A stretch of 64,000 nucleotides of DNA from the IMG/VR virus record IMGVR_UViG_3300020442_000005, positions 186,001-250,000 of that record; one strand, 5' to 3'. Of this stretch, positions 1-64,000 are shown one piece after another. The position numbers and the translations under genes were made by a program. The notes beneath the pieces are model-generated. The model ran no database searches, was not told the DNA's origin, and saw only the letters and a list, made by a program, of their open reading frames with translations. Positions within the stretch are counted from its first letter, which is position 1. Each line of letters starts with the position of its first letter.

Positions 1-2
1 GG

Positions 3-1448
3 GATGACCAAGAAGTGTACAAGGTCTATGAAGAAGGTCGTTGGGCTGGCATCTTCCAGTGTACTAACAACGGCGCGCAAAGATTGTTTCAACGAGCAAA
101 GCCAAAATCCATCCTTGATATTGCTGCTTTGACTTCAATCTATCGTCCTGGTCCGCTTGCTATGAGCATTGACAAGAAATACGTTAAGGCCAAAAACAAT
201 CCGGAAGATATCAAATATGATCATCCCATTCTTGAGGAAATACTTTCAGAAACCTATGGAATGCTAGTGTTTCAGGAACAGACAATGGCCATCGTAAATA
301 GGCTTGGCCAAATACCTTTGGATGAGTGTAACTCAATTCGTAAAATGATGAAACCACAGCAGTCCTCTGCAGAAGCAACGCGTAAAGCGAAAGCACTCAA
401 AAGCCGTATTGTTGATGGGTTTATGGCATCCGGACTAGATCCATATCAGGCTGACAAGCTATACGCAAACATTATGAAGTTTACGGCGTATTCTTTCAAC
501 AAGTCTCATGCTGTGGCATACGCTATGGACTCTTACTATTGTGCATGGCTGATGACATACTATGAAGAGGAGTGGCTCTGTGCATATCTAGAATCCATGG
601 AAAAGAATGCAGACAAGCGTAACAAAGCATTCAGTGAAGTAAAAGCCCTGGGGTATGAAATCGTTCCAATCGATATTAATTATGCAACCGATTCTTGGGC
701 TATCTTAGATGGAAAGAAGTTTATGCCTTCGTTCTCGTCTTGTAAAGGTATTGGAGATGCTGCCATTCATGAGATAATTGCTTTGCGTAATAAGCAGAAG
801 GGCAAGCGTTTTTCTACCATCGAGTCTATCATGTACGACAAAGATATGGTTTGGCAGCTTTCCAAGTTTAATAAGAAGGCAATGGAGGCTCTGGTGAATA
901 TTAAGGCCTTCGATTCTATGAATATAGTTGGCTTATCAAGTCGATTTGAGAATTACAATCATATGCGTGAGGCACTCATCCCGGGATGGCAAAAGTGGAA
1001 AAAGCGCCTGAAGAGTGATCCAAAGAGAGGCTATAACGATATGTTAGCGTCAATTGAGTCGACCGCAGGAACACCGGCGTTTACCAGGAAAGAAATCATC
1101 CAGAATGAAATGAATCATTTAGGATCTGTATCTATCGAAACATTGATACCGCCAAGATATATTGCACGATTCAACGAGGAACAATGGTCTCCAGTTGACG
1201 AGTTTGATAACCCTAACAAGCCCTATTGGTTCGTTGTTGTTCAGGCTGTAAAGAAAAAGACAAAGACTGGAAGAAATTATCTTCGATTGAAAATCATGGG
1301 ATCAAACGGAAAACAGTACTGGTGTAATTGCTGGGGCTGGAACGGTGTCGACACTGTGGATCCATACACGGTTTGTGTAGGTTACATTAGTGAAAACTCT
1401 TTTGGTAAGTCTACAAAATGGTCAAAAATGGAAATATTCCTTGGTTGA
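3..1448 (+). CDS. dnaE: DNA polymerase III alpha subunit (DnaE-type), C-terminal part; 5' end lies outside the window
   Basis: Motifs GIFQC, SIYRPGP, ETYGMLVFQEQ, FTAYSFNKSHAVAY, KGIG (HhH) and a C-terminal OB-like region; frame is open from base 3. Confidence 0.93.
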   Translation, partial: DDQEVYKVYEEGRWAGIFQCTNNGAQRLFQRAKPKSILDIAALTSIYRPGPLAMSIDKKYVKAKNNPEDIKYDHPILEEILSETYGMLVFQEQTMAIVNRLGQIPLDECNSIRKMMKPQQSSAEATRKAKALKSRIVDGFMASGLDPYQADKLYANIMKFTAYSFNKSHAVAYAMDSYYCAWLMTYYEEEWLCAYLESMEKNADKRNKAFSEVKALGYEIVPIDINYATDSWAILDGKKFMPSFSSCKGIGDAAIHEIIALRNKQKGKRFSTIESIMYDKDMVWQLSKFNKKAMEALVNIKAFDSMNIVGLSSRFENYNHMREALIPGWQKWKKRLKSDPKRGYNDMLASIESTAGTPAFTRKEIIQNEMNHLGSVSIETLIPPRYIARFNEEQWSPVDEFDNPNKPYWFVVVQAVKKKTKTGRNYLRLKIMGSNGKQYWCNCWGWNGVDTVDPYTVCVGYISENSFGKSTKWSKMEIFLG

Positions 1449-1504
1449 AAAATTATAAACTTATGATTTTTTGATTATAATGTAGCAAAGATCTGAAGGG
1501 AGAA

Positions 1505-2194
1505 TTGATGAAAACAGTATCTGATGTACGCAATATGTTTGCGCAAAAATACCTCAACAATGAATTTGTTGTCGACAAGTCTGGTTGCAAAATGCTTGAA
1601 GTGCTTGGTGTATCTTTCATTGCTGATGATGAAACCATATTTGGAAAAGTAAACTATGCGTACATTAAGAAAGAACTAGACTGGTATTTAAGTCAATCTC
1701 TCAATGTTTATAACATACCTGATACCCCTACAATCTGGAAGCAAGTTGCGACAGCTGAAGGCCAGATTAATTCCAACTACGGATATCTTATATTTTCTGA
1801 CGTCAATGGCCATCAATACGATTATGCCTTGAAGGCTTTGCTAGCTGATGAAAACACACGTCGTGCTTGCATGATTTACACTCGGCCTTCTATTCAAACT
1901 GAATACAACACGGCTGACATGTCAGATTTTATTTGCACCAATGCGGTAACTTACTTCATAAGAGATAATCGATTGAGCTGTGTTGTGCAGATGCGTTCGA
2001 ATGATATATGGGCTGGATACCGAAACGACTATGCGTGGCAGAAATGGGTATTAGAAAAGCTACATTCAGATCTTTTGAATAAATACGATAATTTAGAAAT
2101 CGGCGATATAATCTGGAACGCTTCTTCTCTACACATGTATGAAAGAAACTTTGGGTTAATAAGAAAATTTAATAAAATCGGTCTTTACAAATAG
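1505..2194 (+). CDS. dCMP hydroxymethylase (T4 gp42-like, thymidylate synthase fold)
   Basis: Collinear with T4 gp42 as recalled: FVVDKSG, KELDWY, INSNYG, MIYTRPS, MSDFICTN (catalytic Cys), MRSNDxxxGYRNDYAWQK (Asp where ThyA has Asn), WNASSLHMY. Confidence 0.85.
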   Translation: MMKTVSDVRNMFAQKYLNNEFVVDKSGCKMLEVLGVSFIADDETIFGKVNYAYIKKELDWYLSQSLNVYNIPDTPTIWKQVATAEGQINSNYGYLIFSDVNGHQYDYALKALLADENTRRACMIYTRPSIQTEYNTADMSDFICTNAVTYFIRDNRLSCVVQMRSNDIWAGYRNDYAWQKWVLEKLHSDLLNKYDNLEIGDIIWNASSLHMYERNFGLIRKFNKIGLYK

Positions 2195-2203
2195 GAGAAA
2201 ACT

Positions 2204-2614
2204 ATGTCAAACATATTAAAGGAAGCAGATCAAATCATCAACGAAAGATCTGAAGAAAAAGAACGTCAATACGGCCCTTTCAGCGAAGGTATGAAAAGAG
2301 CGGCTATGATTGCATCAGGTATGACCGGCAGAACTTGGTCAGCCCACGATATGTATATTGCTATGATTGCACTTAAGTTTTCTCGACAATCTTATAACTT
2401 TAAAGAAGATAATCTTCTTGATGCCGTGGCATACATCGGCGCGTGGCAAAATTTTATCGATGAAGAGAGACCAGCTCACGAAGGTCCGGATTCACACGAT
2501 GATATATCAATTTCAAACAACAAAACTCTTCTTACTGAAGATAACAACGAAGCGAGCCCAGATGATCCTAGGGCTCTGCTAAAAGCAATGATTGCAATGG
2601 AAGGAAAAAAATGA
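2204..2614 (+). CDS. DUF6378-like all-alpha protein, possible nucleotide pyrophosphohydrolase
   Basis: ILKEADQII..R...YGPF, ALKFSR and DNLLDAVAY pattern; lies in a nucleotide-metabolism block. Confidence 0.5.
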   Translation: MSNILKEADQIINERSEEKERQYGPFSEGMKRAAMIASGMTGRTWSAHDMYIAMIALKFSRQSYNFKEDNLLDAVAYIGAWQNFIDEERPAHEGPDSHDDISISNNKTLLTEDNNEASPDDPRALLKAMIAMEGKK

Positions 2615-3054
2615 GAATAGCAAAAACAAGAAAAGTAAAAACTCCAACCCGCGGTACCAAAGGCTCGGCTGGTATTGATTTCTATGTTCCAGATAATTAT
2701 CCTGCAGATATAGGACCGATCGACCCAGGGCATGCAGTGTTTGTTCCTTCCGGAATTAGTGCAAAAGTCCCAGATGGCTATGCGCTGATTGCATTTAATA
2801 AATCTGGTGTAGCTCTAAAAAAAGGCCTTACTGTTGGAGCTTGTGTTGTTGATTCCGATTATCAAGGAGAAATCCATCTTCATCTCGTTAATACGTCTAC
2901 CAAACCCGTACACATTGAACCCGGCGAAAAGCTAGTACAGTTCTTGCTTGTACCGGTCGACCATTGTGATATTGAGGTAGTTGACAGAGATACACTTTTC
3001 CAATCTGAGTCTCAGAGAGGCGCCGGCGGATTTGGAAGTACGGGAGTCAAGTAA
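2611..3054 (+). CDS. dut: trimeric dUTPase
   Basis: SAGIDF, NKSG, VVDSDYQGEI, RGAGGFGSTG. Confidence 0.93.
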   Translation: MRIAKTRKVKTPTRGTKGSAGIDFYVPDNYPADIGPIDPGHAVFVPSGISAKVPDGYALIAFNKSGVALKKGLTVGACVVDSDYQGEIHLHLVNTSTKPVHIEPGEKLVQFLLVPVDHCDIEVVDRDTLFQSESQRGAGGFGSTGVK

Positions 3055-4044
3055 ATGGATAAGGTGATAGTAACCGGTGGTGCCGGATTTATCGGACACC
3101 ACTTAGTAAAAAAACTAGTATCATTGGGCAAATTCGTATATGTAGTAGATGATCAAAGTTCAGCAGTAGTCAATCCATTAACGACGCCGCCTGATACACA
3201 TGTACGTGAAGTGCTACCTCAGATGCTAGAATTTTATAATGTCGATACAGACCCAGCTAATCCTGGAGTCGTGTATTTAAATTGCGATTATTCTAGTTTA
3301 GCAATCCTAAAATTAATTTATACTGGTCAAATTAAGACTGTGTTTCATTTAGCTGCAAAACCTCGAGTTGAATGGTCAGTCCAACATCCGGTTGTGTCGA
3401 CTACGGAAAACTTTGCAAAAGTTTTGCCTCTATTAAAAGCATGTGCAGCCAAAAACACGAGATTTGTATTTAGTTCAACCGCTGCTGTTTATGGAGATGT
3501 AAAAACACTACCGACTCTGGAAGGCGACAACACGAATCCTAAAAGTCCATATGGGCTGGCAAAACTATGTGTTGAGCAATACATGGATTTATTCAATGAA
3601 TTATACGATCTAGATTATGCTGCTCTACGTTACTTCAATGTTTACGGGCCAGGGCAGCCCGGCGACAGTCCTTATTCGACAGTTGTGTCAGCTTGGTGTG
3701 CTAAGGCTCTTGCCGGAGAAGCATTAAGATCTGATGGCGATGGAGAACAGACCAGAGACATGGTTTATGTAGACGATGTGGTGTCAGCCAATATCTTGGT
3801 AAGTGAAATCACAGATCTACCACATAGAGTGTTTAACGTTGGTAGTGGGCAAAGCGTATCAAACAATTACATCAGGCAAAAATTTGTCGACAAAGGTCAC
3901 AGTAAGGTGAAACATGCAGATGCTCGGCCTGGTGATGTACGAGATACTTTGGCCGGTATTGAAAAATTAGAAAGTCTTGGTTGGAAAGCTGAAACTGCTT
4001 TCGATGCTGGACTACAGAAAGTTTTCGATTATTGGAATATTTAA
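3055..4044 (+). CDS. NAD-dependent NDP-sugar epimerase/dehydratase (extended SDR)
   Basis: TGGAGFIG, FSSTAAVYG, YGLAK (YxxxK), LRYFNVYGP. Confidence 0.9.
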   Translation: MDKVIVTGGAGFIGHHLVKKLVSLGKFVYVVDDQSSAVVNPLTTPPDTHVREVLPQMLEFYNVDTDPANPGVVYLNCDYSSLAILKLIYTGQIKTVFHLAAKPRVEWSVQHPVVSTTENFAKVLPLLKACAAKNTRFVFSSTAAVYGDVKTLPTLEGDNTNPKSPYGLAKLCVEQYMDLFNELYDLDYAALRYFNVYGPGQPGDSPYSTVVSAWCAKALAGEALRSDGDGEQTRDMVYVDDVVSANILVSEITDLPHRVFNVGSGQSVSNNYIRQKFVDKGHSKVKHADARPGDVRDTLAGIEKLESLGWKAETAFDAGLQKVFDYWNI

Positions 4045-4122
4045 TGAGCTTGGTGTTTTTGTTTAAACACATGCGGTTGAATACTTATACACGTTTCGAA
4101 ACGATACAACGGAGAATACACG

Positions 4123-5004
4123 ATGTTAGAACCATCTTCTATTAATACTGTTATTTATCACGCCAACTGCAACGACGGATTTGGCGCTTGTTATTCTGCT
4201 TGGAAGCTATTGGGTAATCGATGCGAATATATTGCATGCGCGCACGGAGATCCAGCACCTGACGTCACCGGTCGAAGAGTAGCAATTCTTGATTTTTCAT
4301 TTAATAATGCAACGACAAAGGCGATGATAGAGCAGGCGGAATCGTTGATCGTGATCGATCATCACAAGTCGGCTGTTGTTGAGTTGCACGATATATCAAA
4401 TACTATTTTTGATATGAATAAATCCGGGGCAATGCTTGCTTGGGAGTTCTTTCATCCTGGAAAAGAGCCTCCTAAGTTTGTACAATATATCGAAGATCGG
4501 GATTTATGGAAATGGGAACTTCCTTATTCAAAGGAATTCTCAGCAGCGTTTGATATGGTGCCATGGGACTTTCATGAGTATGAAAAGTTTGAAGATGATT
4601 CGGTTTTTGACGATGCTGTAAAGCGTGGATCATATATTTTGGCGTATTCAAAAACCGTCATTAAGAAGATTTGTGATAAAGCGGTTTCCAGAAAGTTTGA
4701 TGATTACGATGTCATGGTTGTAAACTCTTCCCACTGGATGTCTGAGATCGGATCGTCTTTGGCAAAAGACTGTGACTTCGCCATGATATGGTATTATGAC
4801 CATGATGAAAAGAACTACAAGTGTTCATTGCGCGCATTTCACGATACCATCGATGTGAGCGAAATCGCTAAAAAGTTTGGTGGCGGCGGTCATAGAAAGG
4901 CGGCTGGTTTTGTTCTTGCAAAGTCTAAACACCCAGATTCCATATTCATTCAACATGTAGAAGAAGAATCTATTTTGCCCGACGGAGAGTTCGGTGCAGA
5001 CTAG
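4123..5004 (+). CDS. DHH/DHHA1 family phosphoesterase
   Basis: YHxxCxDG, ILDFS, IDHH, DRDLW, GGGGHRKAAGF. Confidence 0.88.
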   Translation: MLEPSSINTVIYHANCNDGFGACYSAWKLLGNRCEYIACAHGDPAPDVTGRRVAILDFSFNNATTKAMIEQAESLIVIDHHKSAVVELHDISNTIFDMNKSGAMLAWEFFHPGKEPPKFVQYIEDRDLWKWELPYSKEFSAAFDMVPWDFHEYEKFEDDSVFDDAVKRGSYILAYSKTVIKKICDKAVSRKFDDYDVMVVNSSHWMSEIGSSLAKDCDFAMIWYYDHDEKNYKCSLRAFHDTIDVSEIAKKFGGGGHRKAAGFVLAKSKHPDSIFIQHVEEESILPDGEFGAD

Positions 5005-5407
5005 ACCTAGCTGGAATAGAATTTGGATGGACTTTGCTGAAACTATATCTCAGCGTAGTTATGATCCTAATTTTAAGGTTGGTTGTTGTATTGTCACAGA
5101 TGATAACTGTCAGGTGCTAGCAATTGGCTACAACGGCAATCATAAGGGCGGACCTAATAAAAGAGAATCAGACACACCAGGGCATTCAGGGTTTATACAC
5201 GCTGAAATTAATGCGTTAATTAAGTTGGACTATAATAATCCAAAATCAAAGAAAATGTATTTGACACTGAGTCCATGTTCGGCTTGTGCAAAGGCCATCA
5301 TCAATGGCGGTATTAATAAAGTTTTTTATAAAGAACAATATCGCTGTACTGCTGGAATCGAGTTACTTCGAGAATGCGGAATTGTTGTCGAGCAGATTAC
5401 AGATTAA
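4994..5407 (+). CDS. dCMP deaminase
   Basis: KVGCCI, GYNG, HAEINAL, PCSACAK zinc motifs. Confidence 0.88.
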   Translation: MQTRPSWNRIWMDFAETISQRSYDPNFKVGCCIVTDDNCQVLAIGYNGNHKGGPNKRESDTPGHSGFIHAEINALIKLDYNNPKSKKMYLTLSPCSACAKAIINGGINKVFYKEQYRCTAGIELLRECGIVVEQITD

Positions 5408-5502
5408 ATTAGTTAAAACACAACGTAGACTATAATTATAAACAGACATTGAAGCGCTTGTAGTATATTTATACAAAAATGCATTAAGTTTGGAGTAAAT
5501 AC

Positions 5503-7971
5503 ATGTTAATGATTGAAAGCTTGTCACGCGGCGCCATTGCTGACGCTATCTACACACTTGAACAGATCGATAAGATTGGCTCTAGGGCTTTGGCTTTAAA
5601 TGAAGCAATAGACAGTGGCCTTTTAACAGAGTCTCGCCAAAGACTGCTTATGGAAGATTTAGACAAGGCAATGAAAGATCTGCAGACTCAATCACAATCA
5701 AGTTTAGGTAAACTCGATAAGGCAATCGCTTTTATTGAAAACTTTTTAACTATCGGAACACAAGGTAAAGGAGTCGCTATATGGGATCTGATCGCTGAAT
5801 CTTTTGGGGTTGCCAAGGAAAAGGTTAGTGAACTAACAACTATTGATCTGGGTGCAATCGGCAACATGAAGGCCTTCTTTAACGAGGGTGGAAAGTTAGC
5901 CGCAATCATGGATGCTCTTTCGGCTGAAATGAATCTTATGGCAGTCTATATTAAGATTCTATCTGGAGCATTTTCCCAAACTATTCGACAAATGAAAGCG
6001 CTTCCTGCAAATCTTAAAGAAAAAGGCGACAAAAAACTAACTTTGAGAGCTTATCTAGATAGCGACCAAAACCGGTTCTCAGAAGAGGAAAAGGGAAAAA
6101 CAATATCTAGCGGTGATTTTGAGGGCGGCTTACTTGATGTTATGCAGGATATTCAAGCGAAAAACGGTGGTTATACCTGGAGTATCAAGGGAATAAAGAA
6201 CTGGTTTGGTGATAACAAAAAGGGTATGGGTATCGCCGCTCTTGCTGGTGGGATTGGTGCCATAGCCGGTTTGGCAACGGGTGGTTTGGCATTGGGTCCA
6301 TTAGCCGCGCTTGCTGCTAAAGGTGCCGCTGTTGGAGGCGGTCTATTCGGCTTGGGCGGACTCGCAAAGGGTAGAGGCGCTGGTAGTCGAACTCCTAAAA
6401 ACGCTCCAGAAGCATATGAGACTTCAAACGAAGCAATTGCAAAAGCTCTTTTAGATTCAGAGGTTAATAAACTTGAGGCTTTGATACCAGCCTTCGTAAA
6501 AGCTGTTAAGGGAGTTGACCCGGACGAGTTTGCAAAAGCATCAGAAGAGGCAAAAGAAGCATTGCAGTATATTCAGGATGGTATAAGACCTGGAGATCTT
6601 ATTGACGACCACCTTAAGGCAAATCCAAGCGGATCCGAAAAGTTAAAACAACTTCGTGACCTGGACCCGGAAACGACGGAAGCAATTCTAGTTCAAACAT
6701 TAGGAAACGACAACTCAGGCATAGAACAATATAAAAATACAACGATTTATAAAAATCTTGAAATGATCAGGAATGAGTTGGTGAAAGAAGCTGTCGAAGA
6801 GACTGAGGACATTCTTCTCGAAGACGGTGACATGGCTCATGACTTTACTATGATGGATTTATTGTTTGAGGAAAAGAAAGACGGCAAGAAGAAAAAGGGC
6901 AAGGGTAAGAAAAAAGGCAAAGGAAAGGGCAAAGATAAATCCGGGAAATCAGACGATAAGCCTGGGGTTACAAAGCCCGAATACAAAAAAATGAAGGGCA
7001 AAATGCAGGCCAAAGGCGAAAGAAGTTTAGAGAAAGCAGAACGCAAGCCTGACAAAGCCGGCAAGTACTCAAAACAAGTCGACAAATACGAAGACAAGAT
7101 AAACAGGAAAATGGTCAACAAGGACAGGCAACGCAACATCACAGCAATTGCTGATGAGTTTGAAAAGAAGATCATGGCACTTGAGGACGAAAAGGACACT
7201 GGCCGCGAAGATGCCGACACGGAAACTGAAGAGCAAGATGAGGAAAAAGACTCTGGCGTTAAAGCAATGCTTGGCCTGGATGAAAATCCAATAGTGAGAG
7301 ACACGCGCAAAAAAGCAGAGAAGATTGTAGCTAATGTAAAGAAAAAAATCGCCGCCATTGCTGAGAGGCGACAAAGACGAAAACTCCTTGAAATGATCGA
7401 TACTGTGAGTGATGGGACCAATTATTTCACTCTTCCTCCGGAGGACCTCGATGCCATCATCAATGACCTAAAAGATGGTGAAAAGATCAACATTCCAATA
7501 CCGGATGGAACATCACCAGATGTTGTCGAAGACGTTGAAGAAGTCGAGCTCAAGCTCAACGACGCGGTCGATGAACTACAACAGCTGGACAGAGACTCTG
7601 AGATTGACGCAGAAAACGAAAGATTAAGGCAAGAGGAGGATGCTGCTCGGCAGGCTGCTATAGACAAAGCCAATGCCGAACTGGCCCAGGCACTCAAAGA
7701 TTTAGCCGAGAAACAGGCGCAAAGAGCAGAGCAGCAAGAAGAAACCGAAGGTGGCGAAAGCAAAAGATTCGATGGAGATCTTTTCATCAAGGGCAAACCA
7801 TTGTCTAAATATGGAAATTTCTCTAAAGATAATCCACCAACAGGTCAAGGCGCAGCGTATCTACTGTTGCTTTACGGCGACGAAAACTATAGTAAGCTTC
7901 TTGGTGAGTCTAGACAGCTCACAAATGAGTCATATGACCGTAGACTTTTGAGACTTGCAGGTATTAAATAG
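5503..7971 (+). CDS. large hypothetical protein, probable virion/head-internal protein
   Basis: 822-aa ORF with RBS; Gly/Ala hydrophobic segment, Lys-rich and Glu-rich tracts, C-terminal RLLRLAGIK. Confidence 0.7.
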   Translation: MLMIESLSRGAIADAIYTLEQIDKIGSRALALNEAIDSGLLTESRQRLLMEDLDKAMKDLQTQSQSSLGKLDKAIAFIENFLTIGTQGKGVAIWDLIAESFGVAKEKVSELTTIDLGAIGNMKAFFNEGGKLAAIMDALSAEMNLMAVYIKILSGAFSQTIRQMKALPANLKEKGDKKLTLRAYLDSDQNRFSEEEKGKTISSGDFEGGLLDVMQDIQAKNGGYTWSIKGIKNWFGDNKKGMGIAALAGGIGAIAGLATGGLALGPLAALAAKGAAVGGGLFGLGGLAKGRGAGSRTPKNAPEAYETSNEAIAKALLDSEVNKLEALIPAFVKAVKGVDPDEFAKASEEAKEALQYIQDGIRPGDLIDDHLKANPSGSEKLKQLRDLDPETTEAILVQTLGNDNSGIEQYKNTTIYKNLEMIRNELVKEAVEETEDILLEDGDMAHDFTMMDLLFEEKKDGKKKKGKGKKKGKGKGKDKSGKSDDKPGVTKPEYKKMKGKMQAKGERSLEKAERKPDKAGKYSKQVDKYEDKINRKMVNKDRQRNITAIADEFEKKIMALEDEKDTGREDADTETEEQDEEKDSGVKAMLGLDENPIVRDTRKKAEKIVANVKKKIAAIAERRQRRKLLEMIDTVSDGTNYFTLPPEDLDAIINDLKDGEKINIPIPDGTSPDVVEDVEEVELKLNDAVDELQQLDRDSEIDAENERLRQEEDAARQAAIDKANAELAQALKDLAEKQAQRAEQQEETEGGESKRFDGDLFIKGKPLSKYGNFSKDNPPTGQGAAYLLLLYGDENYSKLLGESRQLTNESYDRRLLRLAGIK

Positions 7972-7977
7972 GGGATC

Positions 7978-8427
7978 ATGATGAACGAAAGAAAAGTTAT
8001 TGCAAGAATCCGAAACGCCTACAAAAAACGCCTGACCGAAGCCGTTATTGCTGGCGCGCTTGAAGAAGTTGACATGTTCGACAAACGTGGTAATATGATA
8101 TTGACACCGGATCTCAAGGTTAGACACAAGGCATCCGGATACGAATATACGATCGATCATATAGAAGGCGAAGGAGAGGACGCTGTGGTGTATCTCAGAC
8201 ATCCAGAGGAGCCAAGATTCTCAACTGCTGATGCGGAAACACCTTTAGTTGAAAAAACCAAGCTTCAAATGAAAGGTCTTAACGTTGCAAATATCTCTGG
8301 CGGAGGTATGTCTGACATGCCGGAAGAATTGTCTTTGGAAAAGCCTTCTGATGTAGAGAAAAAGGCACCGGCTTCGTTGTTGTCAATAACAAAGAAAGAG
8401 TTTGAAAACGAATACGAGGTAGAATAA
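7978..8427 (+). CDS. hypothetical protein
   Basis: In-operon ORF; its stop overlaps the next start. Confidence 0.7.
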   Translation: MMNERKVIARIRNAYKKRLTEAVIAGALEEVDMFDKRGNMILTPDLKVRHKASGYEYTIDHIEGEGEDAVVYLRHPEEPRFSTADAETPLVEKTKLQMKGLNVANISGGGMSDMPEELSLEKPSDVEKKAPASLLSITKKEFENEYEVE

Positions 8428-9110
8428 TGGATAAAACTTTGAAAGAAATGATTGCAGAAGATTTAGGACTTAAAAAAGACAAGTCTTTGAACGAATCATA
8501 TGTAACTGCTGCCAAAAAATATGATGTTACTACTGAGCTGCTTTCAAAGAAAAATATTGAGGCGCATAATCAGTTATTGGCTCAATATGTCGACGATCTA
8601 AACACAGTGTCTGCCAAACTTGATACAGTATCACGTGAGGATGCTAACCTAAACCATTCAGAGTTTAGGGGTTTGAAGATCGATGAGACCTATAATTTGA
8701 ATGCTGCCTACTTGCATGCCATGTTTTTCGAAAACATAGGAGACCCAAATTCAACAATCACTATGGATTCAATGACTTTTTTACGGCTAGAAAGAGACTT
8801 TGGTTCTTTCGATGCTTGGCAAAAAGATTTTATCGCATGTGGTCTATCGGCAAGAAACGGCTGGGCTGTAACTGTATACAACGACTTTCTTGGTAGATAC
8901 ATGAACGTTGTGGTTGATCTACATAGTTTAAACGTGCCTTTCTCTTCTAAACCTGTTATCGTATTAGATTGCTGGGAACATAGCTACTATCGTGACTATC
9001 TAAAAGATAGAAAGACATACATATACGCGATGATGAAGGAACTCAATTGGAGCCAGATTGAAAAGCGTGTTAAGATAGCTGAGAAGATAGCAAAAATTAC
9101 CAAAAAATAA
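8427..9110 (+). CDS. Fe/Mn superoxide dismutase-like protein (ChrC-like)
   Basis: LHAMFF, FGSFDAWQKDF, GWAV, LDCWEHSYY. Confidence 0.8.
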   Translation: MDKTLKEMIAEDLGLKKDKSLNESYVTAAKKYDVTTELLSKKNIEAHNQLLAQYVDDLNTVSAKLDTVSREDANLNHSEFRGLKIDETYNLNAAYLHAMFFENIGDPNSTITMDSMTFLRLERDFGSFDAWQKDFIACGLSARNGWAVTVYNDFLGRYMNVVVDLHSLNVPFSSKPVIVLDCWEHSYYRDYLKDRKTYIYAMMKELNWSQIEKRVKIAEKIAKITKK

Positions 9111-9127
9111 ATCTCGGAGTAGCACCA

Positions 9128-9898
9128 ATGAAAAACAGAAGATTAGCCGAACTTGCAGGATTGATTCATCGATCAACCACTGAAGAGCTTAAGCCTTTAA
9201 ATGAATCCGCTCGACTCCTTCTAGAAGAAGAGGAAGAAGGCGGTGGTGATGACGAAGGCGGAGGAGAGGGCCTAGATCTATTTGGTGGCGAAGGCGGCGA
9301 CGATGCTGGAGATGATGCTGGCGGAGATGAAGCCGGCGATGAGGGCGATGAAGAAAAAGGCGATGAAGATGCCGAAGAGGAAGCCGAACCAGAAGTTGAG
9401 CCGGCTGAAACTCTTAAAACAAAAGACATCGCAAAGTATGGTCCCGGTGAAATAGACAAAGAAATCGATTCCGTAATAACTAATATATTCTCGGATTCAA
9501 CAATGCGTGCAAAAGTTCAATCGAAAACTTCGTTAGGTTATCCTGGCGCCGCAGAGCTTGATCTGGAAGAATCCTTTAGCAAATCCATGAAAAATAAATC
9601 ACTTGCCTTTCTGATGGAGGATTCAAAAGAACCTGCATATGAGCAGATTGATATTGGTCATTTTACATCTGAGGTTGCACGCTATATAAATAATTACCAG
9701 AACCTATTGGATATTGAAGGTATGTTATTTAATAAAGCAAGACAATTTTTGTTGAACCAAATCGGAAAAGAAGCCGAAGGTGAGTTTGTTGAATTGCTGG
9801 CTACAAAGTTTGGTTTGGATTTTAAAGAAGACTTTACCGAAACTAGTCCCGCATTCAACCCTACGGCAGTTGGTGCCAGCGCAGCCGCGGGAGCATAA
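9128..9898 (+). CDS. acidic hypothetical protein with N-terminal RRLAELAGL motif
   Basis: ORF with GGAG RBS; E/G/D low-complexity tract. Confidence 0.7.
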   Translation: MKNRRLAELAGLIHRSTTEELKPLNESARLLLEEEEEGGGDDEGGGEGLDLFGGEGGDDAGDDAGGDEAGDEGDEEKGDEDAEEEAEPEVEPAETLKTKDIAKYGPGEIDKEIDSVITNIFSDSTMRAKVQSKTSLGYPGAAELDLEESFSKSMKNKSLAFLMEDSKEPAYEQIDIGHFTSEVARYINNYQNLLDIEGMLFNKARQFLLNQIGKEAEGEFVELLATKFGLDFKEDFTETSPAFNPTAVGASAAAGA

Positions 9899-10188
9899 TG
9901 TCAGCTCCGAAAAAATATGATTTCACCGGTCGGAAAAGCGTACATATTCATATCATGAAATCTCAGCATGCTGAATTTCGTTCTCGGGTAATGTTGGCTG
10001 GATTAACCATGCAAGACGTTTTAGAGGAATGCGCAATCCGGATTGCTGAAGGTGATTCATATATGGAGAAGTTAATAAATGATGTCATTGATAAAAAAGC
10101 TAAAGGCGAGCTTCAAGTTGCTAAAGCAGAAATTGAGTCTATCTACGAAGCAATTAAGTCAGCAAGAGACGACGAAGATACAGAATAG
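9898..10188 (+). CDS. hypothetical protein (possibly ribbon-helix-helix-like)
   Basis: TAATG coupling; KSVHIHI followed by helices. Confidence 0.55.
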   Translation: MSAPKKYDFTGRKSVHIHIMKSQHAEFRSRVMLAGLTMQDVLEECAIRIAEGDSYMEKLINDVIDKKAKGELQVAKAEIESIYEAIKSARDDEDTE

Positions 10189-10414
10189 ATTAGACGCATT
10201 AGAGAGCGAAAATAAGGAACTAGCACGTGCTCTTGAGGTTGTTACTAAATCGTTAATCTTGACGGCAAACAGCTTAGAAGAAATTGCGTTTGTTCAAAAG
10301 AAACACTTGATAGAAACTGAAGCGCTCATGATCGTAATAGAAGATCTAAATTCCTTGCTTAATCCAAAAAATAACCTTCTCAAATACGACTTACTCAACG
10401 AGCCACATAATTAA
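10079..10414 (+). CDS. coiled-coil hypothetical protein (start uncertain)
   Basis: ORF fills the gap before a promoter; heptad-like sequence. Confidence 0.5.
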   Translation: MMSLIKKLKASFKLLKQKLSLSTKQLSQQETTKIQNRLDALESENKELARALEVVTKSLILTANSLEEIAFVQKKHLIETEALMIVIEDLNSLLNPKNNLLKYDLLNEPHN

Positions 10415-10449
10415 TACTGTGGTCAAACCACGTTAATTGTAAACATCGT

Positions 10450-10734
10450 TTGAGGTATTGTATAATGTCAATAGAAGAAATTAAAGCAGCTGTGCAGAAC
10501 ATGCCGGCTGAAAAAGTAGATAAGTTAAAGAAAGATTTATATCTTGAAAGCAAATCAAAAGGTGTTTTAGATGCCGTACAGGAAAAGGTTATTTCTAGAA
10601 AGCTCCTTGTTTTTGCAGCTGCCACCACATTATTTATCTGGTCAGGCTTAGATGCAGATATTTGGGGTATGATTGCAATGTGCTACATCGGTGGACAGTC
10701 AGCAATCGATTTTGCAAAAATTTGGAAAGCATAA
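10450..10734 (+). CDS. small two-TM membrane protein, holin-like (start uncertain)
   Basis: SRKLLVFAAATTLFIW and IWGMIAMCYIGGQ hydrophobic segments. Confidence 0.5.
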   Translation: MRYCIMSIEEIKAAVQNMPAEKVDKLKKDLYLESKSKGVLDAVQEKVISRKLLVFAAATTLFIWSGLDADIWGMIAMCYIGGQSAIDFAKIWKA

Positions 10735-10747
10735 ACCAGGAGAAATT

Positions 10748-11155
10748 GTGTTTGCTGTTTTATTATTTATTGGATTAGCTTTTGCTGATGATATTGTAAC
10801 CATTCGTAAAGGCGAAAAAGCTCCATTTGATGGTACTTTACTTTCTCCAAATGCCGCGGCAAAGATTATCACCGAAACAGATTACACACTTGAAAAGTGT
10901 TTGATCGATGCCAGACGTGAAAAATCATTGCTTGAAGCTAAACTTACACTAGAAAGAAAAAATGTTGAATCTGAGCTAGCTGCCTGCACATTAAAGTACA
11001 CTGAAATGCAAAAACTCTACGAACAGCAGATCGATTACTTGGAAAAACGATCATCGCTTCCTCAATGGCAAACTCCAGCATATTTCACCGGCGGTGTTGT
11101 TGTGGGCGCCGCTTTGGTTTATGGATCTAGCTTAATTTTAAAAAACATTCAATAG
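10748..11155 (+). CDS. exported coiled-coil protein with C-terminal TM segment
   Basis: AGGAG then GTG start; signal peptide ending AFA; C-terminal FTGGVVVGAALVYG. Confidence 0.55.
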   Translation: MFAVLLFIGLAFADDIVTIRKGEKAPFDGTLLSPNAAAKIITETDYTLEKCLIDARREKSLLEAKLTLERKNVESELAACTLKYTEMQKLYEQQIDYLEKRSSLPQWQTPAYFTGGVVVGAALVYGSSLILKNIQ

Positions 11156-11165
11156 GTAAAAGATT

Positions 11166-12263
11166 ATGAGCACTACAGACGACAAATTGGTTGGATATTT
11201 TGATACAGATGAGCCCGACTTGCCAATCGATGCGGCAGAACATACAAGCAGCCAGATATCTGTAGTTGCGCCTCCGATTGAAGATGAAAAGTACGTGCCG
11301 GCAACACCGAAAGAGTTAGGGGTTGCTGTTCAAGCCATAGCCGAGAAAGTACCTGCTGGCCAAGTGGAAAGATTTTATAAAGAAGCGCTTGACTTATTAG
11401 AGGATTGCGTCAATAAATCGAAAGATGTACCTGAAAATCTTTATCTAGCGGACGAGGAACCAATAAAAAGACCAATTATTGTGCAAAAAGAATCAAAAAA
11501 ACGTGTGAACAGACGTCTAGTTGATTATATTATATATGAACGTAGCAAAAAAGGAGTTCATATGTTAAATGAAACTAGTAAAAAAAGAAACCCAGTCGAA
11601 GACGAATATGATTTCGACGATGATGTCGAGTTCCACCCGGATGCAGATGACTTGATTGCATTTATGGAGGAAACCGGTGAGGAAGATGCTGCCAATGTGT
11701 ACGGCGCCACAGCGGCTGCAGCCGAAGAGGCAAATGCAGAGTTCTCACTAACAGACGTCCTCAAATCAAGGGTTTTCCCAAAGGCCGGCCGTGAAAGTGC
11801 AATTCATAACAAGATTGAAAGAGACATGTTTCAAACGTTGAGAATTGTTGATTCAGCTCCACAAGTATCACACAGGCTTACAAGTCTCATTCAGTCTCAA
11901 TATGGATACGACGCGTTTCTTGATTCAATGTATCATGCGGATTTGTTATCAGATGAATCTCTCGCAGAGCTTGAAGCCAACCCAGAGTCTATTGGACAAT
12001 CGTCTTTGTACAAGTATTTTACTAGCATTGCATTTGTTCGCCCAACCATCAAAGAGCTAGAAAAAATGGCTGAGCTTGGTCCGGATGTTTTTGATTTTAA
12101 GCGAAGAAAATCTCAGATATCACCATCCGATGCGAATCGTATAATCAAGGCCGTAAAAGATGCATGGTCTCGGAAATCTGCTAGCCAGAGATCAAACATC
12201 GCTCGTAAGGCAGCAACAAACATGACCGAATTTGAAAATCGTGACAAATCAGTTATGGGATAA
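11166..12263 (+). CDS. hypothetical protein
   Basis: 365-aa ORF in operon. Confidence 0.7.
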   Translation: MSTTDDKLVGYFDTDEPDLPIDAAEHTSSQISVVAPPIEDEKYVPATPKELGVAVQAIAEKVPAGQVERFYKEALDLLEDCVNKSKDVPENLYLADEEPIKRPIIVQKESKKRVNRRLVDYIIYERSKKGVHMLNETSKKRNPVEDEYDFDDDVEFHPDADDLIAFMEETGEEDAANVYGATAAAAEEANAEFSLTDVLKSRVFPKAGRESAIHNKIERDMFQTLRIVDSAPQVSHRLTSLIQSQYGYDAFLDSMYHADLLSDESLAELEANPESIGQSSLYKYFTSIAFVRPTIKELEKMAELGPDVFDFKRRKSQISPSDANRIIKAVKDAWSRKSASQRSNIARKAATNMTEFENRDKSVMG

Positions 12264-12624
12264 AAACAAAATGAAGATGGCAGATTTAATGAGTGGTTAT
12301 TTAGATAAAAAAGAGGCCGGAATGCTTACGGAAGCAAAGGTTAGTACATCAAGGCTTCCGGTCACTACTAAAAAATCAATTGATTGGCAAGTTAGAGACG
12401 ATCCGCCTCGATATGTCAAAAAATTTAAGTTTAAATCGCATGAAAATTTTCTAAATTTCATGATTGCAGTTTTTCAGTATGAAAATAGTGTAAAGCACAA
12501 TGCCAAAATAACTGTCGGGTACCCAGAAGTAATTTTCGAGGTTTGGACCCACACTCTCGATGAAATTACGGATATGGATAAAGAGTATTGCAGAGAGGTT
12601 GATCACATATACAGAGAGCTGTAA
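12232..12624 (+). CDS. pterin-4a-carbinolamine dehydratase-like protein (start uncertain)
   Basis: W...KKFKF...F...V......HN.KI....V...VWTH....ITDMD pattern of the PCD/DCoH family. Confidence 0.6.
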   Translation: MKIVTNQLWDKNKMKMADLMSGYLDKKEAGMLTEAKVSTSRLPVTTKKSIDWQVRDDPPRYVKKFKFKSHENFLNFMIAVFQYENSVKHNAKITVGYPEVIFEVWTHTLDEITDMDKEYCREVDHIYREL

Positions 12625-12625
12625 T

Positions 12626-12970
12626 GTGAGCAACATATACGACAGTTATCTCAGCCAAGATACGCCGGTCATCAGTTATGATGACAGGTGCATTGTTGTA
12701 TTCGATGAAAATAAATCGTTGATTGGTAAATTTAACAAAATACTTAAAAATGAAAATAATAACACTGATTTTGTTATGTTCTTTTCAATCGGAACCGGTG
12801 CTGTTTATTATTTTGGAATTAAACCCACAAAAATCATAATTAATAATGATAGCAAACAAATGATCGTAACGGCGGAAGACTTTACAGTATCATCAGTAAC
12901 GGTTGACAGAAAACACAACCAGTATGCAATGACAGTTGAGGCGAAAAATGAAAAATATACTAGGAATTAA
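12626..12970 (+). CDS. hypothetical protein
   Basis: GTG start just after the upstream stop, within ORF 12560..12970. Confidence 0.5.
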   Translation: MSNIYDSYLSQDTPVISYDDRCIVVFDENKSLIGKFNKILKNENNNTDFVMFFSIGTGAVYYFGIKPTKIIINNDSKQMIVTAEDFTVSSVTVDRKHNQYAMTVEAKNEKYTRN

Positions 12971-13580
12971 TCTTCAGGATCTTTTAAAAGAGGCTGTAAA
13001 AGAATCTGTTGGCGACATCGTTTCCTCTAAGGGAAGTGATAATGAAAAACTTAAGCAAAAACAAGCTGCGCATGCGATGAAAAGTTTCAAGGCAGCCAAA
13101 AAGTCAAAACAAGGCATCGATAAAGACGAAGACAAAACTGGAACTGCAGTTGATGAAGATGAAGATACAGCAGGTCTTATAAATAAAAAAAGCTCATCAG
13201 AAGAAACACCCGATGTTGATTTACCAGCTATTATTGATTTAATAGGTAGCATCCGTTCAGGTAGATCATTAAAAGATAAGGATGTACTAAAAGACTTTAA
13301 GATTTATTTTAAAAGACTGAATGGAAATGAACGCCTGGCTCTGTACGCCTTCTTGACCGGTATATCAAAAATCATGTTGGCGCCAGAATCTGAAGATCTT
13401 GAAAAGGTCAAGAAACCGTCATCAGACCCTTATTCTGTGCAAATGGACAGAGAAATTGAGAAGAAAAAATCAGATTCAGACAGTAAATCATCTAGCAAAA
13501 AATCTGATGATACACCTATCATGATCGGTGAGGCTCAAGACAAGACCGATATACTACGCAAACTCAGAGTTTACCGGTAA
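12948..13580 (+). CDS. hypothetical protein, probable virion protein
   Basis: N-terminal LQDLLKEAVKES helix; K/D/S-rich. Confidence 0.65.
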   Translation: MKNILGINLQDLLKEAVKESVGDIVSSKGSDNEKLKQKQAAHAMKSFKAAKKSKQGIDKDEDKTGTAVDEDEDTAGLINKKSSSEETPDVDLPAIIDLIGSIRSGRSLKDKDVLKDFKIYFKRLNGNERLALYAFLTGISKIMLAPESEDLEKVKKPSSDPYSVQMDREIEKKKSDSDSKSSSKKSDDTPIMIGEAQDKTDILRKLRVYR

Positions 13581-13584
13581 CGAT

Positions 13585-14166
13585 ATGTCCAAGTTAAGAA
13601 GAGTAATCCGAAAAATATTATTAGAAAGCATGACCAACAAAGCGTGGTCGTTCTTTAACCAGCAAGATGGTTTTGAACAAATGACTCGAAGAGAAGTGCC
13701 ATCAAAAGAATTGCTGAGTAGCAATAGAAATGTTTACTATGGCCGCTATATTTTAGACAACTGCCAAACTTTGTTTCAGATTGAAGAAACCGAGATATAC
13801 GACTTTGTTAATAATGAAGGTGTGCAGGTTGTATATATACATGGCTTGAGATCGACGCCACCGATGGAATGCCAGGGTAAAGGTATGGGAACACACGTGA
13901 TGAACAAGATTATGGAGTTCGCTGATTCTTTGGGCATGGGTGTCGCGGGAGAAGTTGTACCCTACGGATCCTCTAAAATGTCACGCGATGACATGAGAGC
14001 ATTTGACGCCAGGTTTGGTCTGTTTCCACTTGAACATTATTTACAGTTCCTCGATCCACTCGATGCAGCAGATGAGGACGTGATGTATGAAATTAACGAG
14101 TTTATTAATTCAAACACTGACATGGTGTGGAGACCAGCAAAAGGATCAATGCCGGAGCCACTATGA
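13585..14166 (+). CDS. GNAT-like acetyltransferase with leader MSKLRRVIRKILLES
   Basis: QGKGMG acetyl-CoA motif preceded by a beta strand (VYIHGL). Confidence 0.55.
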   Translation: MSKLRRVIRKILLESMTNKAWSFFNQQDGFEQMTRREVPSKELLSSNRNVYYGRYILDNCQTLFQIEETEIYDFVNNEGVQVVYIHGLRSTPPMECQGKGMGTHVMNKIMEFADSLGMGVAGEVVPYGSSKMSRDDMRAFDARFGLFPLEHYLQFLDPLDAADEDVMYEINEFINSNTDMVWRPAKGSMPEPL

Positions 14167-14417
14167 AAACACTACGAGAAACAATACGAAGAATCATACT
14201 CGAGACGAAGTCACACCGATGTTTGAGCGGCAAATTGGTTGATAAAGACAGTATGGAATGTTATAACGATGTTTGCATGCGTATCGAAGATATGACCTAC
14301 GAGCGTGATTTAAACAACAGAGGTACAGCAAATCGAGCTTATTACAATGGCGTTCTTTCAGATTTGCGCAAAAGAAGACGCCGCCTAGAAAAATTACATG
14401 GGATAAACAAAAGATAA
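14163..14417 (+). CDS. hypothetical protein with leader MKTLRETIRRIILET
   Basis: ATGA overlap with the upstream stop. Confidence 0.65.
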   Translation: MKTLRETIRRIILETKSHRCLSGKLVDKDSMECYNDVCMRIEDMTYERDLNNRGTANRAYYNGVLSDLRKRRRRLEKLHGINKR

Positions 14418-14479
14418 CATATAATTATAATGTAGATCCGCTAGGACATTATTAACTAAAACTAAATAGGAAACAAAAA

Positions 14480-15742
14480 ATGAGAGATTTAAATTATCTG
14501 CGAAAACTCGTGATGGAGACTATTGAAGAAGATGTCAGAAAGTCTTCTAGAAATAGAAAGAGACTTTCAGAATCATCGAAGGAAAAGTTACATAAAAGAA
14601 AATTGGCCGAGGGTCTAAGAAAAGCAAAATTGCTTTTAGAAGAGGAGCAAGATGTTCCTACTGAAGTAGCTGCATCTGAAGGCGAAGGTGAAGGCGGCGG
14701 GACATCGGTTGAAAGTCTGACGACAGCTACCGACATTAATAAAGTAGATGCAAAATCACTTGCGGCCGCAATCTTCGGTGGGTCCGGTGCTGAAACGGTT
14801 TTGCAAGCAATGAAAGATGTTACAAAAGGCAAAGAGAAAGATTGGGCGACTGGCGCACTTAAAGGTAATGGCGTTACTGATGTTGACTCTATGAAGACCG
14901 CTGCTGAACAGATTTTCGGTTCGCAAGATGAGCTTGAAACGCGGATCAAAGATCTTAGCGGAATGGTAAATAATGCTACGGGATTTGCAAAGCCGGAAAT
15001 GCCAGCGTTCGAAAAAAATGATTTCGACGCAATTGCCGATGCGTTAGATGCAACCGATGGTGGCGACATGGCAGTCGACTTTGAAGCTGACTACAAAGAC
15101 GGTATAGAAGGTTTTGCAGACTACAAAAAGAGACTGGAAACAGGTGAAGGGCCATCCGGCAATCAAATGAGAAGAAAGTCCAGCACTCTTACTGATGCAG
15201 ATGAAAAAGAAGTAAAAAATGAAAGTGTATCTAGATGGGCAAAGCTTGCCGGCTTGCCGCTTCTCACTGAAATTAATAATGATCCGCGGTTTCCGTTTTC
15301 GGGAGCTGGTGAAGTTATGCCCGGCGCAAAAAATCGTAAAGATTCCAAATCAGCAAATTACGATCACTCAACAGCTTCTGGCTCTGCGAAGCAGTTTTTG
15401 GAAAAAGGCGAAGGTACTGGAGACCAGACGAAGGTAGAAAGAGCTCAAAACGCAAAAAATGCTAATCTTAAACCTACGCAAACAAACGTTAAAGCTGCAA
15501 AATCATTGCTTTTCGCTTTTTGCAATTCTGGATTAGACTTTGATGGCGCATACGCAGATCAAGAAGGCCACATACTTGATGGTCACCATCGCTGGTCCGG
15601 ACAGTATTTAAGAACGAAAGGTGAGGCAGAGCATACAAACTTGCACATCATTCACCGACCCGAAGGACAGGATGTACCAACTTTCCTAACGATGTTAACG
15701 GCTATTGGTCAAGCACTCGGACGTCCAACAAAACTCAAGTAA
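14480..15742 (+). CDS. protein with C-terminal ParB/Srx-like domain
   Basis: LKPTQ...ILDGHHRW; N-terminal LRKLVMETIEE; internal RWAKLAGL. Confidence 0.6.
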   Translation: MRDLNYLRKLVMETIEEDVRKSSRNRKRLSESSKEKLHKRKLAEGLRKAKLLLEEEQDVPTEVAASEGEGEGGGTSVESLTTATDINKVDAKSLAAAIFGGSGAETVLQAMKDVTKGKEKDWATGALKGNGVTDVDSMKTAAEQIFGSQDELETRIKDLSGMVNNATGFAKPEMPAFEKNDFDAIADALDATDGGDMAVDFEADYKDGIEGFADYKKRLETGEGPSGNQMRRKSSTLTDADEKEVKNESVSRWAKLAGLPLLTEINNDPRFPFSGAGEVMPGAKNRKDSKSANYDHSTASGSAKQFLEKGEGTGDQTKVERAQNAKNANLKPTQTNVKAAKSLLFAFCNSGLDFDGAYADQEGHILDGHHRWSGQYLRTKGEAEHTNLHIIHRPEGQDVPTFLTMLTAIGQALGRPTKLK

Positions 15743-15764
15743 TTAGCTTTACCGCGGTAAGAAT

Positions 15765-15790
15765 AAAAGAGGAGCATGCTCCTCTTTTTT
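15765..15790. terminator. intrinsic terminator (possibly bidirectional)
   Basis: aaaagaggag-catg-ctcctctttt followed by T run. Confidence 0.8.
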
Positions 15791-15854
15791 AATTTACTGT
15801 ATATATTCGTGTTTACGGGTATAATTATACTCAGAGACTTGGAGATTTTATTTT

Positions 15855-17060
15855 ATGGTAAAAATTATTAATGAGGCTATATTCAGCGCTATAGCAAACG
15901 CCTTAGGCGCTGGAAACCTGTGGACTGTTCTTAAAGGGAGATTTTTGCAGATGATCCGTGGCTGGACTGCAATTGCGGATATCTGGAAAGCTGAAACGCA
16001 GGAAGAGCTAGATAAAGCATGGGCATCATACAACGATGACATTGAACAAATTAAGGGCCGATACAGACAGGCTGAAACAGAATTTGCCAAAAACAATTCT
16101 GTTATTAATAGTTCCTTTGGTGACCATTTAATTTTTATGCATCCTGCACTGGCAATGACAACTGCCTTGTTTGAGCCATTGATGGATCAGACCTATAGAC
16201 AGGATACCCGGGCATTGCTTGCATACACTGGAATTGATCGATGGGGACTAACGCCAGACTTTATATCCACTTGGATTGATGAACAGCCAGATGAAGAGAG
16301 AAGACTTACTCGAACAACCACGACTGATTCCAAGGGTGTAACAACAACATCAGATACTTTTGTGGTTGTGCCAAAAAACAAAAAAGACAAGGTAAGCCAA
16401 ATCATGTCTTTATTTCTAGCGGAAGACAATAAGGCTGGTAAACCGTTATTGAATGAAAACTTTTCGAAGAAAGACGCAAAAAAGTTAGCAGTGACTATTT
16501 CTAAAGCTTACGAGTCTGAAGGCGTTTTTGCGGAAATGCAAGCCATCGCAGAAAAGATTCTCGAGAGTAAACAAACACTTATTGCAGAAGTGGTGACACC
16601 ATCAGCTCAAACTCTAAAACTCTTATCTGATCTGTTATCAGCACCAAGCCCAGAAGAGTTTATACAGATCATGACTAACATTGCAAAAATTAATCCAAAA
16701 TTATCTGATATGAAACCTGGGGACTTTGCTAGTCAAATCGATGGTTCGATTGAACAAATCAAAAACGATGAAAATATTTTGCAGGACATTAAAAACCAAC
16801 TAAAGGTAGAAGAAGTGGATGATAATATATTGAGATCCATGGTTTTTGAATCGGCAAGAAACAATTTTGCAGCTGCCACGTTAGATTCCTTGGAGTCTAT
16901 ATATGAGAATACCATAGAGCTGCTTATGGAGGGAGTAACAGAGAAAGGGCTAAAGGCAATGAAGAGTACTGAAGTTGGGAAGACTTACGCTAATCTTATT
17001 GAAAATAATATACAAATACTTGAAGACGCGATAAAATCACTTGAAACATTAGAACAGTAA
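15855..17060 (+). CDS. hypothetical protein
   Basis: 401-aa ORF with own promoter and GGAG RBS. Confidence 0.75.
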   Translation: MVKIINEAIFSAIANALGAGNLWTVLKGRFLQMIRGWTAIADIWKAETQEELDKAWASYNDDIEQIKGRYRQAETEFAKNNSVINSSFGDHLIFMHPALAMTTALFEPLMDQTYRQDTRALLAYTGIDRWGLTPDFISTWIDEQPDEERRLTRTTTTDSKGVTTTSDTFVVVPKNKKDKVSQIMSLFLAEDNKAGKPLLNENFSKKDAKKLAVTISKAYESEGVFAEMQAIAEKILESKQTLIAEVVTPSAQTLKLLSDLLSAPSPEEFIQIMTNIAKINPKLSDMKPGDFASQIDGSIEQIKNDENILQDIKNQLKVEEVDDNILRSMVFESARNNFAAATLDSLESIYENTIELLMEGVTEKGLKAMKSTEVGKTYANLIENNIQILEDAIKSLETLEQ

Positions 17061-17074
17061 ACAAGGAGTTCTTC

Positions 17075-17464
17075 ATGCCAACCAAATCAAAAAGAAAATG
17101 GGTACCTGAAATTTGTTACGAGGAATACGACGAAGACGGATTGACAGGTGGACTGCCATTTATTCAAGTTCCTTCAACCCACGAAACACCTGATATTTTA
17201 TTCATGTTTGCCAGCAAGGAATCTGGTGAAATGACAATCGGTGATGACGGTGAGCCCGAGCCAATAGTCGAAATGGAACTTAATCAATACGCGTGTATGA
17301 AATATTTACAAGAGGGTCTAAGTGAAGAGGACTATGACAAAGTCCGCATATGCTTAGGATTGTTACCTCTTAACGAAGCGAGAGAAAAGGGTAAGCAAAA
17401 CAACGTTGGCAAGTTTGTTGAAACAATCAAAACTCAAATACAAGAAACAAAAGAAAGTTTATAA
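17075..17464 (+). CDS. hypothetical acidic protein
   Basis: AAGGAG RBS. Confidence 0.7.
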   Translation: MPTKSKRKWVPEICYEEYDEDGLTGGLPFIQVPSTHETPDILFMFASKESGEMTIGDDGEPEPIVEMELNQYACMKYLQEGLSEEDYDKVRICLGLLPLNEAREKGKQNNVGKFVETIKTQIQETKESL

Positions 17465-17470
17465 AAAAAG

Positions 17471-17502
17471 TGTAAAACTGCCTCTGCAAGATTATAATAT
17501 AG
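17471..17502 (+). promoter_or_regulatory. promoter TGTAAAA-N15-TATAATATA
   Basis: Instance of the recurrent TGT-N19-TAWAWTATA motif upstream of 17527. Confidence 0.65.
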
Positions 17503-17526
17503 ACGTCCAATAACTCAGGAGAGAAT

Positions 17527-18309
17527 ATGGAATGCTATATCACAAAAGCACAGGCAGAACAAACTTGCAAAAAATTGCGTGACTTCTATTTGGGGCTCAA
17601 AAAATATTATGCTGACAATGGCCTAGACATCGAGTCAAACCGTGGTCGCCGAAACATTTTAATGTCAGAACCAATGGAAGTTTTCTTGGCTGATGAATTA
17701 TTAAAAGTTTTTCATCAAGTAGAAGCCGACGGTCGGACAGGTAAGGCTGACATTTGCATCACAAATAAAGATGGATCTCAGAGAGAGCTTGAATGCAAAT
17801 TAACCTCGCCACATGCTAGTTCCGGATCAATAGCGTTCCAGACAGATTATGAAACCCTAGAGAAAAAAGGAAAGCTGGACTATGTATACATCATAGCTGA
17901 CGCATCATTTGACAAGTTTTGTTTTATCTATTTTAAAGACTTAGAATTGTCAGACTTTAGAGGATTGTCTCCTGGTGCTCGCGGAAAGGTACAGATGTTC
18001 AAACACAAGGGTATGAAGAAAGCAACCGTATTGCATGGAAGCTATACCGATTTGAAAGAAGTGGCAATCAACAATCTAGAGAAAGAGTTGCAAGACATGA
18101 TTTCTGAAGGTCGAGAAAAATTGCAATCTATAGAAACCAGGATTGAGTGTTTACAACCAACGCAAAACTATGAAAGAAAAAAATTGATGGCAAGTTATAA
18201 GCACAACAAAGAAACCTTTTCTAAAAGAATAAACAAACTCAACGAAAGAATTATAATAAAGAGGACTACAAATAGTTCATACTCATTTCATTGTGGAGAT
18301 CTAAAATGA
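17527..18309 (+). CDS. putative PD-(D/E)xK endonuclease
   Basis: E-bearing helix (EPMEVF), then GKADI....RELECKLT. Confidence 0.45.
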   Translation: MECYITKAQAEQTCKKLRDFYLGLKKYYADNGLDIESNRGRRNILMSEPMEVFLADELLKVFHQVEADGRTGKADICITNKDGSQRELECKLTSPHASSGSIAFQTDYETLEKKGKLDYVYIIADASFDKFCFIYFKDLELSDFRGLSPGARGKVQMFKHKGMKKATVLHGSYTDLKEVAINNLEKELQDMISEGREKLQSIETRIECLQPTQNYERKKLMASYKHNKETFSKRINKLNERIIIKRTTNSSYSFHCGDLK

Positions 18310-18494
18310 AATTACATCAAACATTAGTCGATAAATTAATTGTTCTATTCGAAGTTAACTCCGGTTGGCCCGAACAACGAAAGTTAAAAGAGGCTTTGGC
18401 TCGCTTGGACGTCACCGTGTACAAGCAGAAGAACGGCACAGAGGTACTCGTATCAACAAAGCAGCTGCAAGAAAACTTAAATAAGAAGGAGTGA
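18306..18494 (+). CDS. hypothetical protein
   Basis: Overlapping start; in operon. Confidence 0.55.
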   Translation: MKLHQTLVDKLIVLFEVNSGWPEQRKLKEALARLDVTVYKQKNGTEVLVSTKQLQENLNKKE

Positions 18495-18499
18495 ACTAA

Positions 18500-18922
18500 A
18501 TGTATAATGTTGGTGATATACTTTGGATAATCTCACAAGACAAACCTGGAGTTTTGCCTTATCGCATTATTGAAGAAGTTACTAAAAAAACTCTTGATGG
18601 CAGCTCAACTCAATACGTTATCGAAACTCCAGGCAAAAATCGACCGAGATTGCTAAGAGATGATGATGACGTATACCGGTCTATTGAATCTGTTAAATCA
18701 CAGTTGTTAAGCCGAGCCGAGAACGCCATTGATAAAATGTTAGATATAGGTACAAAACAGATATCGATATGGTCAGCAGACTTAGAAACGATCGAAAATA
18801 CAGCTAAAGAAGATACAGAAGAAAACAATGCAGAGTTGAAAGACAACACAATCGGCGAAGAGATGGTTACTTTGCCTGATGGACAAAAAGTTAAAATTAA
18901 TTTTAAAGGAGACATACCATGA
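18500..18922 (+). CDS. hypothetical protein
   Basis: AAGGAG RBS; YNVGD SH3-like start. Confidence 0.65.
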   Translation: MYNVGDILWIISQDKPGVLPYRIIEEVTKKTLDGSSTQYVIETPGKNRPRLLRDDDDVYRSIESVKSQLLSRAENAIDKMLDIGTKQISIWSADLETIENTAKEDTEENNAELKDNTIGEEMVTLPDGQKVKINFKGDIP

Positions 18923-19116
18923 GTAACAACGTATTAAACGATAACCAGCTCGCAGAATTGCGCGGCAAAGGTGTCATCACTGACCAGGAAATAGCAATTT
19001 TGGAAGGCGATATTTTAGTAGCTAAAAATGTCGTAACTGAGGAAAGACGGATTATTGGAAACTCTTCTGATTTAATTTCCGAAGGAAACGATAACAAAAG
19101 AATCCTCAAAGGGTAA
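18919..19116 (+). CDS. hypothetical protein
   Basis: AGGAG RBS; ATGA overlap. Confidence 0.6.
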   Translation: MSNNVLNDNQLAELRGKGVITDQEIAILEGDILVAKNVVTEERRIIGNSSDLISEGNDNKRILKG

Positions 19117-19119
19117 ACA

Positions 19120-20709
19120 ATGCCTGAAGCAGCGAAGAAAAAGTTAATATTTCATGACGAAGCCCGATCTATACTTTTAGACGGAGTGAACAAGTTGGCT
19201 GATGCTGTCAGTGTTACAATGGGTCCGGGTGGTCTTAATGTAGTAATACAAAGAGAGAACTCGGTACCTATTCTAACAAAGGACGGTGTGACTGTTGCAC
19301 GTGCAATTAATTTACCAGATGAAATGGAAAATTTGGGAGTGCAGCTAGTGAAAGAGGCAGCTCAAGGGGCAGCTGATATAGCCGGAGATGGTACAACTAC
19401 ATCGACCGTGTTGGCTCGTGAAATTTTCTCGCTGGGCTTGAGAGCCATGGCCGCTGGAAACAGTTCCGTCGATATTAGGGAAGGCCTGCGCCAAGCCGGC
19501 GAGGAAGCTATCAAGCTGATAAACCAAAACTCGATACCAATTCAGACTGACGAACAAATAAAGCAGGTTGGTACCATATCAGCAAACGGTGAGGAAGAAA
19601 TCGGTCAGTATTTAGCAAACGCAATGTCCGCAGTCGGAAGAGAAGGCATCATTGCAGTTGAAGAAGCGAAGGGCTTTAAAACCAGTCTTGAAAAAGTGTC
19701 AGGTACCAGAATCGACCGAGGATTCGTAAGCCCATATTTTATTAACAATGCAGCGAAAAGTCATTGCGTTCTTAATAAACCAAAGGTACTACTTGCCAAC
19801 AGAAAAATTAGCTCGATGCGTGAACTGTTGCCGTTGTTAGAAGCTGCGCATGAACGTCAGAAACCAATATTGATTATTGCGGATGAAGTGGAAGGCGAGG
19901 CTTTAAACGGACTTGTAGTAAACGCCTCCAATGGAACTATCAAGGTTTGCGTAATCAGACCGCCAGAGTTCGGTCAAAATAGACTAGGTGCAATGGAGGA
20001 TTTGGCAGTCCTTTTGGGAACAAAAGTATATCGATCATCTGATGATCTTGCAACCGTAAATTTTGACACTCTCGGTACCGCAAAAAAGATTACTGTCAAA
20101 AAAACAGAGACAGTTATTCTTGAGCCAGGAGGAGACGAGGTTGAAATAGTCAAACAGAAGGATTCTATCCGTGAAGAACTTGCCACACCTGGACTGGAAA
20201 AATCTCTGAACGACGCCCTGCAACGAAGGTTGTCACGATTGGCAGACGGAATTGCAATTATAAGAGTTGGTGGCGCAACGGAAGCAGAGCTAAGAGAAAG
20301 AAAGGATCGAGTCGAAGACGCTTTACACGCAACGAGAGCCGCTGCAAATAAAGGGATTCTACCGGGTGGAGGAACGGCATTGCTGAGAGTTTCAGAAAAA
20401 ATAAAAGTTCCAGACGATGAACGTCTGCATGCAGGTTTTAGAATAATACAATTGGCCTGTAGAAAACCACTTACTCAAATCGTAAATAATGCTGGAATGG
20501 TACCCGAAGTAATTATTGAAAAGGTGTTGGCATCAGATAACTTTGATTATGGGTATAACGCTAGAACAAACACTTTTGGAGATTTGAAGGAAATGGGAGT
20601 CATTGATCCAACTTTAGTCCTGGTGTCAGCTTTAAGACACAGTGTTTCAGCGGCAGATAATTTGCTCAGCGTAGCCTGTGCAATGCATGATATAGATTCT
20701 AAATTCTAG
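19120..20709 (+). CDS. groEL: group I chaperonin GroEL
   Basis: LADAVSVTMGPGG, TKDGVTVA, AGDGTTT, QVGTISANG, RVEDALHATRAA, PGGG, GVIDP; no GGM tail. Confidence 0.95.
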   Translation: MPEAAKKKLIFHDEARSILLDGVNKLADAVSVTMGPGGLNVVIQRENSVPILTKDGVTVARAINLPDEMENLGVQLVKEAAQGAADIAGDGTTTSTVLAREIFSLGLRAMAAGNSSVDIREGLRQAGEEAIKLINQNSIPIQTDEQIKQVGTISANGEEEIGQYLANAMSAVGREGIIAVEEAKGFKTSLEKVSGTRIDRGFVSPYFINNAAKSHCVLNKPKVLLANRKISSMRELLPLLEAAHERQKPILIIADEVEGEALNGLVVNASNGTIKVCVIRPPEFGQNRLGAMEDLAVLLGTKVYRSSDDLATVNFDTLGTAKKITVKKTETVILEPGGDEVEIVKQKDSIREELATPGLEKSLNDALQRRLSRLADGIAIIRVGGATEAELRERKDRVEDALHATRAAANKGILPGGGTALLRVSEKIKVPDDERLHAGFRIIQLACRKPLTQIVNNAGMVPEVIIEKVLASDNFDYGYNARTNTFGDLKEMGVIDPTLVLVSALRHSVSAADNLLSVACAMHDIDSKF

Positions 20710-20746
20710 AATTTGGAATTTAATATTTTTTTTATTAAAAAACCTG

Positions 20747-20777
20747 TGTACTTTTGTGCACAGGTGATTAAATTATA
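20747..20777 (+). promoter_or_regulatory. promoter TGTACTT-N15-TAAATTATA upstream of the sigma gene
   Basis: Same fixed spacing as the other instances. Confidence 0.6.
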
Positions 20778-20826
20778 GATGATTGCACAAAATGCAATTA
20801 ATACTTAACTTTATTTTGGGGGTCGA

Positions 20827-21528
20827 ATGAGACAAATATCGCACAAACTATTGACAGCTGACGAAGAGAAAGAGTTAGCAAAATTAATCGAAAAGGGAGA
20901 TCGTCGTGCGCGAGACAAAATGATCTGCTGCAATCTCAGATTAGCGCTTTCAATTGCTAACCAGTATAGAAAATCTGGTCTGCCAATGGAGGATATATCA
21001 CAAGAAGCAAATGTTGGTTTGATCAAGGCTGTCGACAGATTCGACTGGAGAAAGGGATTCAAGTTCAGCACATATGCAGTGTGGTGGATTAAACAATCGA
21101 TTAGAAGATATATCTCCTCTCAAGGAACTCACATTAAATTTCCAGCTGGATCTCGTCATACGATATATAAGATCGAAAAGCTGAGAAAAGAATACTTCGA
21201 CGATTTTGGCGTTTATCCAGACGACAAAGAAATTGCAGAAATCATGGGTATGTCGAAAGACGTCGTGTCATCGATTAGGGCTGGAATGCAATGGCCTGTA
21301 AACATCGACCAGCCCATGAAAGGATTTGAGGGTAGAACTTATGCTGAAGTGATCCCTGATGAAGATTCGACTATGCACGAAGAGATGATCGATCGCGATA
21401 CAATTATTAATCTAATCAAAACAGGGTTTAGCTCACTAACTAAACAAGAGGAAATGGTTCTAAGACTACGTTTCGGCATTAAGGAATCCGATACAGATAC
21501 TGAAAAATTTCCTTCAACCAATCAATAA
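20827..21528 (+). CDS. sigma-70 family factor, regions 1.2-4.1 only
   Basis: NLRLALSIA, QEANVGLIKAVDRFD, GFKFSTYAVWWIKQSI; ends soon after VLRLRFGI without the region 4.2 HTH. Confidence 0.9.
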   Translation: MRQISHKLLTADEEKELAKLIEKGDRRARDKMICCNLRLALSIANQYRKSGLPMEDISQEANVGLIKAVDRFDWRKGFKFSTYAVWWIKQSIRRYISSQGTHIKFPAGSRHTIYKIEKLRKEYFDDFGVYPDDKEIAEIMGMSKDVVSSIRAGMQWPVNIDQPMKGFEGRTYAEVIPDEDSTMHEEMIDRDTIINLIKTGFSSLTKQEEMVLRLRFGIKESDTDTEKFPSTNQ

Positions 21529-21547
21529 TTAAACAGGAGAAATATAT

Positions 21548-21820
21548 ATGTCTATGCCAAAAGGATTTAAATCGGAAAATGGTTACGCCACCGTCACAGG
21601 AACAGATGGGTTGGGCTACAGAGAAATTGCAGAAAAAATGACAAGTGATGGTATAAAAATGAATCACGCAACAGCAAGAAATTATTTTATTCGCGCAATG
21701 AAAAAGATCGCGAAACCCCTAGCTGGCCACAGTGAAAGAAGCCCTGATAAGTTAGCAGCAGATCCAGGGTTTCAAGGAGCTGTAGCTACACTCATGAAGG
21801 AAAAGAAACTTGTATTATAA
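21548..21820 (+). CDS. small HTH protein resembling sigma region 4.2
   Basis: YREIAEKM....MNHATARNYFIRAMKKI; own AGGAG RBS. Confidence 0.55.
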   Translation: MSMPKGFKSENGYATVTGTDGLGYREIAEKMTSDGIKMNHATARNYFIRAMKKIAKPLAGHSERSPDKLAADPGFQGAVATLMKEKKLVL

Positions 21821-22097
21821 AATGCTTAAGCTGGAGTTCGCAAACATGGCTGCTCATACAGCCTTGGTTGAAGCCTGTGATTGGGATGAGTCGCAGGCTG
21901 CTTCTGTTATCGAAGTCGTGTCAGAATTTTTAGATCAGTTGAAGCCTGATCGGGATATGAAATGGGAAGATTTTAGGGAACTCATAAGATCTTACATGGC
22001 AAACATATACGGCGAAATAATTTCTGATATAATTATAAACATACTCGAAGCAAAAGCTGATGAAGTAAAATTTTATTCGGAGATTGATAATGATTGA
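21810..22097 (+). CDS. hypothetical protein
   Basis: Overlapping ORF in operon. Confidence 0.6.
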   Translation: MYYKMLKLEFANMAAHTALVEACDWDESQAASVIEVVSEFLDQLKPDRDMKWEDFRELIRSYMANIYGEIISDIIINILEAKADEVKFYSEIDND

Positions 22098-22347
22098 TTG
22101 GGAATTTTATTCAAAAAGAAGAAATATTGACTTAGCCAAATTTATTGTTTTAAACGACGTAGAAACATATGATGCTCTTGTTAGCCTCTTGGCTGCCAAA
22201 GGAGTTAATCCTCCAGAAAAAGGTTTGTTTCAGTCAGCATATGCAGTCGCCTTTCCTCCAATAGCGCCTAAGCCGCGGCGTAAAACAACTAAACGCACGA
22301 CTGGTAAATCAACTAAGAAAACCTCAAAACCTAGAACAAAGAAGTAA
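22084..22347 (+). CDS. hypothetical protein with basic C-terminal tail
   Basis: K/T/R-rich tail. Confidence 0.6.
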   Translation: MIMIDWEFYSKRRNIDLAKFIVLNDVETYDALVSLLAAKGVNPPEKGLFQSAYAVAFPPIAPKPRRKTTKRTTGKSTKKTSKPRTKK

Positions 22348-22348
22348 C

Positions 22349-22912
22349 ATGCTAAAGAAAATACTTAAATGGCCCAACAAAACATTGCAAACCCCATCGG
22401 TTGCTGTTACGGCGTTTGATGACGAACTTGAAAAAACCATTGTTGATCTTGTCGACACATGTCGGGTAAACTACGGTGCTGGGCTAGCTGCTCCTCAAAT
22501 AGGGGTAAACAAGAAAATTGTGATAATCAAGACGTCAGGGTTAACTGAAGAAAACTTAAGTCCGGCGTCGTACAATCCAGATTATATGGTTTTAATTAAT
22601 CCGATTCTGGAACTAGATGGCGATGAGATTGAGTGGAGAGAGGCATGCCTTAGCGTTCCCGATGTTAGTGGAAAAGTAAAGCGAAAAAAGAGATGCTCGG
22701 TTGTATTTATGGACGAGAAGGGTGACACAAAAAAGATAAATGCTGACTGGCCCTTTTCTGGAGTCTTGCAGCACGAAATAGATCATTTAGAAGGGATAGT
22801 TTATCTTAACAAAATGGACAAACGAAAGAGGACTGCTTTAGTGTGGGAGCTGAGTCGCAACAAACGAAAAAAATACATCGAAGCAAAAAGGAAGAGAAGA
22901 AATGCAAGATGA
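22349..22912 (+). CDS. def: peptide deformylase
   Basis: GAGLAAPQIG, EACLSVP, QHEIDHLEG. Confidence 0.93.
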   Translation: MLKKILKWPNKTLQTPSVAVTAFDDELEKTIVDLVDTCRVNYGAGLAAPQIGVNKKIVIIKTSGLTEENLSPASYNPDYMVLINPILELDGDEIEWREACLSVPDVSGKVKRKKRCSVVFMDEKGDTKKINADWPFSGVLQHEIDHLEGIVYLNKMDKRKRTALVWELSRNKRKKYIEAKRKRRNAR

Positions 22913-23189
22913 TTTAAAGATATACGCTGGGCGAAAACACTTAGGTCCGCTTGATAAAGCCGTCATAAGTATTACAAAGGCAAGACTCGAGTTTGCAAAA
23001 ACAATGTTACTAGATTCTTTTATTAAAGAGATCCAGAATCTAGAACAGCTTTTAGAACGTGATGACTTATTAGATTATGAGAAAAAGGTTTATGAAATGG
23101 CATTGCAGATTAAAGAAGAAGAACTACAAAATTTTTTAGGTATTCCAGATGATAGAAAAAATACGAATGATAAATTATCTGAAACGTAG
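22902..23189 (+). CDS. hypothetical protein
   Basis: Overlapping ORF in operon. Confidence 0.6.
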   Translation: MQDDLKIYAGRKHLGPLDKAVISITKARLEFAKTMLLDSFIKEIQNLEQLLERDDLLDYEKKVYEMALQIKEEELQNFLGIPDDRKNTNDKLSET

Positions 23190-23376
23190 ATACGACGAGT
23201 ACTCGCCAAAGAGATTAGGATCTGCAATGGAGTCAATCATAAATAGACTTCTAGAAAGCGGCCACTATGAAAAAGAATTTTTATTGGACGTGATTGAAGA
23301 TTTAAGTCAGCGAAAATGGACGAAAGCTAAGATAGTAGCCTATCTAGACATTCTTGATGTTGAGGAGAGAACATGA
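23149..23376 (+). CDS. hypothetical protein (start uncertain)
   Basis: Overlapping ORF in operon. Confidence 0.55.
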   Translation: MIEKIRMINYLKRRYDEYSPKRLGSAMESIINRLLESGHYEKEFLLDVIEDLSQRKWTKAKIVAYLDILDVEERT

Positions 23377-23675
23377 AAAAAAACGGCAAGCATGAGGCTC
23401 AAGTAATTGATATAACTGAACATATCAAGAAAAGAAAGCTTCAAAACGCAATAAAGCAAGAGCAGCTCAATGATACGGAAAGCGATTTGAGCGAACTCAT
23501 TGAATTAATGGAACTGGGTACCGACGATATAGCCGGAACACTAGTCGCGCGACACATATACAATGTTGACTTGTTGCCTGGAATATCAACTCAAGACTTA
23601 ATGAAAGAACTTAAAATTAGAGTAGTACATCACACAACTCTTTTAGAAGATCTTGAGGATAAACTTAATGATTGA
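23373..23675 (+). CDS. hypothetical protein
   Basis: GGAG RBS; ATGA overlap. Confidence 0.6.
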   Translation: MKKNGKHEAQVIDITEHIKKRKLQNAIKQEQLNDTESDLSELIELMELGTDDIAGTLVARHIYNVDLLPGISTQDLMKELKIRVVHHTTLLEDLEDKLND

Positions 23676-23970
23676 CCACATTGCAATCCAAGTTGAGTCT
23701 ATCGAAGATTCTGTAAAATGGTATTGTGATAGATTCGGCGGTGAAATATTATACTCGGACGAAACTTGGGCAATGATAGATATGGGAAACGTAAAATTGG
23801 CATTAACGATTCCATCGCAACACCCGCCACACATTGCAATAAAAATTAAATCGATCGATGATTTTCCCAAAAACAAAAAAATAAAGACCCACCGTGACGG
23901 GTCTTTGTTTGTTTATCAATCTGACGATTGTGGTAATGTTATTGAATATATCTACTATCCAGAATCTTAA
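23668..23970 (+). CDS. VOC/glyoxalase family protein
   Basis: IDHIAIQV..IEDSVKWY..RFG; PHIAI; IEYI. Confidence 0.75.
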   Translation: MIDHIAIQVESIEDSVKWYCDRFGGEILYSDETWAMIDMGNVKLALTIPSQHPPHIAIKIKSIDDFPKNKKIKTHRDGSLFVYQSDDCGNVIEYIYYPES

Positions 23971-24572
23971 CCTTCGACTTCTGCAGCTGAGTCAACAACG
24001 CTTTCAGGTACTTGTTCACCCTCTTTGTCTCCACCCGGAAGATACTTGAGAATCATATCGATGCCTGGTACAACACTTAAAACTTCGCTCCAGGATAGAT
24101 TGCAAAGAGAATCAGCAACTTTTTCAGCCATTTCCTCCGCCGGCTCCCCAAAAATAGTTTGCAGCTTTTGCGAAAACTCTCCATCTTTATCTAATCCCAA
24201 CGTTTTTGGAATGTCCTGCACGATCAAACCTATTAGAGTTGAAGAAAACTTCTGTAGGGTTTCTTTGCAGCCACCTTTACCCATTACGATATTGGCAATA
24301 TCTTTGATACCCGATTTCTCAAAGAACTTTGTGATTGCAGTGGCACCGATTCCTTTAGGTTCAATTTTAAGCATGTCAACGACTGCTTTACCAACTGCCT
24401 TTTTAACTCCACCAAAAGCTCCATCAGCCAAATCTGTAAAGAAATCAAATATTCCTTCGTTGAGTGACCGGATTCTTTGAGTTTCTCTGTATTCCAGCAA
24501 GATTGAATGTCTTACGTATGATCTTATTTGAGATTCAATAATAAGATCTCGTCTACTTTGCGTGTAGTACAT
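23967..24572 (-). CDS. hypothetical protein (IRSYVRHSILLE motif)
   Basis: Minus-strand ORF with GAGGAG RBS. Confidence 0.65.
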   Translation of the reverse strand: MYYTQSRRDLIIESQIRSYVRHSILLEYRETQRIRSLNEGIFDFFTDLADGAFGGVKKAVGKAVVDMLKIEPKGIGATAITKFFEKSGIKDIANIVMGKGGCKETLQKFSSTLIGLIVQDIPKTLGLDKDGEFSQKLQTIFGEPAEEMAEKVADSLCNLSWSEVLSVVPGIDMILKYLPGGDKEGEQVPESVVDSAAEVEG

Positions 24573-24628
24573 TGTTTATACTCCTCATTTATACTTGTAT
24601 AATTATATGGCTAATGAGCAAAATGTAA

Positions 24629-25360
24629 TTATTTTTTCTTTGATGACTTCTTCTTCTTGCCACCTTTCTTTTTCTTAACTACAGCCCATGATTTTGATGG
24701 AGTAGCAGAATTAACTCTTGCATGTGCCCATTGGTGTTGTGACATCCCTTTTCGCGAACCGCTGCTCGCCCAAGCTGCAAGTCCTTTTTCGAACTCTCTA
24801 TATACGGAGCTACGGGTTAAACCACGTTTGTCTGCTTTTTTATCGAGTGATTTTTTTGTTTTGGCTGAAAGTTTTTCCAACAAAATTTTGCGAACTAATG
24901 CACGTGCATAAGCCTCGTTCTTTCGTTCCTTCTTTTCCATTTTTTCTCTCCTGTTGTATGCTCTCTGTTCCAGTTCTTTGGCCTTTCCGGTTTTGCCTTG
25001 TTTCCGAAGTTTTTTGGCTTTTTTTAAATCTTCTTGGGTTTTATCTAGTTGTTTGTCCCTTTTTGATCCTTCGGGGGCACCATATTGTTTTAAGTGTCCT
25101 GACGAATCCTTTGCAGCCTCTGTAAGTTCGTCGATTTCTTCAAGCAATTCGTCTAGTGTTTCGTCAACTTCTCGTGGCCCGCCTTCAATAGCAGCGCGCT
25201 GTCCGGATGCGCCTTTTTTTGACGTGTGGCAACCGGCTTTTACATAGCCTTGACTGTCTTTCTTTTTCTTTGTCGGACTTTTAGGTTTATACTTGAGGAC
25301 GTATTTTCCTTTTTTACCATCCGATCTAGTACAATTCTGTTTAACTGTTTTATATGGCAT
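24629..25360 (-). CDS. highly basic modular protein, probable virion protein
   Basis: K-rich; LVRKILLE motif; GLAAWASSG...HQWAHARVNS module. Confidence 0.65.
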   Translation of the reverse strand: MPYKTVKQNCTRSDGKKGKYVLKYKPKSPTKKKKDSQGYVKAGCHTSKKGASGQRAAIEGGPREVDETLDELLEEIDELTEAAKDSSGHLKQYGAPEGSKRDKQLDKTQEDLKKAKKLRKQGKTGKAKELEQRAYNRREKMEKKERKNEAYARALVRKILLEKLSAKTKKSLDKKADKRGLTRSSVYREFEKGLAAWASSGSRKGMSQHQWAHARVNSATPSKSWAVVKKKKGGKKKKSSKKK

Positions 25361-25377
25361 TATTAACTCCTGAGATC

Positions 25378-25776
25378 CTATCGCACGCCGTGCATTGATC
25401 TTAAGGCTTCTATGTTTGGAATCTTTTGTGCTGCATTTGGTCTCACGATAGACAAAAGAACGGCCTCTAATTGAACGCGTTCTTTTTCTTCCGGGTTGAA
25501 CATTCTGAAAGTCGGAGACATAAGTGGAGCGGAAGCTAGGTATTGTGGATCTATGCTTCGTATGAAATCTTGGAGATTTAATCCTTCAAATTCACCATTG
25601 TATCCACTAAAGGCAACCCTTGCCTTTTCGTAGAAATCTGGATATTTACTTTGGATATCAGCCCATTCTTGAAATTTGCCAAACCCGCCCATTGGTCGGT
25701 TGCCTCTTCGGCCGTAGCTAGAATTAAACGTCTCTAAAATAATTCTTCTAATTTGGGTTCTTGTTAATTTCATCAT
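25378..25776 (-). CDS. hypothetical protein with leader MKLTRTQIRRIILET
   Basis: ATGA overlap with the upstream gene. Confidence 0.65.
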   Translation of the reverse strand: MMKLTRTQIRRIILETFNSSYGRRGNRPMGGFGKFQEWADIQSKYPDFYEKARVAFSGYNGEFEGLNLQDFIRSIDPQYLASAPLMSPTFRMFNPEEKERVQLEAVLLSIVRPNAAQKIPNIEALRSMHGVR

Positions 25777-26660
25777 GAACTCCACGTCTCTGGCCGAGGA
25801 CCACCTCTGTAAAATCCTATTCTCATCTGATCAACAACATTGAAGGCTTTAGTGAATCCTTTCACCGCATCTCTCTCGTCTTGAGAATTTTTAATTAGAT
25901 GATCCATCATAGAATACTTTTCAATATCTCTCATTACGCCTTCTCTACTGGGATTTTGTCCAGCAAAACCCATGCCAGGAACTCGATTGGTCTCGGCAAC
26001 TCTTCGGAAGAACGTATAGTATCCAACTTTGTAGGCTTGGCTTCTGTTGTATCGATCCATCGTTTTAAATCTAGGAGATCCAAACATGTCATCGTAATCA
26101 AGAATATCCTGCCATGCAATGTCGAGAGCAATTGAAAGCTCTGTTGGTCGACCATTATTGTGATATGCCGACATCAGATCTGGCTGGTAGTGTTTTTGTC
26201 GAGCCTCACCTATTATGCCTTCTTCGATTATTCGCTCACCCCGAGGCATATCCTCATCGAATCCTTGTGGACCAGGGTCTGTTTTACGGTATTCGTCAAC
26301 AAGATATTCGTATGCGCCTTCTTCGAATTCTCTTTCATAGGGCGCAAAAGCATATTCATCTACGGGATGGTCATCACCATAAAACTTCATGAAGTTGTAC
26401 CCCATTATGTACGCAAACTCATAACCATCCGAATCTGCATTTAAATGTCCACCCTTGTTAAGCCAATCCATTATCTGGCCTATTAAACCTGCATGATCGA
26501 TTTTATAAGCATCTGCCAGACTAATGGCTTGCAGATGATCACTTTTTCTGCCGGTGTAGTATTGATACAATTTCTTAAGTTGATGATCTGGTATGACGTA
26601 CAGCTGTTGCTCAATTGATTCTCTAATGATCTGCCTAAGTTGTCTTTTTGTGATTTTCAT
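25773..26660 (-). CDS. hypothetical protein with leader MKITKRQLRQIIRES
   Basis: Start reassigned to the ATG 2 nt after the upstream stop. Confidence 0.7.
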   Translation of the reverse strand: MKITKRQLRQIIRESIEQQLYVIPDHQLKKLYQYYTGRKSDHLQAISLADAYKIDHAGLIGQIMDWLNKGGHLNADSDGYEFAYIMGYNFMKFYGDDHPVDEYAFAPYEREFEEGAYEYLVDEYRKTDPGPQGFDEDMPRGERIIEEGIIGEARQKHYQPDLMSAYHNNGRPTELSIALDIAWQDILDYDDMFGSPRFKTMDRYNRSQAYKVGYYTFFRRVAETNRVPGMGFAGQNPSREGVMRDIEKYSMMDHLIKNSQDERDAVKGFTKAFNVVDQMRIGFYRGGPRPETWSS

Positions 26661-26661
26661 A

Positions 26662-27099
26662 TTACCATAAATCCTTGCAAGCCCAGTGTCTAGCTGAAAG
26701 TTTATTATTCTTAGTTGATTGTAAATCACACTTGTGTCTGGCTCTGAAGCTTTTTCGTCTTTTGGGATCTTTGTGCTGACTAAAATGCTGCATACCTCGA
26801 TGTCCGTAATGGATGATTTTTTCTTTCCCATCTTGACATGCTTTTACGGTTTTCTTTTTCTTACTTCCGGCAGCAGCCCTACGCGGTTTATTACATTTCA
26901 TTTTGTCTTTATCAAGTTTCTTCTTTTTTGCTTCGTCGACATCAGCTTCCCGAAGATCTGTCTCGTTTTTTGGAACGCAGTTTGGCACAAGTCGGTTTCC
27001 TTTTTTCTTCATTCCAACTTGCTTGTGGCTCTTCCAACAGGCTTCAAGAATTACTGTTCTGATTGCTCTTCGCAGCTTCATTTCATTTCTATAATTCAT
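26662..27099 (-). CDS. basic Cys/His-containing modular protein
   Basis: LRRAIRTVILE, CWKSHKQVGMKKKGNRLVPNCVP, RKSFRARHKC..WACKDLW. Confidence 0.7.
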   Translation of the reverse strand: MNYRNEMKLRRAIRTVILEACWKSHKQVGMKKKGNRLVPNCVPKNETDLREADVDEAKKKKLDKDKMKCNKPRRAAAGSKKKKTVKACQDGKEKIIHYGHRGMQHFSQHKDPKRRKSFRARHKCDLQSTKNNKLSARHWACKDLW

Positions 27100-27100
27100 G

Positions 27101-27128
27101 TGTAAAATTCCAAAAAATCATCTATAAT
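27101..27128 (+). promoter_or_regulatory. promoter TGTAAAA-N15-TATAAT
   Basis: Upstream of uvsE in a divergent intergenic region. Confidence 0.55.
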
Positions 27129-27202
27129 AATGTGTGTGTATTATATAGTCTAATTATATTCTATATACGGAATCTTCATAATTATTTACAAAGGAGTCAA
27201 CT

Positions 27203-28141
27203 ATGTCCGGTTCAATTAATCTTGGTTACGCATGTATCAACATGTATTTGTCAGAAACAGAAAAAAATACACCAGCTCGAACGTGTCGCAAAGCAACGTT
27301 TCTGGAAAAAGGTTTGCCTCATGTCGGTATGTTGTTCGAACAAAACATTTGCAATCTCATTGCGATTCTCAAGTGGAATTACCGCAATGGTTTCACTTTG
27401 TACCGTATGTCATCAGATATGGCTCCATGGTGTTCAGAATACAACCTAGAAGACCTTCCAAACTGGGAAACATGTAAAGACTTACTCGCCAAAGCCGGCG
27501 CGTACGCTCGCGAAACTGGACAACGTTTGTCATTCCATCCCGGGGCATTTACCGTTCTAGCAGGTAAAAATCCAGCAACACTAAAGAAATCACTCCATGA
27601 GCTTGAAATCCATGGCAAAATTATGGATACGATGGGATTACCACGTTCCCGATATGCAAAAATCAACATTCATCTTGGTGGTGCATATGGCGACAAAGAC
27701 GCAGCAATTGCTCGGTTTATTGAGAACTACAAAAAGCTATCACCAGCGGTTACTACACGTCTGACGCTAGAAAACGATGATCGACCCAATCTGTATACAA
27801 CGCGTGATCTTGTTGAAAAAGTTTTTCCACACACAGGCATCCCAGTCGTGTTTGACTATCATCATCACTTATGCCATCCTGGTGACGACACAGCCGAGCA
27901 GGCTCTTGATCTTGCAGTTTCTACGTGGGGCGACGTGAAACCAGTTACCCATTATTCTGAGACTGCGCAAAAGGACAAGCCCAAAGCTGTCTTCCGTGCG
28001 CACAGCATCATGGTCGAAGGCTATATCAATACGTACGGCCATGACATCGATTGTGTAATCGAAGCTAAAGGTAAAGAGCGCGCTGTGCAAGGTTATCTAG
28101 CTCTATACGGCAAGGAAAACACGTGTCCTGAGGTTGCGTAA
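27203..28141 (+). CDS. uvsE: UV damage endonuclease (UvdE/UvsE)
   Basis: LGYACIN, YRMSSD, RLSFHPG, INIHLGG, LENDD, VFDYHHH, HYSE, IEAKGKE. Confidence 0.92.
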   Translation: MSGSINLGYACINMYLSETEKNTPARTCRKATFLEKGLPHVGMLFEQNICNLIAILKWNYRNGFTLYRMSSDMAPWCSEYNLEDLPNWETCKDLLAKAGAYARETGQRLSFHPGAFTVLAGKNPATLKKSLHELEIHGKIMDTMGLPRSRYAKINIHLGGAYGDKDAAIARFIENYKKLSPAVTTRLTLENDDRPNLYTTRDLVEKVFPHTGIPVVFDYHHHLCHPGDDTAEQALDLAVSTWGDVKPVTHYSETAQKDKPKAVFRAHSIMVEGYINTYGHDIDCVIEAKGKERAVQGYLALYGKENTCPEVA

Positions 28142-28512
28142 TGCCGGCCAAAAAAGTTAAAAAACCGATAAAAAACAACAATCTAGATTTTATTGCAACC
28201 TATTTGTTTGAGTATCCCGGTTCGTCTGCAACCGATGTTCGCCGAGCGCTTTGGATATATCGTAATAGAAAATGGTCAGACATCGATCAGAAAGGTTTTT
28301 CGGAAAGAACAACATACGTATCGTATTTCCACATTTCGAAAGGACAATCCCACCGCGGTTATGCTGGAAAATTTTGGGTGAAGCGGAATAGAAACAGTTG
28401 GATACTCACTGCTGATGGATTGTATCGCGTAAGGCAGAAATTAATTAAACGTGTACATTCAATTAATAGAAAAATTGTTAAGCAAAAAATGTGTAGGCGT
28501 GGCGCAAACTAG
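28141..28512 (+). CDS. basic hypothetical protein
   Basis: TAATG coupling. Confidence 0.55.
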   Translation: MPAKKVKKPIKNNNLDFIATYLFEYPGSSATDVRRALWIYRNRKWSDIDQKGFSERTTYVSYFHISKGQSHRGYAGKFWVKRNRNSWILTADGLYRVRQKLIKRVHSINRKIVKQKMCRRGAN

Positions 28513-28565
28513 ATAAATTATATATGTAAGGAGAAACCTTGCAGGTACATTATGGAGTAAATATG
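28492..28565 (+). promoter_or_regulatory. promoter plus duplicated 5' leader (second copy at 60195..60265)
   Basis: TGT-N19-TAAATTATATAT then gtaaggagaaaccttgca...ggagtaaatATG. Confidence 0.7.
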
Positions 28566-28859
28566 CCGAAGAAAGTCCCAGCCCGCGCGAAAACAATCGC
28601 TTTCGCAAACCCAGAAGTCGATGCAAAAATCACTAAATTAATAAATGAAAAACGATGGCCTCTCAGTCGTTTTGACATCAGAGATCTTGCCAAACAAATC
28701 CAACGTGTTCTTGAGCCTGTGTATGTCGGACCAACAAAAGGAGTCTACTTGAAAGGAGACGCTATCAGCCGACTCACTGCAAAGGAAGACGCAGCTGCGT
28801 TAGCCGCTTTGGTTGGACGCACACACAAAAGACTTCAACCTCATCTCTACAACAAGTAA
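28563..28859 (+). CDS. hypothetical protein, paralog 1 (ends PHLYNK)
   Basis: GGAG RBS; similar to the next ORF. Confidence 0.75.
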   Translation: MPKKVPARAKTIAFANPEVDAKITKLINEKRWPLSRFDIRDLAKQIQRVLEPVYVGPTKGVYLKGDAISRLTAKEDAAALAALVGRTHKRLQPHLYNK

Positions 28860-28872
28860 CAAGGGAGACATC

Positions 28873-29160
28873 ATGCCTAATATGAATCGCGCAAAGACAG
28901 CAGCTTGCACCATTCCTGAGCTCAAAGCTGAGCTTGAGAGACACATGAATTTTCATAGACCTATCTATCAAGGTGATGTCATAGCCTTAGCAAAAGAGAT
29001 TCGAGATAGTATCGTAGATATCTATGTTGGCCCGGGTCCTCACACCGTCTTGGAATGGAAACACCGGAACAGACTCGCTGCTAAAGAAGATGCAAGGGCT
29101 CTTGCAAATGCAATCGCAGCACACCATCGCAAAGTCAAACCACATCTCTACAACAAGTAA
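28873..29160 (+). CDS. hypothetical protein, paralog 2 (ends PHLYNK)
   Basis: GGGAG RBS; shares RAKT, LAKxI, YVGP and RLxAKEDAxALA with paralog 1. Confidence 0.75.
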   Translation: MPNMNRAKTAACTIPELKAELERHMNFHRPIYQGDVIALAKEIRDSIVDIYVGPGPHTVLEWKHRNRLAAKEDARALANAIAAHHRKVKPHLYNK

Positions 29161-29179
29161 GCCAAAACCTGGAGGCAAT

Positions 29180-29401
29180 ATGACAGAACAACCTAGATTC
29201 AATCCTGGCGATCGCGTCGCTGTCGAAATCACCCAAAATCCAGACGTTAAGCATGGCGACGGTGGCATTGTGGTCAACGTCCGGCAAAGCACCTACGGCG
29301 GTGGCTGGTATTATGACGTTATTCTTGATACCGGCATCAAGCTCGGTAACTATCATGAGGGAATCTTTATCAAAGAAGACAATAATCAAAACCGGAGATA
29401 A
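29180..29401 (+). CDS. small SH3/KOW-like hypothetical protein
   Basis: GGAGG RBS; RFNPGDRV...G.VV...YYDV. Confidence 0.6.
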   Translation: MTEQPRFNPGDRVAVEITQNPDVKHGDGGIVVNVRQSTYGGGWYYDVILDTGIKLGNYHEGIFIKEDNNQNRR

Positions 29402-29402
29402 T

Positions 29403-30167
29403 ATGGCTAAAAGAAAATCAGCTCAGAAAAGATTCGACGAAATGAAGTCTCTGATAGAATCATATTCTACGGTTGAAAGAGAATTCTTTTCCTGGGATAT
29501 AAAATTTATGAACGCAATGATGGAAAGAATATGGCTTGGTCAAGCGTTGTCTAAAAAGATGCGTGCCAAAATTGATGAACTAGTCGATATCGGAAAAAAA
29601 GAACTACCATTGAAGACGCCTAGAATCGTCGAGCTGGAAAATGCAGTTCCATTTCACAACGAAAGAGAACAACAGATATTGAGAAGTTTTATTACCACTC
29701 TATATAAAAGATGGAAGCTGAGTGAAAAACAATCAAAACTTGCAGATGATCTAGTTGAGCAGGCCGGCCGACCTCCTTGGATCCCATCGGCAGAAGAGGA
29801 AGCAGACATCGATATTATTTGCACCATTGCCGTAACTTATGACGCGATGTGGTATGGAAATAATCCATCAGCAAAACGTGTACTCGATAAGCTGCAAGAT
29901 TACAAGATTCAAGGTGCCAGAATTACATATCAGGACTACGAGTTCGCAAAGAAGAAATTCGCAGGTGGATTTAGAAAGATGAAAACACCTAGGTTTCAGA
30001 GTGGAGACAAGGCCTTCACTTCGGTTGATTGCGCCTGGAATGAACCAAAAAGATTTTGTCTTGTACTTGAAGGACCGTATGTAAAAGGCCGGCATATAGT
30101 TTATGATGTAATGCTTGACGGTACAATTACAACAATTACCAATGATCAATTATACAAAAGGAGATAA
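29403..30167 (+). CDS. hypothetical protein
   Basis: GGAG RBS; start reassigned. Confidence 0.7.
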   Translation: MAKRKSAQKRFDEMKSLIESYSTVEREFFSWDIKFMNAMMERIWLGQALSKKMRAKIDELVDIGKKELPLKTPRIVELENAVPFHNEREQQILRSFITTLYKRWKLSEKQSKLADDLVEQAGRPPWIPSAEEEADIDIICTIAVTYDAMWYGNNPSAKRVLDKLQDYKIQGARITYQDYEFAKKKFAGGFRKMKTPRFQSGDKAFTSVDCAWNEPKRFCLVLEGPYVKGRHIVYDVMLDGTITTITNDQLYKRR

Positions 30168-30170
30168 CAA

Positions 30171-30422
30171 ATGTCAGCAACACAACAAGAAATCAACGAT
30201 ACAGTAGAGCATTTCAAGATTTTGAGAGCTGGAATGCGCCAATCGGTAGAAGTACAATTCATGCATATGGCAAAAGGCGGAGACGGCTCAGCCGCATTAG
30301 AAGGTGCAATCCGGAAGGAGTATTACCCTACATGGACAACCGCAGACTTTCAAAAAGTGTGTGATATGATGGGCTGGGATTATAACAATGCAAGAATCCA
30401 ATCACCGGAGACATCACCATGA
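30171..30422 (+). CDS. hypothetical protein
   Basis: AGGAG RBS. Confidence 0.65.
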   Translation: MSATQQEINDTVEHFKILRAGMRQSVEVQFMHMAKGGDGSAALEGAIRKEYYPTWTTADFQKVCDMMGWDYNNARIQSPETSP

Positions 30423-31252
30423 AAGAAGAAACAGAACGCAAAAAATACAGGGAATTAAGTATTGCCGAGATAACAAAATTTATAAAGTTGATGAGCAAGA
30501 AAAAATTTAAGTATGAAGATTACGTAAAATCAGAAGAGGACTGGTGGGATTTGACAAATTTCGTAGCCCAGTTTGGCAACAACAACTCTCCTAGAACCAT
30601 GTGGCTCAAGTTGGCGGACAAGAACGAGGCCACCCGGGAATGGCTGGGCGAATATTCTTGTGGAGACTCTGGTTTAGAAAGCGCGATCGCTGATATCTTC
30701 TTTTCTAGCGAGGGTGGCCAATCCTCATATAGGAACTATTGGCCTCAAGGCCGTCGGCAGTCTTTTACTTATAAGTACAATAGAATTATTAGTGCGATTC
30801 AACATTTCCATCGTATGGAGCTTCGAAACCCTGATCGTGATCATGGGTACATGTATGGAAGCCGAACATGTTTTCGAAAGTCGTTTGACATTACGTCATT
30901 GTGGGTTTCTCAACATCGACACTACGGGAGTATAGATAACGGCTACTTAGGTGTAGCAGACGCAAAAGACATAGAAGAAGCGTTAATGCAGTTTAAAATG
31001 TTTGTATACCCATTAATTGGGCTCACTGAAGATAATCCGGATATTACACGCGTTGAAACCAGCTGGAAATGTTATGTTTCTCAAGAACAAAAGCTAGATG
31101 CATATATTGTTTTGAATGGAGAGTTAATTAAGAAACGTACGGAACACAACGATTCACACGATCAGGCACTTCATGATATACAAAAACGAATCGATTTCAA
31201 TAACCGCATAATTGAAACTGCCCGGGGAAACCTATTGGCGAACATGGCATAG
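30419..31252 (+). CDS. hypothetical protein
   Basis: ATGA overlap. Confidence 0.7.
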   Translation: MKEETERKKYRELSIAEITKFIKLMSKKKFKYEDYVKSEEDWWDLTNFVAQFGNNNSPRTMWLKLADKNEATREWLGEYSCGDSGLESAIADIFFSSEGGQSSYRNYWPQGRRQSFTYKYNRIISAIQHFHRMELRNPDRDHGYMYGSRTCFRKSFDITSLWVSQHRHYGSIDNGYLGVADAKDIEEALMQFKMFVYPLIGLTEDNPDITRVETSWKCYVSQEQKLDAYIVLNGELIKKRTEHNDSHDQALHDIQKRIDFNNRIIETARGNLLANMA

Positions 31253-31254
31253 GT

Positions 31255-31482
31255 TTGACAATGATTAAAGTTGGTGATAGAGTGTTTTACTATGAAGACA
31301 ATTGCAAATGTACGGGTTTTGGACTAGTAATCGATGAGGTGCAAGAGAGTGAAAAATACAAAATCACAAAGAGCCATATCAAAAAAAACAATTTAAATGT
31401 CCAGATTTTTTTGATACTTAAGGATAACGGGCAGCTCGAAGAATTTGTTGAAGTAGATTTAAAAAAGGTTGTGGACTTTTAG
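31255..31482 (+). CDS. small hypothetical protein
   Basis: IKVGDRV SH3-like start. Confidence 0.55.
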   Translation: MTMIKVGDRVFYYEDNCKCTGFGLVIDEVQESEKYKITKSHIKKNNLNVQIFLILKDNGQLEEFVEVDLKKVVDF

Positions 31483-31484
31483 AC

Positions 31485-31691
31485 ATGTCAAAAATGGTAA
31501 AGATATCTCAAGATTACGTAAAGCAACGGCAGCTGCCATCAGATATAGGGCTGGTTATCAGAGGTCCGTATGAACATGTTATGAAACTGACGCAGAATCT
31601 TGAAAGCTGCGAAGTGATGTATGATGTTTTAATTGACGGAAATATAGTTAATCTCATTCCAGTGGTTTACTGTCAAAAATTAAAGCGGTAA
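31485..31691 (+). CDS. small hypothetical protein
   Basis: In operon. Confidence 0.55.
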   Translation: MSKMVKISQDYVKQRQLPSDIGLVIRGPYEHVMKLTQNLESCEVMYDVLIDGNIVNLIPVVYCQKLKR

Positions 31692-31703
31692 AATAGTCTC
31701 TAA

Positions 31704-32015
31704 ATGGAGATTATTTTGAGCCAACATTTATATATCATTCAATCAGATAAAACGGGATCCTTAAAAATTGGAAGAAGCAAAGATCCAGAAAAAAGATTAA
31801 AACAGCTTCAGACGGGATCCCCATATTCTTTGCGTTTAATATTGATTATCGAGAATAGCGGCCACATGGAAAAACAGCTGCACAATCACCTGAAGCGATA
31901 TAAAGAAAGACGTCGTGGTGAATGGTTTGATTTTGAATGTGCAGGATCATTGCCCGACTGGATATGTGAAATGATAAACTGGGATGAAGCAAATGTCTGG
32001 TGGAACAAAAATTAA
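31704..32015 (+). CDS. T5orf172/MUG113 GIY-YIG-like protein
   Basis: LYII....LKIGRS.DPEKRLKQLQTGSP...EKQLH...RGEWF. Confidence 0.85.
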   Translation: MEIILSQHLYIIQSDKTGSLKIGRSKDPEKRLKQLQTGSPYSLRLILIIENSGHMEKQLHNHLKRYKERRRGEWFDFECAGSLPDWICEMINWDEANVWWNKN

Positions 32016-32379
32016 TTATTATATGATCTTTGGTGTTAAGCCTGATGCAGATCAATCTGAGATAAAGAGTCGCTATAAAAAACTGGCAATGCAGTTCCAC
32101 CCAGACATGGCCACTGGTGACGAAGAGTATTTTAAACTAGTAACCCAAGCCTACTCAATCCTCAGCGATCCGTATAAACGTGCGGTATACAACATAGATC
32201 TATTTTCTGGTTCACTTTCTCATATTGAAAACACCAAATCTTTATGCCCAGTGTGCAACGGGAATGGATCTTATGTTTCGAAAGTTAAATATGGAAGGTA
32301 CAAAGTGGATTCAAAAATAGTTTGTACAACATGCAGAGGGACTGGTATTATAGTAAGTGAAAATCCTATTGGAGAATAA
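31984..32379 (+). CDS. mini DnaJ-like protein (J domain plus two CxxCxGxG)
   Basis: YKKLAMQFHPD, AYSILSD, CPVCNGNG, CTTCRGTG. Confidence 0.85.
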   Translation: MKQMSGGTKINYYMIFGVKPDADQSEIKSRYKKLAMQFHPDMATGDEEYFKLVTQAYSILSDPYKRAVYNIDLFSGSLSHIENTKSLCPVCNGNGSYVSKVKYGRYKVDSKIVCTTCRGTGIIVSENPIGE

Positions 32380-32517
32380 ATGTATTATGTTAGGAGCGTC
32401 GTTAGATTTATAAGTCAACGGCTATGTAAACCAAAAACAATAAACAAAGAATTAGATCCGGAGTACTGTGATGCCTGTGAATGCACGCCCTGTGATTGCG
32501 GATTTGGGAGTTATTAA
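32380..32517 (+). CDS. 45-aa Cys-rich peptide (not in ORF track)
   Basis: GGAG RBS; ends YCDACECTPCDCGFGSY; TAATG-coupled to metK. Confidence 0.6.
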   Translation: MYYVRSVVRFISQRLCKPKTINKELDPEYCDACECTPCDCGFGSY

Positions 32518-33500
32518 TGTCATTTAAAAATTATAGAACAGCAGAATGCGTCACACCAAAACATCCGGACAAAATTTGTGATACGATTTCTGACGCAATC
32601 TTAGACCATTGTCTTAAGTCAGATCCATATTCTCGAGTTGCCATTGAGACTGCTGGCGGCCATGGCCATATTCACATCACTGGTGAGATTACAACAAATG
32701 CCTTTTTGCCGCTTGAAGAAATTGCAACAGAGGTTTATGGAAAGCCAATCAAAGTTACGACCAATGTTGTACAACAAAGCAATGAGATCGCGCAAGGTGT
32801 TGACACAGGTGGAGCCGGAGATCAAGGGATTATGGTAGGCTATGCATGCGATCACAATCCAGAAATGATTCCAAACGAGTTGTTTCTTTCAAGACAGATC
32901 TGCAAAGAAATATTTAAAGCCTTTCCGTTTGATGGTAAAACACAGGTCACTCTAGAAAACAACAAAATCAAGACAGTTGTTGCCAGTTTTCAAAACGCTC
33001 CGAAAACAGAACTGACAAGAATCATCAATGGTTGGCTAAGGTCTTGTAGTTTTCCAGTCGATGATAACGTTACCCTTCACTGTAACCCAGCTGGAGATTG
33101 GAAAGTCGGTGGCTTTGATGCGGATGCCGGACTTACCGGTAGAAAGATCGTGATTGATAACTATGGCCCAGCTATCCCAGTCGGTGGAGGAGCATTCTCT
33201 GGTAAAGATCCAACAAAAGTAGATCGGTCCGCCGCATATATGGCTAGAAAAATTGCTGTAGATCACTTGCAACTTCTTCCAAAAAGAAAAGATGGAAACG
33301 AAATCTACGTTTATCTTGCTTATGCTATTGGCTATGACCAACCTGTACAAGCAACGATGATCGTTAACGGAAAAGAGAAATTAGTAACTGGATACGATTT
33401 AAGTCCGAACGGAATTATTGAGCATCTGGATCTAAGAAAACCAAAGTACTTTGAAACTGCACGTTGGGGCCATATGGGCACTGACCAAACATGGGGATAA
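32517..33500 (+). CDS. metK: S-adenosylmethionine synthetase (compact form)
   Basis: ECVTPKHPDKICDTISD, GAGDQG, DGKTQVT, DAGLTGRK, GGGAFSGKDPTKVDRS. Confidence 0.95.
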   Translation: MSFKNYRTAECVTPKHPDKICDTISDAILDHCLKSDPYSRVAIETAGGHGHIHITGEITTNAFLPLEEIATEVYGKPIKVTTNVVQQSNEIAQGVDTGGAGDQGIMVGYACDHNPEMIPNELFLSRQICKEIFKAFPFDGKTQVTLENNKIKTVVASFQNAPKTELTRIINGWLRSCSFPVDDNVTLHCNPAGDWKVGGFDADAGLTGRKIVIDNYGPAIPVGGGAFSGKDPTKVDRSAAYMARKIAVDHLQLLPKRKDGNEIYVYLAYAIGYDQPVQATMIVNGKEKLVTGYDLSPNGIIEHLDLRKPKYFETARWGHMGTDQTWG

Positions 33501-33501
33501 A

Positions 33502-33945
33502 ATGAGTTCTGAATCAACACCAAAACCAAAAAGAAAAAGAAACTGGGCAAAGAACAGAGATATTCTGAAAGCTATACCAAACCCTTCCGGGGATGCGTAT
33601 GAGATTAAAATGAAAATACCTGAGCTTACATTTGAAGGTGTTCGATCTCAGCCGGATTTTGCTAATCTGTATATCACTTTTTACCCGGGCAAAAAAGTTA
33701 TTGAGCTTAAGTCATTGAAAGAATATTTCTTTGCTTTTAGATCACAAATATATTCATATGAAAGAATCATCAATGTTATCTACGATGATATGATGGCTGT
33801 GTATGAACCAACAAGATTGCGACTGGTCATGACTTGTAATCCTCGTGGTGGGATCTCGTCTAAATTAACTGTAGATTCAGACTGGGGAGTTCGTGGTGGC
33901 AATGACCAGTTTATGGATTGGGTAGGGCAAAAAGAAGAATGGTAA
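33502..33945 (+). CDS. QueF-like T-fold protein lacking the catalytic Cys
   Basis: IPNP, PELT, QPDFA, ELKSLK, YE, PRGGIS; TFEGV replaces TSLCP. Confidence 0.8.
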
Positions 33946-36900
33946 GTTTTGATAAAAATCAGATCTATATTATTGATGGTGCAATGGGCACCGAAATACA
34001 GAAAAGACAGGTTGAATCCAAATTCTTTAAATACGAAGGAATCGACTGCGATGGCTTTAATGATATTTTGGTGCTCACCAAACCCGGCCTGATAAAAGAT
34101 ATACACGGTGATTACATCAACTCCGGCGCAAATATCATTGAGACAAATACCTTTAACGCTAATTATATTTCAGCGTTAGATTACGGACTTAGTGATGGAG
34201 CGATCGATAAAATAAACTTTAGCGCTGCCAAAATTGCAAAACAGGCTGCAAAAAAATCTAAAGAAGAGGTGTATGTAGCCGGTGTTTTAGGCCCGACTTC
34301 AAAAACTTTAAGCATGTCACCAAACGTTACAGATCCTTCTTATAGAGATATCACGTACCATGAATTACTCAATGCTTATAAAGCCGCAACTGAAAATCTA
34401 ATTCGTGGTGGCGCAGATTTGATTTTAATCGAAACAGTCTTTGACACACTTAATGCCAAGGCTGCGATTGAGGCTGTGAGACTGGTAGGAGAAGATATTC
34501 CTATCATGATATCAGGTACAATCGTTGACATGTCTGGTCGGACTTTATCTGGCCAGACTGTCGAGGCTTTTTGGAATTCCATTAAACACGCAAGGCCTAT
34601 TAGTGTTGGTTTGAATTGTGCGCTAGGTGCAAAGCAAATGGATCCATTTCTGCGGCGTCTAGCAGACGTCAGTGGTTGCGCAATCAGCGCACATCCGAAC
34701 GCGGGGTTACCAAACGAATTAGGTGAATACGACCAATCCCCGTCTGATATGGCAAACTATATTAAGAACTGGGCAAAAGCCGGGATTGTAAATATAATAG
34801 GTGGATGTTGTGGGTCGACTCCGGATCACATCAAAAAGATAGCCAACACCGTAAAAAAGTTTAAACCCAAAAGGCACATAACCAGAAGTTTTAATTTGGA
34901 CCGGTCAATGATTCTTTCTGGTTTAGAGGTCTTTGATAGCAAAGGAAAGAACTTTATTAATATTGGCGAGCGAACAAACGTCACTGGGTCTTCAAGGTTT
35001 AAAAAATGTATCGTAGAAAAAAGATATGATGATGCGTTGAATATTGCTCGTTCGCAGATTCTAAATGGCGCCCAGATTATCGATATCAATATGGACGATG
35101 GACTCTTAGATTCTAAGAGTGAAATGATTAATTTTTTAAAAATGTTGGCATGCGAGCCTGATATTGCAAAAGTACCAATCATGCTTGATTCTTCGAAGTG
35201 GGATATCCTATCGGAAGCCATGAGATGGATACAAGGGAAAGGTATTGTAAATTCAATTTCTCTTAAAGATGGAGAATCAGACTTTCTTGCCCGGGCAAAA
35301 GAAATTGTTTCGTGCGGACACGCTTTTGTGGTAATGGCTTTTGATGAAAAAGGGCAGGCTGATACTTTTGATAGAAAAATAGAGATATGTGAACGCGCTT
35401 ATTGGATTTTAGTTAACGCAGGAATAAAGCCACAAGACATTATTTTTGATCCAAATATCTTTGCAATCGCCACCGGGATAGAAGAACACGACAACTATGC
35501 AGTCGACTTTATAACTGCTACTGCATGGATTAAAAAGAACCTGCCTGGATGCTACGTCTCCGGAGGATTATCAAACCTATCATTCTCTTTCAGGGGAAAT
35601 CCTCGCGTGAGAGAGATGATGCATTCCGTCTTTTTGTTTCATGCTATCAAAGCCGGGTTGGACATGGCGATTGTAAACGCAGGTCAACTAATGGTGTACG
35701 ACCAGATCGATCAAGGCCATCGGGACATTGTTGAATCTGTTATTTTAAATAAGCATGAAGAAGCATCGGCACAGCTTTTAGAATTAGCAAAATCTCTATC
35801 TGGTAAAACCCGAGTAGAATCTAACGGGTTCCAAGAATGGCGTAACGAAGAGGTTGAAGAAAGAATATCTTTTGCCCTTATAAACGGTATCGATAAATTT
35901 ATCGTCGAAGATGTCAAGGAATGTTACAACAAAATAGGCTCGGCATTAAACGTTGTTGAAGGACCGTTGATGGATGGTATGAACGTAGTTGGAGACCTTT
36001 TTGGCTCCGGTAAAATGTTTTTACCTCAAGTAGTCAAGTCAGCGCGTGTAATGAAAAAAGCAGTCTCGTGGCTCGAGCCTTTTATGGTTGGCACAGATGA
36101 AGCAATACAGAGGGAAAAAATACTGCTTGCCACAGTTAAAGGCGACGTTCATGACATTGGAAAAAACATTGTTAGTATAGTTCTTCAATGTAATGGATAC
36201 GAGATAGTTGATCTAGGAGTCATGGTTCCATTAGAAAAGATACTAGAGGAAGCTGATAAACACCAGGTTGCAGCAATCGGTCTTAGCGGATTGATTACAC
36301 CAAGTTTAGATGAGATGGTTAAAGTTGCTCGAGCAATGAATGAAAGACAAATGGATATACCTTTACTAATTGGTGGAGCAACAACATCAAAAGTTCACAC
36401 GGCAATCAAAATATCTCCGGAGTACTCAAAAACAGTATATATACAAAATGCATCGATTGCAGTCGGAATTGTTAATGACGTGTTAAGTAAGAGTGATGCA
36501 TTCGATAAGATTAATAGGGATTATGAAGAAACTAGGGAGAGAAGAAACTCGAGAAAGCAAACGTTTGTAAGTGTTTCTGATGCAAGAAGAAATGCATATC
36601 AGCTAAAAGGAAAGCCACAGATTCCAGATAACTTTGGAATGACTATCAAAAGCAAAGCTTCAGTTTCAGAGATCATACCATATATTGATTGGGCACCGTT
36701 TGCAATGACTTGGGGAATGAAACCAAAAGATCTTACAAGCCAAGTCGGTAAAGATCTAATGAAGGATGCCCGAGAAATGCTTCGAAAACTTGATGATAAG
36801 ATTGTAGTTAACTATTCATTTGCTATCGATAAATGTACAAAAACAAATAATGACGATGTACTGGTGAAAAGACCGGATAAATCAACGACTTTTAATTTCA

Positions 36901-37454
36901 TGAGGCAAGCAACAAAAAAATCTCGGCCGAATCTTTGTTTGACAGATTTCTTACATCAGGAAGATTGGATAGGGTCTTTTGCGGTCTGGGTGTGCGGAAT
37001 CGATAAGAGAGCAGACATGCTCAGATTAGCCAACGATGATTACGGATCGATCATGATGCAAGCGCTTGGGGATAGACTCGCCGAAGCAACGGCTGAATGG
37101 CTACACGAGAGGGTTCGTAAGTCATGGTGGGGTTACTCAAAAGACGAAAACTTGACAAATACCGACCTTATAAAAGAGCGTTACTTAGGAATCAGGCCAG
37201 CACCCGGATATCCAGCCTGTCCGGATCATACCCAGAAGATAAAAATATTAAACTGGTTAGAAATTAGTGATACAATAGAGCTGACCGAGGGTTTAACAAT
37301 GTCGCCAAAGTCCGCAATATGTGGTTGGTACTTTGCAAGTGCAGAATCAAAATACTTCGGTGTTGGAAAAATACCAGACGAATACGTAGAAGATTTAAAA
37401 GAAAGAAATCCATATCTAAAAAAATACAAAAATCATATAACGGGAGTTAGTTAA
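33939..37454 (+). CDS. metH: cobalamin-dependent methionine synthase, full four-module form
   Basis: [51 protein letters not shown]. Confidence 0.96.
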
Positions 37455-37455
37455 C

Positions 37456-38784
37456 ATGGATAAATTTACAGATTACAAAGTCGCAGATACAAATCTATGG
37501 CGTTGGGGAAAAGACGAGGTAGAATTAGCAGAACATGAAATGCCAGGCCTCATGGCACTGCGTGAAAAGTATGCAGCAGACAAACCACTTCAAGGAGCTA
37601 GAATTGCCGGGTGTTTGCATATGACAATCCAGACCGCTGTTTTAATCGACACTCTTGTCGAGCTTGGCGCAGATGTACGTTGGATGACGTGTAATATCTA
37701 TTCGACACAAGATCACGCCGCGGCATACATTGCAGAGCAGCAAATCCCAGTGTTTGCTTGGAAGGGAATGACCGAGGATGACTATGAGGAATGTTTAGAA
37801 AAAGTCTTATGGTTCGATGAAGGCGTAGGTCCAAACATGATTCTAGATGACGGTGGTGACCTCACAGGATATATCCTGAAGAACCATCCGGATCTTTATA
37901 AGGATATTAAGGGTATCTCCGAAGAGACAACTACTGGTGTTTTAAGATTGGTAGAGTATCAAAACGATGGGGTCCTGCCGGTACCTTGCTTTAACGTTAA
38001 CGATTCTGTTACTAAATCAAAGTTTGACAACAAGTACGGATGTCGTGAGTCGTGTGTTGATGCGATTCGAAGAGCGACAGACATCATGATGGCGGGAAAA
38101 GTTGCGACTGTGGCTGGCTATGGCGACGTAGGTAAAGGTTCTGCTGCTAGTCTGTCCGCGGCTGGCTGTCGTGTTATTGTCACTGAGATCGATCCAATCT
38201 GTGCATTGCAAGCCGTAATGGACGGATTCCAGGTTTTACCTATGGACGAAGCGGTTAAGCAATCCGACATTGTAGTTACAGCAACCGGTAATTGCGACGT
38301 GGTTAGATCAGAACATTTTTCCAATATGAAAGACAACGTTATCGTTTGTAACATTGGACATTTTGATAACGAGATCGATGTAGCATGGTTAAACGAGAAC
38401 TTCGAATCCAAAAACGTAAAACCACAGGTCGACGTATATTATCTTCCGTCCGGACTGACTGATAATAAACCAAATCCTCCGTACAAGAAGATCGTTCTGT
38501 TAGCACAGGGAAGACTAGTGAATCTAGGTTGCGCCACCGGGCATCCAAGCTTTGTTATGTCCTGTTCTTTTGCAAATCAGGTACTTGCACAGATCGAGTT
38601 ATTTTTGAACTCTGATAATTATGAAAATAAAGTTTATGTGCTCCCAAAGATTCTTGACGAAGAGGTTGCCAGATTGCATCTCGATCACGTTGGCGCCAAA
38701 CTCGATAAACTTTCAAACGTTCAGTCGAAATACATTGGCGTGAAACAAACCGGTCCATTTAAGTCTGACGAATATCGTTACTAG
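37456..38784 (+). CDS. ahcY: S-adenosylhomocysteine hydrolase
   Basis: [62 protein letters not shown] end. Confidence 0.96.
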
Positions 38785-38806
38785 ATTTAAAACACTGCGC
38801 CAATGG

Positions 38807-38833
38807 AAAGGAGGGTTAATCCCTCCTTTCTTA
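38807..38833 (+). terminator. intrinsic terminator after ahcY
   Basis: aaaggaggg-ttaat-ccctccttt then T-rich. Confidence 0.75.
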
Positions 38834-38836
38834 ATT

Positions 38837-38867
38837 TGTAAAAATGCAGATTAGCTATTATATTATA
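38837..38867 (+). promoter_or_regulatory. promoter TGTAAAA-N15-TATATTATA
   Basis: Recurrent motif. Confidence 0.6.
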
Positions 38868-38893
38868 GTACACGTTACTTATAGGGAGACATT

Positions 38894-40030
38894 ATGAAAA
38901 CAATAGAGGAATATGATTTTACTGAGCTGGATAATAAGTTCGAATCAAAACTGAGACCAGACACCAAGAGAAAAATCATTCGAACAATTAACATGGGCAA
39001 GTCTGTTGATTATATACCAGACTTTAATAAGCCTCCTCAAGCTCGAGCATACTATCTAGATAATTTCCTAGTGTATGTTGATCACGAGGATAGAAAAAAA
39101 ATACTGAATGTATATTGGAATAAAAAGCTAATTGACACTAAGCTGCGAGATATCGAAAATTTTGAGCTCAAAAAACCTTTAAGAATTTCCGGAAGAGATA
39201 GTAGCCACATCTTTTCTAGAACCATTGCGCGAGTAATTTCCAAGAAAGAAATATTAAATTGCCTGGCTAACGGCGCACAAGTAAAGAACTTTAGTAAAAC
39301 TCAGAAACCAGACGGATCATTTTATGTTTTCTATGACAGATACTACTTTGCTGACGATGTGTGCGTCGTAGCTTCTGAGACTAAGAACTATATAAATGTA
39401 CGTACTGTTTATCGAACAACTCCAATCGCAGATCAACATTTTCTCGATTTGCTTCCCAAGCTCATTAATGAACTGAAAATAAATGAAAGTAGCAACGTAA
39501 GGGCTTCTATCGTAAACAACTCTGCCCGAATGAAATATCTGCAGACAAAGGAATACATGGACTTGCAATTATTCTTGAGAACTATCAGTGGCAACAATCC
39601 ATTTGTACAAGAAGAATCACTTGAGAAAGTAATCGATCAAAAATCTGTTTTGATGCCTAAGATTCTCCAATCCGCGGCAGCTGCCCGATTAAGATGCAAA
39701 GATATCGAATATTATGTTGCAACAACTGAAAACAGCGAAAGTCGATCAAATATAAATGATTTTGTTCTGGAGTCCAACAAATCCTACAGTCTCCAGCTGT
39801 CATTTGATAACGTGAATGATAAAACCATCGACAAGAATAGAGCGGTTACACTTAGAGAGTACGGTATTGACATTGATAAATATGAACACAGTTTAAATAT
39901 TGAAAACAACAAAGCGATTCTTACGATTGATTTTAGTCATTTTTCTGCTGCAGAAAATCCTTGGGCCATCAGAAAGAACAAGAAAAACCTTTCATTTGGA
40001 TCTTTTGATTTAGAGGAGAGCGAGGTATGA
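38894..40030 (+). CDS. hypothetical protein
   Basis: 378-aa ORF with GGGAG RBS. Confidence 0.7.
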   Translation: MKTIEEYDFTELDNKFESKLRPDTKRKIIRTINMGKSVDYIPDFNKPPQARAYYLDNFLVYVDHEDRKKILNVYWNKKLIDTKLRDIENFELKKPLRISGRDSSHIFSRTIARVISKKEILNCLANGAQVKNFSKTQKPDGSFYVFYDRYYFADDVCVVASETKNYINVRTVYRTTPIADQHFLDLLPKLINELKINESSNVRASIVNNSARMKYLQTKEYMDLQLFLRTISGNNPFVQEESLEKVIDQKSVLMPKILQSAAAARLRCKDIEYYVATTENSESRSNINDFVLESNKSYSLQLSFDNVNDKTIDKNRAVTLREYGIDIDKYEHSLNIENNKAILTIDFSHFSAAENPWAIRKNKKNLSFGSFDLEESEV

Positions 40031-40488
40031 AAAGATTGTGGAACCCACCGTTGCTCAATGAATGGGCTGAGCCTTTAATACAAGAGAGATATTTCCCGGA
40101 TAGATGGAAGATGCTGGTATGTTGTCTAATGTTAAATCTGACGTCACATAAACAGGTCAATCCAATCATCGATGGCTTTTTCGAAAGATGGCCCACCGCT
40201 TTGAAAGCTTCTCAGGCTGATGAGTTAGAGATGAAAGAGTATCTAAAATCCTTGGGAATGTATAACAAGCGTGCAAAAACAATTATAAAAATGTCAAAAC
40301 AGTTTCTAGAAGGCTTTTCTCAGCCAAAACAATTATATGGATGCGGTAAATACGCGTCAGACTCTGATCTTATATTCTATCAGGGAAGATGGAAAGAGGT
40401 TGAACCAACCGATGGCGCGCTCAAGAGATATATACGATTTATGAAAAACTATGAAAAAAACCGTGTACAATCGATCAAAACGGCTTAA
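40027..40488 (+). CDS. MBD4-like HhH mismatch DNA glycosylase
   Basis: W.PP, LIQE...D.WKMLVCCLMLNLT, LGMYNKRAKTI, LYGCGKYASDS, W..VEPTD (catalytic Asp). Confidence 0.82.
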   Translation: MKRLWNPPLLNEWAEPLIQERYFPDRWKMLVCCLMLNLTSHKQVNPIIDGFFERWPTALKASQADELEMKEYLKSLGMYNKRAKTIIKMSKQFLEGFSQPKQLYGCGKYASDSDLIFYQGRWKEVEPTDGALKRYIRFMKNYEKNRVQSIKTA

Positions 40489-40496
40489 ATTATAAT
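40464..40496 (+). promoter_or_regulatory. promoter TGTACAA-N15-TAAATTATAAT
   Basis: Recurrent motif. Confidence 0.6.
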
Positions 40497-40512
40497 ATAC
40501 CAAGGGGGTAAT

Positions 40513-41097
40513 ATGAACGAAATACAACAAGCTTTCGACAATACTGATTCTTCCTACATGGAGGCATCACTCAAACAAAGAAATCCGGGTCCTGGATCTG
40601 CGGGAAGTACGTTTTTTGAGACGACCACGTTTGAAGATCTAAAGTTCGCAGACTGGCAACCAGCAAACGATGATGCCATTACTGCTCCAGCTGAAGGATT
40701 TACAACAAACCAGTTCGGTGGATTACTTGGGATTACAAGGTTAGAAAACCTTCCGCAAGACATGACCGTTGTTTTGCAACCAGCTCACGGTGGCAAAGCA
40801 AAGATTAGAGGTGGTGAATATGACGGTCAAAATCCTGCCGAATGTGCAGCGATTCTCACAGACAGTCAAAGAATGGCGGTTGATTTTACTACACTAATCA
40901 TTGGACCTGACAAAGTAGATCCTACCAAGAAAGTTGTTTGGACTTTTTTCCCGGGACCGGCGACATTCAAGTTTAAGGACATTCCTTTTTCAATGTTGCA
41001 GCAGAGATTTGGAACAGAAGATAACCAAATTAGAATTACAGTTGCGGAAGCAATTGCGGTTGGTTACAACTTCTGCAAACACGTACCAACTCTATAA
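40513..41097 (+). CDS. hypothetical protein
   Basis: Own promoter; 194-aa ORF. Confidence 0.7.
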   Translation: MNEIQQAFDNTDSSYMEASLKQRNPGPGSAGSTFFETTTFEDLKFADWQPANDDAITAPAEGFTTNQFGGLLGITRLENLPQDMTVVLQPAHGGKAKIRGGEYDGQNPAECAAILTDSQRMAVDFTTLIIGPDKVDPTKKVVWTFFPGPATFKFKDIPFSMLQQRFGTEDNQIRITVAEAIAVGYNFCKHVPTL

Positions 41098-41147
41098 GGT
41101 ACCGGTGTCAAAACACCAAACAGTTCTTTTAAATCGCAGTAAACTTT

Positions 41148-41231
41148 GCTCGGGTGGCGGAATCGGTAGACGCACCAGACTTAAAATCTGTTGTCCGTAT
41201 GGGCGTGAGGGTTCAAGTCCCTCTTCGAGCA
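41148..41231 (+). tRNA. tRNA-Leu (UAA)
   Basis: Cloverleaf; anticodon loop cttaaaa; long variable arm; T arm gaggg-ttcaagt-ccctc; CCA not encoded. Confidence 0.93.
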
Positions 41232-41391
41232 TTACAATAGGGAATACCTGAGGGGAAGGTATTTTAAATGAGATTGACCTGAAGCTAGATATTACGCTGG
41301 GATCCACAACGAACTTTTATATGATCGACCGCTATAATCTAGAACATCCGCCCTTTCATTTCTTTAAACAATAATTAATTAGGTTATACAA

Positions 41392-41781
41392 ATGGAATTA
41401 ACAAATGGCCAGATTGAGATAGGTATAGTGTTTTTCTATGGCTTTGTAGCAGGATTAGTTGTCAGTATTCTGTATGCTCATGAGCGTTGGAAAAACTTCA
41501 ACTACGACGAGGAACGACGGTTACAATATCAAAAAGAAACGGATGAAAGAAGAAGGATACGCCTTGAGAAATATAAAGAGATGAGAAATCCTGAATCTCA
41601 GTTACGAGTGATACATAAGCAGGAAGAATATATAAGAGAATTACTCTTAGAGCAAGCTAGACTGCACAAACAACTCAATGCATTCGCTGGATGGCCTGAA
41701 TATGAACACTTCCACGAAGATCTTATGAAAAAAATCGACAAACGATTTGAATCTTTACGAATTGAACATGATAACATTTGA
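41392..41781 (+). CDS. N-terminally anchored membrane protein
   Basis: TM segment IGIVFFYGFVAGLVVSILYA followed by coiled coil. Confidence 0.6.
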   Translation: MELTNGQIEIGIVFFYGFVAGLVVSILYAHERWKNFNYDEERRLQYQKETDERRRIRLEKYKEMRNPESQLRVIHKQEEYIRELLLEQARLHKQLNAFAGWPEYEHFHEDLMKKIDKRFESLRIEHDNI

Positions 41782-41828
41782 ACAACTACAGGACTATCTG
41801 TATAATAACTAGGTAAACAAAACTTCAT

Positions 41829-41902
41829 GCATCCATAGCTCAGCTGGATAGAGCATCCGCCTTCTAAGCGGACGGTCGCAGGTTCGAATCCTGCTGGATG
41901 TA
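41829..41902 (+). tRNA. tRNA-Arg (UCU)
   Basis: Cloverleaf; tccgc-cttctaa-gcgga. Confidence 0.95.
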
Positions 41903-41906
41903 CTTT

Positions 41907-41978
41907 TGGTCTGTAGTGTAATAGGTAACACACCAGTTTTTGGCACTGGCGTTCTAGGTTCAAGTCCTGGCAGACCAG
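41907..41978 (+). tRNA. tRNA-Gln (UUG)
   Basis: tggtctg/cagacca acceptor; ccagt-ttttggc-actgg. Confidence 0.92.
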
Positions 41979-42017
41979 CTTTTATACAACTTTAAACAAT
42001 AGGGTATTATTATTTAT

Positions 42018-42120
42018 GGGTCTAGTTAACCTCGAGGGTTCGAACCCCTCTATGACCAAGCAGGCAGGGAGCAATGACTAGATGTCGCCAACAGAAAGAT
42101 ATTCACCAGTATCTCCTTTT
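42018..42120 (+). ncRNA. candidate structured RNA containing an isolated T arm
   Basis: gaggg-ttcgaac-ccctc inside an outer stem tctagtta/tgactaga; promoter-like sequence upstream and terminator-like hairpin plus T run downstream. Confidence 0.45.
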
Positions 42121-42189
42121 GGTTGATAAGCCTTGGGATAGGAAAGTGGTGAGTCCTATCCCAAAGTTCCATCCTTAACTTCATCACAC

Positions 42190-42262
<73 letters not shown>

Positions 42263-42265
42263 TAG

Positions 42266-42338
42266 GCGGGAATAGCTCAGTTGGTAGAGCACCACGTTGC
42301 CAACGTGGAAGTCGCGAGTTCAAGTCTCGTTTCCCGCT
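42266..42338 (+). tRNA. tRNA-Gly (GCC)
   Basis: Cloverleaf; ccacg-ttgccaa-cgtgg. Confidence 0.95.
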
Positions 42339-42343
42339 CTTTT

Positions 42344-42416
42344 GGACACTTAGCTCAGCGGTCAGAGCATCCGACTCATAATCGGCAGGTCCAGGGTTCA
42401 ATCCCCTGAGTGTCCA
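42344..42416 (+). tRNA. tRNA with CAU anticodon (Met or lysidine-modified Ile2)
   Basis: Cloverleaf; loop ctcataa; G1-C72 paired, so not an initiator. Confidence 0.9.
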
Positions 42417-42421
42417 CTTTC

Positions 42422-42505
42422 GTTCGGCTGTACGGTTGCAGATAACTAACGTGGGCAGGCAATATTTAACGTTAGAATTGCGGGGTTCAAATCCCCGCCC
42501 GAACA
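42422..42505 (+). ncRNA. atypical tRNA-like RNA with a 16-nt loop in place of the anticodon loop
   Basis: gttcgg/ccgaac acceptor, T arm cgggg-ttcaaat-ccccg, D-like arm with cggt loop, ctaacgt/acgttag stem. Confidence 0.55.
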
Positions 42506-42562
42506 TTTTTTTGACATATATATAATATACTATATATTACATGTTAGCGTCATGGAGAAATA

Positions 42563-43420
42563 ATGATCGGACATACACCATTCATCTGTATTGACAATGA
42601 TGAAAGAATATGGGCAAAACTAGAAACACACAATAAAACCGGATCTGTAAAAGATCGAATGATTGATTACATATGCGATAATGCTCTTGCAAATGGTGCA
42701 ATCATTCCTGGAAAGACCCGGCTCATTGAGGCAACCAGTGGAAATACTGGAATTGCTTTAGCCAGTTATGCAGCCTCAGTGGGATGCAAATGCCAAATCA
42801 TAATGCCATGTAACATGTCGGAAGAAAGAAAACAAATGATGCATGCGTTCGGCGCCGAAATTATAGAAACCGGCCCAAACGAATTTGGACGTGCAATTGC
42901 GATGAGAGACTTGAAACTGCGGAAGTCTAACCCCGGAGAATATTTCTCGCCTCTTCAATTTAGTAATCCTTTAAATGTGGAATGTCACAGAACAACCACA
43001 GCGCCAGAGATTCACCAGAACATAACAGACATTAAGTGTCTCGCTTGGGATGCATTCGTGCATGGCTCTGGAACTGGAGGGACTATGATGGGATTGAAGA
43101 GTTACATTGATGAGAATAGGTTAGGAGTGAAATGCGTCTTAACTCAGCCGGAAGAAGATAACGCATCCCATGGAATACAGGGCATTAACGATGGTGCTGA
43201 TTTTCTATTAGATAAGTCATTGATGGATGAGTTTATATACGTGAAGACGTCCTCAGCAATTGAACGAATGAAGAGATTCTGGAAAGAAAATGGTATCCTG
43301 ATCGGCATCAGTTCCGGGGCAAACATTCTGGCTGCAGAAGAATACGTGAGAAAGCATGATCCAGCTGGAATCGTCGTCACTATTTTATGTGATCGTGGAG
43401 AAAGATATTTAAAATGTTGA
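42563..43420 (+). CDS. cysK: cysteine synthase (PLP-dependent, CysK/CysM family)
   Basis: KLE..NKTGSVKDR, EATSGNTG, GSGTGGT, HGIQGI, GISSGAN, DRGERYL. Confidence 0.88.
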   Translation: MIGHTPFICIDNDERIWAKLETHNKTGSVKDRMIDYICDNALANGAIIPGKTRLIEATSGNTGIALASYAASVGCKCQIIMPCNMSEERKQMMHAFGAEIIETGPNEFGRAIAMRDLKLRKSNPGEYFSPLQFSNPLNVECHRTTTAPEIHQNITDIKCLAWDAFVHGSGTGGTMMGLKSYIDENRLGVKCVLTQPEEDNASHGIQGINDGADFLLDKSLMDEFIYVKTSSAIERMKRFWKENGILIGISSGANILAAEEYVRKHDPAGIVVTILCDRGERYLKC

Positions 43421-43427
43421 GGATAAT

Positions 43428-43736
43428 ATGAAAGGATATAAAACAAGAGAAGAAATAGAAACCATGGTACCGAATCTTCTAGTTCCCTGGTTTATGATGG
43501 GAAGCTATGCTTACTATTCTTTGGGCATGCCATTAATGGAAGACCCAACCTTTGATTATCTTGTACAAAGGCTCAAAGAATGTTATGATGAAGTAGAACA
43601 TATTCATAAAAAACACATCACAAAGGAACATCTAGATGCTGGAACTGGATACGATATAGATTATCCGGAGATGGCTAAGGGTGCTACTATACATTATTTA
43701 AAGGAGAGCGGATTATGGAACTTATATTTGGAATGA
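43428..43736 (+). CDS. stand-alone domain resembling the N-terminal (Ia) subdomain of NAD-dependent ligase
   Basis: SYAYY....PLMEDPTFDYLVQRL. Confidence 0.45.
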   Translation: MKGYKTREEIETMVPNLLVPWFMMGSYAYYSLGMPLMEDPTFDYLVQRLKECYDEVEHIHKKHITKEHLDAGTGYDIDYPEMAKGATIHYLKESGLWNLYLE

Positions 43737-43801
43737 TGGTTTCAGTGGGGTTATTTGTTTTTGCCTGGTATTGGTTTTGCGATAAGATGGGATGGTTGTA
43801 A
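43733..43801 (+). CDS. 22-aa hydrophobic peptide (not in ORF track)
   Basis: ATGA overlap upstream and TAATG coupling downstream; MMVSVGLFVFAWYWFCDKMGWL. Confidence 0.4.
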   Translation: MMVSVGLFVFAWYWFCDKMGWL

Positions 43802-43959
43802 TGCAGTGGTTAGCTAGTAAAAATATGTCACTGTTCTGTTTCGTTTTGAATTGCATCTTTGCGTTTTCAGCTTTAGTTGCAGGAGACGTACTATGGTTTT
43901 TTATAAGTGCTGGATTTGCAGCGCTTTGTTTCTACAATTATAACAACAGTACGGAGTAA
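43801..43959 (+). CDS. 52-aa two-TM peptide (not in ORF track)
   Basis: MQWLASKNMSLFCFVLNCIFAFSALVAGDVLWFFISAGFAALCFYNYNNSTE. Confidence 0.55.
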   Translation: MQWLASKNMSLFCFVLNCIFAFSALVAGDVLWFFISAGFAALCFYNYNNSTE

Positions 43960-43962
43960 AAA

Positions 43963-44217
43963 ATGGAATACTTAAAAAGGCTTTGGGAAGTAATCAAATC
44001 AAACGCATTGCTTATTGTTCTCGCAATTGCTTTTGCAATATATATTTGGGCCAACTATGCGGTTGAAAAGCAAAAGGCGCAAGTAAGCGAGAATGAATTC
44101 ATGTGTGAAACAACATGTTTTCCAGCTCAGCATGAGTACATATATGCTGGCAAAGTTGGTTCATGTTGGTGTTATGAAAACAAGGACAGTTTGAAACGCA
44201 TCAAAGACGAGGATTAA
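43963..44217 (+). CDS. membrane-anchored protein with Cys motifs
   Basis: N-terminal TM; CETTC...CWC. Confidence 0.6.
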   Translation: MEYLKRLWEVIKSNALLIVLAIAFAIYIWANYAVEKQKAQVSENEFMCETTCFPAQHEYIYAGKVGSCWCYENKDSLKRIKDED

Positions 44218-44218
44218 A

Positions 44219-44476
44219 TTGGCGAATAATATTCCATGGAAAAAACATGATCTTTATTTTGAGTTCGACGGTGATCAAGTGCATGCTGAAATTATTTGGT
44301 GGGCAAAAGACTATTACATTCTTATCAAGAAGCCGTACGAAATGCATTTGAAGGGCCTGCATATGATGTATATGATTCCTGCAAAGTTCGTTATTGAGAT
44401 CGATCCAAAAGACAAGCTGCATCAGGTTCCAATTCTTGACACATGCAAATCAATGATTATGGACGCGCTGTCATGA
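44219..44476 (+). CDS. hypothetical protein
   Basis: In operon. Confidence 0.55.
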   Translation: MANNIPWKKHDLYFEFDGDQVHAEIIWWAKDYYILIKKPYEMHLKGLHMMYMIPAKFVIEIDPKDKLHQVPILDTCKSMIMDALS

Positions 44477-44727
44477 AGGACTATTTTGTATACATTGTGG
44501 AATGCGCCGACGGCACTTACTATACCGGCATAACGACTGATGTTGACAGACGAATACTAGAGCATAACTACTCTTTTAAGTCTGCAAAGTATACTAGATC
44601 CAGACGTCCAGTTAAACTTGTGTACTCAAAGTTGGTTGGCAACAGATCAGAAGCTTCTAAGGAAGAATGCAGGATAAAAAAACTTAGCAGATCAGCTAAG
44701 AGCGCAATAATTAGAGATGATCAGTAA
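44473..44727 (+). CDS. GIY-YIG nuclease (UPF0213 type)
   Basis: FVYIVECADGTYYTGIT.DVDRR..EHN...KYTRSRRPV.LVY...A..EE..IKKL. Confidence 0.88.
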   Translation: MKDYFVYIVECADGTYYTGITTDVDRRILEHNYSFKSAKYTRSRRPVKLVYSKLVGNRSEASKEECRIKKLSRSAKSAIIRDDQ

Positions 44728-46501
44728 GGAGTTTTTTATGAGTAGCAGCAAGTACAGTCTTAGAATATTATTGGAAGATTTACAAGTTCCCAATTTTTTG
44801 CTCGAGGAAAAGTCAAGCGCCAAGTCTGGTGCTAGCAAGTTCAAAGGCGTATACACAGAATATGCTTGTGCAGATAAGCTGGCAACACATCTCGATCTAG
44901 ATGTGACGGATGCAACAGGAAAAAAGATTAATGCAAATTCATTGGCCGATGATGAGTTGAAAAAATACGATGCAAACCGCGCAAAAGACCCAACTATTCC
45001 AGTGATGGAAAAATCTGACACGAACGGGAAAAACCCTGCCGATAACCAATTTGAAGTTTTTAAAAAAGCAATTGAGGATGTTAAGGCGAGGGAAGAAGAA
45101 GCTGGTGTAGGTTCTTTCGCTGATTGCTTGGAAAGAGGCGACGCGCGCATTGAGTGCGTTGGCCAAAGCCCCGGGAAAGAGATAGCCCAAGAAGATATTC
45201 GAATACGCTGGCCTTTGAAGGGTGACAACCCGAATTATTTATTATTCACTGCAAAAGCTGCCGGCAGCCAATTGACAAAAGCATCATCTACTCCAGGTCA
45301 GTTTTCGATGGCTTTAGCGGAAGGTGCAACATCAAACATGGTTCAGCAAGTTTTTGATTTTATAGAAACGCAATCAAAATCTGAACCTAACAAATCGACC
45401 CTTTTAGCAGTCAAAGAAGAATATGGATTATCAGCAACTGATCATCTGAAAAAAGCAAACGGCAGTTTGAATAGAGAATTGCCAAACAGTAAAATTTTAT
45501 TCCCAGCCATGTCATCACTGTTAGCTGACGCGATTATAAAACAGATCACTTCTTGGTCACCAGAAACAGCTGCCGCTCAGATGAAAGTCGCATTTACTAA
45601 ATATTATAAGAATTCAACCCCGGAAAAAATGGCAACAATGGCTAAAAATCCACCTCCATATTACTATGGCATCAAGCATGGGAGACGTCAATCAAAGCTT
45701 GTAAAAATGAGCGAAATGCATAACGCATTTCTTTCAGCGCTCGGTGACGTTTTAGTGAATGGAGGAGGAAGTCTAGGCTATGTAGTACCAAAGACCGGTG
45801 CAAAGTCAATAACGATTACTCATAACAACAACGCTGTGCTTACGTTTCGTGTAGACTGTAGCATCAAGTCAAAAAAGTTTACTCTGGCAATAACATTAGG
45901 CCTACCAACAAAAAAGCCAGTATCCGCTACGACTTTCACCGGAAAAGGGACCGTTTCAGTTGAGGATGACGCGTTCGAGCTTGACTCAAAGGAACTTAAA
46001 GACGTTGCTGGAGAAGCAGTGGGCGCATTGGCAGCGGCCGTTGAAAAAACTATGGGAGTTGCCGATGATGAGTTTTCGACCTACGAATTTGGCCGGAAGT
46101 TAAAAGCTTTTTTTGTTGAGAAATCTACGAACTCGATTAAGTTGCTCAACCAACAGCGGGATAATGAATGGCAGATGTATCTACAATACATTCTCATGGA
46201 TACATATGGGATATCCCCAGCAGCAAAAGAAGCGGGAATGATAGCAACAAAGCTGAAAGAGAAGGGATATGGGACATATGATGGTAGGCTTGGTACTTAT
46301 AGCTTATCAAACAAATCGGTTTCAAAAAGTAAGCGCAACCTTGAGGGTTTTACCCAGGCGCTCTATGACTCAGTGGACGAATTAATTAAAGACGGTAAAA
46401 TAAGTTACCAACTAACTGGACCTTTCGCCATGAGCGCAGATAAGGCACGAGAGTTGAGTCTGCTCGAGCGTTGGTCTAGACTAGCTGGATTGATTAAATA
46501 A
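44717..46501 (+). CDS. large hypothetical protein ending ERWSRLAGLIK
   Basis: 594-aa ORF; LRILLE near the N-terminus; weak PD-(D/E)xK-like pattern (TEY...EDI...TAK). Confidence 0.7.
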   Translation: MISKEFFMSSSKYSLRILLEDLQVPNFLLEEKSSAKSGASKFKGVYTEYACADKLATHLDLDVTDATGKKINANSLADDELKKYDANRAKDPTIPVMEKSDTNGKNPADNQFEVFKKAIEDVKAREEEAGVGSFADCLERGDARIECVGQSPGKEIAQEDIRIRWPLKGDNPNYLLFTAKAAGSQLTKASSTPGQFSMALAEGATSNMVQQVFDFIETQSKSEPNKSTLLAVKEEYGLSATDHLKKANGSLNRELPNSKILFPAMSSLLADAIIKQITSWSPETAAAQMKVAFTKYYKNSTPEKMATMAKNPPPYYYGIKHGRRQSKLVKMSEMHNAFLSALGDVLVNGGGSLGYVVPKTGAKSITITHNNNAVLTFRVDCSIKSKKFTLAITLGLPTKKPVSATTFTGKGTVSVEDDAFELDSKELKDVAGEAVGALAAAVEKTMGVADDEFSTYEFGRKLKAFFVEKSTNSIKLLNQQRDNEWQMYLQYILMDTYGISPAAKEAGMIATKLKEKGYGTYDGRLGTYSLSNKSVSKSKRNLEGFTQALYDSVDELIKDGKISYQLTGPFAMSADKARELSLLERWSRLAGLIK

Positions 46502-46504
46502 TCC

Positions 46505-46535
46505 TGTACATTTTGATCCCATAGGTTAATATAAT
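46505..46535 (+). promoter_or_regulatory. promoter TGTACAT-N15-TAATATAAT
   Basis: Recurrent motif. Confidence 0.55.
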
Positions 46536-46559
46536 GTATCCAAACAACAAGGAGACATT

Positions 46560-46805
46560 ATGTCAGATCAAAAAACAAATGTGGCTTTAAAGAACTTTAT
46601 TGAAAAATATAAAACCATTGAAGCCGAAATTAAACTTTTGCAAGAAGATAAAAAAGCTCTAATTGATGACCTCAAAGAAAATCAAGGTATTGAACCAAAG
46701 GTTATCCGGAAAGCTATCCAGGTTGCAAAGATTCGAACCGGGATGGGCGACAACATCATCCAGTTGGACCAGATTGTTGATCAACTCGAAGGCACGATTG
46801 TGTGA
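46560..46805 (+). CDS. GapR/DUF2312 or T4 DsbA-like dsDNA-binding protein
   Basis: LKNFIEKY..IEAEIKLLQEDKK.....K..G.EPKVIRK. Confidence 0.7.
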   Translation: MSDQKTNVALKNFIEKYKTIEAEIKLLQEDKKALIDDLKENQGIEPKVIRKAIQVAKIRTGMGDNIIQLDQIVDQLEGTIV

Positions 46806-46813
46806 GGTGAACT

Positions 46814-47146
46814 GTGAAAAAGCGTACTACAATTTGGCTTATTGATATTGATGGAACTGTTTGTGAGGATATTCCAAACGAACAAGCATATCTATTCGGT
46901 GCGGCAAAACCATTGCCTGGCGCACTTGAGAAAGTAAAAGAGTTTTATGAACGTGGAGACCGAGTGACATTTTTTACATCACGCACTTCTGAACATGCGG
47001 AGATTACAGAAGCATGGCTCAAAAATCATGGTTTCCCTTTTGAATCAGTTTGTTATAATAAACCTAGAATAAATGAAGGCGAAGAATACTGTTGGGTTGA
47101 CAACAAGCCTGTCATGGCAATATACCTACCAGAAGGTCTTAGATAA
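46814..47146 (+). CDS. small HAD-family phosphatase
   Basis: IDIDGTV, FTSR, NKP, VDNK. Confidence 0.8.
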   Translation: MKKRTTIWLIDIDGTVCEDIPNEQAYLFGAAKPLPGALEKVKEFYERGDRVTFFTSRTSEHAEITEAWLKNHGFPFESVCYNKPRINEGEEYCWVDNKPVMAIYLPEGLR

Positions 47147-47156
47147 AGGATTTAAC

Positions 47157-48080
47157 ATGTTGACAACACTATTTACATCTCTTCTGCTTGGGTGTGGTAG
47201 CGACATTGCTATCATAACCAGAGACAAAGCAATTACTGATACAAATTCAGTATCAGATGTAGTCGAGGAAACCAGCACACCGGACGATACAGTAACAAAC
47301 GAACCTGGCGACGATGAACCTTCTCAGCCATCGGCCGAACCATCTGATGAAATGACTGAGCTGACAATCGGATTTGCAGAATTATCGTTAACGCAAATTG
47401 CATGTCCGGCCTGTATGGGCGTTCCGTCTGAGTTTGATATATCAGCTAGTTTAAAACTGCATCAACCAACAACTGGCGGATACAGCGACATGCTGCAAGT
47501 TGGAACTTGCGTTACCCAGGAACTGGGTTCATATGTTAGCTCGACTCCTCTGAATGTATCTGGTGTTGCTTCATTTAACTCAATCCAGCTTTACCCATCT
47601 GGTCCTGGGGAATGGACTGCGGCAAATCTTCAAGAGTTTCAAATCCCACGACGTGAACCGATCACTGTTGTAACCGATGCTGGTGTCATACCAAATGCAT
47701 TTGAAACTCTTGAAGGCTTTGATGATGTACAGCCATGGGAGCTAAGATATGTCGATCCATCATATGCTTTCGCGGCGGTGGTTTCAAAGCAAGGAACGAC
47801 TTTCACATGGTATCCAGTGATTACGGGAGCTTTGTTTGAAGTCATGGTAGTAGTGTACACACCTGATGGTTCGCAGATACTCGGTTTAGTATCTTGTCTA
47901 GAGCCTGACATGGGTTACATGACTATCCCCGGCTCATATTTCCAGTCGTACCCAACATGGGCTTTGACAGCAATTTATCTAACCCGCCACAGGATTGATA
48001 GACAGCCTGCATATGAGTTCAATGGTTACTTAGAATCACATCAAACATGGACTGTACTTGGTACAGGTCACATTGAATAA
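47157..48080 (+). CDS. lipoprotein
   Basis: AAGGA RBS; lipobox LLLGC; acidic Pro-rich linker; Cys-containing beta-rich domain. Confidence 0.65.
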   Translation: MLTTLFTSLLLGCGSDIAIITRDKAITDTNSVSDVVEETSTPDDTVTNEPGDDEPSQPSAEPSDEMTELTIGFAELSLTQIACPACMGVPSEFDISASLKLHQPTTGGYSDMLQVGTCVTQELGSYVSSTPLNVSGVASFNSIQLYPSGPGEWTAANLQEFQIPRREPITVVTDAGVIPNAFETLEGFDDVQPWELRYVDPSYAFAAVVSKQGTTFTWYPVITGALFEVMVVVYTPDGSQILGLVSCLEPDMGYMTIPGSYFQSYPTWALTAIYLTRHRIDRQPAYEFNGYLESHQTWTVLGTGHIE

Positions 48081-48147
48081 AAATACATAAAATAATATAC
48101 AACAATAGAAACGTACATAATATATAGAGAAATAAATGGAGGTGCTA

Positions 48148-48408
48148 ATGCGCATTTTAATCTTGGCTGCGACTCTTGCAGCATGTACAACAAAGAACGA
48201 CACTGTTGAGACAACGGAAACAACCGAAACAACGGAAACAACGACAGAAGTTCTAAAAACCGATCAATCAGATGCGACGGTTTCGGGGAAAAAAACAAAT
48301 ACAACAACCGAAAATAAAACCGAGACTACGACAAACGACGAAACTACCGTCACAACTGAAAAAACAGATAAAACTGAAAACAACACTAATGAGGTAACAA
48401 ATGATTAG
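48148..48408 (+). CDS. small lipoprotein with TTE repeats
   Basis: GGAGG RBS; lipobox LAAC. Confidence 0.7.
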   Translation: MRILILAATLAACTTKNDTVETTETTETTETTTEVLKTDQSDATVSGKKTNTTTENKTETTTNDETTVTTEKTDKTENNTNEVTND

Positions 48409-48577
48409 TTTACTATTAACAATGTTCTTGGCCTGCGGCGATAAAGAAAATGAAGATACGGCTGCCGAGGATGTAGCAGAAGACACCGCAGCAGAACTTG
48501 AAGATACAGGCGAAGAGCAATCCGAAGAATCCGAAGAATCAGAGGAATCCGAAGAGAGCGAAGAGCCGGCCGAGTAA
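48401..48577 (+). CDS. 58-aa acidic lipoprotein (not in ORF track)
   Basis: GAGG RBS; MISLLLTMFLAC-GDKENEDTAAED...SEESEESEE. Confidence 0.7.
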   Translation: MISLLLTMFLACGDKENEDTAAEDVAEDTAAELEDTGEEQSEESEESEESEESEEPAE

Positions 48578-48622
48578 TCGGTTTAAAAAAATACACAAAC
48601 TCTCCCCCCAAAATGTGTTTTT

Positions 48623-48650
48623 AAGCCTAGGTTAATCCTAGGCTTTTTTT
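48623..48650 (+). terminator. intrinsic terminator
   Basis: aagcctagg-ttaat-cctaggctt plus T run. Confidence 0.85.
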
Positions 48651-48680
48651 GTAAAACGTGTTTTTGGTAGGTATATTATT
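48650..48680 (+). promoter_or_regulatory. promoter TGTAAAA-N15-TATATTATT
   Basis: Recurrent motif. Confidence 0.6.
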
Positions 48681-48701
48681 AATACGAACAAGGAGTAATA
48701 A

Positions 48702-49121
48702 ATGTTAGATGACAAAACAAAAATGTTTTTAATCAAAGCAATGACTGAAGGAATTGAGTGCAATTTCCAGAACGAGGAAGCCAAAGATTATTTCATACAT
48801 ACGTTGCAAAAGACTGTCGACAAAAACGAAAAGATTGGTTCGAAGTTGATAGGTGACTCGTATGGCTTATTGATGGAAGATTCAACCGGGGATCCGTACG
48901 GTATAGTCAAATTGTCAGACAATCTAGTTTTGTTTGCGTTGCTAATACCTGAACCTGATCTAACCAGTGAGCAATCTGTTGATTTTGGTAGAATAGTATT
49001 AGCAGTTCTTTCGACTTTCGCTTTGATTGAAGCTGAGCAATCATTAGGAAAAACTGGCAGATCTGCCGCTAAGAGCGAATCTGTCAAGTTCAACATATCA
49101 GAAATCGGTGTAATTATTTAG
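48702..49121 (+). CDS. hypothetical protein
   Basis: AAGGAG RBS. Confidence 0.65.
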   Translation: MLDDKTKMFLIKAMTEGIECNFQNEEAKDYFIHTLQKTVDKNEKIGSKLIGDSYGLLMEDSTGDPYGIVKLSDNLVLFALLIPEPDLTSEQSVDFGRIVLAVLSTFALIEAEQSLGKTGRSAAKSESVKFNISEIGVII

Positions 49122-49130
49122 GAGATAAAA

Positions 49131-49286
49131 ATGCCAAGACCTTTAAAGAATAATGAAATCAATGAAAAAATAGAAGACCTGAAATCTGTTGTCGATAACA
49201 ATCAATACAAAGTCGGCCTTCAAGATAAAATCAATATTGGATTTGCCTTTTTGATTTTGGTCTTGCTTGGTGCAACTTTTTTCTAA
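49131..49286 (+). CDS. 51-aa tail-anchored peptide (not in ORF track)
   Basis: AGGAG RBS; C-terminal IGFAFLILVLLGATFF. Confidence 0.6.
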   Translation: MPRPLKNNEINEKIEDLKSVVDNNQYKVGLQDKINIGFAFLILVLLGATFF

Positions 49287-49296
49287 TGGAGAGGTA

Positions 49297-49494
49297 ATGA
49301 ATTATTCATCCGCAAAAATCAACTACAAAAAGATAATTGAATATATTGCTAAAAGTCGTAGAAAAGACAAGGGTTTATACGACCGAGCTAAATCATATCT
49401 GTCACAGATGAATCCGGACTGGGATAACGTGAAGCTTGAAACCAGCGTACTGTGGGACGTGAGGGATTATTTCAAAAGATCTTCTAAAAATTAG
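49297..49494 (+). CDS. hypothetical protein
   Basis: GAGG RBS. Confidence 0.55.
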   Translation: MNYSSAKINYKKIIEYIAKSRRKDKGLYDRAKSYLSQMNPDWDNVKLETSVLWDVRDYFKRSSKN

Positions 49495-49578
49495 AAACTG
49501 AAAAGTTTACCTTTTCACTGAACCATACTTATAAATAGGGGGAGGGCAGCACGCAATACCTATTTTGGGTATGGTTCT

Positions 49579-49995
49579 TTGCTGGCATCAATGGATTTTA
49601 GGGAAAATGATCTAGTTGTAATAAAGGGCATGAAATATTCCGCGGATAAGGAAGAGATAGTTGCAGAAATATACAGAATATTATTTGTGGGTCTACACGA
49701 TTTAATAGTAATCTCGAGAAAAAAGTATGGTAAAGTACCATTCAAGATCTCAAAATCTTCTTGCATATCTTTAAGAACAAAAATCAAAGAGACTAATCCA
49801 ACAGGTGAAAATGAAATTAAACTAGGGTCACTTGTGCTTGGGATCGACGTAAATTATGATGGATCGATCCAAAAGAAAGTAGTTGGACATGTCATACAAA
49901 TTATTGAAAACCACAACTCGATGAAATACTATGTCATCAATTCAGATAACAAGGACACAATGTTCGAAAAAGACAAGGTTTTATTGTTGCAGTAG
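49579..49995 (+). CDS. hypothetical protein (start uncertain)
   Basis: ORF after a TATAAATA element. Confidence 0.55.
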   Translation: MLASMDFRENDLVVIKGMKYSADKEEIVAEIYRILFVGLHDLIVISRKKYGKVPFKISKSSCISLRTKIKETNPTGENEIKLGSLVLGIDVNYDGSIQKKVVGHVIQIIENHNSMKYYVINSDNKDTMFEKDKVLLLQ

Positions 49996-50016
49996 GTGTC
50001 AACTATATATTTATAA

Positions 50017-51033
50017 ATGCACTATTTCAAAGGGTTATTTATGGAAAAATATGGTTGGAATCCTCTGTCAGGCCTAATAAAAGATATAAAGCTGTCAGGT
50101 GGATTTGTAAATGCGCACTCTCATTTGGACAGAGCACATACCGTTACACAAGAGATGATGGTAAAAACAAAAGACCATCTACACCAAAAATGGAAACTAG
50201 TTGACGACATTAAATTAAAAAGAACTACTGATGATTACCGATTTGATATCAAACGTGCTCTAGATCATCAGAGACATATCGGAATCAACACTATATGTTC
50301 GTTTATAGACATTGACGAAGTAGTAGGTTACAAAGCTATCGATGGCGCTGTACTAGCGAGAAAAGATATTCACGACCAAATCGGTGTAGACGGAATGAAT
50401 ATCCAGTTTGCATGCCAAACCTTGAAAGGAGTTTTAGATCAGAATAATTTTGAGCTGATAAAAAATAGAATCCATTGTTTTGATATCATAGGATCACTGC
50501 CTGGCGCTGATAAAAATCGAGAAGCAGAACATTTGGATGTTGTGATGAAACTTGCAAAAGACCAAAACAAAATGTTGCATGTACACGTCGATCAACTCAA
50601 CGACCCAAACGAGAAAGAGACGGAACTCTTGTGTAGGAAAACAATCGAACACGGGTTAGAAGGAAAGGTCGTTGCAATACATTCAATTTCTCTTGCTGCG
50701 CATTCTAAACGATACAGACATGAAGTTTATAAAATGGCAAAGGACGCTGGTCTAATGTTTGTTACATGTCCGACCGCATGGATCGATCACCCAAGAAATG
50801 AAACTCTTATGCCTTTCCATAATGCTGTAACTCCAGTTGATGAATTACTTACTTATGATTTAACCATTGGAATCGGATCGGATAATATACATGATATCTA
50901 TAAACCATATTCAGACGGAAACATGGAAACTGAATTAAGATTCTTGCTTGAATCTTGCAAGATATATGACGTTAACGTACTAAAAAACATTGCAACCATT
51001 GGTGGATTAAAAGTTTGCGGCATAATTAAGTAA
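50017..51033 (+). CDS. cytosine deaminase (CodA)-like amidohydrolase; start possibly 50041
   Basis: FVNAHSHLD, LHVHVDQ, AIHS, GSDN. Confidence 0.8.
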   Translation: MHYFKGLFMEKYGWNPLSGLIKDIKLSGGFVNAHSHLDRAHTVTQEMMVKTKDHLHQKWKLVDDIKLKRTTDDYRFDIKRALDHQRHIGINTICSFIDIDEVVGYKAIDGAVLARKDIHDQIGVDGMNIQFACQTLKGVLDQNNFELIKNRIHCFDIIGSLPGADKNREAEHLDVVMKLAKDQNKMLHVHVDQLNDPNEKETELLCRKTIEHGLEGKVVAIHSISLAAHSKRYRHEVYKMAKDAGLMFVTCPTAWIDHPRNETLMPFHNAVTPVDELLTYDLTIGIGSDNIHDIYKPYSDGNMETELRFLLESCKIYDVNVLKNIATIGGLKVCGIIK

Positions 51034-51056
51034 TGAAAAAAGAAATGGAGTAAGTC

Positions 51057-51419
51057 ATGAGTAAAAAATGGTCTAGATCAGACGTGGTTAACTGGATGAG
51101 AATGATAAACGAGTGTGGCTGTGAGGACGAAAGCCACAGCGTACATGGTGATACGATGTTCAGCGTTTCGTTTGAGCCACAGATGTTGCGTGACGTCGTA
51201 CAACAAAAGATGGGATCCATGAATGCAATGTGTCCTGAATCATATGAAATGGCAGCTGACTTTGTATGCCAAGATCCTCATGCAGTTCTGGAAATGATAA
51301 AGCCTTTAATGGCTCAGATTGGAATAGGATGTCCCCAGTCATTTGCAAAAGCGATGGCAGATGTATTTTACGCCGGGCAGGACATGGGAATTGTTAAACC
51401 TTTCAACACAGAGAAATAA
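51057..51419 (+). CDS. hypothetical Cys/Met-rich protein
   Basis: GGAG RBS. Confidence 0.65.
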   Translation: MSKKWSRSDVVNWMRMINECGCEDESHSVHGDTMFSVSFEPQMLRDVVQQKMGSMNAMCPESYEMAADFVCQDPHAVLEMIKPLMAQIGIGCPQSFAKAMADVFYAGQDMGIVKPFNTEK

Positions 51420-51420
51420 A

Positions 51421-51825
51421 ATGAAGATTACAAAGAGCCAATTAAAAAGAATCATTCGAGAAGAATACACACGACTTATGCACAGTGGTTTACTAGCTGA
51501 AACTAATTACATGGCTATGGGTGCTCCATACGACAGTCAATTATTTGCCGATTGGTGCGATGCAGTAGACAGCTTGTACGATGACGTTCCATCTTGGACT
51601 ACCAACGCGTTAGGGTACCTTTGGGAACAAGACATTGAAGAAATGTTAGATGAAGACGGGAATTATTATGTTAAGACCTTGTTTGCATCAACTGGCGCTT
51701 ACGATGGTTGTGCATCTCTTGTGAAGTTGGCTATGGATAACGGATCAAAACCTAGACACGTAGAGTACCTTATGAATAAATTCTTAAAATTCGCAAGAGA
51801 AGAGCAAGGATACACTGTCGTCTAA
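51421..51825 (+). CDS. leader-motif protein MKITKSQLKRIIREEY
   Basis: Start 2 nt after the upstream stop. Confidence 0.75.
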   Translation: MKITKSQLKRIIREEYTRLMHSGLLAETNYMAMGAPYDSQLFADWCDAVDSLYDDVPSWTTNALGYLWEQDIEEMLDEDGNYYVKTLFASTGAYDGCASLVKLAMDNGSKPRHVEYLMNKFLKFAREEQGYTVV

Positions 51826-51906
51826 AGACTGCATTTAATCTCATGAAAAAAGTGTATCCGGACTGTCTGAATTAATTTAAAAACCATTCAACAAAGAGCC
51901 AGTCAT

Positions 51907-52287
51907 ATGAAAATATCAAAACGACAACTCAGAAGAATAATCAAAGAAGAATACTCACGACTTGCCCGGCATGGACTTATCAAAGAGGCGAACGAATTTT
52001 ATGTAAGTGCAAGCGACCCGATCGTGATGGAAATTATCGATATTGCAAAAGATGCAGTGCAGCGTGGTAAGCCGGGTATCACATATCAAGATATTGAGTA
52101 TGCATTTTACGAGGCTGCTGAGCCTGATGAGTTCGTTCATCCGGTTAGCTATGAAGACATCGACTTTGTAACGTCAATGAACGAGATGGATATTGAGAGT
52201 TTTTTGAATCACTTGGCTGGCATGGGTGTCCTGAGGTTGGTTTCAAGCCCTAGTAGCCGAGTTGCTATGTACGCAGCTGCCGTATAG
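51907..52287 (+). CDS. leader-motif protein MKISKRQLRRIIKEEY
   Basis: Shared leader. Confidence 0.75.
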   Translation: MKISKRQLRRIIKEEYSRLARHGLIKEANEFYVSASDPIVMEIIDIAKDAVQRGKPGITYQDIEYAFYEAAEPDEFVHPVSYEDIDFVTSMNEMDIESFLNHLAGMGVLRLVSSPSSRVAMYAAAV

Positions 52288-52296
52288 AGAGACAAA

Positions 52297-53421
52297 ATGT
52301 CAGAAAAAATACTTAGAGAGTATATAAAAGGCCTTTTGCTGAGTAATTCTGACGTCCTTCTTGAGAGGGCTAAAAGAAAAAAAGCCAGACAGAACAATAT
52401 AGATAAAGAGATAATGGCTGCAGCCAAATCAGCTGAAGCTGAAGGGCAGAGTTTTACTAGTCAATATTTTGCTGGCTACATTATGGATTCATATCCAGAT
52501 TTTACTCATGTCCGCAGCCGAAAAGACAAAAATTATCTAAATGACCTAGCTGAAGAACCAATAAGCTTGCAGGCGCTTCTGGACAGCTTGGTTGATTTTG
52601 ATTTGCTAGAAGTGACCGGCCAGCAGAATAATTTTAAAATATATTCGATAACTGGCCGGCCCAAAACAAAACCGGATATTAAGAGGGGTGATTTTAACGG
52701 AGCCTCCGAGCAAGAGTTTTATAATTATCTCCAGGAAATCTTAGATTCGGATAGTTATTTGACTGATATGAAAGAGGCCATGGAGCATTTCGGCGGCGGT
52801 CTTTTGTTTGATCTTTTCGTTAAAAATCAAAATCCTGCATTTACGAGAAAAGTGACCCCACCCCAGGGTACTGATAACCGAACTGATAAATTAATAGACT
52901 ATTCGACTATGTTTGATTTAAACGGCGCATTAGCTCGAAACGAATGGAGTGCGGTACTTACTCCTCAATTCAAATTCAGAAATAATAGTAGGACAAAGAA
53001 AGTAAGGGGAGTTTTTGTCCGCTTCAATCACGTGCATTCTCTAATGGAACCATGGCAACTTCTTATTCGAATGGTTGATAAGGCAATTTTTGATTTCCTT
53101 AAGAGTCGACCAACATTTGCAAATAAGGAAGAGTTTAGATTACGACTTTTAGATTCGTTCTGGCAGTTTCCGCTCGAGGTTGATGCCGGCGGTTTACACT
53201 TAGAATTGACAAATTTGCCGATTCCTGGAAAACCATATTACTTTCATACCGCTGATGTGTTGACATCAGCAAATATAAATAAAGCAATCTCATGGCTTGA
53301 CTCGAATGGAACTGACCCTGAAGATCAAATATATCTGGTGCTTCGTAACGCAAACAACGAAACAGTGGTAAATCGAATATCTCAGGCCGCCAAACATAAA
53401 CAAAAAGAAGAAGCCAGATAA
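52297..53421 (+). CDS. hypothetical protein (ILREYIKGLLL leader variant)
   Basis: 374-aa ORF. Confidence 0.7.
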   Translation: MSEKILREYIKGLLLSNSDVLLERAKRKKARQNNIDKEIMAAAKSAEAEGQSFTSQYFAGYIMDSYPDFTHVRSRKDKNYLNDLAEEPISLQALLDSLVDFDLLEVTGQQNNFKIYSITGRPKTKPDIKRGDFNGASEQEFYNYLQEILDSDSYLTDMKEAMEHFGGGLLFDLFVKNQNPAFTRKVTPPQGTDNRTDKLIDYSTMFDLNGALARNEWSAVLTPQFKFRNNSRTKKVRGVFVRFNHVHSLMEPWQLLIRMVDKAIFDFLKSRPTFANKEEFRLRLLDSFWQFPLEVDAGGLHLELTNLPIPGKPYYFHTADVLTSANINKAISWLDSNGTDPEDQIYLVLRNANNETVVNRISQAAKHKQKEEAR

Positions 53422-53450
53422 AATATCATTAAATTAAAATTGGAGTTCAA

Positions 53451-53645
53451 GTGATTAAAGTAGGAAATCAAGTAAGTTTATTCAACAACATCGGAAAAGA
53501 AGGCATCGTCATTGGCCTTAAACCCGTAAAGATCAACACAAGTTTTACCAACGGTACAGCCACAAATTCATGGGCAATTATTATACAGTGGAAAGACGGA
53601 ACAACAGGTACATATCCTATTGGCGATGTAATGAGAATAGACTAA
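53451..53645 (+). CDS. small SH3-like hypothetical protein
   Basis: GGAG RBS, GTG start; IKVGNQV. Confidence 0.6.
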   Translation: MIKVGNQVSLFNNIGKEGIVIGLKPVKINTSFTNGTATNSWAIIIQWKDGTTGTYPIGDVMRID

Positions 53646-53731
53646 TTTTTTTTTGGATATATAAAATTTAATTTATAATTAATATAGAACATCAACCACC
53701 AATTATTTTCATGGAACATAAGGAAAATAAA

Positions 53732-54046
53732 ATGAAAGTATCAAAAAGACAATTGAAAAGAATCATTCGAGAAGAATATTCAAGGCTAAAACGATCTGGA
53801 CTTCTTAACGAAGCCATGGGACTAGGTAACGACATGTATGTCGAGCAAATCATGGAAGAGCTTCGTGATGGTGACGAACTGTCCTATATGGAATTATCAA
53901 GAGCATTGAGTCCAATCATACCAGGCTTTGATGAAGCTGAATTAGGAAATGCAATTGATCACGCTTTGCAAAGGGGAATGATTCAAGCTCGTATGGGAAG
54001 AGATGGATTAGGCGTGTTTATGGTGTCACCCCAGTACATGATGTAA
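53732..54046 (+). CDS. leader-motif protein MKVSKRQLKRIIREEY
   Basis: AAGGA RBS; shared leader. Confidence 0.75.
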   Translation: MKVSKRQLKRIIREEYSRLKRSGLLNEAMGLGNDMYVEQIMEELRDGDELSYMELSRALSPIIPGFDEAELGNAIDHALQRGMIQARMGRDGLGVFMVSPQYMM

Positions 54047-54070
54047 ATAACTTACATTTGCCTGATTTAA

Positions 54071-54095
54071 AATAGACGCTTCGGCGTCTATTTCT
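54071..54095. terminator. hairpin terminator with UUCG loop
   Basis: aatagacgc-ttcg-gcgtctatt. Confidence 0.75.
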
Positions 54096-54136
54096 AATTT
54101 GTTTGTATACTTATAATTATACGGGGGTAATTATGT

Positions 54137-54361
54137 ATGCAATTTTTGGGAGACAACATATATGGATTTAGGCCGGGCCAAATTATATACTATGCAAAAA
54201 GTCATTTGGCTTTACTGATTAAGCCTGAAGACGGTGAAGACGTATGGCAGCCGGGTTTGTTCGTAAGATATTTAAACGGATCAAAAGAAAACTGTATAAT
54301 AACAGACATACACGGAACGAAACTCGAATGTCCTACATATATGATCCAGAAGGTGTACTAG
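54137..54361 (+). CDS. hypothetical protein
   Basis: Follows a TATAATTATA element. Confidence 0.55.
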   Translation: MQFLGDNIYGFRPGQIIYYAKSHLALLIKPEDGEDVWQPGLFVRYLNGSKENCIITDIHGTKLECPTYMIQKVY

Positions 54362-54594
54362 ACGCTCACAGCTTTATTTATCTGACTATAGGCAGCCTTG
54401 TGTACTATGGTCCAGTAACAAATGTCGGGAAAGAGCGGCATATCGGCATAATTATCGATGCGAACTATTCTAATATTGTCGCTGGTGAATGCATATTCCA
54501 CGTATACGCTGACGGTAATATAATAGAGACAGCCATTGTTTATCCAGTTGCAGAGGAAGTTTTACATGAAAAAATTGTACGAATCGAGTCTTGA
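54244..54594 (+). CDS. hypothetical protein (true start probably further downstream)
   Basis: IGSLV...HIGII SH3-like core. Confidence 0.45.
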   Translation: MAAGFVRKIFKRIKRKLYNNRHTRNETRMSYIYDPEGVLDAHSFIYLTIGSLVYYGPVTNVGKERHIGIIIDANYSNIVAGECIFHVYADGNIIETAIVYPVAEEVLHEKIVRIES

Positions 54595-57400
54595 TGAGGG
54601 TTTCATGGATCATCTCAAAAAGCTTACAAAGCTCGGAGAGATGGGATCAAAGGCCAAGGCAATATTTACAGCATTAACTAGTTTCAAGGATGGCGACGCC
54701 ACAGAAGCTACAATAGCAATAATAGATCTTATGCCTGACAGTGAAGATTCTAAAGGTTTTAAAAGTAAACTTTCTAAGTTCGTAGAAGACAATGGCGAAA
54801 TAATTTCACAGATCAGATCTGCAGCCGATGCCAAGAAAGCTATTCAAGATATTGGTCCGGAAAAGATTGCAAAGTTTTCAGAAAGTGATGAAGGTTCTTG
54901 GCTAAGGGATTTTAAAGCATTTGTCGTAAAAAATTCTGAAAAGTTTGAACAGATACTACAAACTATTTCCAGTGGAGAGCTTGAAGATTTTGAGGAGCTA
55001 GCTGACTTTGAAGTACCCAGTATGGTAAGATCAAAAGCCCAACAGCTTCTTAGCAATGTCGCGGAGAAGGCCGGTGAACAAGCCGACAAGATTTCTGGGT
55101 TCTTAGATATGGTCGCAGAACTACCGATCGCAGATGCTGAAGTGCAGACTGAGTCTCGCAATCTCTTTGTTGCAATGTCGGATTCTGCGTTGAATGAATC
55201 GATTAAGATTCTAGCTGAAAAGTGTTCGAACATTGGCAATGGATATATTGAGGTTGAAATACCGCTCAACAGTTATCCAGACGAGCACACATCAGAAGAC
55301 GGCAGGATGCTTGACTACGGCGGAACAAAGTCAGATTCTCATGAGGGTCGAATGACTAAAGCAAAACTGTTCAGGCTTGCTCAAATGGCGCAAAGCCTGC
55401 ACGATAGAATGGAGGATGGCGATGATCTGCCTGAATGGGTTCAGGATAAGATTACAACTTCTGAAGATAGGATAAGCTCCGCCCATGATTATATTGATTA
55501 TAAATTACGAAGAATTAATGAAGGTGCGACTCTGTCCGAGATAATATTTGAAAGCCTTAGAAGATCTGCTGGTTTGAATCTTATTGCGATTGAAAACAAA
55601 GAAGCCGTCGAGGGAAACAAGGATTATATCTATAAACCGTTAGCTTCAAACCGAGTCAAAGTTTATCCAGCTACTGCGCTTGAAGACGTTTTTCCAACAT
55701 ATGGTAATACATATAAGCAAGCAAGATTAGACAAAGCCAGACAATCGACTGATGCAAAACTTAAAGCGCTTCCTGCAAACTACGCAGACTTAAAATCATA
55801 TCAGAAGGTTGTTTTGGGTATGAGTTCCGATCGTGCTAGCTCACATTCCGGAGGAGTAAAAGAAGATTTTATTGATTTGTTAACTCCATTTGGAATCTTT
55901 GATATTACAGCAGACACTGTTGTTCCTGGAGCTGCAAGACTTACAAGACGGTTTGATTCGAGTTTAGCTGAGGAAGTTCCTTACAACCCAACCCAAGACT
56001 CTGCAGTAATGTTGAGAACCGACGAAAGTGATTTTTTGCTAACAATCGGCGATGAAACTTTTGTAAAAGGCAGGATTTATAATCTGCTTAATAAAACTTT
56101 AAAACGTCGGCTGAAAGGTATTGATTATACACAAAGATATTATGTCAAGCTAGACACATTGTTTACAGAATCCCCAACGGCAGCTGGTGGGTTAGCTTCT
56201 CAATCGGCAGTAACAAACGCATTACAGGTGTATAATGCTTTAACTACTAGTCAAAAAACAGGAATAGCCCAGCTTCTTCAAGTTGATGGACCTTTTGTGA
56301 ATTGGTCAGATGCATTTCGTACTTTGTACAGTAGCGGCCCAGCACCAATCTTTAAAATGCCTAATAGCGATGATATACCTATTTCATCAACATCAAATTG
56401 GGGAAATCTATTTAAAAAGAAAACCGACGATGCTGGAAAGGGTGAATATTTGGCGGCGGCTTTGTTTCCAAACTTGGTTGCAATCGGTGGCGCAGGTGCA
56501 GTTGCTGGTGTTGATCTTTATGATGCAAATTCTGGCGACAAATATGAAGTGAAAGAACCGAACTTTAGATCCGGAACAAAAGGTCGGACAAAACCATCTC
56601 AAGTTATCAAAAGTGTTGAGTCTGCATACGCAGATTTGATCGATGGAATAGCAACGATTAAGGCTACAATAGAAGACGAGTTTGATGTTGCAACAGTCAC
56701 ATCAGAACTTCCCCAGAATGCGCAAAGAGCACAAAAGGTTGAGTATATTAGAACAAAACTAAAATATACCGATGCAGTTCCCGATGACAAGAGAGCCGTA
56801 ATATTTGGTTACTTTGATGCAGCACACAGCGGCAAAGACATTGATGGTGAAGTAATTTCCATGCGGGAAAGGGAAAGTTATTTGAAAACGGCGGTAGAGC
56901 TTTTATACGGTCAAATACTTGACGTTCTTACTGCAGAAAGCGATTATGTCTTGCGTGGTGAACTTCCGGTTTCTAGAATAAACATACTAAGAACAACTTT
57001 TGAGGTGTTAGATATTGCAAAACACTTCAGCGCACTTAGCCGATCAAAACTTAAAAACAATCCGCTTTTCAAAGACGTAATCAAGCGGAATAGAATCGAT
57101 TTTGCAAAGTTTAACGCGAACGTCAGGGACGCATATCTGGCAGCTATCAACCCACAAGATGCTTTTGCCGGCGTGACTGGTATAATGATCGTAACTAAAG
57201 ATGGCTATCGTATATTTAGCCAAGTCATGCTTAAAGAAATGATTATCGATAATTTTGATTCAATCCTAACGAGGGATCAACAAAGAACGTCACTCGGAGC
57301 TAGCGCAAATATCACCCAGGGATTGGTCGGAATGACAGTTAAAAATTGGGAAGCAACAAGAGCGCGTTCTGCAAACAGAAGAAGAAGACCCCAACCATAA
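54566..57400 (+). CDS. large modular protein, probable virion protein, with a PD-(D/E)xK-like segment
   Basis: HEGRM..LPEWVQDKIT module; GKGEY...VDL....YEVK. Confidence 0.7.
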   Translation: MKKLYESSLDEGFMDHLKKLTKLGEMGSKAKAIFTALTSFKDGDATEATIAIIDLMPDSEDSKGFKSKLSKFVEDNGEIISQIRSAADAKKAIQDIGPEKIAKFSESDEGSWLRDFKAFVVKNSEKFEQILQTISSGELEDFEELADFEVPSMVRSKAQQLLSNVAEKAGEQADKISGFLDMVAELPIADAEVQTESRNLFVAMSDSALNESIKILAEKCSNIGNGYIEVEIPLNSYPDEHTSEDGRMLDYGGTKSDSHEGRMTKAKLFRLAQMAQSLHDRMEDGDDLPEWVQDKITTSEDRISSAHDYIDYKLRRINEGATLSEIIFESLRRSAGLNLIAIENKEAVEGNKDYIYKPLASNRVKVYPATALEDVFPTYGNTYKQARLDKARQSTDAKLKALPANYADLKSYQKVVLGMSSDRASSHSGGVKEDFIDLLTPFGIFDITADTVVPGAARLTRRFDSSLAEEVPYNPTQDSAVMLRTDESDFLLTIGDETFVKGRIYNLLNKTLKRRLKGIDYTQRYYVKLDTLFTESPTAAGGLASQSAVTNALQVYNALTTSQKTGIAQLLQVDGPFVNWSDAFRTLYSSGPAPIFKMPNSDDIPISSTSNWGNLFKKKTDDAGKGEYLAAALFPNLVAIGGAGAVAGVDLYDANSGDKYEVKEPNFRSGTKGRTKPSQVIKSVESAYADLIDGIATIKATIEDEFDVATVTSELPQNAQRAQKVEYIRTKLKYTDAVPDDKRAVIFGYFDAAHSGKDIDGEVISMRERESYLKTAVELLYGQILDVLTAESDYVLRGELPVSRINILRTTFEVLDIAKHFSALSRSKLKNNPLFKDVIKRNRIDFAKFNANVRDAYLAAINPQDAFAGVTGIMIVTKDGYRIFSQVMLKEMIIDNFDSILTRDQQRTSLGASANITQGLVGMTVKNWEATRARSANRRRRPQP

Positions 57401-57414
57401 ACTGGACCATAAAA

Positions 57415-58101
57415 ATGATTTTAACTAGAAGCGAATTAAGATATCTTATAAAAGAGGCCGTTGAACAGAAACAGGCAAATGAGTTGGAAAAAAGATATGA
57501 TCAATTTTTCGACAAGGCCGAAGTAGCTGGAGCAGATTTCCTTGAAGATCTTGCTAAAGAAATGAAAGCCGCGGCCGCAGAAGAAAGCCAGAGCTTAGAC
57601 GAAGTGGATCCAATTATTTTGGGTGCCAGTTTCGCCGCAGCAATGCCTATTCTAATGAAGGGAGTTGAGAAGCTTATTGCGTCTATAGCTTCAGGTCTGA
57701 AGGGTATCGATAATTTAGTGATAGGTCGTGGACGGCTTTACGATGCTGGCGAGCGAATGGATCAATGGGTTGATTGGTGGGCAACAAAATCTGAGGAACT
57801 TCATCATGCTTATATTGGTGGAATCGAAAAAATAATCGATGCAGCTTGTTTTATAACTCGCAAAAACCCACCGCAAGAAAGTCGTCACAAAGCAGCTAAA
57901 GCAATATGGACAATGATTGTCGCGTATTTAATGGTTCAGTCTGGAATCGGTGTTCTTAAAGCTGTCGGTCATCACGCTTATGGTATTGCCGGTATTGAAG
58001 GAGTTTTAGCAACGATTAAAGCCGGAGAGATTGGCGTATACCTTTACGACGTGTTTGAAACTCTACTGGCCGCCGGGACTGTGGCGGTTTTAGCAACATA
58101 A
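57415..58101 (+). CDS. leader-motif protein MILTRSELRYLIKEA with hydrophobic C-terminal half
   Basis: Leader motif; Ala/Gly-rich helices. Confidence 0.7.
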   Translation: MILTRSELRYLIKEAVEQKQANELEKRYDQFFDKAEVAGADFLEDLAKEMKAAAAEESQSLDEVDPIILGASFAAAMPILMKGVEKLIASIASGLKGIDNLVIGRGRLYDAGERMDQWVDWWATKSEELHHAYIGGIEKIIDAACFITRKNPPQESRHKAAKAIWTMIVAYLMVQSGIGVLKAVGHHAYGIAGIEGVLATIKAGEIGVYLYDVFETLLAAGTVAVLAT

Positions 58102-58153
58102 AAAAGAGCCGGCTCTCTCGAACCGACTCGTACAAATGAAAGAACTCTTAGGT

Positions 58154-59089
58154 TTAGCGACCTGCGAGTTCTTTCCAGTTTTCGTTGTTGCTCCATGGAC
58201 CTTCAACAAATGGCAATCCTGGGAAACGTCGTGTATAGTTTGGACTTTGTTTCTTACGAAGCTTCCATAACGCGTTTCGGCTATTCTCGGCTCCCACAAC
58301 AGGTGCTAGCATATTTGAAACAAGTGTCGTATCATAATATGCAGACAGCTTATCAAAGAAGTCCTTAGGAATCACTGTGCCAATCAAGTGTTTATAATCT
58401 TTCTGAGAGGCAAAAGTTCCATAAACCTCTTCGATCTCAAAACCCAAATCTTCCATCAAAGCGCCTAGTGCTTCATATGTCATTTCATTGGGATGGTTAT
58501 CAGCCGCACCAGTCTTCTCATCGTAGCAAGGAGTAGAAACCCAGAAAACAGATTCGTCGTGCATCAGGTCCTGGCCTCGTCGAAGAAACTCGTTCGCTTG
58601 CCATGGTTGTACGTGCTCAATAACTTCTAAGCAAACAATGGTATCAAATGTTTTGTTCTCACCAAACTCATGAGTCAAAAAATCTGCACGTGCATGAAGC
58701 TGTACGTTTTTAAGTGAGTTTGATTTACCAGACAGAACAGTGTTTTCCAATCGTTCTGTCCCTCTTGTCTTAAACTTATCAGCAGCTTCCAGACCAACGT
58801 ATTCCGAACATTTTACTCGGTTACAGTGCATTGAATTAAGAAGCTGAAGTTCTGGTCCACATCCAATGTCTAGAACGGATGGTCCATTACCTTCATTTAG
58901 TTTACGAGTCTTTGTAGAAAGAAGATGTTTTCCTACGACGTGTGAATAACGAGCGGCATGTGCGATATAGTCGCGGTGTAATTGAACGCGTTGCATTGCG
59001 GTCTCCACTGATAGATGTGTACGATTAAACTCTTCGCGATATCGCTTGAGTTCCTCTTTGTTGATTTGTTTAGTTTCAATAACTGACAT
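58154..59089 (-). CDS. class I SAM-dependent methyltransferase
   Basis: VLDIGCG, DTIVCLEVIEHV, STP; AAGGAG RBS and own promoter. Confidence 0.85.
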   Translation of the reverse strand: MSVIETKQINKEELKRYREEFNRTHLSVETAMQRVQLHRDYIAHAARYSHVVGKHLLSTKTRKLNEGNGPSVLDIGCGPELQLLNSMHCNRVKCSEYVGLEAADKFKTRGTERLENTVLSGKSNSLKNVQLHARADFLTHEFGENKTFDTIVCLEVIEHVQPWQANEFLRRGQDLMHDESVFWVSTPCYDEKTGAADNHPNEMTYEALGALMEDLGFEIEEVYGTFASQKDYKHLIGTVIPKDFFDKLSAYYDTTLVSNMLAPVVGAENSRNALWKLRKKQSPNYTRRFPGLPFVEGPWSNNENWKELAGR

Positions 59090-59180
59090 TTGTTCTCCTT
59101 GTGAGTATTAACAGTTATATTCTAATGATACACGGTTAAATGTACATGTAGAATATTTTTAAAAAATTTTTGTATTTTCG

Positions 59181-59214
59181 TGTGCTCGTCGCCCTAGTGG
59201 GGTAAATTATATAT
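59181..59214 (+). promoter_or_regulatory. promoter TGT-N19-TAAATTATATAT
   Basis: Recurrent motif. Confidence 0.6.
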
Positions 59215-59231
59215 GAACGCAAACCAGGAGA

Positions 59232-59423
59232 ATGATTATGACTGAATGGAAAATTTATTGGGTTAGAGTGAATGATGACAAGACCGTGGAAAGAGGCGTG
59301 AAGATGATTCTTGCCTCAGACGAACAGGATGCTCGCGAGCGTGGAGACGTTCTCAGCAAGTTGTTTTACACATCTAGATGGTCAATTGAAAAAATCGTTG
59401 AAGTAAAGAAGGAGAATGCATGA
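59232..59423 (+). CDS. hypothetical protein
   Basis: AGGAG RBS. Confidence 0.6.
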   Translation: MIMTEWKIYWVRVNDDKTVERGVKMILASDEQDARERGDVLSKLFYTSRWSIEKIVEVKKENA

Positions 59424-59644
59424 TCAAAAAAGGAAAGTTATATAGATACGCCGAAAACAGTGACACTAATGTTCCATTGGTTGAGGTAAACAAAACTTGG
59501 GATAAACCAGACATCGACCCATATTGTCCAGAGTCTGTGGCAATCGTTGGCATGGTTACCTTTACCTATCTTAGCGGTCCAAAAATCGGAAAAACAAGAT
59601 CAGTTCGAAGAAGAGTATTTTCAACAGTAGCACAGGAGCAATAA
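59420..59644 (+). CDS. hypothetical protein
   Basis: AAGGAG RBS; ATGA overlap. Confidence 0.6.
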   Translation: MIKKGKLYRYAENSDTNVPLVEVNKTWDKPDIDPYCPESVAIVGMVTFTYLSGPKIGKTRSVRRRVFSTVAQEQ

Positions 59645-59829
59645 TGAAAAATTTTGAATATGTCAATGACAATGACATCGTTAGCGTCGCAGTGGGATTT
59701 TTCTTCGCTGTATTTATTGGATTGATTTTTTCTTACGCCATGATTTGGTCAATCGAAAAAGAAATCCAACTTGGGATTCACGGCAAGTCATCCGAATCAT
59801 TAATCAACGGGAAAGGGAGTCGAAAATGA
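59644..59829 (+). CDS. single-TM hypothetical protein
   Basis: AGGAG RBS; TAATG coupling. Confidence 0.6.
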   Translation: MKNFEYVNDNDIVSVAVGFFFAVFIGLIFSYAMIWSIEKEIQLGIHGKSSESLINGKGSRK

Positions 59830-59957
59830 CAAGAGAAACAGAGGACACGATTATGGGCTGGTATATCATTATGGCTGCATTGCTCTTTGCGATTGCAATT
59901 TTTAATGCAACACCAGTTTTGAAAACCAAAACATGCGAATGTACTGAGGTAAACTAA
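59826..59957 (+). CDS. single-TM small protein
   Basis: GGGAG RBS; ATGA overlap. Confidence 0.55.
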   Translation: MTRETEDTIMGWYIIMAALLFAIAIFNATPVLKTKTCECTEVN

Positions 59958-60190
59958 TGGCGATAAGAAAGAAAGAAGATAGAAAAAATCATGTGATCGA
60001 CATTGATTTGACAGGTCCAGAGGGCAACGCGTTTGTGCTGATTGGATATGCGAAACGTTTTTGCAAGCAGCTTGGCTACACCCAGTATAAAACTGATCTG
60101 ATTGTACAAGAAATGATGCTTACGGACTACGAAGGTCTGTTGCATACTTTTGATCGTGAATTTGGAACATTTGTTAATTTGTGGCGATAA
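59957..60190 (+). CDS. phage hypothetical protein (LTGPEGNAF motif)
   Basis: GAGG RBS; TAATG coupling. Confidence 0.65.
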   Translation: MAIRKKEDRKNHVIDIDLTGPEGNAFVLIGYAKRFCKQLGYTQYKTDLIVQEMMLTDYEGLLHTFDREFGTFVNLWR

Positions 60191-60194
60191 TTTG

Positions 60195-60265
60195 TGTGGC
60201 CACCTGACCAACAAGATACATTATATATGTAAGGAGAAACCTTGCAAGTTCATGGAGTAAATATG
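60195..60265 (+). promoter_or_regulatory. promoter plus duplicated 5' leader (copy of 28492..28565)
   Basis: 26-nt identity ttatatatgtaaggagaaaccttgca and shared ggagtaaatATG. Confidence 0.7.
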
Positions 60266-60670
60266 AAAAAAGATATTATTTCGGCCATTCATGCTGCGCG
60301 CGGTAATCGCCCAGCCCTTCTCGCCCTCGCCTCGTTTGAGACGTTAGATCTTGTCGCTGCGGCTTACAATGTCAGCCCGCAATATGCCGCGCCCAAAGTA
60401 GCTCAGCGTCTGTTTGATGCAAAGTCGGTCACAATCAAAGGCTCAAGCCAAACATACGGCAGACGATTCAGTAAGCGATACGATCTCACCGACCAAAATC
60501 AAGCGTGTCAAGCTCTTAAAACCTGGGGTGTGCGATCTCTCTCAAACCGGGTATGGCATCAAGTCGGCAAAGACATCGATGCTTACTATGCGGCTTTTGA
60601 AGCTGACAAAACAGATCTTTTGTCAAGACACACCACTGTCGAGCTCGAGCTCATTCGTCACAGCAAATAA
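60263..60670 (+). CDS. hypothetical protein
   Basis: GGAG RBS; start reassigned. Confidence 0.7.
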   Translation: MKKDIISAIHAARGNRPALLALASFETLDLVAAAYNVSPQYAAPKVAQRLFDAKSVTIKGSSQTYGRRFSKRYDLTDQNQACQALKTWGVRSLSNRVWHQVGKDIDAYYAAFEADKTDLLSRHTTVELELIRHSK

Positions 60671-60684
60671 CCCGGGAGTTATCA

Positions 60685-61047
60685 ATGGCTAAATATAATC
60701 CAGCAAATAACCAGCATCAGGCTTGGCTCGCGCAAAACGTTTTAAGCACTCTCAAAAAGTGGGGTTTCGTCATCGATGAGGAATGTTCAAAAACCTCATG
60801 GGAGTTTGTTTGCTCTCGTGTCGATAGATTCGATGCATCCAAACGCATAATCGTTTACACGTCCATTGACAAAACGTCTGGTGCAATGCGAGACAACGGA
60901 ATGGACAGAATAAGAGTTGTCGTCAAGAAAGATTCTGATAAAACCGGTTTTGCAACTCGTGTTGGGCGTATCAATCGGGTTGGCGAGTTCAAAGCAATCA
61001 CAAGTCGTTTGTGTGAATGCATAATCAAAGCACAAAAAATCAAGTAA
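60685..61047 (+). CDS. hypothetical protein
   Basis: GGGAG RBS. Confidence 0.7.
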   Translation: MAKYNPANNQHQAWLAQNVLSTLKKWGFVIDEECSKTSWEFVCSRVDRFDASKRIIVYTSIDKTSGAMRDNGMDRIRVVVKKDSDKTGFATRVGRINRVGEFKAITSRLCECIIKAQKIK

Positions 61048-61056
61048 GGAGAAAAC

Positions 61057-61389
61057 ATGATTAAAGTTTGTAAACACTGTGGCGAAGATTTTGAAACAAC
61101 ATCCTATGCCAAGAAACAAGCCGGCGGCTATATCAACGAATGCGCTGATTGTGTTGTTGAACTTGGTACTGAGACTGCGGTTCGTTATCGTGGCGTAATC
61201 TCGGGCGATGGAAAAATGGCTGCAATCTCTATCGTGCGTTTTGATAGCGAAGATGATGCAGAGGCATATGTCAAGTCATTCAATGCTAGCGGTGCTTTTG
61301 GCGGCAGAAAAACAAACACATGCAATACAATCAATCACTATCATGTGGGCGCAAATATTGCAAACTCAAATCACAAGGGGAAAAAATAA
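61057..61389 (+). CDS. zinc-ribbon-containing hypothetical protein
   Basis: CKHC...CADC; AAGGAG RBS. Confidence 0.7.
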   Translation: MIKVCKHCGEDFETTSYAKKQAGGYINECADCVVELGTETAVRYRGVISGDGKMAAISIVRFDSEDDAEAYVKSFNASGAFGGRKTNTCNTINHYHVGANIANSNHKGKK

Positions 61390-61403
61390 TATGCGGAATT
61401 CCG

Positions 61404-61437
61404 TGTAATCATATGACCAGTGTGGTAAATTATATAT
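61404..61437 (+). promoter_or_regulatory. promoter TGTAATC-N15-TAAATTATATAT
   Basis: Recurrent motif. Confidence 0.65.
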
Positions 61438-61484
61438 GTAAGAAAAAAACTTACACCTACTAAACCTAGTTCAATGGAGAAACC

Positions 61485-62327
61485 ATGAATACAATTAAAA
61501 TGCTCAATCCCGAGACAAATGAAGTCTCAAACGTCCCAGCTGTACAAGTAACAGATTATCTCGTTTCCGGCTGGATCATCACTGAAGGCGCGCTTACTGA
61601 ATGGTGGGAAACCCAAGGCAAAGAAATCTATGATGACGAGCCTACGGAAACTTACTACGAAGAGGACGTCGACGCCAACGAAGCAATCGATCGCGATTTT
61701 GCGGCTGCTGTCTTTGAAGACGAGACGGACCAAGCTCCGGAGCATACCAAAGAAAATGTTATCCAGGCTCTTCTCGACAACAACATTCTCAATGCGGCTG
61801 TTGCTCACCTTGGCGACTTGCAAACTGCTGACGAGCTAGCTGCTGGCGTGACTAGTCACAATAACGGCGCCGGCTTCTCAGCCGCATATGCGCGCACCGG
61901 TCGTCGATTGTGGCAATGGGTTACTGGTAAAGACGCTAAGTCGATGGAAGAACGTTGGGACAAGAAGTGTCTCAGCCATACTCGAGCCAACGCAGCTTTT
62001 CAGCGCCAAGTTCGCAACTATGATTTTGATACGGCTGTAGAGCTGGCAAGATATGTTTGTTCGTTTCACTGGCGTCAACTGTCTCATATTCTTGAGCCTG
62101 ATTTCGCAGGAATGGATCTACCAAAAGTGGATGAGAAAAAGCGAAACAACTTCGTGCCATCAAAGTGGCTTGATATTACCGGTGCAAAAGTGCTAACAAT
62201 CAAAGGCAACGGTACACAAATCTTGTGGGACAGCCGAAAGATCTGGCTTCCTTCTAGCCAGTTTAAGAATGCAAACGGTAAGATGAGTATTCCTATGTGG
62301 TTGGCTCAGAAGAATGACATGATTTAA
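61485..62327 (+). CDS. hypothetical protein
   Basis: GGAG RBS; 280 aa. Confidence 0.75.
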   Translation: MNTIKMLNPETNEVSNVPAVQVTDYLVSGWIITEGALTEWWETQGKEIYDDEPTETYYEEDVDANEAIDRDFAAAVFEDETDQAPEHTKENVIQALLDNNILNAAVAHLGDLQTADELAAGVTSHNNGAGFSAAYARTGRRLWQWVTGKDAKSMEERWDKKCLSHTRANAAFQRQVRNYDFDTAVELARYVCSFHWRQLSHILEPDFAGMDLPKVDEKKRNNFVPSKWLDITGAKVLTIKGNGTQILWDSRKIWLPSSQFKNANGKMSIPMWLAQKNDMI

Positions 62328-62349
62328 GGATCGACTTGTTCTGTCGACG

Positions 62350-62373
62350 GGAGGTGCTTGCACCTCCTTTTTT
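62350..62373 (+). terminator. intrinsic terminator
   Basis: ggaggtg-cttg-cacctcc plus T run. Confidence 0.85.
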
Positions 62374-62445
62374 ATTATGGTTTTCATATACTTTTGTCCT
62401 CAAACTGTATAATTATACTTTGTTAATGATGGGCTGAGATGTTTC

Positions 62446-63252
62446 ATGAAAAATTATGTTTTAAGAAAAATCATATCAAATTTGATTGTTGAGAACTTTA
62501 AGGTCAGAGGTTATATAAAGCCGGCTGAGAGTTTTCACTCCCTTGGCGAATTACAGGCCATGGCAAATTATGTTTTAAATCTTCAGCGTGCTGGCTATGA
62601 CGCGAGGGATAAAAATTCTGGACTGTTATTGAATTTGCTCTACGAATATATGCCCCATATTGAAGACGATATAGAAAGATACGGTGCGAGATTTGACATA
62701 ACAAATGTATATAACTTTTTAGAAGATTTTGCAAACCATCGAGTCTGGTCCTTTGAAGACCAGTTTGGCCAATATTTCCCGGACATAGGTAGTTTAAGAT
62801 TCTCGTATTTTTATTCTAGGGGAGACATGGAACCATATGTGCTTCTGGATGAGAACTACACAAAGCAATTGTATGGATCCACAGATAATGTATACACTGT
62901 GAAACATTATACTACCGAAGCTGGATTGCAAAACATAGAAGCATCAATCCAAACTGGAAAACCTTTTGATATATCATGCTTCACTGCCATGAAAAAGGAA
63001 TACTTTGACAAGAAATCAAATATTTTATTGACGCTCAAAGGTAACGTGAGGGCTGGCTTTAGATCTGACGTAAAATCTTTTGCTGTCGACAACGGTAGGA
63101 GAGCATGCAACTTATTTAGACTCGGATATCCGGGGGAAGAAACAAATATCTGCGAAAACTTAGATGGATGCGAAGACAATGCTACGTCTATTTGGAATGA
63201 ATATATCGCGACACCATTAGAAATTATCAAAGTAGAGGTATTAAACAGATGA
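62446..63252 (+). CDS. leader-variant protein, possible ADP-ribosyltransferase fold
   Basis: LRKIISNLIVE leader; KHYTT..GL..I, DISCFT, WNEYI. Confidence 0.4.
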   Translation: MKNYVLRKIISNLIVENFKVRGYIKPAESFHSLGELQAMANYVLNLQRAGYDARDKNSGLLLNLLYEYMPHIEDDIERYGARFDITNVYNFLEDFANHRVWSFEDQFGQYFPDIGSLRFSYFYSRGDMEPYVLLDENYTKQLYGSTDNVYTVKHYTTEAGLQNIEASIQTGKPFDISCFTAMKKEYFDKKSNILLTLKGNVRAGFRSDVKSFAVDNGRRACNLFRLGYPGEETNICENLDGCEDNATSIWNEYIATPLEIIKVEVLNR

Positions 63253-63605
63253 GAACATGGAAACCATTATTTTTTGAAAACAGTTCGCTGCCATTGATTC
63301 TTTCCGTAGTGGCGCCAATTGATATCGGAGCTATCACACTTGGACCATTCGTATTTTCGCGTGGAGAAATGTCTGAGGTCACTAAAAATCATGAAGCAAT
63401 CCATTGGCAGCAATATATAGAAACCGGGATTATTGGTTTTGTGTTGCTATACTTGCTTTACTGGGTGATTGGTTTGATAAAATACAGAGATGGACAAAAG
63501 GCATACTACCAGATACCCTTTGAACAAGAGGCATATGAAAATCACGAGGATATGGAATATTGCCTAACCAGAAAAAGATATGAATGGTTCCGGAGAAGCA
63601 TCTAA
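63249..63605 (+). CDS. HExxH metallopeptidase-like membrane protein
   Basis: NHEAIHWQQ, TM segment, PFEQEAY. Confidence 0.6.
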   Translation: MRTWKPLFFENSSLPLILSVVAPIDIGAITLGPFVFSRGEMSEVTKNHEAIHWQQYIETGIIGFVLLYLLYWVIGLIKYRDGQKAYYQIPFEQEAYENHEDMEYCLTRKRYEWFRRSI

Positions 63606-64000
63606 TGTGGCAGCTAAGAAAATACATACGGAATTTATTGTTTGAAAATTTATCAGACGCAACTATTCCACCTCCACCAAAGGAATCAATCGAAGAGTTA
63701 AGTTCGGTTATTAACCAGTACTACGACCGTGTTAACGATGATTCTGTTCAGTACGATTTAGACGAAAGGATGGAATTGCTGTTTAACGAAGTGGTCGAAA
63801 AGAACAGTGGGGAAAACGTTGTTGAATATGTCAAGGAACTAAAGACGCATCCACTGGAAATAGTGTCAGCACTCAAGGAATACTTTGCAAGAAAAAGACC
63901 CGAAGATGTCGCCGCAGATTTTGGTATTGACTGGAAGAGTGATAGCGTTGATATGAAAACTATTAACAACAGTTATTCATATCCATCCGGTCACACTGCT
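63605..64000 (+). CDS. PAP2-family phosphatase, truncated by the window end (not in ORF track)
   Basis: TAATG coupling; leader LRKYIRNLLFE; LKEYFARKRP and YPSGH motifs. Confidence 0.75.
   Translation, partial: MWQLRKYIRNLLFENLSDATIPPPPKESIEELSSVINQYYDRVNDDSVQYDLDERMELLFNEVVEKNSGENVVEYVKELKTHPLEIVSALKEYFARKRPEDVAADFGIDWKSDSVDMKTINNSYSYPSGHTA

What the first reader, a model, noticed from the sequence alone, without database searches (positions are those of the whole stretch)
1505..5407. T4 gp42-like dCMP hydroxymethylase locus with a sugar epimerase: candidate cytosine hypermodification pathway
Seen: ORF 1505 keeps gp42 hallmarks (catalytic Cys in DFICT; Asp in GYRNDYAWQ, where dUMP-specific ThyA has Asn). 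It sits right after dnaE with a DUF6378-like gene, dUTPase, NDP-sugar epimerase, DHH phosphoesterase and dCMP deaminase. Established: gp42 makes hm-dCMP, and T-even phages glycosylate it. Inference: this phage replaces C with a modified, possibly non-glucose glycosylated cytosine, replicated by a DnaE-type (family C) polymerase rather than the family B enzyme of T4. No glycosyltransferase is recognisable in this window.
Basis: partly seen in the sequence, partly recalled or inferred. Interest (0 to 1): 0.75.

Follow-up and report, generated by a model that had tools for sequence, protein, structure and literature searches.

The report
T4-type hydroxymethylcytosine synthase, marine jumbo phage
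A 273 kb uncultivated marine phage that copies its DNA with a bacterial-type DnaE polymerase carries a true T4-type enzyme for making 5-hydroxymethyl-dCMP, so its DNA probably contains hydroxymethylcytosine, but the usual helper enzymes are missing and any sugar decoration is unproven.

Summary
ORF 1508-2194 is a full-length homolog of T4 gp42 (PDB 1b49, E 4e-70, about 52-55% identity). It matches T4 gp42 at all 18 active-site positions checked. These include Cys146, Asp177 (dCMP rather than dUMP), Asp143 (non-methyl product) and Asp169, which rules out the recently described 5-hydroxy-dCMP synthases.

The neighbours are as described: DnaE, DUF6378, dUTPase, a GalE-like UDP-sugar C4-epimerase, a DHH phosphoesterase and a dCMP deaminase. 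The genome is a closed circle of about 272.9 kb from Tara Oceans. It also encodes ThyX, SHMT, TK and RNR, so dTMP synthesis does not need this enzyme.

hmC synthesis is very likely, and DnaE is the only polymerase found. But the genome has no homolog of T4 gp56 (dCTPase), gp1 (hm-dCMP kinase), alpha-GT or beta-GT.

The sugar link is suggestive only. Two distant relatives have a cassette of GT, kinase, epimerase and dCMP hydroxymethylase. This phage lacks that GT and kinase, and other relatives keep the epimerase without a hydroxymethylase.

Two results are new:
- DUF6378 lay next to a dCMP-hydroxymethylase-type gene in 42 of 80 viral loci.
- A conserved nuclease plus two GT-B genes, far from the locus, are the best candidates for DNA glycosyltransferases.

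The parts
15..1448 (+). C-terminal 477 aa of a 1201-aa DnaE-type (family C) DNA polymerase alpha subunit. The gene begins upstream of the window, at genome 183843.
   Evidence: PF17657 finger 5.9e-32 and HHH_6. The full gene has PHP, DNA_pol3_alpha, finger and HHH_6 domains. No T4 gp43 homolog is in the genome.
1508..2194 (+). T4 gp42-type deoxycytidylate 5-hydroxymethyltransferase (5hm-dCMP synthase), 228 aa. An alternative TTG start lies at 1505.
   Evidence: PDB 1b49 E 3.9e-70. 51.5% identity to T4 gp42. Identical to T4 gp42 at 18 of 18 active-site positions, including D143, C146, D169 and D177 in E. coli ThyA numbering. It is the only PF00303 hit in the genome.
2204..2614 (+). DUF6378 protein. 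A nearly invariant five-helix N-terminal domain (residues 1-88) is followed by a variable, low-confidence (probably disordered) tail with a conserved C-terminal motif. The function is unknown. It resembles Nmad1 and is genomically coupled to dCMP hydroxymethylases.
   Evidence: PF19905 5e-10. Alignments A8 and A11. Model pLDDT 92.9. No PDB fold match, but AFDB matches to 'Nucleotide modification associated domain' proteins. A TS homolog lies within 6 kb in 42 of 80 loci, and all 40 classified have D143 and D177 (39 also D169).
2611..3054 (+). Trimeric-type dUTPase. Its start overlaps the DUF6378 stop by 4 nt.
   Evidence: PF00692 5.5e-23. NF001862 104.1 bits, cut-off 103. phrog_135.
3055..4044 (+). 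Extended-SDR NDP-sugar epimerase of the GalE/WbpP-like UDP-sugar C4-epimerase type. It starts 1 nt after the dUTPase stop.
   Evidence: PF01370 1e-49. The best PDB hits are all UDP-Glc, UDP-GlcNAc or UDP-GlcA 4-epimerases: 6dnt 5e-49, 4zrm 2e-47, 6wjb, MoeE5, WbpP, WbgU. It has GGAGFIG, SSTAAVYG (not the TDE dehydratase motif) and YGLAK. The position is conserved in relatives L029, L109, L196, L197, L206, L030 and L119.
4123..5004 (+). DHH/DHHA1 phosphoesterase. It is distantly NrnA-like and is a probable nano-oligonucleotide or pAp phosphoesterase.
   Evidence: phrog_4771 5.7e-80. PF02272 DHHA1 30.9 bits, cut-off 25.9. The DHH and GGGGH motifs are visible in the sequence. NrnA 8iu7 matches only the DHHA1 part. 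64-80% identical in relatives.
5027..5407 (+). dCMP deaminase (126 aa from the ATG at 5027; the longest ORF starts at GTG 4994).
   Evidence: PF00383 4.4e-21 and phrog_174 4.9e-43. The public gene call is 126 aa.
8427..9110 (+). Fe/Mn superoxide-dismutase-like protein. It closes the conserved block in all relatives, and a role in the pathway is not implied.
   Evidence: PF02777 1.4e-20. 51-53% identical and syntenic in L116-L119, and a syntenic Sod_Fe_C gene (Pfam) also follows the block in L030 and L109.

Best explanation
Window 1508-2194 encodes a genuine T4-type dCMP hydroxymethylase inside a co-oriented, tightly packed deoxypyrimidine operon. The gene order is DnaE, hydroxymethylase, DUF6378, dUTPase, UDP-sugar 4-epimerase, DHH phosphoesterase, dCMP deaminase. 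The host genome is a complete, circularly closing, roughly 272.9 kb marine jumbo phage with a T4-like virion module and a DnaE replicase.

Likely mechanism:
1. dCMP arises from nucleotide turnover. The DHH enzyme may trim short oligonucleotides from host DNA breakdown to mononucleotides (inferred).
2. The phage SHMT (genome 30197-31357) supplies methylene-tetrahydrofolate.
3. The hydroxymethylase converts dCMP to 5hm-dCMP (shown by sequence signature only).
4. In parallel, dCMP deaminase, dUTPase and ThyX make dTMP, so the TS homolog is free for cytosine modification.
5. 5hm-dCMP is then phosphorylated by an unidentified, possibly host, kinase and incorporated by DnaE, giving hmC-containing phage DNA (inferred).

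Complete replacement of C is not assured, because no dCTPase is recognisable.

Glycosylation is possible but unproven. The epimerase would convert a host UDP-sugar to its C4 epimer for a DNA glycosyltransferase. The best candidates are two conserved GT-B enzymes next to a PD-(D/E)XK nuclease at genome 69.2-72.5 kb.
For: Enzyme identity:
- PDB 1b49 matches at E 3.9e-70 over the full length.
- 18 of 18 active-site positions equal T4 gp42, and all 120 nearest homologs share D143, C146, D169 and D177.
- These residues are the published determinants of dCMP specificity and of a hydroxymethyl rather than hydroxyl product (PMC13326640).

Freedom from a dTMP role:
- ThyX scores 7.5e-46, and the gp42-like gene is the single PF00303 hit in the genome.

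One-carbon and nucleotide supply:
- SHMT 6e-136, plus TK and RNR.

Family trait:
- The same block occurs in relatives L029, L109, L196, L197, L200 and L206. The slot after DnaE always holds a TS homolog with the D143/D169/D177 signature, from either of two clades.

Sugar link:
- L030 and L119 carry GT-B, helicase, Tmk-like kinase, epimerase and dCMP hydroxymethylase together.
- Published phage 5hmC GTs depend on a co-encoded epimerase.
- The epimerase is of the C4-epimerase type.
- The nuclease plus two GT-B trio is conserved and syntenic in complete relatives G006 and G007, whereas an interior GT2 is not.

Genome completeness:
- Sister assemblies run from the record's end into its start, and a 165-bp terminal overlap has 2 mismatches.
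Against: - No homolog of T4 gp1 (hm-dCMP kinase), gp56 (dCTPase), alpha-GT or beta-GT exists in the complete genome. T4 cannot make hmC DNA without gp1 (own knowledge).
- The L030/L119-type GT and kinase are absent here and in complete relatives.
- Relatives L116-118 keep the epimerase, DHH and deaminase without any TS homolog on contigs of 21-91 kb. The epimerase is therefore not strictly tied to hmC.
- The GT-B pair sits at the end of a glycan island, between a 1985-aa fibre protein and the baseplate genes. Iyer et al. 2021 read such islands as surface-glycan systems.
- There are no chemical data. This is an uncultivated metagenomic genome.
Confidence: 0.7

Rival explanations
1. The phage makes plain, unglycosylated and perhaps only partially substituted hmC. 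The epimerase is unrelated to DNA and serves the phage's virion or host-surface glycan programme, together with the 50-72 kb glycan island.
For: - No known-type DNA GT is present.
- The epimerase persists in L116-118 without a TS homolog.
- The genome has three more SDR epimerase/dehydratase paralogs and at least seven GTs in an island next to fibre and baseplate genes.
- Jumbo-phage glycan clusters with 1-4 SDR paralogs are interpreted as surface polysaccharide modification (PMC7824862).
- No dCTPase is found, so replacement may be partial.
Against: - This epimerase is not in the glycan island. It sits inside the nucleotide operon, 1 nt after dUTPase, and holds that position across relatives down to 38-43% identity.
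- In L030 and L119 it is flanked by a GT-B, a dNMP-kinase-like protein and a dCMP hydroxymethylase.
- 20 of 80 gp42-bearing viral loci have an alpha-GT next to gp42, so glycosylation of hmC is common.
Confidence: 0.35
2. 5hm-dCMP is made but is not the final DNA base. It is deaminated by the adjacent dCMP deaminase to 5hm-dUMP, giving 5-hydroxymethyluracil in DNA. Alternatively, the enzyme acts mainly as a sink or decoy in the dCMP pool, for example against host nucleotide-depletion defences.
For: - A dCMP deaminase is in the same operon.
- No hm-dCMP kinase or dCTPase is present.
- The deaminase shows some similarity to anti-phage dCTP deaminase models (NF041025, 3e-16, far below cut-off).
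Against: - T4 itself pairs gp42 with a dCMP deaminase that feeds dTMP synthesis (own knowledge).
- ThyX is present, so T is made normally.
- No dTMP-eliminating functions were recognised.
- The hydroxymethylase slot is conserved across two enzyme clades, which argues for a structural DNA modification.
Confidence: 0.08
3. The enzyme is a 5-hydroxy-dCMP synthase like RB69 gp48 or DLP3 gp80. The DNA would then carry O-glycosylated 5-hydroxycytosine, for example arabinosylated.
For: - It belongs to the same superfamily and has Asp at the position of ThyA Asn177.
- RB69-type phages also lack alpha-GT and beta-GT and use unusual sugars (PMC13326640).
- The genome has HAD phosphatase-like, nucleotidyltransferase-like, cupin and class II aldolase genes near SHMT.
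Against: - The diagnostic D169N change is absent. Ours reads RSND like T4, and RB69 reads RSQN.
- In the larger alignment, RB69 also differs at positions 58, 80 and 94, where ours equals T4.
- Identity is only about 20% to RB69 gp48 against 52% to T4 gp42.
- No arabinose-5-phosphate isomerase (SIS) was seen in the Pfam inventory.
Confidence: 0.04
4. The ORF is an ordinary thymidylate synthase making dTMP from dUMP.
For: Pfam, PHROG and many database records name it 'thymidylate synthase'.
Against: - It has Asp instead of Asn177, Asp instead of Leu143 and Thr instead of His147.
- NCBIfam ThyA equivalog scores are 21-42 bits against cut-offs of 108-405.
- ThyX is present.
- It is 52% identical to the biochemically and structurally characterised T4 enzyme.
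Confidence: 0.02

Closest known systems
Bacteriophage T4 gp42, deoxycytidylate 5-hydroxymethyltransferase (PDB 1b49/1b5e/6a9b)
   Same: Full-length homology (E 4e-70, about 52-55% identity), the same size class, and identical residues at all 18 active-site positions checked. Like T4, the phage also encodes a dCMP deaminase, a recombinase, gp32, and gp20/gp23/gp21-type virion genes.
   Different: The host genome is not a T-even. It has a DnaE replicase instead of gp43, ThyX instead of Td, and a trimeric dUTPase instead of gp56. It has no gp1, alpha-GT or beta-GT. gp42 is far more similar to T4's (52%) than the shared replication genes are (20-25%), which suggests horizontal acquisition. Close relatives carry a different hydroxymethylase clade in the same slot.
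5-hydroxy-dCMP synthases (RB69 gp48, DLP3 gp80, Thanatos, RL38J1; Lee et al. NAR 2026, PMC13326640)
   Same: They are thymidylate synthase homologs with Asp at the position of ThyA Asn177 and an acidic residue at position 143. They occur in phages lacking T4 glucosyltransferases and using unusual NDP-sugars.
   Different: They carry Asn at the Asp169 position and this protein carries Asp. Identity is about 20%. They have adjacent Tmk-like kinase, GT and arabinose-activation genes that this phage lacks.
Epimerase-dependent 5hmC glycosylation gene clusters of phages ('subclass II' BGCs; bioRxiv 10.1101/2023.12.21.572611)
   Same: A sugar epimerase is encoded beside the 5hmC-forming enzyme. In those systems the epimerase is required for the GT to add Hex, HexNAc or HexA to 5hmC. 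Relatives L030 and L119 of this phage have GT and epimerase next to a dCMP hydroxymethylase.
   Different: There, 5hmC is made on DNA by a C5-methyltransferase plus a TET-like oxygenase, and the GT is adjacent to the epimerase. Here 5hmC would be made at the nucleotide level, and no GT is adjacent.
Nmad1 (PF07659/DUF1599) 'nucleotide modification associated domain 1'
   Same: DUF6378 is a small all-helical phage protein of unknown function. It is structurally similar to proteins so annotated (Foldseek probability 0.96-0.99, TM about 0.6). It has the same kind of neighbourhood, with a thymidylate-synthase-type enzyme and a dUTPase.
   Different: It is a separate Pfam family, and no sequence-level link was shown here. 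DUF6378 neighbours are specifically dCMP-hydroxymethylase-type enzymes, whereas the cited Nmad1 example sits with ThyX.
Glycan (capsular/O-antigen-like) modification clusters of jumbo cyanophages (Iyer et al. 2021, PMC7824862)
   Same: The island at genome 50-72.5 kb has the same make-up: several SDR epimerase/dehydratases, many GT families, methyltransferases and an aminotransferase. Cupin isomerase and nucleotidyltransferase genes of the kind Iyer et al. list lie elsewhere in the genome, at about 31-33 kb.
   Different: The epimerase in this finding lies about 117 kb away, inside a nucleotide-metabolism operon. The terminal nuclease plus two GT-B trio is conserved in relatives, unlike an interior GT2.

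Membership tests
T4-type dCMP hydroxymethylase (5hm-dCMP synthase) | Thymidylate synthase fold, with full-length similarity to the solved T4 enzyme | tested here: met
   PF00303 45.6 bits over a cut-off of 24.3. 1b49 E 3.9e-70, residues 4-226 against 7-232.
T4-type dCMP hydroxymethylase (5hm-dCMP synthase) | Catalytic nucleophile Cys (T4 Cys148, ThyA Cys146) | tested here: met
   Cys in MSDFICTN aligns to T4 Cys148.
T4-type dCMP hydroxymethylase (5hm-dCMP synthase) | Asp at the pyrimidine-specificity position (T4 Asp179, ThyA Asn177) | tested here: met
   Asp in YRNDYAWQ. All 120 nearest homologs have Asp.
T4-type dCMP hydroxymethylase (5hm-dCMP synthase) | Acidic residue at ThyA Leu143, which admits water and gives a non-methyl product | tested here: met
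   Asp, as in T4 Asp145. The criterion comes from PMC13326640.
T4-type dCMP hydroxymethylase (5hm-dCMP synthase) | Asp retained at ThyA Asp169 (hydroxymethyl rather than hydroxyl product) | tested here: met
   RSND as in T4. RB69 gp48 has RSQN.
T4-type dCMP hydroxymethylase (5hm-dCMP synthase) | Catalyses dCMP + CH2-THF + H2O to 5hm-dCMP + THF | not testable with these tools
   This needs an enzyme assay or in vivo nucleoside LC-MS.
5-hydroxy-dCMP synthase (RB69 gp48 type) | Asn replacing ThyA Asp169 | tested here: not met
   Asp is present. In the 124-sequence alignment, ours also matches T4 and not RB69 at positions 58, 80 and 94.
Thymidylate synthase ThyA (dUMP methylase) | Asn177, Leu143 and His147, and a score over the equivalog cut-off | tested here: not met
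   The residues are Asp, Asp and Thr. NCBIfam ThyA models score 21-42 bits against cut-offs of 108-405.
T-even hmC replacement and glucosylation system | dCTPase/dUTPase gp56 to remove dCTP | tested here: not met
   No blastp or phmmer hit. Only a trimeric dUTPase is present. DUF6378 is not gp56- or MazG-like.
T-even hmC replacement and glucosylation system | dNMP kinase gp1 that phosphorylates hm-dCMP | tested here: not met
   No hit. The only small N-terminal Walker-A protein with a recognised kinase family is thymidine kinase. No Tmk-like kinase of the L030/L119 type is present.
T-even hmC replacement and glucosylation system | alpha- and/or beta-glucosyltransferase | tested here: not met
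   PF09198 and PF11440 give no hit, while positive controls score 2.5e-63 and 2e-166. Custom HMMs and hhalign are also negative.
T-even hmC replacement and glucosylation system | Family B replicative polymerase gp43 | tested here: not met
   No gp43 homolog. A 1201-aa DnaE is present instead.
Epimerase-dependent 5hmC glycosylation cluster (subclass II) | Sugar epimerase encoded next to its DNA glycosyltransferase | tested here: not met
   No GT Pfam hit at genome 177.5-237.8 kb. ORFans near the locus have no PHROG hit. The feature is met only in relatives L030, L119 and the L080 type.
GalE-like UDP-sugar C4-epimerase (extended SDR) | GxxGxxG NAD motif, Ser/Thr-Tyr-Lys catalytic triad, no TDE dehydratase motif | tested here: met
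   GGAGFIG, SSTAAVYG and YGLAK are in the translation. The top PDB hits are all C4-epimerases. The GalE equivalog score of 138 is below its cut-off of 262, so the substrate is undetermined.
DHH/DHHA1 phosphoesterase | DHH motif III and DHHA1 GGGH motif | tested here: met
   VIDHHKS and GGGGHRKAAG are present. DHHA1 scores 30.9 over a cut-off of 25.9. The DHH domain scores 22 against a cut-off of 28.1. phrog_4771 scores 6e-80.
Nmad1-like domain (for DUF6378) | Homology to PF07659 | tested here: inconclusive
   Only structural similarity to AFDB entries so named was found (probability 0.96-0.99, TM about 0.6). No sequence-profile test against PF07659 was run.

The most novel reading that the evidence does not exclude
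A cosmopolitan family of marine jumbo phages, with a T4-like virion and a DnaE replicase, makes C5-modified cytosine DNA by a pathway built differently from T4's. In this reading:
- A dCMP hydroxymethylase, interchangeable between two clades, works with DUF6378, a previously unassigned Nmad1-like protein, as a dedicated pathway component.
- No gp1-type kinase or gp56-type dCTPase is needed.
- The operon-encoded UDP-sugar 4-epimerase, together with the conserved trio of PD-(D/E)XK nuclease and two GT-B enzymes, installs a non-glucose sugar on hmC.
- Family C polymerases would then be shown to replicate hypermodified-cytosine genomes.
Probability: 0.25. Interest if true: 0.75.

Novelty: new variant of a known kind. 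Interest (0 to 1): 0.55.

Why it matters
Nucleotide-level synthesis of hydroxymethylcytosine has been studied almost entirely in T-even phages. There it comes with a fixed set of helpers: dCTPase, dNMP kinase, glucosyltransferases and a family B polymerase. This locus places the same key enzyme in a very different and environmentally widespread setting, namely oceanic jumbo phages that replicate with DnaE and use ThyX, and that setting lacks all of those helpers.

If the DNA really carries hmC or a glycosyl-hmC, three things follow:
- Other proteins must do the phosphorylation, dCTP exclusion and sugar transfer.
- A family C polymerase must accept the modified nucleotide.
- Marine viromes may be biased by modification-sensitive library methods.

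The specific coupling of DUF6378 to dCMP hydroxymethylases also gives a testable lead on a large protein family with no known function. More than 2000 marine homologs were found.

Tried and rejected
1. DUF6378 as the missing dCTPase (MazG or gp56-like). It was suggested by acidic EEKE and EDNLLD clusters. It was rejected as unsupported:
   - hhalign against a gp56 alignment gave probability 0.3% twice.
   - There was no PDB profile hit.
   - Foldseek with a confident model gave a best E of 0.7, and MazG appeared only at rank 49.
   - The first AF2 model, from a shallow alignment, was unusable at pLDDT 52.
2. Search for a cryptic DNA glycosyltransferase.
   - HMMs of 19 alpha-GT homologs, of beta-GT and of the L080-type GT found no hit better than E 0.07 among all ORFs.
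   - hhalign of 78 ORFs gave a best probability of 11%. This test has low power, because the phage's own GT-B enzymes did not score either.
   - PHROGs on ten ORFans near the locus gave nothing.
   - Atlas look-alikes identified the 198-aa protein near SHMT as HAD-phosphatase-like. The 258-aa protein stayed an ORFan.
3. megablast of the locus against phage GenBank records found no match.
4. The first look-up of encoding contigs, using the TTG start, failed. The ATG start at 1508 worked.
5. The single-protein scan for epimerase relatives found only 3 loci. An alignment-based scan was needed.
6. The CheckV figure of 82% completeness was rejected after the record's end was shown to join its start.
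7. Iyer et al. 2013, which I recall as defining the Nmad domains, could not be retrieved. What I say about its content rests on my own knowledge and on a secondary citation.

Full report
**1. The observation**

The seven co-oriented ORFs are present exactly as described.

- ORF 1505-2194 begins TTG-ATG. The form found in public gene calls starts at 1508 and is 228 aa. It contains the quoted DFICT and GYRNDYAWQ strings.
- Pfam places it in PF00303.
- Against all PDB sequences, the best match is T4 deoxycytidylate hydroxymethylase 1b49/1b5e at E 3.9e-70 over the whole length. E. coli ThyA scores about 1e-6.
- tblastn against 50,697 phage records finds 1262 hits. All of the best 40 listed are myoviruses of Enterobacteria and Aeromonas (one is labelled Stenotrophomonas) with genomes of about 160-183 kb, at 53-55% identity, and many are annotated as dCMP hydroxymethylase.

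The neighbours are confirmed:
- DnaE, of which the window holds the last 477 of 1201 residues
- DUF6378
- a trimeric dUTPase
- an NAD-dependent epimerase
- a DHH/DHHA1 phosphoesterase
- a dCMP deaminase

Intergenic distances are 10, -4, 0, 78 and -11 nt, and no + strand terminator-like site lies in the block. This fits a single transcription unit.

**2. What the genome is**

The window is bases 186001-250000 of a 273,025-bp IMG/VR record. The record is JGI contig Ga0211559_10000001, from a Tara Oceans marine metagenome. The same phage was assembled independently several times, and the locus occurs in at least 20 marine runs from about ten studies.

CheckV rates the record 82% complete and linear. 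That estimate is too low:
- Three sister assemblies, one of 272,733 bp, run from the record's last genes straight into its first genes.
- The last 165 bp repeat the first 165 bp with two mismatches.

The map therefore closes at about 272.9 kb, and the gene inventory can be treated as complete.

Pfam was run over all ORFs of at least 70 aa (one 5.5-kb ORF at genome 88672-94212 could not be scanned), and precomputed calls were read as well. Together they show:
- T4-like virion and recombination genes: gp20 portal, gp23 capsid, gp21 protease, T4-type terminase and baseplate, gp32, a UvsX/RecA-like protein, and an Mre11/Rad50-like pair
- a bacterial-type replication set: DnaE, DnaB and DnaG
- no family A or family B polymerase

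T4 gp41, gp61 and UvsX match at only 20-25% identity, against 51.5% for gp42.

**3. Which reaction the TS homolog performs**

A 2026 study (PMC13326640) showed that some gp42-like proteins make 5-hydroxy-dCMP rather than 5-hydroxymethyl-dCMP. These include RB69 gp48, DLP3 gp80, Thanatos and RL38J1. In E. coli ThyA numbering, the determinants it gives are:
- Asn177 changed to Asp for dCMP specificity
- Leu143 changed to Asp or Glu for a non-methyl product
- Asp169 changed to Asn as the diagnostic for the hydroxylase

I aligned the window protein with E. coli ThyA, T4 gp42, RB69 gp48 and database relatives.

- At all 18 active-site positions examined, the window protein is identical to T4 gp42. 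These include Glu58, Trp80, Tyr94, Arg126/127, Asp143, Cys146, Thr147, Arg166, Ser167, Asn168, Asp169, Asp177, His207 and Tyr209.
- RB69 gp48 has Asn169 and several other differences.
- All 120 nearest database homologs share Asp143, Cys146, Asp169 and Asp177.

The genome has only this one PF00303 gene. It also has a ThyX (E 7.5e-46) and an SHMT (E 6e-136). dTMP synthesis is therefore covered independently, and the one-carbon donor is supplied by the phage. I conclude with about 0.9 confidence that this is a 5hm-dCMP synthase.

**4. What is missing**

In T4, hmC DNA needs gp56 (dCTPase), gp1 (hm-dCMP kinase) and alpha- or beta-glucosyltransferases.

- None has a homolog here by blastp or phmmer.
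- Profiles built from 19 alpha-GT homologs, from beta-GT and from another phage GT family find nothing.
- The curated Pfam models PF09198 and PF11440 find nothing, although they hit positive-control phage genomes at 2.5e-63 and 2e-166.
- The only small N-terminal Walker-A protein with a recognised kinase family is thymidine kinase.

The steps after 5hm-dCMP are therefore unassigned. That lowers confidence that C is fully replaced. It does not lower confidence in the enzyme call.

**5. The epimerase**

Its closest solved relatives are all UDP-sugar C4-epimerases: 6dnt, 4zrm, 6wjb, MoeE5, WbpP and WbgU, at E 5e-49 to 1e-32. It has the NAD motif and the Ser/Thr-Tyr-Lys triad, and it lacks the dehydratase TDE motif. 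Its substrate cannot be read from sequence.

Comparative context argues both ways.

For a link to hmC:
- The gene keeps its place in the operon in close relatives (L029, L109, L196, L197, L206).
- In two distant relatives the order is GT-B, helicase, Tmk-like kinase, epimerase, dCMP hydroxymethylase, then (with one or two intervening genes in L119) TK, dCMP deaminase and SOD. L030 has a gp42-type enzyme in this position. L119 has a 27%-identical enzyme that still carries Asp143, Asp169 and Asp177.
- That is a conserved cassette with a non-orthologous swap of the hydroxymethylase.
- T4-like contigs of the L080 type carry gp42, a cytidylyltransferase-like protein, an epimerase and a GT.
- Published work shows phage 5hmC glycosyltransferases that strictly need a co-encoded epimerase.

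Against a link:
- The window phage and its complete relatives lack that GT and kinase.
- Contigs L116-118 keep kinase, epimerase, TK, DHH, deaminase and SOD with no TS homolog anywhere on 21-91 kb.

**6. Glycosyltransferases elsewhere**

Genome 50-72.5 kb is a glycan island. It holds three GT2, one GT11 and three GT-B/GT1-like genes, plus three SDRs including a GDP-mannose-dehydratase type. It also holds a sugar dehydrogenase, a DegT aminotransferase, a sulfotransferase, two FkbM methyltransferases and two B12-radical-SAM enzymes. The island sits between a 1985-aa fibre protein and the baseplate genes. Iyer et al. 2021 interpret such islands as surface-glycan systems.

The last three genes of the island are a PD-(D/E)XK nuclease, a 433-aa GT-B and a 386-aa GT-B that matches the 'GT4-conflict' model.

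- This trio is conserved and syntenic in two complete relatives, at 59/68/52% and 48/62/47% identity.
- An interior GT2 is missing from one of those relatives.

The trio is the best candidate for a DNA-directed glycosylation module. A conserved virion-glycosylation role is equally consistent with its position.

**7. DUF6378**

- The N-terminal 88 residues are almost invariant among more than 2000 marine homologs, and the tail is variable.
- With a deep alignment the domain models confidently as five helices (pLDDT 92.9).
- It has no significant match among solved structures.
- In AFDB it matches its own family, a fusion with the nucleoside-deoxyribosyltransferase-like DUF4406, and proteins annotated 'Nucleotide modification associated domain'.
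- Nmad1 (PF07659) is an uncharacterised phage protein seen with dUTPase and ThyX.

A scan of IMG/VR for DUF6378 gave 80 loci.
- 42 have a TS homolog within 6 kb, often immediately upstream.
- All 40 that could be classified carry Asp143, Cys146 and Asp177, and 39 of the 40 also carry Asp169. Most belong to a clade only about 30% identical to gp42.
- 17 loci also have a gp56 homolog, so DUF6378 does not simply replace gp56.

This specific coupling to dCMP hydroxymethylases is, to my knowledge, not described. Only three papers mention DUF6378, each only once or twice in the full text.

**8. The DHH protein and the deaminase**

The DHH protein keeps the DHH and GGGGH motifs and is 64-80% identical in relatives. 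Two readings remain open:
- An NrnA-like enzyme that trims oligonucleotides to dNMPs and so feeds dCMP to the hydroxymethylase and deaminase. This is my inference from the operon context.
- A phosphodiesterase that degrades cyclic-nucleotide defence signals (Iyer et al. 2021).

The deaminase plays the role of T4 Cd.

**9. Verdict**

The inference of hmC in the DNA is reasonable (about 0.7). The inference of a non-glucose glycosyl-hmC fed by the epimerase is plausible but unproven (about 0.35-0.4).

The system is a new variant of a known kind. It combines the T4 key enzyme with a DnaE/ThyX jumbo-phage background, different accessory genes, and the new lead on DUF6378.

Noticed in passing
window 32496-38784: A complete SAM (activated methyl) cycle is encoded by the phage: SAM synthetase MetK (32496-33500), five-domain B12-dependent methionine synthase MetH (33918-37454, about 1171 aa) and S-adenosylhomocysteine hydrolase (37456-38784). 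A QueF-like gene (33451-33945) overlaps between them. This suggests heavy SAM-dependent methylation during infection. The genome also has MT-A70, Dam, Methyltransf_23 and two FkbM methyltransferases.
   Followed up: partly
window 38894-41097: A 378-aa ORFan and a 194-aa ORFan flank an HhH-GPD DNA glycosylase (40027-40488), directly after the SAM-cycle genes. Neither ORFan has a Pfam or PHROG hit. They could be further DNA-modification or repair functions.
   Followed up: partly
genome 49.9-72.5 kb (outside window; loci L023, L024): A large glycan-biosynthesis island lies between a 1985-aa YadA-head fibre protein and the baseplate genes. It has at least seven glycosyltransferases, three SDR enzymes, a sugar dehydrogenase, a DegT aminotransferase, a sulfotransferase, two FkbM methyltransferases and two B12-radical-SAM enzymes. 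Its terminal PD-(D/E)XK nuclease plus two GT-B genes are conserved in relatives, whereas an interior GT2 is not.
   Followed up: partly
genome 1-165 and 272861-273025: The record's last 165 bp repeat its first 165 bp with two mismatches, and sister assemblies bridge the ends. The 'linear, 82% complete' record is in fact a closed genome of about 272.9 kb. A 401-aa ORF spans the junction.
   Followed up: yes
genome 25.7-34.3 kb (outside window; locus L022): A second nucleotide and sugar locus holds a PMM-like HAD mutase, a class II aldolase/epimerase, NifU, a helicase 41% identical to the one inside the L119 hmC cassette, and SHMT. It also holds a cytidylyltransferase-like protein, a HAD phosphatase-like 198-aa protein (T5 dNMPase-like clusters), a cupin sugar-isomerase-like protein, a 258-aa ORFan and a NUDIX protein. 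It could be an NDP-sugar activation route or an NAD-salvage set.
   Followed up: partly
loci L196, L197, L200, L206, L244 versus window 1508-2194: In closer relatives of this phage, the gene slot between DnaE and DUF6378 holds a different clade of TS homolog. It is about 280-290 aa and about 30% identical to gp42, with the same Asp143/Asp169/Asp177 signature. This is a non-orthologous displacement of one dCMP hydroxymethylase by another.
   Followed up: yes
window 41147-42417: A cluster of six tRNA genes: Leu-TAA, Arg-TCT, Gln-TTG, Thr-TGT, Gly-GCC and Met-CAT.
   Followed up: no
window 19120-22912 and 27203-28141: Host-like auxiliary genes: GroEL/Cpn60 (19120-20709), a sigma-70 region-2 factor (20827-21528), peptide deformylase (22349-22912) and UV-damage endonuclease UvdE (27203-28141). 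DnaJ (31984-32379) and a pterin-4a-carbinolamine dehydratase (about 12271-12624) are also present.
   Followed up: no
genome 177.5-183.8 kb (just upstream of window; locus L004): Between ThyX and DnaE lie an Fpg/Nei DNA glycosylase, an MT-A70 adenine methyltransferase and ClpS. The Fpg and ClpS genes are conserved in the 242-kb relative L109.
   Followed up: no
genome 12.4-15.2 kb and 34.3-38.9 kb (outside window): The phage encodes signalling-type proteins: two HATPase_c proteins (one with PAS domains) and a weak response-regulator hit. It also encodes the bacterial stress trio DUF444 (YeaH-like), SpoVR and the PrkA kinase.
   Followed up: no
window 5503-7971: An 822-aa protein with long Lys/Glu/Asp-rich low-complexity stretches and a Gly/Ala-rich segment has no family hit. 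It is syntenic in relatives, at 820 aa in a sister assembly and 757 aa in L109, directly after the deaminase.
   Followed up: no
run X4: One small public run labelled with an organism name, not as a metagenome, holds 39% of the sampled words of the locus. It could be a single-cell genome and hence a lead to the host.
   Followed up: no
PHROG phrog_474 / phrog_1167: The PHROG families that DUF6378 matches are annotated 'phosphofructokinase'. Nothing in sequence, fold or context supports that name, and it looks like a propagated mis-annotation.
   Followed up: partly

What the first reader, a model, noticed from the sequence alone, without database searches (positions are those of the whole stretch)
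32517..38784. Complete SAM/methionine cycle (metK, metH, ahcY) as one tightly coupled operon in a phage-like genome
Seen: metK, a QueF-like gene, full-length B12-dependent metH and ahcY overlap or lie 1 nt apart and end in a terminator; the flanking genes are phage-type. Established: MetK makes SAM, AhcY removes SAH (the product inhibitor of methyltransferases), and MetH remethylates homocysteine while converting 5-methyl-THF to THF. Inference: the virus carries a closed loop that sustains methylation potential and returns folate to the pool used by its dCMP hydroxymethylase (1505). Together with MBD4-like repair (40027), an orphan methyltransferase (58154) and cysK (42563), this looks like a one-carbon/sulfur support system for a heavily modified genome. 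To my knowledge a full four-module MetH together with AhcY is very unusual in a virus.
Basis: partly seen in the sequence, partly recalled or inferred. Interest (0 to 1): 0.85.

Follow-up and report, generated by a model that had tools for sequence, protein, structure and literature searches.

The report
Phage-borne SAM and methionine recycling operon
An uncultured 273-kb marine phage carries one tightly packed operon for making SAM, clearing its by-product SAH and remaking methionine with a full B12-dependent methionine synthase; the operon also holds an uncharacterised QueF-like gene that sits beside methionine synthase in bacteria as well.

Summary
Window 32517-38784 carries metK (327 aa), a QueF-like gene (147 aa), a five-module cobalamin-dependent metH (1171 aa) and ahcY (442 aa). 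The genes are 1 nt apart or overlap by 7 nt, and a strong terminator follows. Catalytic motifs are intact, and composition matches the rest of the window.

The window belongs to a 273-kb IMG/VR contig, and the operon was recovered identically in several assemblies. Related marine contigs keep the same module, sometimes reordered. Synonymous sites are saturated while protein sequences are conserved. Their MetH proteins form one clade apart from cellular MetH. No genuine GenBank phage has a full MetH, and among the 10 MetH-bearing IMG/VR loci found only this contig carries this clade.

So this is a long-kept phage metabolic module, not contamination. The "closed loop" is incomplete: no metF and no clear methyl sink were found. 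The viral call rests on indirect evidence, because no capsid or terminase gene was reachable.

The QueF-like protein is not a preQ0 reductase, since its catalytic Cys is Gly. It belongs to a large Cys-less family. In Bacteroidota that gene lies between the two halves of a split metH. In phages it lies beside metH, ahcY or metK. That linkage is the most novel lead.

The parts
32380..32516 (+). 137-nt leader between dnaJ-like gene and metK; no riboswitch
   Evidence: No Rfam match at gathering score for the whole window, or at E<=1 for 32200-32700. The fold is no more stable than shuffles, z = 0.29. A GGGAG Shine-Dalgarno-like motif lies before the ATG.
32517..33500 (+). metK, compact S-adenosylmethionine synthetase (327 aa)
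   Evidence: Three Pfam MAT domains. TIGR01034 scores 255 bits, below the equivalog cut-off of 309. The HPDK, GAGDQG and GGGAFSGKD..DRSAAY motifs are kept and the loops are shortened relative to solved MATs. It belongs to a 315-344 aa family seen only in metagenomes.
33502..33945 (+). Cys-less QueF paralogue (147 aa), T-fold, NADPH motif kept
   Evidence: Pfam QueF at E 2.5e-21. The catalytic Cys55 column of B. subtilis QueF holds Gly46, while Asp62, Glu78, Glu97 and the ELKSLKEY motif are kept. The AF2 model has pLDDT 88.8 and best matches bsQueF at rmsd 1.3-1.4 A. The family forms a clade separate from canonical QueF with support 100.
33939..37454 (+). metH, full-length cobalamin-dependent methionine synthase (1171 aa)
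   Evidence: Five Pfam modules. NF007024 and TIGR02082 score above their cut-offs. The Zn cysteines (GLNCALG, GGCCG), the DVHDIG cobalamin motif and the [12 protein letters not shown] AdoMet motif are present and are conserved in 17/17 clade members.
37456..38784 (+). ahcY, S-adenosyl-L-homocysteine hydrolase (442 aa)
   Evidence: TIGR00936 scores 602 bits against a cut-off of 498. It aligns end to end with solved SAH hydrolases at E 1.7e-189. The nearest Atlas clusters are mostly Bacteroidota.
38805..38831 (+). intrinsic terminator closing the operon
   Evidence: An 11-pair stem with 6 GC pairs, a 5-nt loop and a T-rich tail.
1505..2194 (+). dCMP hydroxymethylase (T4 gp42-like), a consumer of methylene-THF; outside the operon
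   Evidence: phmmer gives E 3.9e-70 to 1B49/1B5E deoxycytidylate hydroxymethylase, against about 1e-8 to ThyA. The RNDYAW Asp is kept. Neighbouring genes encode dUTPase and dCMP deaminase.
42563..43420 (+). cysK/cysM-like PLP enzyme, syntenic with the operon in a related contig
   Evidence: Pfam PALP. TIGR01136 scores 249 bits, below its cut-off of 344. The same position is occupied in the P0124 contig.
58154..59089 (-). class I SAM-dependent methyltransferase, the only candidate SAM user seen in the window
   Evidence: Pfam Methyltransf_23. Only weak UbiG/Hen1 similarity. No DNA methyltransferase family matched.

Best explanation
The operon is a phage-encoded activated methyl cycle module. 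It is expressed as one translationally coupled unit during infection of a marine bacterium, possibly a member of the Bacteroidota.

The proposed cycle is as follows. MetK converts methionine and ATP to SAM. SAM-dependent methyltransferases, phage or host and not identified here, produce SAH. AhcY hydrolyses SAH to adenosine and homocysteine, which removes the product inhibitor of methyltransferases. MetH remethylates homocysteine with 5-methyl-THF, regenerating methionine and releasing THF.

The net effect is a higher and unregulated flux through SAM regeneration, since no SAM, SAH or B12 riboswitch is present. It also drains the 5-methyl-THF pool back to THF, which the phage's dCMP hydroxymethylase needs as methylene-THF.

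The Cys-less QueF-like protein is a fourth, conserved partner of MetH. It is most likely an NADPH-dependent enzyme acting on a pterin/folate-type or guanine-type ligand that serves methionine synthase, and it is not a preQ0 reductase.

Shown: gene identities, intact catalytic motifs, operon structure, conservation and purifying selection across a phage lineage, and the linkage of the QueF-like gene to metH in phages and bacteria. Inferred: expression, activity, the methyl sink, the folate benefit, the host, and the chemistry of the QueF-like protein.
For: - Identities and motifs.
- Coupled junctions and terminator.
- No riboswitch.
- Same GC, GC3, codon use and tetranucleotide signature as the rest of the window.
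- The identical operon occurs in several assemblies (IMG/VR, two ENA assemblies, Logan).
- The module is conserved in diverged relatives. The order metK-QueFL-metH-ahcY is kept in the P0124 contig and in L173. L085 has ahcY-metK-QueFL-metH. L172 has QueFL-metH alone.
- pN is 0.10-0.24 against pS 0.73-0.86 for all four genes.
- Motifs are kept in 17/17 MetH and about 118/120 short MetK sequences.
- The 18 phage-type MetH sequences form one clade with SH-aLRT 100, separate from gammaproteobacterial and Bacteroidota MetH.
- A dCMP hydroxymethylase is present in the same genome.
- The QueF-like gene lies between the halves of a split metH in 15 of 45 bacterial loci. It lies next to metY/hom or a Pterin_bind gene in others.
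- The QueF-like gene is adjacent to metK, ahcY or metH in 16 of 80 viral loci retrieved with the QueF-like query alone.
Against: - No capsid, portal or terminase gene was found in the roughly 83 kb of this genome that could be read. The viral nature therefore rests on indirect evidence.
- No DNA methyltransferase or other clear SAM sink was found in the window.
- No metF was found, so the methyl supply depends on the host.
- MetH needs cobalamin and a reductive reactivation partner, and neither is encoded nearby.
- MetK scores below the NCBIfam equivalog cut-off and has shortened loops.
- In 64 of 80 viral loci the QueF-like gene has no methyl-cycle neighbour.
- In two bacterial operons the QueF-like gene coexists with metF. 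This weakens the idea that it replaces MetF.
Confidence: 0.7

Rival explanations
1. The main pay-off is on the folate and methionine side, not methylation potential. MetH releases THF from the 5-methyl-THF trap to feed hydroxymethyl-dCMP and purine synthesis, and it supplies methionine for phage proteins. MetK and AhcY merely keep homocysteine cycling.
For: A T4-type dCMP hydroxymethylase, dUTPase and dCMP deaminase lie in the same genome. A cysK-like gene is syntenic with the operon. No DNA methyltransferase was seen in the window. One lineage, L172, keeps only QueFL-metH.
Against: Many more viral contigs carry ahcY, often with metK and the QueF-like gene, without metH. This points to SAH removal and SAM supply as the commoner selected function. 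Homocysteine can only cycle if methyltransferases consume SAM.
Confidence: 0.3
2. The contig is not a phage. It could be a bacterial fragment, a plasmid-like element or a chimeric assembly, in which case the operon is ordinary cellular metabolism.
For: No hallmark structural gene was found in the accessible DNA. DnaE, GroEL, DnaJ, a sigma factor, SOD and the methyl-cycle genes are all cell-like.
Against: - It is an IMG/VR contig of 273 kb.
- Every contig carrying these genes is under 1 Mb.
- Only about 28 of about 113 called genes have any Pfam hit. The tool description gives 73 in 100 as usual for complete genes.
- Genes run almost all on one strand and overlap.
- It has a six-tRNA cluster.
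- It has a T4 gp42-like hydroxymethylase and a T5orf172/GIY-type gene.
- Atlas neighbours of a 944-aa ORFan are all Uroviricota.
- Composition is uniform across the operon borders.
- The identical sequence occurs in several assemblies.
- The MetH and short MetK clades contain no named cellular organism.
Confidence: 0.08
3. The QueF-like gene is a genuine preQ0 reductase that makes preQ1 for a 7-deazaguanine DNA modification, and its place in the operon is coincidental.
For: Pfam QueF matches, and TIGR03139 scores 93.7 bits, just above its cut-off of 86.9. The fold and the NADPH motif are QueF-like. Phages with QueF do make dPreQ1 (bioRxiv 10.1101/2023.04.13.536721).
Against: - Gly replaces the catalytic Cys in the window protein and in nearly all relatives.
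- C55A and C55S abolish bsQueF activity (PMC13740343).
- No queC, queD, queE, tgt or queA homologue lies within 10 kb in 90 viral loci or anywhere in the window. Phages that make dPreQ1 carry the whole set.
- The family forms a clade separated from canonical QueF by a long branch.
Confidence: 0.04

Closest known systems
Viral auxiliary metabolic genes of organosulfur / methionine metabolism (Kieft et al. 2021, bioRxiv 10.1101/2021.01.05.425418)
   Same: That catalogue lists metK, ahcY, metH, dcm, mtnN, luxS and cysK among AMG families found on viral contigs. The genes here are of those families.
   Different: There they are listed as separate families. Here three of them, plus a fourth conserved gene, form one translationally coupled operon kept across a jumbo-phage lineage. 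The full-length MetH clade is seen in IMG/VR only on this contig. No paper found describes such a module.
Bacterial activated methyl cycle operons (ahcY with metF and/or metH under an SAH riboswitch in Proteobacteria; own knowledge)
   Same: The enzymes and the logic are the same: SAH hydrolase is co-transcribed with the homocysteine remethylation step.
   Different: There is no SAH, SAM or cobalamin riboswitch and no metF. MetK is included. A Cys-less QueF paralogue sits where a folate-side gene would be expected.
Split metH operon of Bacteroidota (found here in Cyclobacteriaceae, Crocinitomicaceae, Flavobacteriales and other genomes)
   Same: The same Cys-less QueF-like gene, at 60-69% identity, is packed against metH.
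   Different: In these bacteria the gene lies between a separate homocysteine-binding gene and the rest of metH. In the phage MetH is one fused 1171-aa protein. Phage MetH is not nested in the Bacteroidota clade.
[quoted passage not shown]
   Same: It shares the T-fold, the E-L-K-S-h-K-x-Y NADPH motif, and the equivalents of Asp62, Glu78 and Glu97.
   Different: The catalytic Cys55 is Gly. Phe95-His96 are replaced by an invariant Ser-Tyr. There are no queuosine-pathway neighbours.
Phage SAM-directed functions (T3 SAM lyase; streptococcal prophage MetK genes)
   Same: Phages are known to manipulate SAM pools, and metK is annotated in Streptococcus prophages.
   Different: Those phages either destroy SAM or carry a lone metK. 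This one carries the regeneration loop with ahcY and metH.

Membership tests
Cobalamin-dependent methionine synthase MetH | Five-module architecture (Hcy-binding, pterin-binding, B12 cap, B12-binding, activation) and a score above the curated equivalog cut-offs | tested here: met
   All five Pfam domains are present. NF007024 scores 1601 bits against a cut-off of 1497, and TIGR02082 scores 1406 against 1011.
Cobalamin-dependent methionine synthase MetH | Zn-binding Cys triad, DxHxxG cobalamin ligand motif, and RxxxGY AdoMet motif of the activation domain | tested here: met
   GLNCALG, GGCCG, DVHDIG and [12 protein letters not shown] are seen in alignments to solved MetH. They are kept in 17/17 clade members.
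Cobalamin-dependent methionine synthase MetH | Catalytic activity with cobalamin and a reactivation partner | not testable with these tools
   This needs an enzyme assay or complementation of an E. coli metE metH mutant.
S-adenosylmethionine synthetase MetK | Three MAT domains and the conserved ATP/methionine/metal motifs | tested here: met
   Pfam N, M and C domains are present. HPDK, GAGDQG and GGGAFSGKDPTKVDRSAAY are present.
S-adenosylmethionine synthetase MetK | Score above the NCBIfam equivalog cut-off (TIGR01034) | tested here: not met
   It scores 255 bits against a cut-off of 309. The protein is 327 aa with shortened loops and belongs to a divergent 315-344 aa family seen only in metagenomes.
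S-adenosyl-L-homocysteine hydrolase AhcY | AdoHcyase catalytic and NAD-binding domains and a score above the equivalog cut-off | tested here: met
   TIGR00936 scores 602 bits against 498. It aligns over its full length to solved enzymes at E 1.7e-189.
QueF preQ0 reductase | T-fold and QueF NADPH-binding motif E(S/L)K(S/A)hK(L/Y)(Y/F/W) | tested here: met
   The ELKSLKEY motif is present. The AF2 model matches bsQueF at rmsd 1.3-1.4 A.
QueF preQ0 reductase | Catalytic cysteine that forms the thioimide with preQ0 (Cys55 in B. subtilis) | tested here: not met
   Gly46 aligns with the Cys55 column, which holds Ala in the C55A entry 4FGC. It is Gly in all 28 aligned family members and in nearly all of the close relatives. 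C55A and C55S are inactive (PMC13740343).
QueF preQ0 reductase | Genomic company of the 7-deazaguanine pathway (queC/D/E, folE, tgt/dpdA), as in phages that make dPreQ1 | tested here: not met
   None of 90 viral loci, nor the window, has a queC/D/E, tgt or queA homologue within 10 kb. folE and dpdA were not searched directly; the precomputed Pfam lists for the annotated contexts name no GTP cyclohydrolase I or TGT domain.
Virus-encoded auxiliary metabolic gene cluster | The host contig is a virus (capsid, portal, terminase or equivalent hallmarks) | tested here: inconclusive
   No hallmark was found in about 83 kb. Indirect evidence is strong: IMG/VR membership, about 25% Pfam coverage, a tRNA cluster, a T4-like gp42 gene and Uroviricota-only Atlas neighbours.
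Virus-encoded auxiliary metabolic gene cluster | The genes are native to the viral genome (flanked by viral genes, host-like composition absent, conserved in related viruses) | tested here: met
Riboswitch-controlled methionine/SAM operon | SAM, SAH or cobalamin riboswitch in the leader | tested here: not met
   No Rfam match at gathering score or at E<=1. The leader is not structured.
dCMP hydroxymethylase (T4 gp42) | Closer to gp42 than to ThyA, with the catalytic Cys and the cytosine-specifying Asp179 present | tested here: met
   E is 3.9e-70 to 1B49/1B5E against about 1e-8 to ThyA. The FICTN and RNDYAW motifs are kept.

The most novel reading that the evidence does not exclude
The Cys-less QueF paralogue is an unrecognised working partner of methionine synthase and the activated methyl cycle. 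It is shared by Bacteroidota, Kangiellaceae and other bacteria and by many marine phages. It may be an NADPH-dependent T-fold reductase acting on a folate or pterin, that is, a non-homologous route to or around 5-methyl-THF, or another service to MetH. The phage operon would then be a four-enzyme unit, and thousands of 'QueF' annotations in marine viromes and Bacteroidota genomes would be wrong.
Probability: 0.35. Interest if true: 0.8.

Novelty: new variant of a known kind. Interest (0 to 1): 0.62.

Why it matters
Phage metabolic genes are usually single steps. Here a lineage of large marine phages keeps a whole regeneration loop for the cell's main methyl donor, including one of the largest and most cofactor-demanding enzymes of central metabolism, a B12-dependent MetH.

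This implies that SAM turnover, methionine supply or folate recycling limits replication of these phages. It ties phage success to cobalamin availability in the sea. It also gives a concrete system for asking what a hydroxymethyl-C phage does with so much methyl flux.

Separately, the gene-order evidence singles out a widespread, mis-annotated QueF paralogue as a candidate missing player next to methionine synthase in Bacteroidota. That idea can be tested with simple biochemistry and genetics.

Tried and rejected
1. Virion and packaging genes. PHROGs and Pfam scans of 40 larger ORFs of the window and the right flank, plus precomputed Pfam lists, found none. Walking two steps to the right gave only ORFans. 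One look-up on each side failed because the exact product was not on record.
2. Cultured relatives. tblastn of DnaE, the 954-aa ORF and the 822-aa ORF against 50,697 phage records gave only distant DnaE hits, a short (about 55-residue) match in cyanophages, and nothing.
3. MetH in GenBank phages. All full-length hits are mislabelled bacterial records or small fragments. They were rejected as evidence of phage MetH.
4. Riboswitches and a structured leader: none found.
5. Contamination or chimera. Rejected on composition, codon use and independent assemblies.
6. QueF-like as a replacement for MetF. Not rejected, but weakened. A MetF homologue lies in the same operon in two Bacteroidota loci, and no anticorrelation could be tested.
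7. The wide Cys-less alignment (A1) was too diverse for locus scanning, so a narrower one (A2) was used.
8. Literature searches on a QueF/AhcY or QueF/MetH link and on phage methionine synthase found nothing specific. Two marine and aquatic jumbo-phage papers do not mention these genes.
9. dN/dS could not be given as a ratio, because synonymous sites are saturated. The closest available DNA copy, L084, is identical.
Full report
**What is there.** Window 32517-38784 holds four same-strand genes.
- metK (32517-33500, 327 aa) has all three methionine adenosyltransferase domains.
- A QueF-family gene lies at 33502-33945 (147 aa).
- metH (33939-37454, 1171 aa) has all five modules of cobalamin-dependent methionine synthase and scores above both NCBIfam equivalog cut-offs.
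- ahcY (37456-38784, 442 aa) also scores above its cut-off.

The junctions were read from the sequence. There is 1 nt between metK and the QueF-like gene. The QueF-like gene and metH overlap by 7 nt (ATGGTAA). There is 1 nt between metH and ahcY. A strong hairpin terminator follows at 38805-38831.

**Are the enzymes intact?**
- MetH aligns over its whole length with solved methionine synthases. It keeps the zinc cysteines, the DxHxxG cobalamin ligand motif and the AdoMet-binding motif of the activation domain.
- AhcY aligns end to end with solved SAH hydrolases at E 1.7e-189.
- MetK keeps its catalytic motifs but has shortened loops and falls below the TIGR01034 cut-off. It belongs to a large family of 315-344 aa proteins known only from metagenomes, and the motifs are kept in that family.

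**Is it native to this genome, and is the genome a phage?** The window is bases 186,001-250,000 of IMGVR_UViG_3300020442_000005, a 273,025-bp contig. The same operon with its flanks occurs on contigs of 12-196 kb in two ENA assemblies and a Logan assembly, and the Logan copy compared base by base is identical. GC, GC3, codon use and tetranucleotide signature of the operon match the rest of the window. Chimeric assembly or host contamination is therefore very unlikely.

The surrounding DNA looks like a large phage.
- Nearly all genes are on one strand and tightly packed.
- There is a cluster of six tRNA genes.
- Phage-type genes include DnaE, a T4 gp42-like dCMP hydroxymethylase, dUTPase, dCMP deaminase, a GIY/T5orf172 gene, UvdE, GroEL, DnaJ and a sigma factor.
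- Only about a quarter of the roughly 113 called genes have any Pfam hit.
- Atlas neighbours of one large ORFan are all Uroviricota.

However, I found no capsid, portal or terminase gene in the roughly 83 kb I could reach. There is no cultured relative either. I put the chance that this is a phage at about 0.9.

**Conservation.** The module recurs in diverged relatives from other marine samples.
- A 78-kb JGI contig and a 53-kb Tara scaffold have the same neighbourhood: UvdE ... T5orf172, DnaJ, metK, QueF-like, metH, ahcY.
- A 256-kb Tara scaffold has ahcY, metK, QueF-like, metH in a different neighbourhood.
- A 66-kb contig has only the QueF-like-metH pair.

In these relatives the QueF-like stop overlaps the metH start in the same way. 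Between the window and two of these relatives, synonymous sites are saturated (pS 0.73-0.86) while pN is 0.10-0.24 for all four genes. The genes have therefore been kept under purifying selection for a long time.

In a tree, the 18 phage-type MetH sequences form one clade (SH-aLRT 100). It is separate from the gammaproteobacterial and Bacteroidota enzymes at about 50% identity, and no donor is resolved.

**Rarity.** No genuine phage record among 50,697 in GenBank has a full MetH. The hits are mislabelled bacterial assemblies or fragments. A scan of IMG/VR with a clade alignment returned ten loci. Only this contig carries the clade. The others are 5-22 kb contigs at 58% identity or less, some with metF, and none with the QueF-like gene.

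AhcY, by contrast, is common on viral contigs: 89 stretches were confirmed and 80 loci kept. It often sits with the QueF-like gene and/or metK. Kieft et al. list metH, metK and ahcY among viral organosulfur AMG families. I found no description of the combined module.

**How it most likely works.** The operon supplies three of the enzymatic steps of the activated methyl cycle: SAM synthesis, SAH hydrolysis and homocysteine remethylation. The leader carries no SAM, SAH or cobalamin riboswitch. Expression therefore follows the phage programme rather than metabolite feedback.

The likely benefits are sustained methylation capacity, methionine salvage, and release of THF from 5-methyl-THF. The last point fits the presence of a dCMP hydroxymethylase, which consumes methylene-THF.

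The loop is not closed by the phage alone.
- No metF homologue was found.
- The only SAM-dependent enzyme seen in the window is a generic class I methyltransferase.
- Cobalamin, MetH reactivation and adenosine removal must come from the host.

AhcY and the QueF-like protein have their nearest cellular relatives in Bacteroidota. This is a weak hint to the host.

**The QueF-like gene.** This is the least expected part. The protein has the QueF fold: the AF2 model has pLDDT 88.8 and matches B. subtilis QueF at rmsd 1.3-1.4 A. It keeps the NADPH motif and the residues that hold the 2-amino-4-oxo ring of the substrate. But the catalytic cysteine is glycine, and replacing that cysteine abolishes QueF activity (PMC13740343).

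The glycine, together with an invariant Ser-Tyr-Glu-Arg segment, defines a large family. That family is split from canonical QueF by a long, fully supported branch. No queuosine-pathway gene lies near it in 90 viral loci.

Its gene neighbours point to methionine metabolism.
- In 15 of 45 bacterial loci, from several Bacteroidota families, it lies between the two halves of a split metH.
- In Pleionea it lies next to a full-length metH.
- In Chitinophagaceae it lies next to metY-type and homoserine dehydrogenase genes.
- In Neomarinimicrobiota it lies next to a pterin-binding gene.
- In viral loci retrieved with the QueF-like protein alone, 16 of 80 have metK, ahcY or metH adjacent. The rest sit among ordinary phage genes such as DnaE, PhoH and ClpP.

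I propose an NADPH-dependent reaction on a folate, pterin or related ligand that serves MetH. Two bacterial operons also contain metF, so a simple MetF replacement is doubtful. This part is inference.

**Verdict.** The finding is real and is a genuine, conserved phage module. It extends a known kind of system, viral auxiliary metabolism of sulfur amino acids and SAM, to a complete multi-enzyme operon that includes a very rare viral MetH. The QueF-like/MetH linkage deserves follow-up in its own right.

Noticed in passing
window 33502-33945; genome loci L093, L095, L097, L098, L100, L101, L104, L109, L119, L120, L136 around 8,500-13,200: In several Bacteroidota families metH is split into a ~333-aa homocysteine-binding gene and a ~900-aa remainder. 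The Cys-less QueF-like gene lies exactly between them. In L100 and L136 a 122-aa ORF and metF follow.
   Followed up: partly
window 1505-5407: A nucleotide-modification cluster: a T4 gp42-like dCMP hydroxymethylase (1505-2194), DUF6378 (2204-2614), dUTPase (2611-3054), an NAD-dependent sugar epimerase (3055-4044), a DHH phosphoesterase (4123-5004) and dCMP deaminase (about 5027-5407). It suggests hydroxymethyl-C DNA, perhaps sugar-decorated.
   Followed up: partly
window 12271-12624: A pterin-4a-carbinolamine dehydratase (Pfam Pterin_4a) gene in a phage. It is a second pterin-related gene in the same genome as the QueF-like T-fold protein. No aromatic amino acid hydroxylase was seen nearby.
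   Followed up: no
window 8427-9110, 19120-20709, 20827-21528, 31984-32379: Cell-like helper genes: an Fe/Mn superoxide dismutase C-domain protein, a full GroEL, a sigma-70 family factor and a short DnaJ with a zinc-finger region. DnaJ sits directly upstream of the operon in three related contigs.
   Followed up: no
window 41147-42417: A cluster of six tRNA genes (Leu-TAA, Arg-TCT, Gln-TTG, Thr-TGT, Gly-GCC, Met-CAT) about 2.4 kb downstream of the operon.
   Followed up: no
window 5503-7971: An 822-aa ORF with no Pfam, PHROG or GenBank-phage match. It lies in the stretch with the highest GC (0.44) and AT skew (0.29) of the window.
   Followed up: no
window 23967-27099: The only block of minus-strand genes (five ORFs). 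GC and AT skews are reversed there, and a UvdE-type endonuclease gene follows on the plus strand at 27203-28141.
   Followed up: no
L064 (IMGVR_UViG_GVMAG-M-3300021185-6_000001) 10001-15718: A giant-virus MAG contig has ahcY followed within about 600 nt by a full-length metH (48% identity to the window's). In the tree it sits on a long branch near cellular sequences. It could be real or bin contamination.
   Followed up: no
viral loci L175-L252 (for example L231 5899-6318): In 15 of 75 viral loci a DUF2452 protein gene overlaps the end of the Cys-less QueF-like gene. In 11 loci a DnaE gene ends right at its start. The QueF-like gene is thus a very common stand-alone gene of DnaE-type marine phages.
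   Followed up: partly
L173 14891-15979: In a related Tara scaffold an IMP dehydrogenase-family gene directly follows ahcY. Peptide deformylase and an FKBP-type isomerase gene lie nearby.
   Followed up: no
window 62446-64000 and beyond (L089, L264): About twenty co-directional, overlapping ORFs of 120-525 aa have no family match, apart from one PAP2 and one weak RecA-like hit. They may be an unrecognised structural or injection module.
   Followed up: partly

What the first reader, a model, noticed from the sequence alone, without database searches (positions are those of the whole stretch)
33502..33945. QueF-fold protein without the catalytic cysteine, embedded between metK and metH
Seen: QueF signature segments are present (QPDF Asp, ELKS Glu, second substrate Glu in SYE, PRGGI), but PEFTSLCP is replaced by PELTFEGV, losing the thioimide-forming Cys. 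No queC/queD/queE/folE/dpdA is recognisable in the window. Established: both QueF and QueF-like amidinotransferases need this Cys, and T-fold proteins bind purines and pterins. Inference: a new T-fold activity or ligand-binding role tied to folate/SAM cycling rather than preQ0 reduction.
Basis: partly seen in the sequence, partly recalled or inferred. Interest (0 to 1): 0.7.

Follow-up and report, generated by a model that had tools for sequence, protein, structure and literature searches.

The report
Cysteine-less QueF, likely a methylene-folate reductase
A phage gene that databases call a queuosine enzyme (QueF) lacks that enzyme's essential cysteine; it belongs to a large conserved family of phages and bacteria that sits in methionine operons and stands in for the missing MetF, so it is most likely a new kind of methylene-tetrahydrofolate reductase.

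Summary
Window 33502-33945 (+) encodes a 147-aa QueF-family T-fold protein. It keeps the Asp, both substrate Glu residues and the NADPH 'QueF motif', but has Gly where the thioimide-forming Cys should be.

This is not decay. The Gly is invariant in a monophyletic clade of 127 viral and bacterial sequences, and median dN/dS is 0.15.

The clade ('QueF*') is unrelated to 7-deazaguanine metabolism. No TGT/DpdA or QueC occurs in this 273-kb phage record, and 0 of 20 related phage records have TGT. QueF*-bearing Bacteroidota lack QueC.

In bacteria QueF* lies in SAM-riboswitch-controlled methionine operons: between the two halves of a split metH, or between metY/metX and hom. In Syntrophorhabdaceae and related Thermodesulfobacteriota MAGs ('delta' below) it follows thyX.

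In a sample of 81 Cyclobacteriaceae genomes, 79 have MetH. Of these, 72 have MetF (58 directly downstream of metH), 6 have QueF*, none has both, and 1 has neither.

Best explanation (about 0.6): an NAD(P)H-dependent, flavin-free 5,10-methylene-THF reductase analogue. In this phage it would complete a metK-QueF*-metH-ahcY methyl-cycle cassette. No biochemistry exists, and the family coexists with MetF in Chitinophagaceae.

Public annotation ('preQ(1) synthase') is probably wrong.

The parts
33502..33945 (+). QueF* : Cys-less QueF-family T-fold protein (147 aa). Proposed NAD(P)H-dependent 5,10-methylene-THF reductase analogue.
   Evidence: PF14489 76.5 bits and TIGR03139 93.7 bits. Cys55 of B. 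subtilis QueF aligns with Gly46. G46 is invariant in 127 clade members. AF2 model pLDDT 89, nearest PDB structures 4fgc/4f8b.
32496..33500 (+). metK, S-adenosylmethionine synthetase. The true start is probably the ATG at 32517. Its stop lies 1 nt before the QueF* ATG.
   Evidence: All three S-AdoMet synthetase domains found. Sequence read.
33918..37454 (+). metH, cobalamin-dependent methionine synthase, full five-domain form. The likely start is the ATG at 33939, which overlaps the QueF* stop (GAATGGTAA) and suggests translational coupling.
   Evidence: S-methyl_trans, Pterin_bind, B12-binding_2, B12-binding and Met_synt_B12 domains. Sequence read.
37456..38784 (+). ahcY, S-adenosylhomocysteine hydrolase. 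It starts 1 nt after the metH stop.
   Evidence: AdoHcyase 424 bits and AdoHcyase_NAD 250 bits.

Best explanation
QueF* is a neofunctionalised QueF. It is a T-fold, NAD(P)H-dependent oxidoreductase that no longer reduces the nitrile of preQ0. Instead it reduces 5,10-methylene-tetrahydrofolate to 5-methyl-tetrahydrofolate, the methyl donor of MetH. That makes it a flavin-free, non-homologous analogue of MetF.

Proposed mechanism (inferred, not shown):
- The pterin 2-amino-4-oxo ring is held by the conserved T-fold Glu (E87) and by E68, as preQ0 is held in QueF.
- D52 (Asp62 in B. subtilis QueF) protonates N10 and opens the imidazolidine ring to the N5-iminium.
- NADPH, bound by the retained ELKSLKxY motif, delivers a hydride to the exocyclic methylene carbon.
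- That carbon occupies the same place, relative to the pyrimidinone ring, as the exocyclic C=N carbon reduced in QueF's second half-reaction.
- An iminium is already electrophilic, so no covalent Cys adduct is needed. The changes Cys to Gly, Pro to Val, Phe95 to Ser and the one-residue loop deletion would make room for the C6 side chain.

In this phage the gene completes a four-gene, tightly packed methyl-cycle cassette: metK (Met to SAM), ahcY (SAH to Hcy), metH (Hcy to Met) and QueF* (regenerates methyl-THF). In the many phages that carry QueF* alone, it would feed the host's MetH.
For: Shown:
1. The clade is real and under constraint. 127 viral and cellular sequences are separated from canonical QueF by a branch of 1.23 with SH-aLRT 100. 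G46, F44, S85, Y86, E87, D52, E68 and K73 are invariant or nearly so. Among viral pairs the median dN/dS is 0.146 and the maximum 0.30.
2. The NADPH motif, both substrate Glu residues and the Asp are retained while the Cys is lost (residue roles from PMC13740343).
3. Cellular gene contexts, all on the same strand and tightly spaced:
   - S-methyl_trans (metH N-terminal half) - QueF* - MetH pterin/B12/activation half, in 11 Cyclobacteriaceae, Flammeovirgaceae and Crocinitomicaceae loci, with overlaps or gaps of 13-68 bp.
   - Cys_Met_Meta_PP (with or without MetX) - QueF* - homoserine dehydrogenase, in about 29 Chitinophagaceae loci.
   - metH - QueF* in a Halanaerobiales MAG.
4. A SAM-I riboswitch lies upstream of the QueF*-containing operon in 10 of 18 loci scanned, across two phyla.
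5. Phyletic complementarity in 81 Cyclobacteriaceae-family genomes. QueF* is in 6, and all 6 lack MTHFR PF02219. Of the 75 without QueF*, 73 have MTHFR. Of the 79 with MetH, 72 have MetF, 6 have QueF*, 0 have both and 1 has neither. In 58 of the 73 MetF-positive genomes metF lies directly downstream of metH, so QueF* occupies the operon where metF normally sits.
6. Across 67 QueF*-bearing cellular genomes, 24 lack MTHFR. These include 10/10 Cyclobacteriaceae/Flammeovirgaceae, 3/3 Flavobacteriales and 3/3 of a Sphingobacteriales-like group. All seven additional Bacteroidota among them that were tested still have MetH.
7. In phages the met genes recur next to QueF* in different orders (ahcY-metK-QueF*-metH in L001; the window's order here). 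Two viral contigs have an unrelated metK (35-36% identity) beside it (L063) or about 3 kb away on the other strand (L069).
8. MetF is exactly the one enzyme missing from the phage's cassette, and no PF02219 match exists in the record.
Against: - There is no biochemical or genetic test.
- QueF* coexists with a canonical MetF in every Chitinophagaceae genome tested, in one Crocinitomicaceae genome that has the split-metH arrangement, in Bacteroidales, and (with weaker MetF-like hits) in the delta group.
- In the delta group it follows thyX, not met genes, and those genomes lack FolA. A dihydrofolate-reductase-like role would also fit that pattern.
- Most phage copies have no met neighbour.
- The Cyclobacteriaceae pattern may reflect only one or two evolutionary events.
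- The genome handles gave no completeness values.
- A very divergent MetF could escape PF02219.
- Folate binding and the reaction geometry are inferred from homology only.
Confidence: 0.6

Rival explanations
1. QueF* is an NADPH-dependent reductase of another folate or pterin species in one-carbon metabolism. It could be a dihydrofolate or dihydropterin reductase. It could also run the MTHFR reaction in reverse, releasing methylene-THF from the methyl-THF pool for thymidylate synthesis.
For: The same retained NADPH motif, Glu anchors and Asp support this reading. ThyX lies immediately upstream of QueF* in about 13 delta-group loci, and those genomes lack FolA. The phage record has ThyX, a ThyA-like gene and no DHFR.
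Against: FolA is present in 17 of the 22 QueF*-bearing Bacteroidota tested, including all three complete chromosomes, so there is no DHFR gap to fill there. The complementary pattern is with MetF, not FolA. SAM-riboswitch control points to methionine supply. Only 4 of 20 QueF*-carrying phage records have ThyX.
Confidence: 0.17
2. QueF* is non-catalytic. It would be a T-fold folate- or purine-binding protein that chaperones, senses or regulates MetH or the methyl cycle.
For: The catalytic nucleophile is lost. T-folds bind pterins and purines. The gene is tightly coupled to metH in several lineages.
Against: Every residue of the NADPH-binding QueF motif and the general-acid Asp is invariant across 127 sequences, which a binding protein would not need. 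A chaperone would not explain why MetF is absent exactly where QueF* sits in the metH operon.
Confidence: 0.1
3. QueF* is still a preQ0 reductase, or another 7-deazaguanine enzyme, using a Cys-independent mechanism. It could serve, for example, in preQ0 salvage.
For: It scores above the TIGR03139 equivalog cut-off. It keeps all the preQ0-contacting polar residues. In ten QueF*-bearing genomes checked it is the only PF14489 member, and five of those (delta group and Bacillota) do have QueC.
Against: Cys55 is essential for nitrile activation in QueF and QueF-L (PMC13740343; PDB 4f8b and 5jyx titles), yet the position is an invariant Gly here. None of the QueF*-bearing Bacteroidota has a true QueC. 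This phage record and 20 of 20 related records lack TGT/DpdA, and 19 of those 20 lack QueC. In a sample of 71 genomes of the delta order, QueF* occurs in 13 of 42 QueC-positive and 7 of 29 QueC-negative genomes, which shows no association. The operon and riboswitch contexts are methionine, never que genes.
Confidence: 0.05
4. It is a decaying or inert remnant of a QueF gene.
For: Loss of the catalytic residue.
Against: More than 1000 close homologues exist, and 1460 50%-identity clusters match the query, with Cys-less ones dominating the top 150. The replacement Gly is invariant, dN/dS is 0.15 with saturated synonymous sites, and synteny in regulated operons is conserved.
Confidence: 0.01

Closest known systems
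Unimodular QueF (YkvM type; B. subtilis QueF, PDB 4F8B/4FGC), NADPH-dependent preQ0 reductase
   Same: Homologous: 35% identity and 1.3-1.4 A rmsd over 109 columns. Same T-fold. Same E(S/L)K(S/A)hK..(Y/F/W) NADPH motif. Same Asp62, Glu78 and Glu97 equivalents and the same PRGG strand.
   Different: Cys55 is an invariant Gly, Pro56 is Val, Ser53 is an invariant Phe, Phe95 is Ser and Phe33 is Ile. The Cys loop is one residue shorter. There is an added conserved C-terminal tail (DSDW..RGG..DW..W). The gene is never found with que or tgt genes. It lies in methionine or thyX operons instead.
QueF-L (archaeosine synthase of Crenarchaeota, PDB 5JYX)
   Same: A T-fold QueF paralogue that has changed its reaction. 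It is structurally similar (Foldseek E about 1e-5).
   Different: [quoted passage not shown] QueF* is the reverse case: it keeps the NADPH motif and has lost the Cys.
MetF / MTHFR (PF02219; FAD-dependent TIM barrel) and the flavin-independent mycobacterial Mfr
   Same: Proposed to catalyse the same reaction. It shares the regulon (SAM riboswitch), shares the operon (next to metH), and has a mutually exclusive distribution with MetF in Cyclobacteriaceae.
   Different: No sequence or fold relationship: T-fold, about 145 aa, versus a TIM barrel of about 300 aa. There is no flavin-binding features. Like Mfr it would transfer hydride directly from NAD(P)H (Mfr mechanism: PMC11094777 abstract).
B. 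subtilis YitJ-type fusion (homocysteine S-methyltransferase domain + MTHFR), an S-box gene
   Same: The architecture 'S-methyl_trans domain followed by a methylene-THF reductase under a SAM riboswitch' parallels the operon S-methyl_trans - QueF* - MetH C-terminal half. The YitJ comparison rests on my own knowledge and was not tested here.
   Different: In YitJ the reductase part is a canonical MetF domain fused in one polypeptide. Here it is a separate T-fold gene.

Membership tests
QueF family (Pfam PF14489 / NCBIfam TIGR03139 preQ1 synthase) | Sequence match above the curated cut-offs | tested here: met
   PF14489 76.5 bits (cut-off 27.3). TIGR03139 93.7 bits (cut-off 86.9).
QueF family (Pfam PF14489 / NCBIfam TIGR03139 preQ1 synthase) | [quoted passage not shown] | tested here: met
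   AF2 model pLDDT 89. The top PDB hits are all QueF at rmsd 1.3-1.4 A.
QueF family (Pfam PF14489 / NCBIfam TIGR03139 preQ1 synthase) | QueF NADPH motif E(S/L)K(S/A)hK(L/Y)(Y/F/W) | tested here: met
   E68-L-K-S-L-K73-E-Y75. E68, S71 and K73 are 100% conserved, K70 95% and Y75 99% in 127 clade members.
QueF family (Pfam PF14489 / NCBIfam TIGR03139 preQ1 synthase) | Catalytic Cys (Cys55 in B. subtilis) that forms the thioimide with preQ0 | tested here: not met
   It aligns with Gly46. The position is Gly in 127 of 127 clade members and Cys in 25 of 25 canonical QueF. The nearby C112 is only 73% conserved, so the Cys has not been relocated.
QueF family (Pfam PF14489 / NCBIfam TIGR03139 preQ1 synthase) | Proton-donor Asp62 and substrate-anchoring Glu78 and Glu97 | tested here: met
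   D52, E68 and E87 are invariant.
QueF family (Pfam PF14489 / NCBIfam TIGR03139 preQ1 synthase) | Co-occurrence with the preQ0 pathway (queC/D/E, folE) and a transglycosylase (tgt/dpdA) | tested here: not met
   The 273-kb record has no QueC, TGT, FolE or PTPS. 0 of 20 related phage records have TGT and 1 of 20 has QueC. QueF*-bearing Bacteroidota have no true QueC. There is no association with QueC in the delta order sample.
QueF family (Pfam PF14489 / NCBIfam TIGR03139 preQ1 synthase) | NADPH-dependent reduction of preQ0 to preQ1 | not testable with these tools
   Requires an enzyme assay.
QueF-L amidinotransferase (archaeosine synthase) | Retains the catalytic Cys and lacks the NADPH motif | tested here: not met
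   The pattern here is the opposite: the Cys is absent and the NADPH motif is present (description in PMC10516641).
MetF / MTHFR (PF02219) | Homology to the FAD-binding TIM-barrel MTHFR family | tested here: not met
   Pfam finds only PF14489 in the protein. It is therefore at most a functional analogue, not a family member.
MetF / MTHFR (PF02219) | Functional signature: methionine/SAM regulon membership, linkage to metH, and presence wherever MetH needs methyl-THF | tested here: met
   A SAM-I riboswitch lies upstream in 10 of 18 loci. The gene is embedded in split metH. Of 79 MetH-positive Cyclobacteriaceae genomes, 72 have MetF, 6 have QueF* and none has both. Coexistence with MetF in Chitinophagaceae weakens this point.
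MetF / MTHFR (PF02219) | Catalysis of 5,10-methylene-THF + NAD(P)H to 5-methyl-THF | not testable with these tools
   Requires an assay or complementation. The attempt to model NADP binding was not folded by the tool.
GTP cyclohydrolase I (FolE, PF01227) | Sequence match to PF01227 | tested here: not met
   There is no PF01227 hit in the protein or in the record. FolE structures appear only as remote T-fold matches at 13-17% identity. The PHROG name 'GTP cyclohydrolase' is a legacy label for QueF.

The most novel reading that the evidence does not exclude
QueF* defines a previously unrecognised class of methylenetetrahydrofolate reductase. It would be small, flavin-free and built on the T-fold of a queuosine enzyme by loss of the covalent-catalysis Cys. 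It would supply methyl-THF to MetH in MetF-less Bacteroidota and other bacteria. It would also be one of the more widespread auxiliary metabolic genes of large marine phages, some of which assemble a complete SAM-regeneration cycle around it. Thousands of database entries named 'preQ(1) synthase' would then be mis-annotated.
Probability: 0.55. Interest if true: 0.9.

Novelty: new variant of a known kind. Interest (0 to 1): 0.85.

Why it matters
1. It offers a concrete, testable candidate for the missing MetF step in bacteria that have MetH but no recognisable MTHFR. A candidate gene, its operon and its riboswitch are all identified.

2. It would show a clean route of enzyme evolution. Deleting a covalent nucleophile turns a four-electron nitrile reductase into a two-electron iminium reductase acting on a related pterin scaffold.

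3. It corrects an annotation error with consequences. An equivalog model (TIGR03139) names these proteins preQ(1) synthase. That name misleads reconstructions of queuosine metabolism and predictions of 7-deazaguanine DNA modification in phages.

4. It suggests that many large marine phages manipulate host one-carbon and SAM supply. A few carry a whole methyl cycle.

Tried and rejected
- **Relocated nucleophile.** The only Cys in the protein (C112, TCNPRGG) is 73% conserved in the clade and is replaced by other residues in distant members. Rejected.
- **Phage DNA 7-deazaguanine modification.** No DpdA/TGT in this record or in 20 related records. Rejected.
- **FolA replacement in Bacteroidota.** FolA is present in most of them. 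Rejected for that phylum, left open for the delta group.
- **Obligate link to ThyX in phages.** Only 4 of 20 records have ThyX. Rejected.
- **Obligate link to met genes in phages.** Only about 8 of 70 loci have one. Other neighbours are heterogeneous: PolIII alpha, ClpP, DUF2452, glycosyltransferases, PrkA/SpoVR, a PP-loop ATPase, GS-like proteins.
- **Fusion partners.** Only a Lar zinc-finger fusion (P0126) and an apparent chimera with FliM (P0222) were found. Neither is informative.
- **Literature.** Searches for a Cys-less QueF, for QueF together with MTHFR, for a T-fold MTHFR, and for SAM riboswitch with QueF found nothing relevant. The MMBR 7-deazaguanine review could not be read.
- **Other searches.** A nucleotide search of the phage collection found no near relative. 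A sequencing-run search found only DNA metagenomes and no RNA, so expression and co-transcription were not examined.

Full report
**1. What is in the window**

The window is bases 186001-250000 of a 273,025-bp IMG/VR virus record estimated to be 82% complete. It is a large marine phage with about 40% G+C, nearly all genes on one strand and a cluster of six tRNAs.

At 33502-33945 (+) lies a 147-codon ORF. Its ATG follows the metK stop by one base. Its stop overlaps an in-frame ATG of metH at 33939 (GAATGGTAA). ahcY begins one base after the metH stop. Pfam assigns the neighbours unambiguously:
- MetK, with three domains.
- MetH, with all five domains.
- AdoHcy hydrolase.

The four genes form one tightly packed unit.

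**2.

- The ORF matches Pfam QueF (76.5 bits) and exceeds the cut-off of the NCBIfam equivalog model for preQ(1) synthase (93.7 against 86.9 bits).
- Aligned with B. subtilis QueF (4f8b, E=6.6e-16), the segment PEFTSLCPKTGQPDF pairs with [14 protein letters not shown]. The thioimide-forming Cys55 is therefore replaced by Gly46 in a loop one residue shorter.
- Asp62 (D52), Glu78 (E68), Glu97 (E87), the PRGG strand and the whole NADPH 'QueF motif' (ELKSLKEY) are kept. Residue roles are taken from the 2026 QueF review PMC13740343.
- An AlphaFold model (pLDDT 89, pTM 0.82) superposes on QueF structures at 1.3-1.4 A.

**3. It is a family, not an accident**

- A word-indexed search returned 1079 proteins. 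The best 120 are at least 81% identical, come from marine metagenomes, and almost all carry [14 protein letters not shown].
- An exhaustive search of 50%-identity representatives gave 1460 hits. Among the best 150, 72 have the Cys-less signature (E-x-T-F-x-G ... QPDF) and 25 have the canonical signature.
- In a tree of 127 Cys-less sequences (59 viral, 68 cellular) and 12 canonical ones, the Cys-less sequences form one group. A branch of 1.23 substitutions per site with SH-aLRT 100 separates them from the canonical set. Viral and cellular sequences are interleaved, which needs at least seven switches.
- Column statistics (127 Cys-less against 25 canonical) show the shared catalytic and cofactor positions. 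They also show a set of clade-specific invariant positions: F44 (canonical Ser), G46 (Cys), V47 (Pro), S85 (Phe), R88, Y101 and I25 (canonical Phe33, the preQ0 stacking residue). A conserved C-terminal tail DSDW..RGG..DW..W is also clade-specific.
- Between the window gene and its nearest relatives, synonymous sites are saturated while dN is 0.04-0.13. Over 149 viral pairs with unsaturated dS, the median dN/dS is 0.146 and the maximum 0.30.

The gene is under purifying selection. I call the clade QueF*.

**4. It is not part of 7-deazaguanine metabolism**

- The phage record has no TGT/DpdA, QueC, FolE or PTPS/QueD.
- Of 20 long related viral records, six of them at least 90% complete, none has TGT and one has QueC.
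- None of the QueF*-bearing Bacteroidota tested has a true QueC.
- In a sample of 71 genomes of the delta order, 20 have QueF*, 5 have canonical QueF and 42 have QueC. QueF* occurs in 13 of 42 QueC-positive and 7 of 29 QueC-negative genomes, so the two are not associated.
- One caveat remains. In ten QueF*-bearing genomes checked, QueF* is the only PF14489 member. A residual QueF-like role therefore cannot be formally excluded. However, the invariant Gly at the position of a residue essential for nitrile activation argues strongly against it.

**5. Phage neighbourhoods are only weakly informative**

In 70 IMG/VR loci plus six assembly loci the flanking genes vary by phage subgroup. They include PolIII alpha and ClpP, DUF2452, glycosyltransferases and sugar-nucleotide enzymes, PrkA/SpoVR, a PP-loop ATPase, and GS-like proteins.

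Only about eight loci have metK, metH or ahcY next to QueF*, but the association recurs:
- ahcY-metK-QueF*-metH in a 256-kb Tara contig (L001).
- metK-QueF* in L007.
- QueF*-ahcY in L008 and L020.
- metK genes of different origin (35-36% identity): directly upstream of QueF* in L063, and about 3 kb away on the opposite strand in L069.

**6. Cellular genomes are decisive**

A scan of one genome per GTDB species found 207 relatives at about 58-69% identity to the window protein. They are in Chitinophagaceae, Cyclobacteriaceae/Flammeovirgaceae, Flavobacteriales, Syntrophorhabdaceae and other Thermodesulfobacteriota, and some Bacillota.

Three conserved same-strand contexts emerge:
- (i) About 29 Chitinophagaceae loci: a Cys/Met-metabolism PLP enzyme (metY/metB-like), sometimes with an alpha/beta hydrolase (probably the homoserine acyltransferase MetX; Pfam finds only the fold), then QueF*, then homoserine dehydrogenase.
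- (ii) Cyclobacteriaceae, Flammeovirgaceae and Crocinitomicaceae loci with a split metH: a 332-aa homocysteine S-methyltransferase gene, then QueF*, then an 883-897-aa gene with the pterin-binding, B12 and activation domains. Start and stop overlap, or gaps are 13-68 bp.
- (iii) About 13 delta-group loci: a SAM methyltransferase, a 123-aa unknown gene, thyX, then QueF*.

Full-length metH is also adjacent in a Halanaerobiales MAG, and divergently adjacent in several Chitinophagales MAGs.

Rfam finds a SAM-I riboswitch (72-86 bits; gathering threshold 44.4) on the same strand just upstream of the QueF*-containing operon in 10 of 18 loci scanned. Two further loci have one in front of the divergent metH. 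QueF* is therefore a member of the methionine/SAM regulon in at least two phyla.

**7. Complementary distribution with MetF**

In an evenly drawn sample of 81 genomes of the family of a complete Marinoscillum MAG:
- QueF* is present in 6.
- MTHFR (PF02219) is absent from 8, namely those 6 plus 2 others.
- The MetH activation domain is present in 79.

Among the 79 MetH-bearing genomes, 72 have MetF, 6 have QueF*, none has both, and one (a fragmented assembly) has neither. Ignoring relatedness, the one-sided Fisher probability is about 9e-8. The QueF* tree suggests only one or two underlying events, so that number overstates independence.

The coordinates show metF directly downstream of metH on the same strand in 58 of the 73 MetF-positive genomes. 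QueF* thus sits in the very operon from which metF is missing.

Across 67 QueF*-bearing genomes of all taxa, 24 lack MTHFR:
- 10 of 10 Cyclobacteriaceae/Flammeovirgaceae.
- 3 of 3 Flavobacteriales.
- 3 of 3 of a Sphingobacteriales-like group.
- Several Chitinophagales MAGs, a Halanaerobiales MAG and Syntrophorhabdus aromaticivorans UI.

All seven additional Bacteroidota among them that were tested still have MetH elsewhere. No hidden reductase is seen in the operons. FolA is present in most QueF*-bearing Bacteroidota, so the gap being filled there is MetF, not DHFR.

**8. Mechanism proposed (inference)**

QueF's second half-reaction is an NADPH hydride transfer to an exocyclic C=N carbon attached next to the 4-oxo side of a 2-amino-pyrimidinone ring, with Asp62 as the acid. 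The N5-iminium form of 5,10-methylene-THF presents an exocyclic C=N+ carbon in the equivalent position on a pterin. T-folds bind pterins through the same conserved Glu.

An enzyme that keeps the NADPH motif, the Glu anchors and the Asp could carry out the MetF reaction by direct hydride transfer, without flavin. It would drop the Cys, which is needed only to activate a nitrile, and open the loop (Cys to Gly, Pro to Val, one residue deleted, Phe95 to Ser). Direct hydride transfer has a precedent in the unrelated flavin-independent Mfr (abstract of PMC11094777).

In the phage, MetK, AhcY, MetH and QueF* would together regenerate SAM from SAH, using serine- or glycine-derived one-carbon units. 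MTHFR is exactly the enzyme otherwise missing.

**9. What speaks against it**

- QueF* coexists with MetF in all Chitinophagaceae tested and in some other genomes.
- The thyX linkage and the lack of FolA in the delta group also fit a dihydrofolate-reductase-like or reverse-direction role.
- Most phage copies are orphans.
- Nothing has been assayed.

I give the MetF-analogue reading about 0.6. I give the broader statement, that QueF* works in folate-dependent methionine and one-carbon metabolism rather than in queuosine synthesis, about 0.9.

**10. Novelty**

Public records name these proteins 'preQ(1) synthase' or '7-cyano-7-deazaguanine reductase' (names). Eight full-text searches found no paper describing a Cys-less QueF clade, a T-fold MTHFR, or QueF in a SAM regulon. 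Subscription literature is not covered, so prior description cannot be excluded.

I rate it as a new functional variant of a known protein kind. The likely consequence is a new enzyme class for a textbook reaction.

Noticed in passing
window 1505-2194 (+); ThyX at record position 176843-177454, outside the window: A short (229 aa), divergent thymidylate-synthase-family protein (PF00303, 45.6 bits) coexists with a ThyX in the same phage, which has no DHFR. It could be a pyrimidine hydroxymethylase, a type of enzyme some phages use for DNA hypermodification.
   Followed up: partly
window 42563-43420 (+): A PLP-dependent PALP-family enzyme (185 bits, 285 aa; cysteine-synthase or cystathionine-beta-synthase-like) lies just after the tRNA cluster. 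It is a possible fifth sulphur-amino-acid gene in this phage.
   Followed up: no
window 41147-42417 (+): Cluster of six tRNA genes: Leu-TAA, Arg-TCT, Gln-TTG, Thr-TGT, Gly-GCC, Met-CAT.
   Followed up: no
window 19120-20709 (+); 15-1448 (+); 31704-32379 (+); 40027-40488 (+): The phage encodes a GroEL-type chaperonin (Cpn60, 202 bits), the C-terminal part of a PolIII-alpha (DnaE) polymerase, a T5orf172/MUG113 protein overlapping a DnaJ-domain protein with a zinc-finger centre, and an HhH-GPD glycosylase.
   Followed up: no
cellular loci L085-L163, e.g. L086:7998-8447 and L087:7968-8402: RefSeq and IMG name the Cys-less bacterial proteins 'preQ(1) synthase' or '7-cyano-7-deazaguanine reductase'. 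The window protein itself passes the TIGR03139 cut-off, so the equivalog model probably over-reaches.
   Followed up: yes
delta-order genome sample: 29 of 42 QueC-positive genomes have no PF14489 QueF of any kind. The 5 genomes with a canonical QueF have no QueC at E<=1e-20. This is an odd pattern for queuosine metabolism in this order.
   Followed up: no
P0126 (293 aa, metagenomic); viral loci L036-L055: One homologue is fused to an N-terminal Lar restriction-alleviation zinc-finger domain. In about 12 viral loci a DUF2452 protein lies immediately downstream of QueF*.
   Followed up: partly
L084 (contig NHDW01000006.1, 305,838 bp, labelled Methylococcaceae bacterium TMED69): This contig carries an 83%-identical QueF* followed by a 1199-aa metH and falls inside the phage clade of the tree. 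It looks like a phage genome binned into a bacterial MAG.
   Followed up: partly
window 32400-38800; sequencing run X4: The cassette is found in marine metagenomes of several studies from 2014 to 2025. A very small run (3 million letters, 'organism A', 2018) holds 38% of its words. It may be a single-cell genome that could reveal the host.
   Followed up: no
L065, L068, L069 (IMG/VR GVMAG contigs): QueF* homologues (53-67% identity over the matched part) occur on contigs labelled as giant-virus MAGs. One has a metK of different origin about 3 kb away. It was not checked whether these contigs are truly eukaryotic-virus DNA.
   Followed up: no
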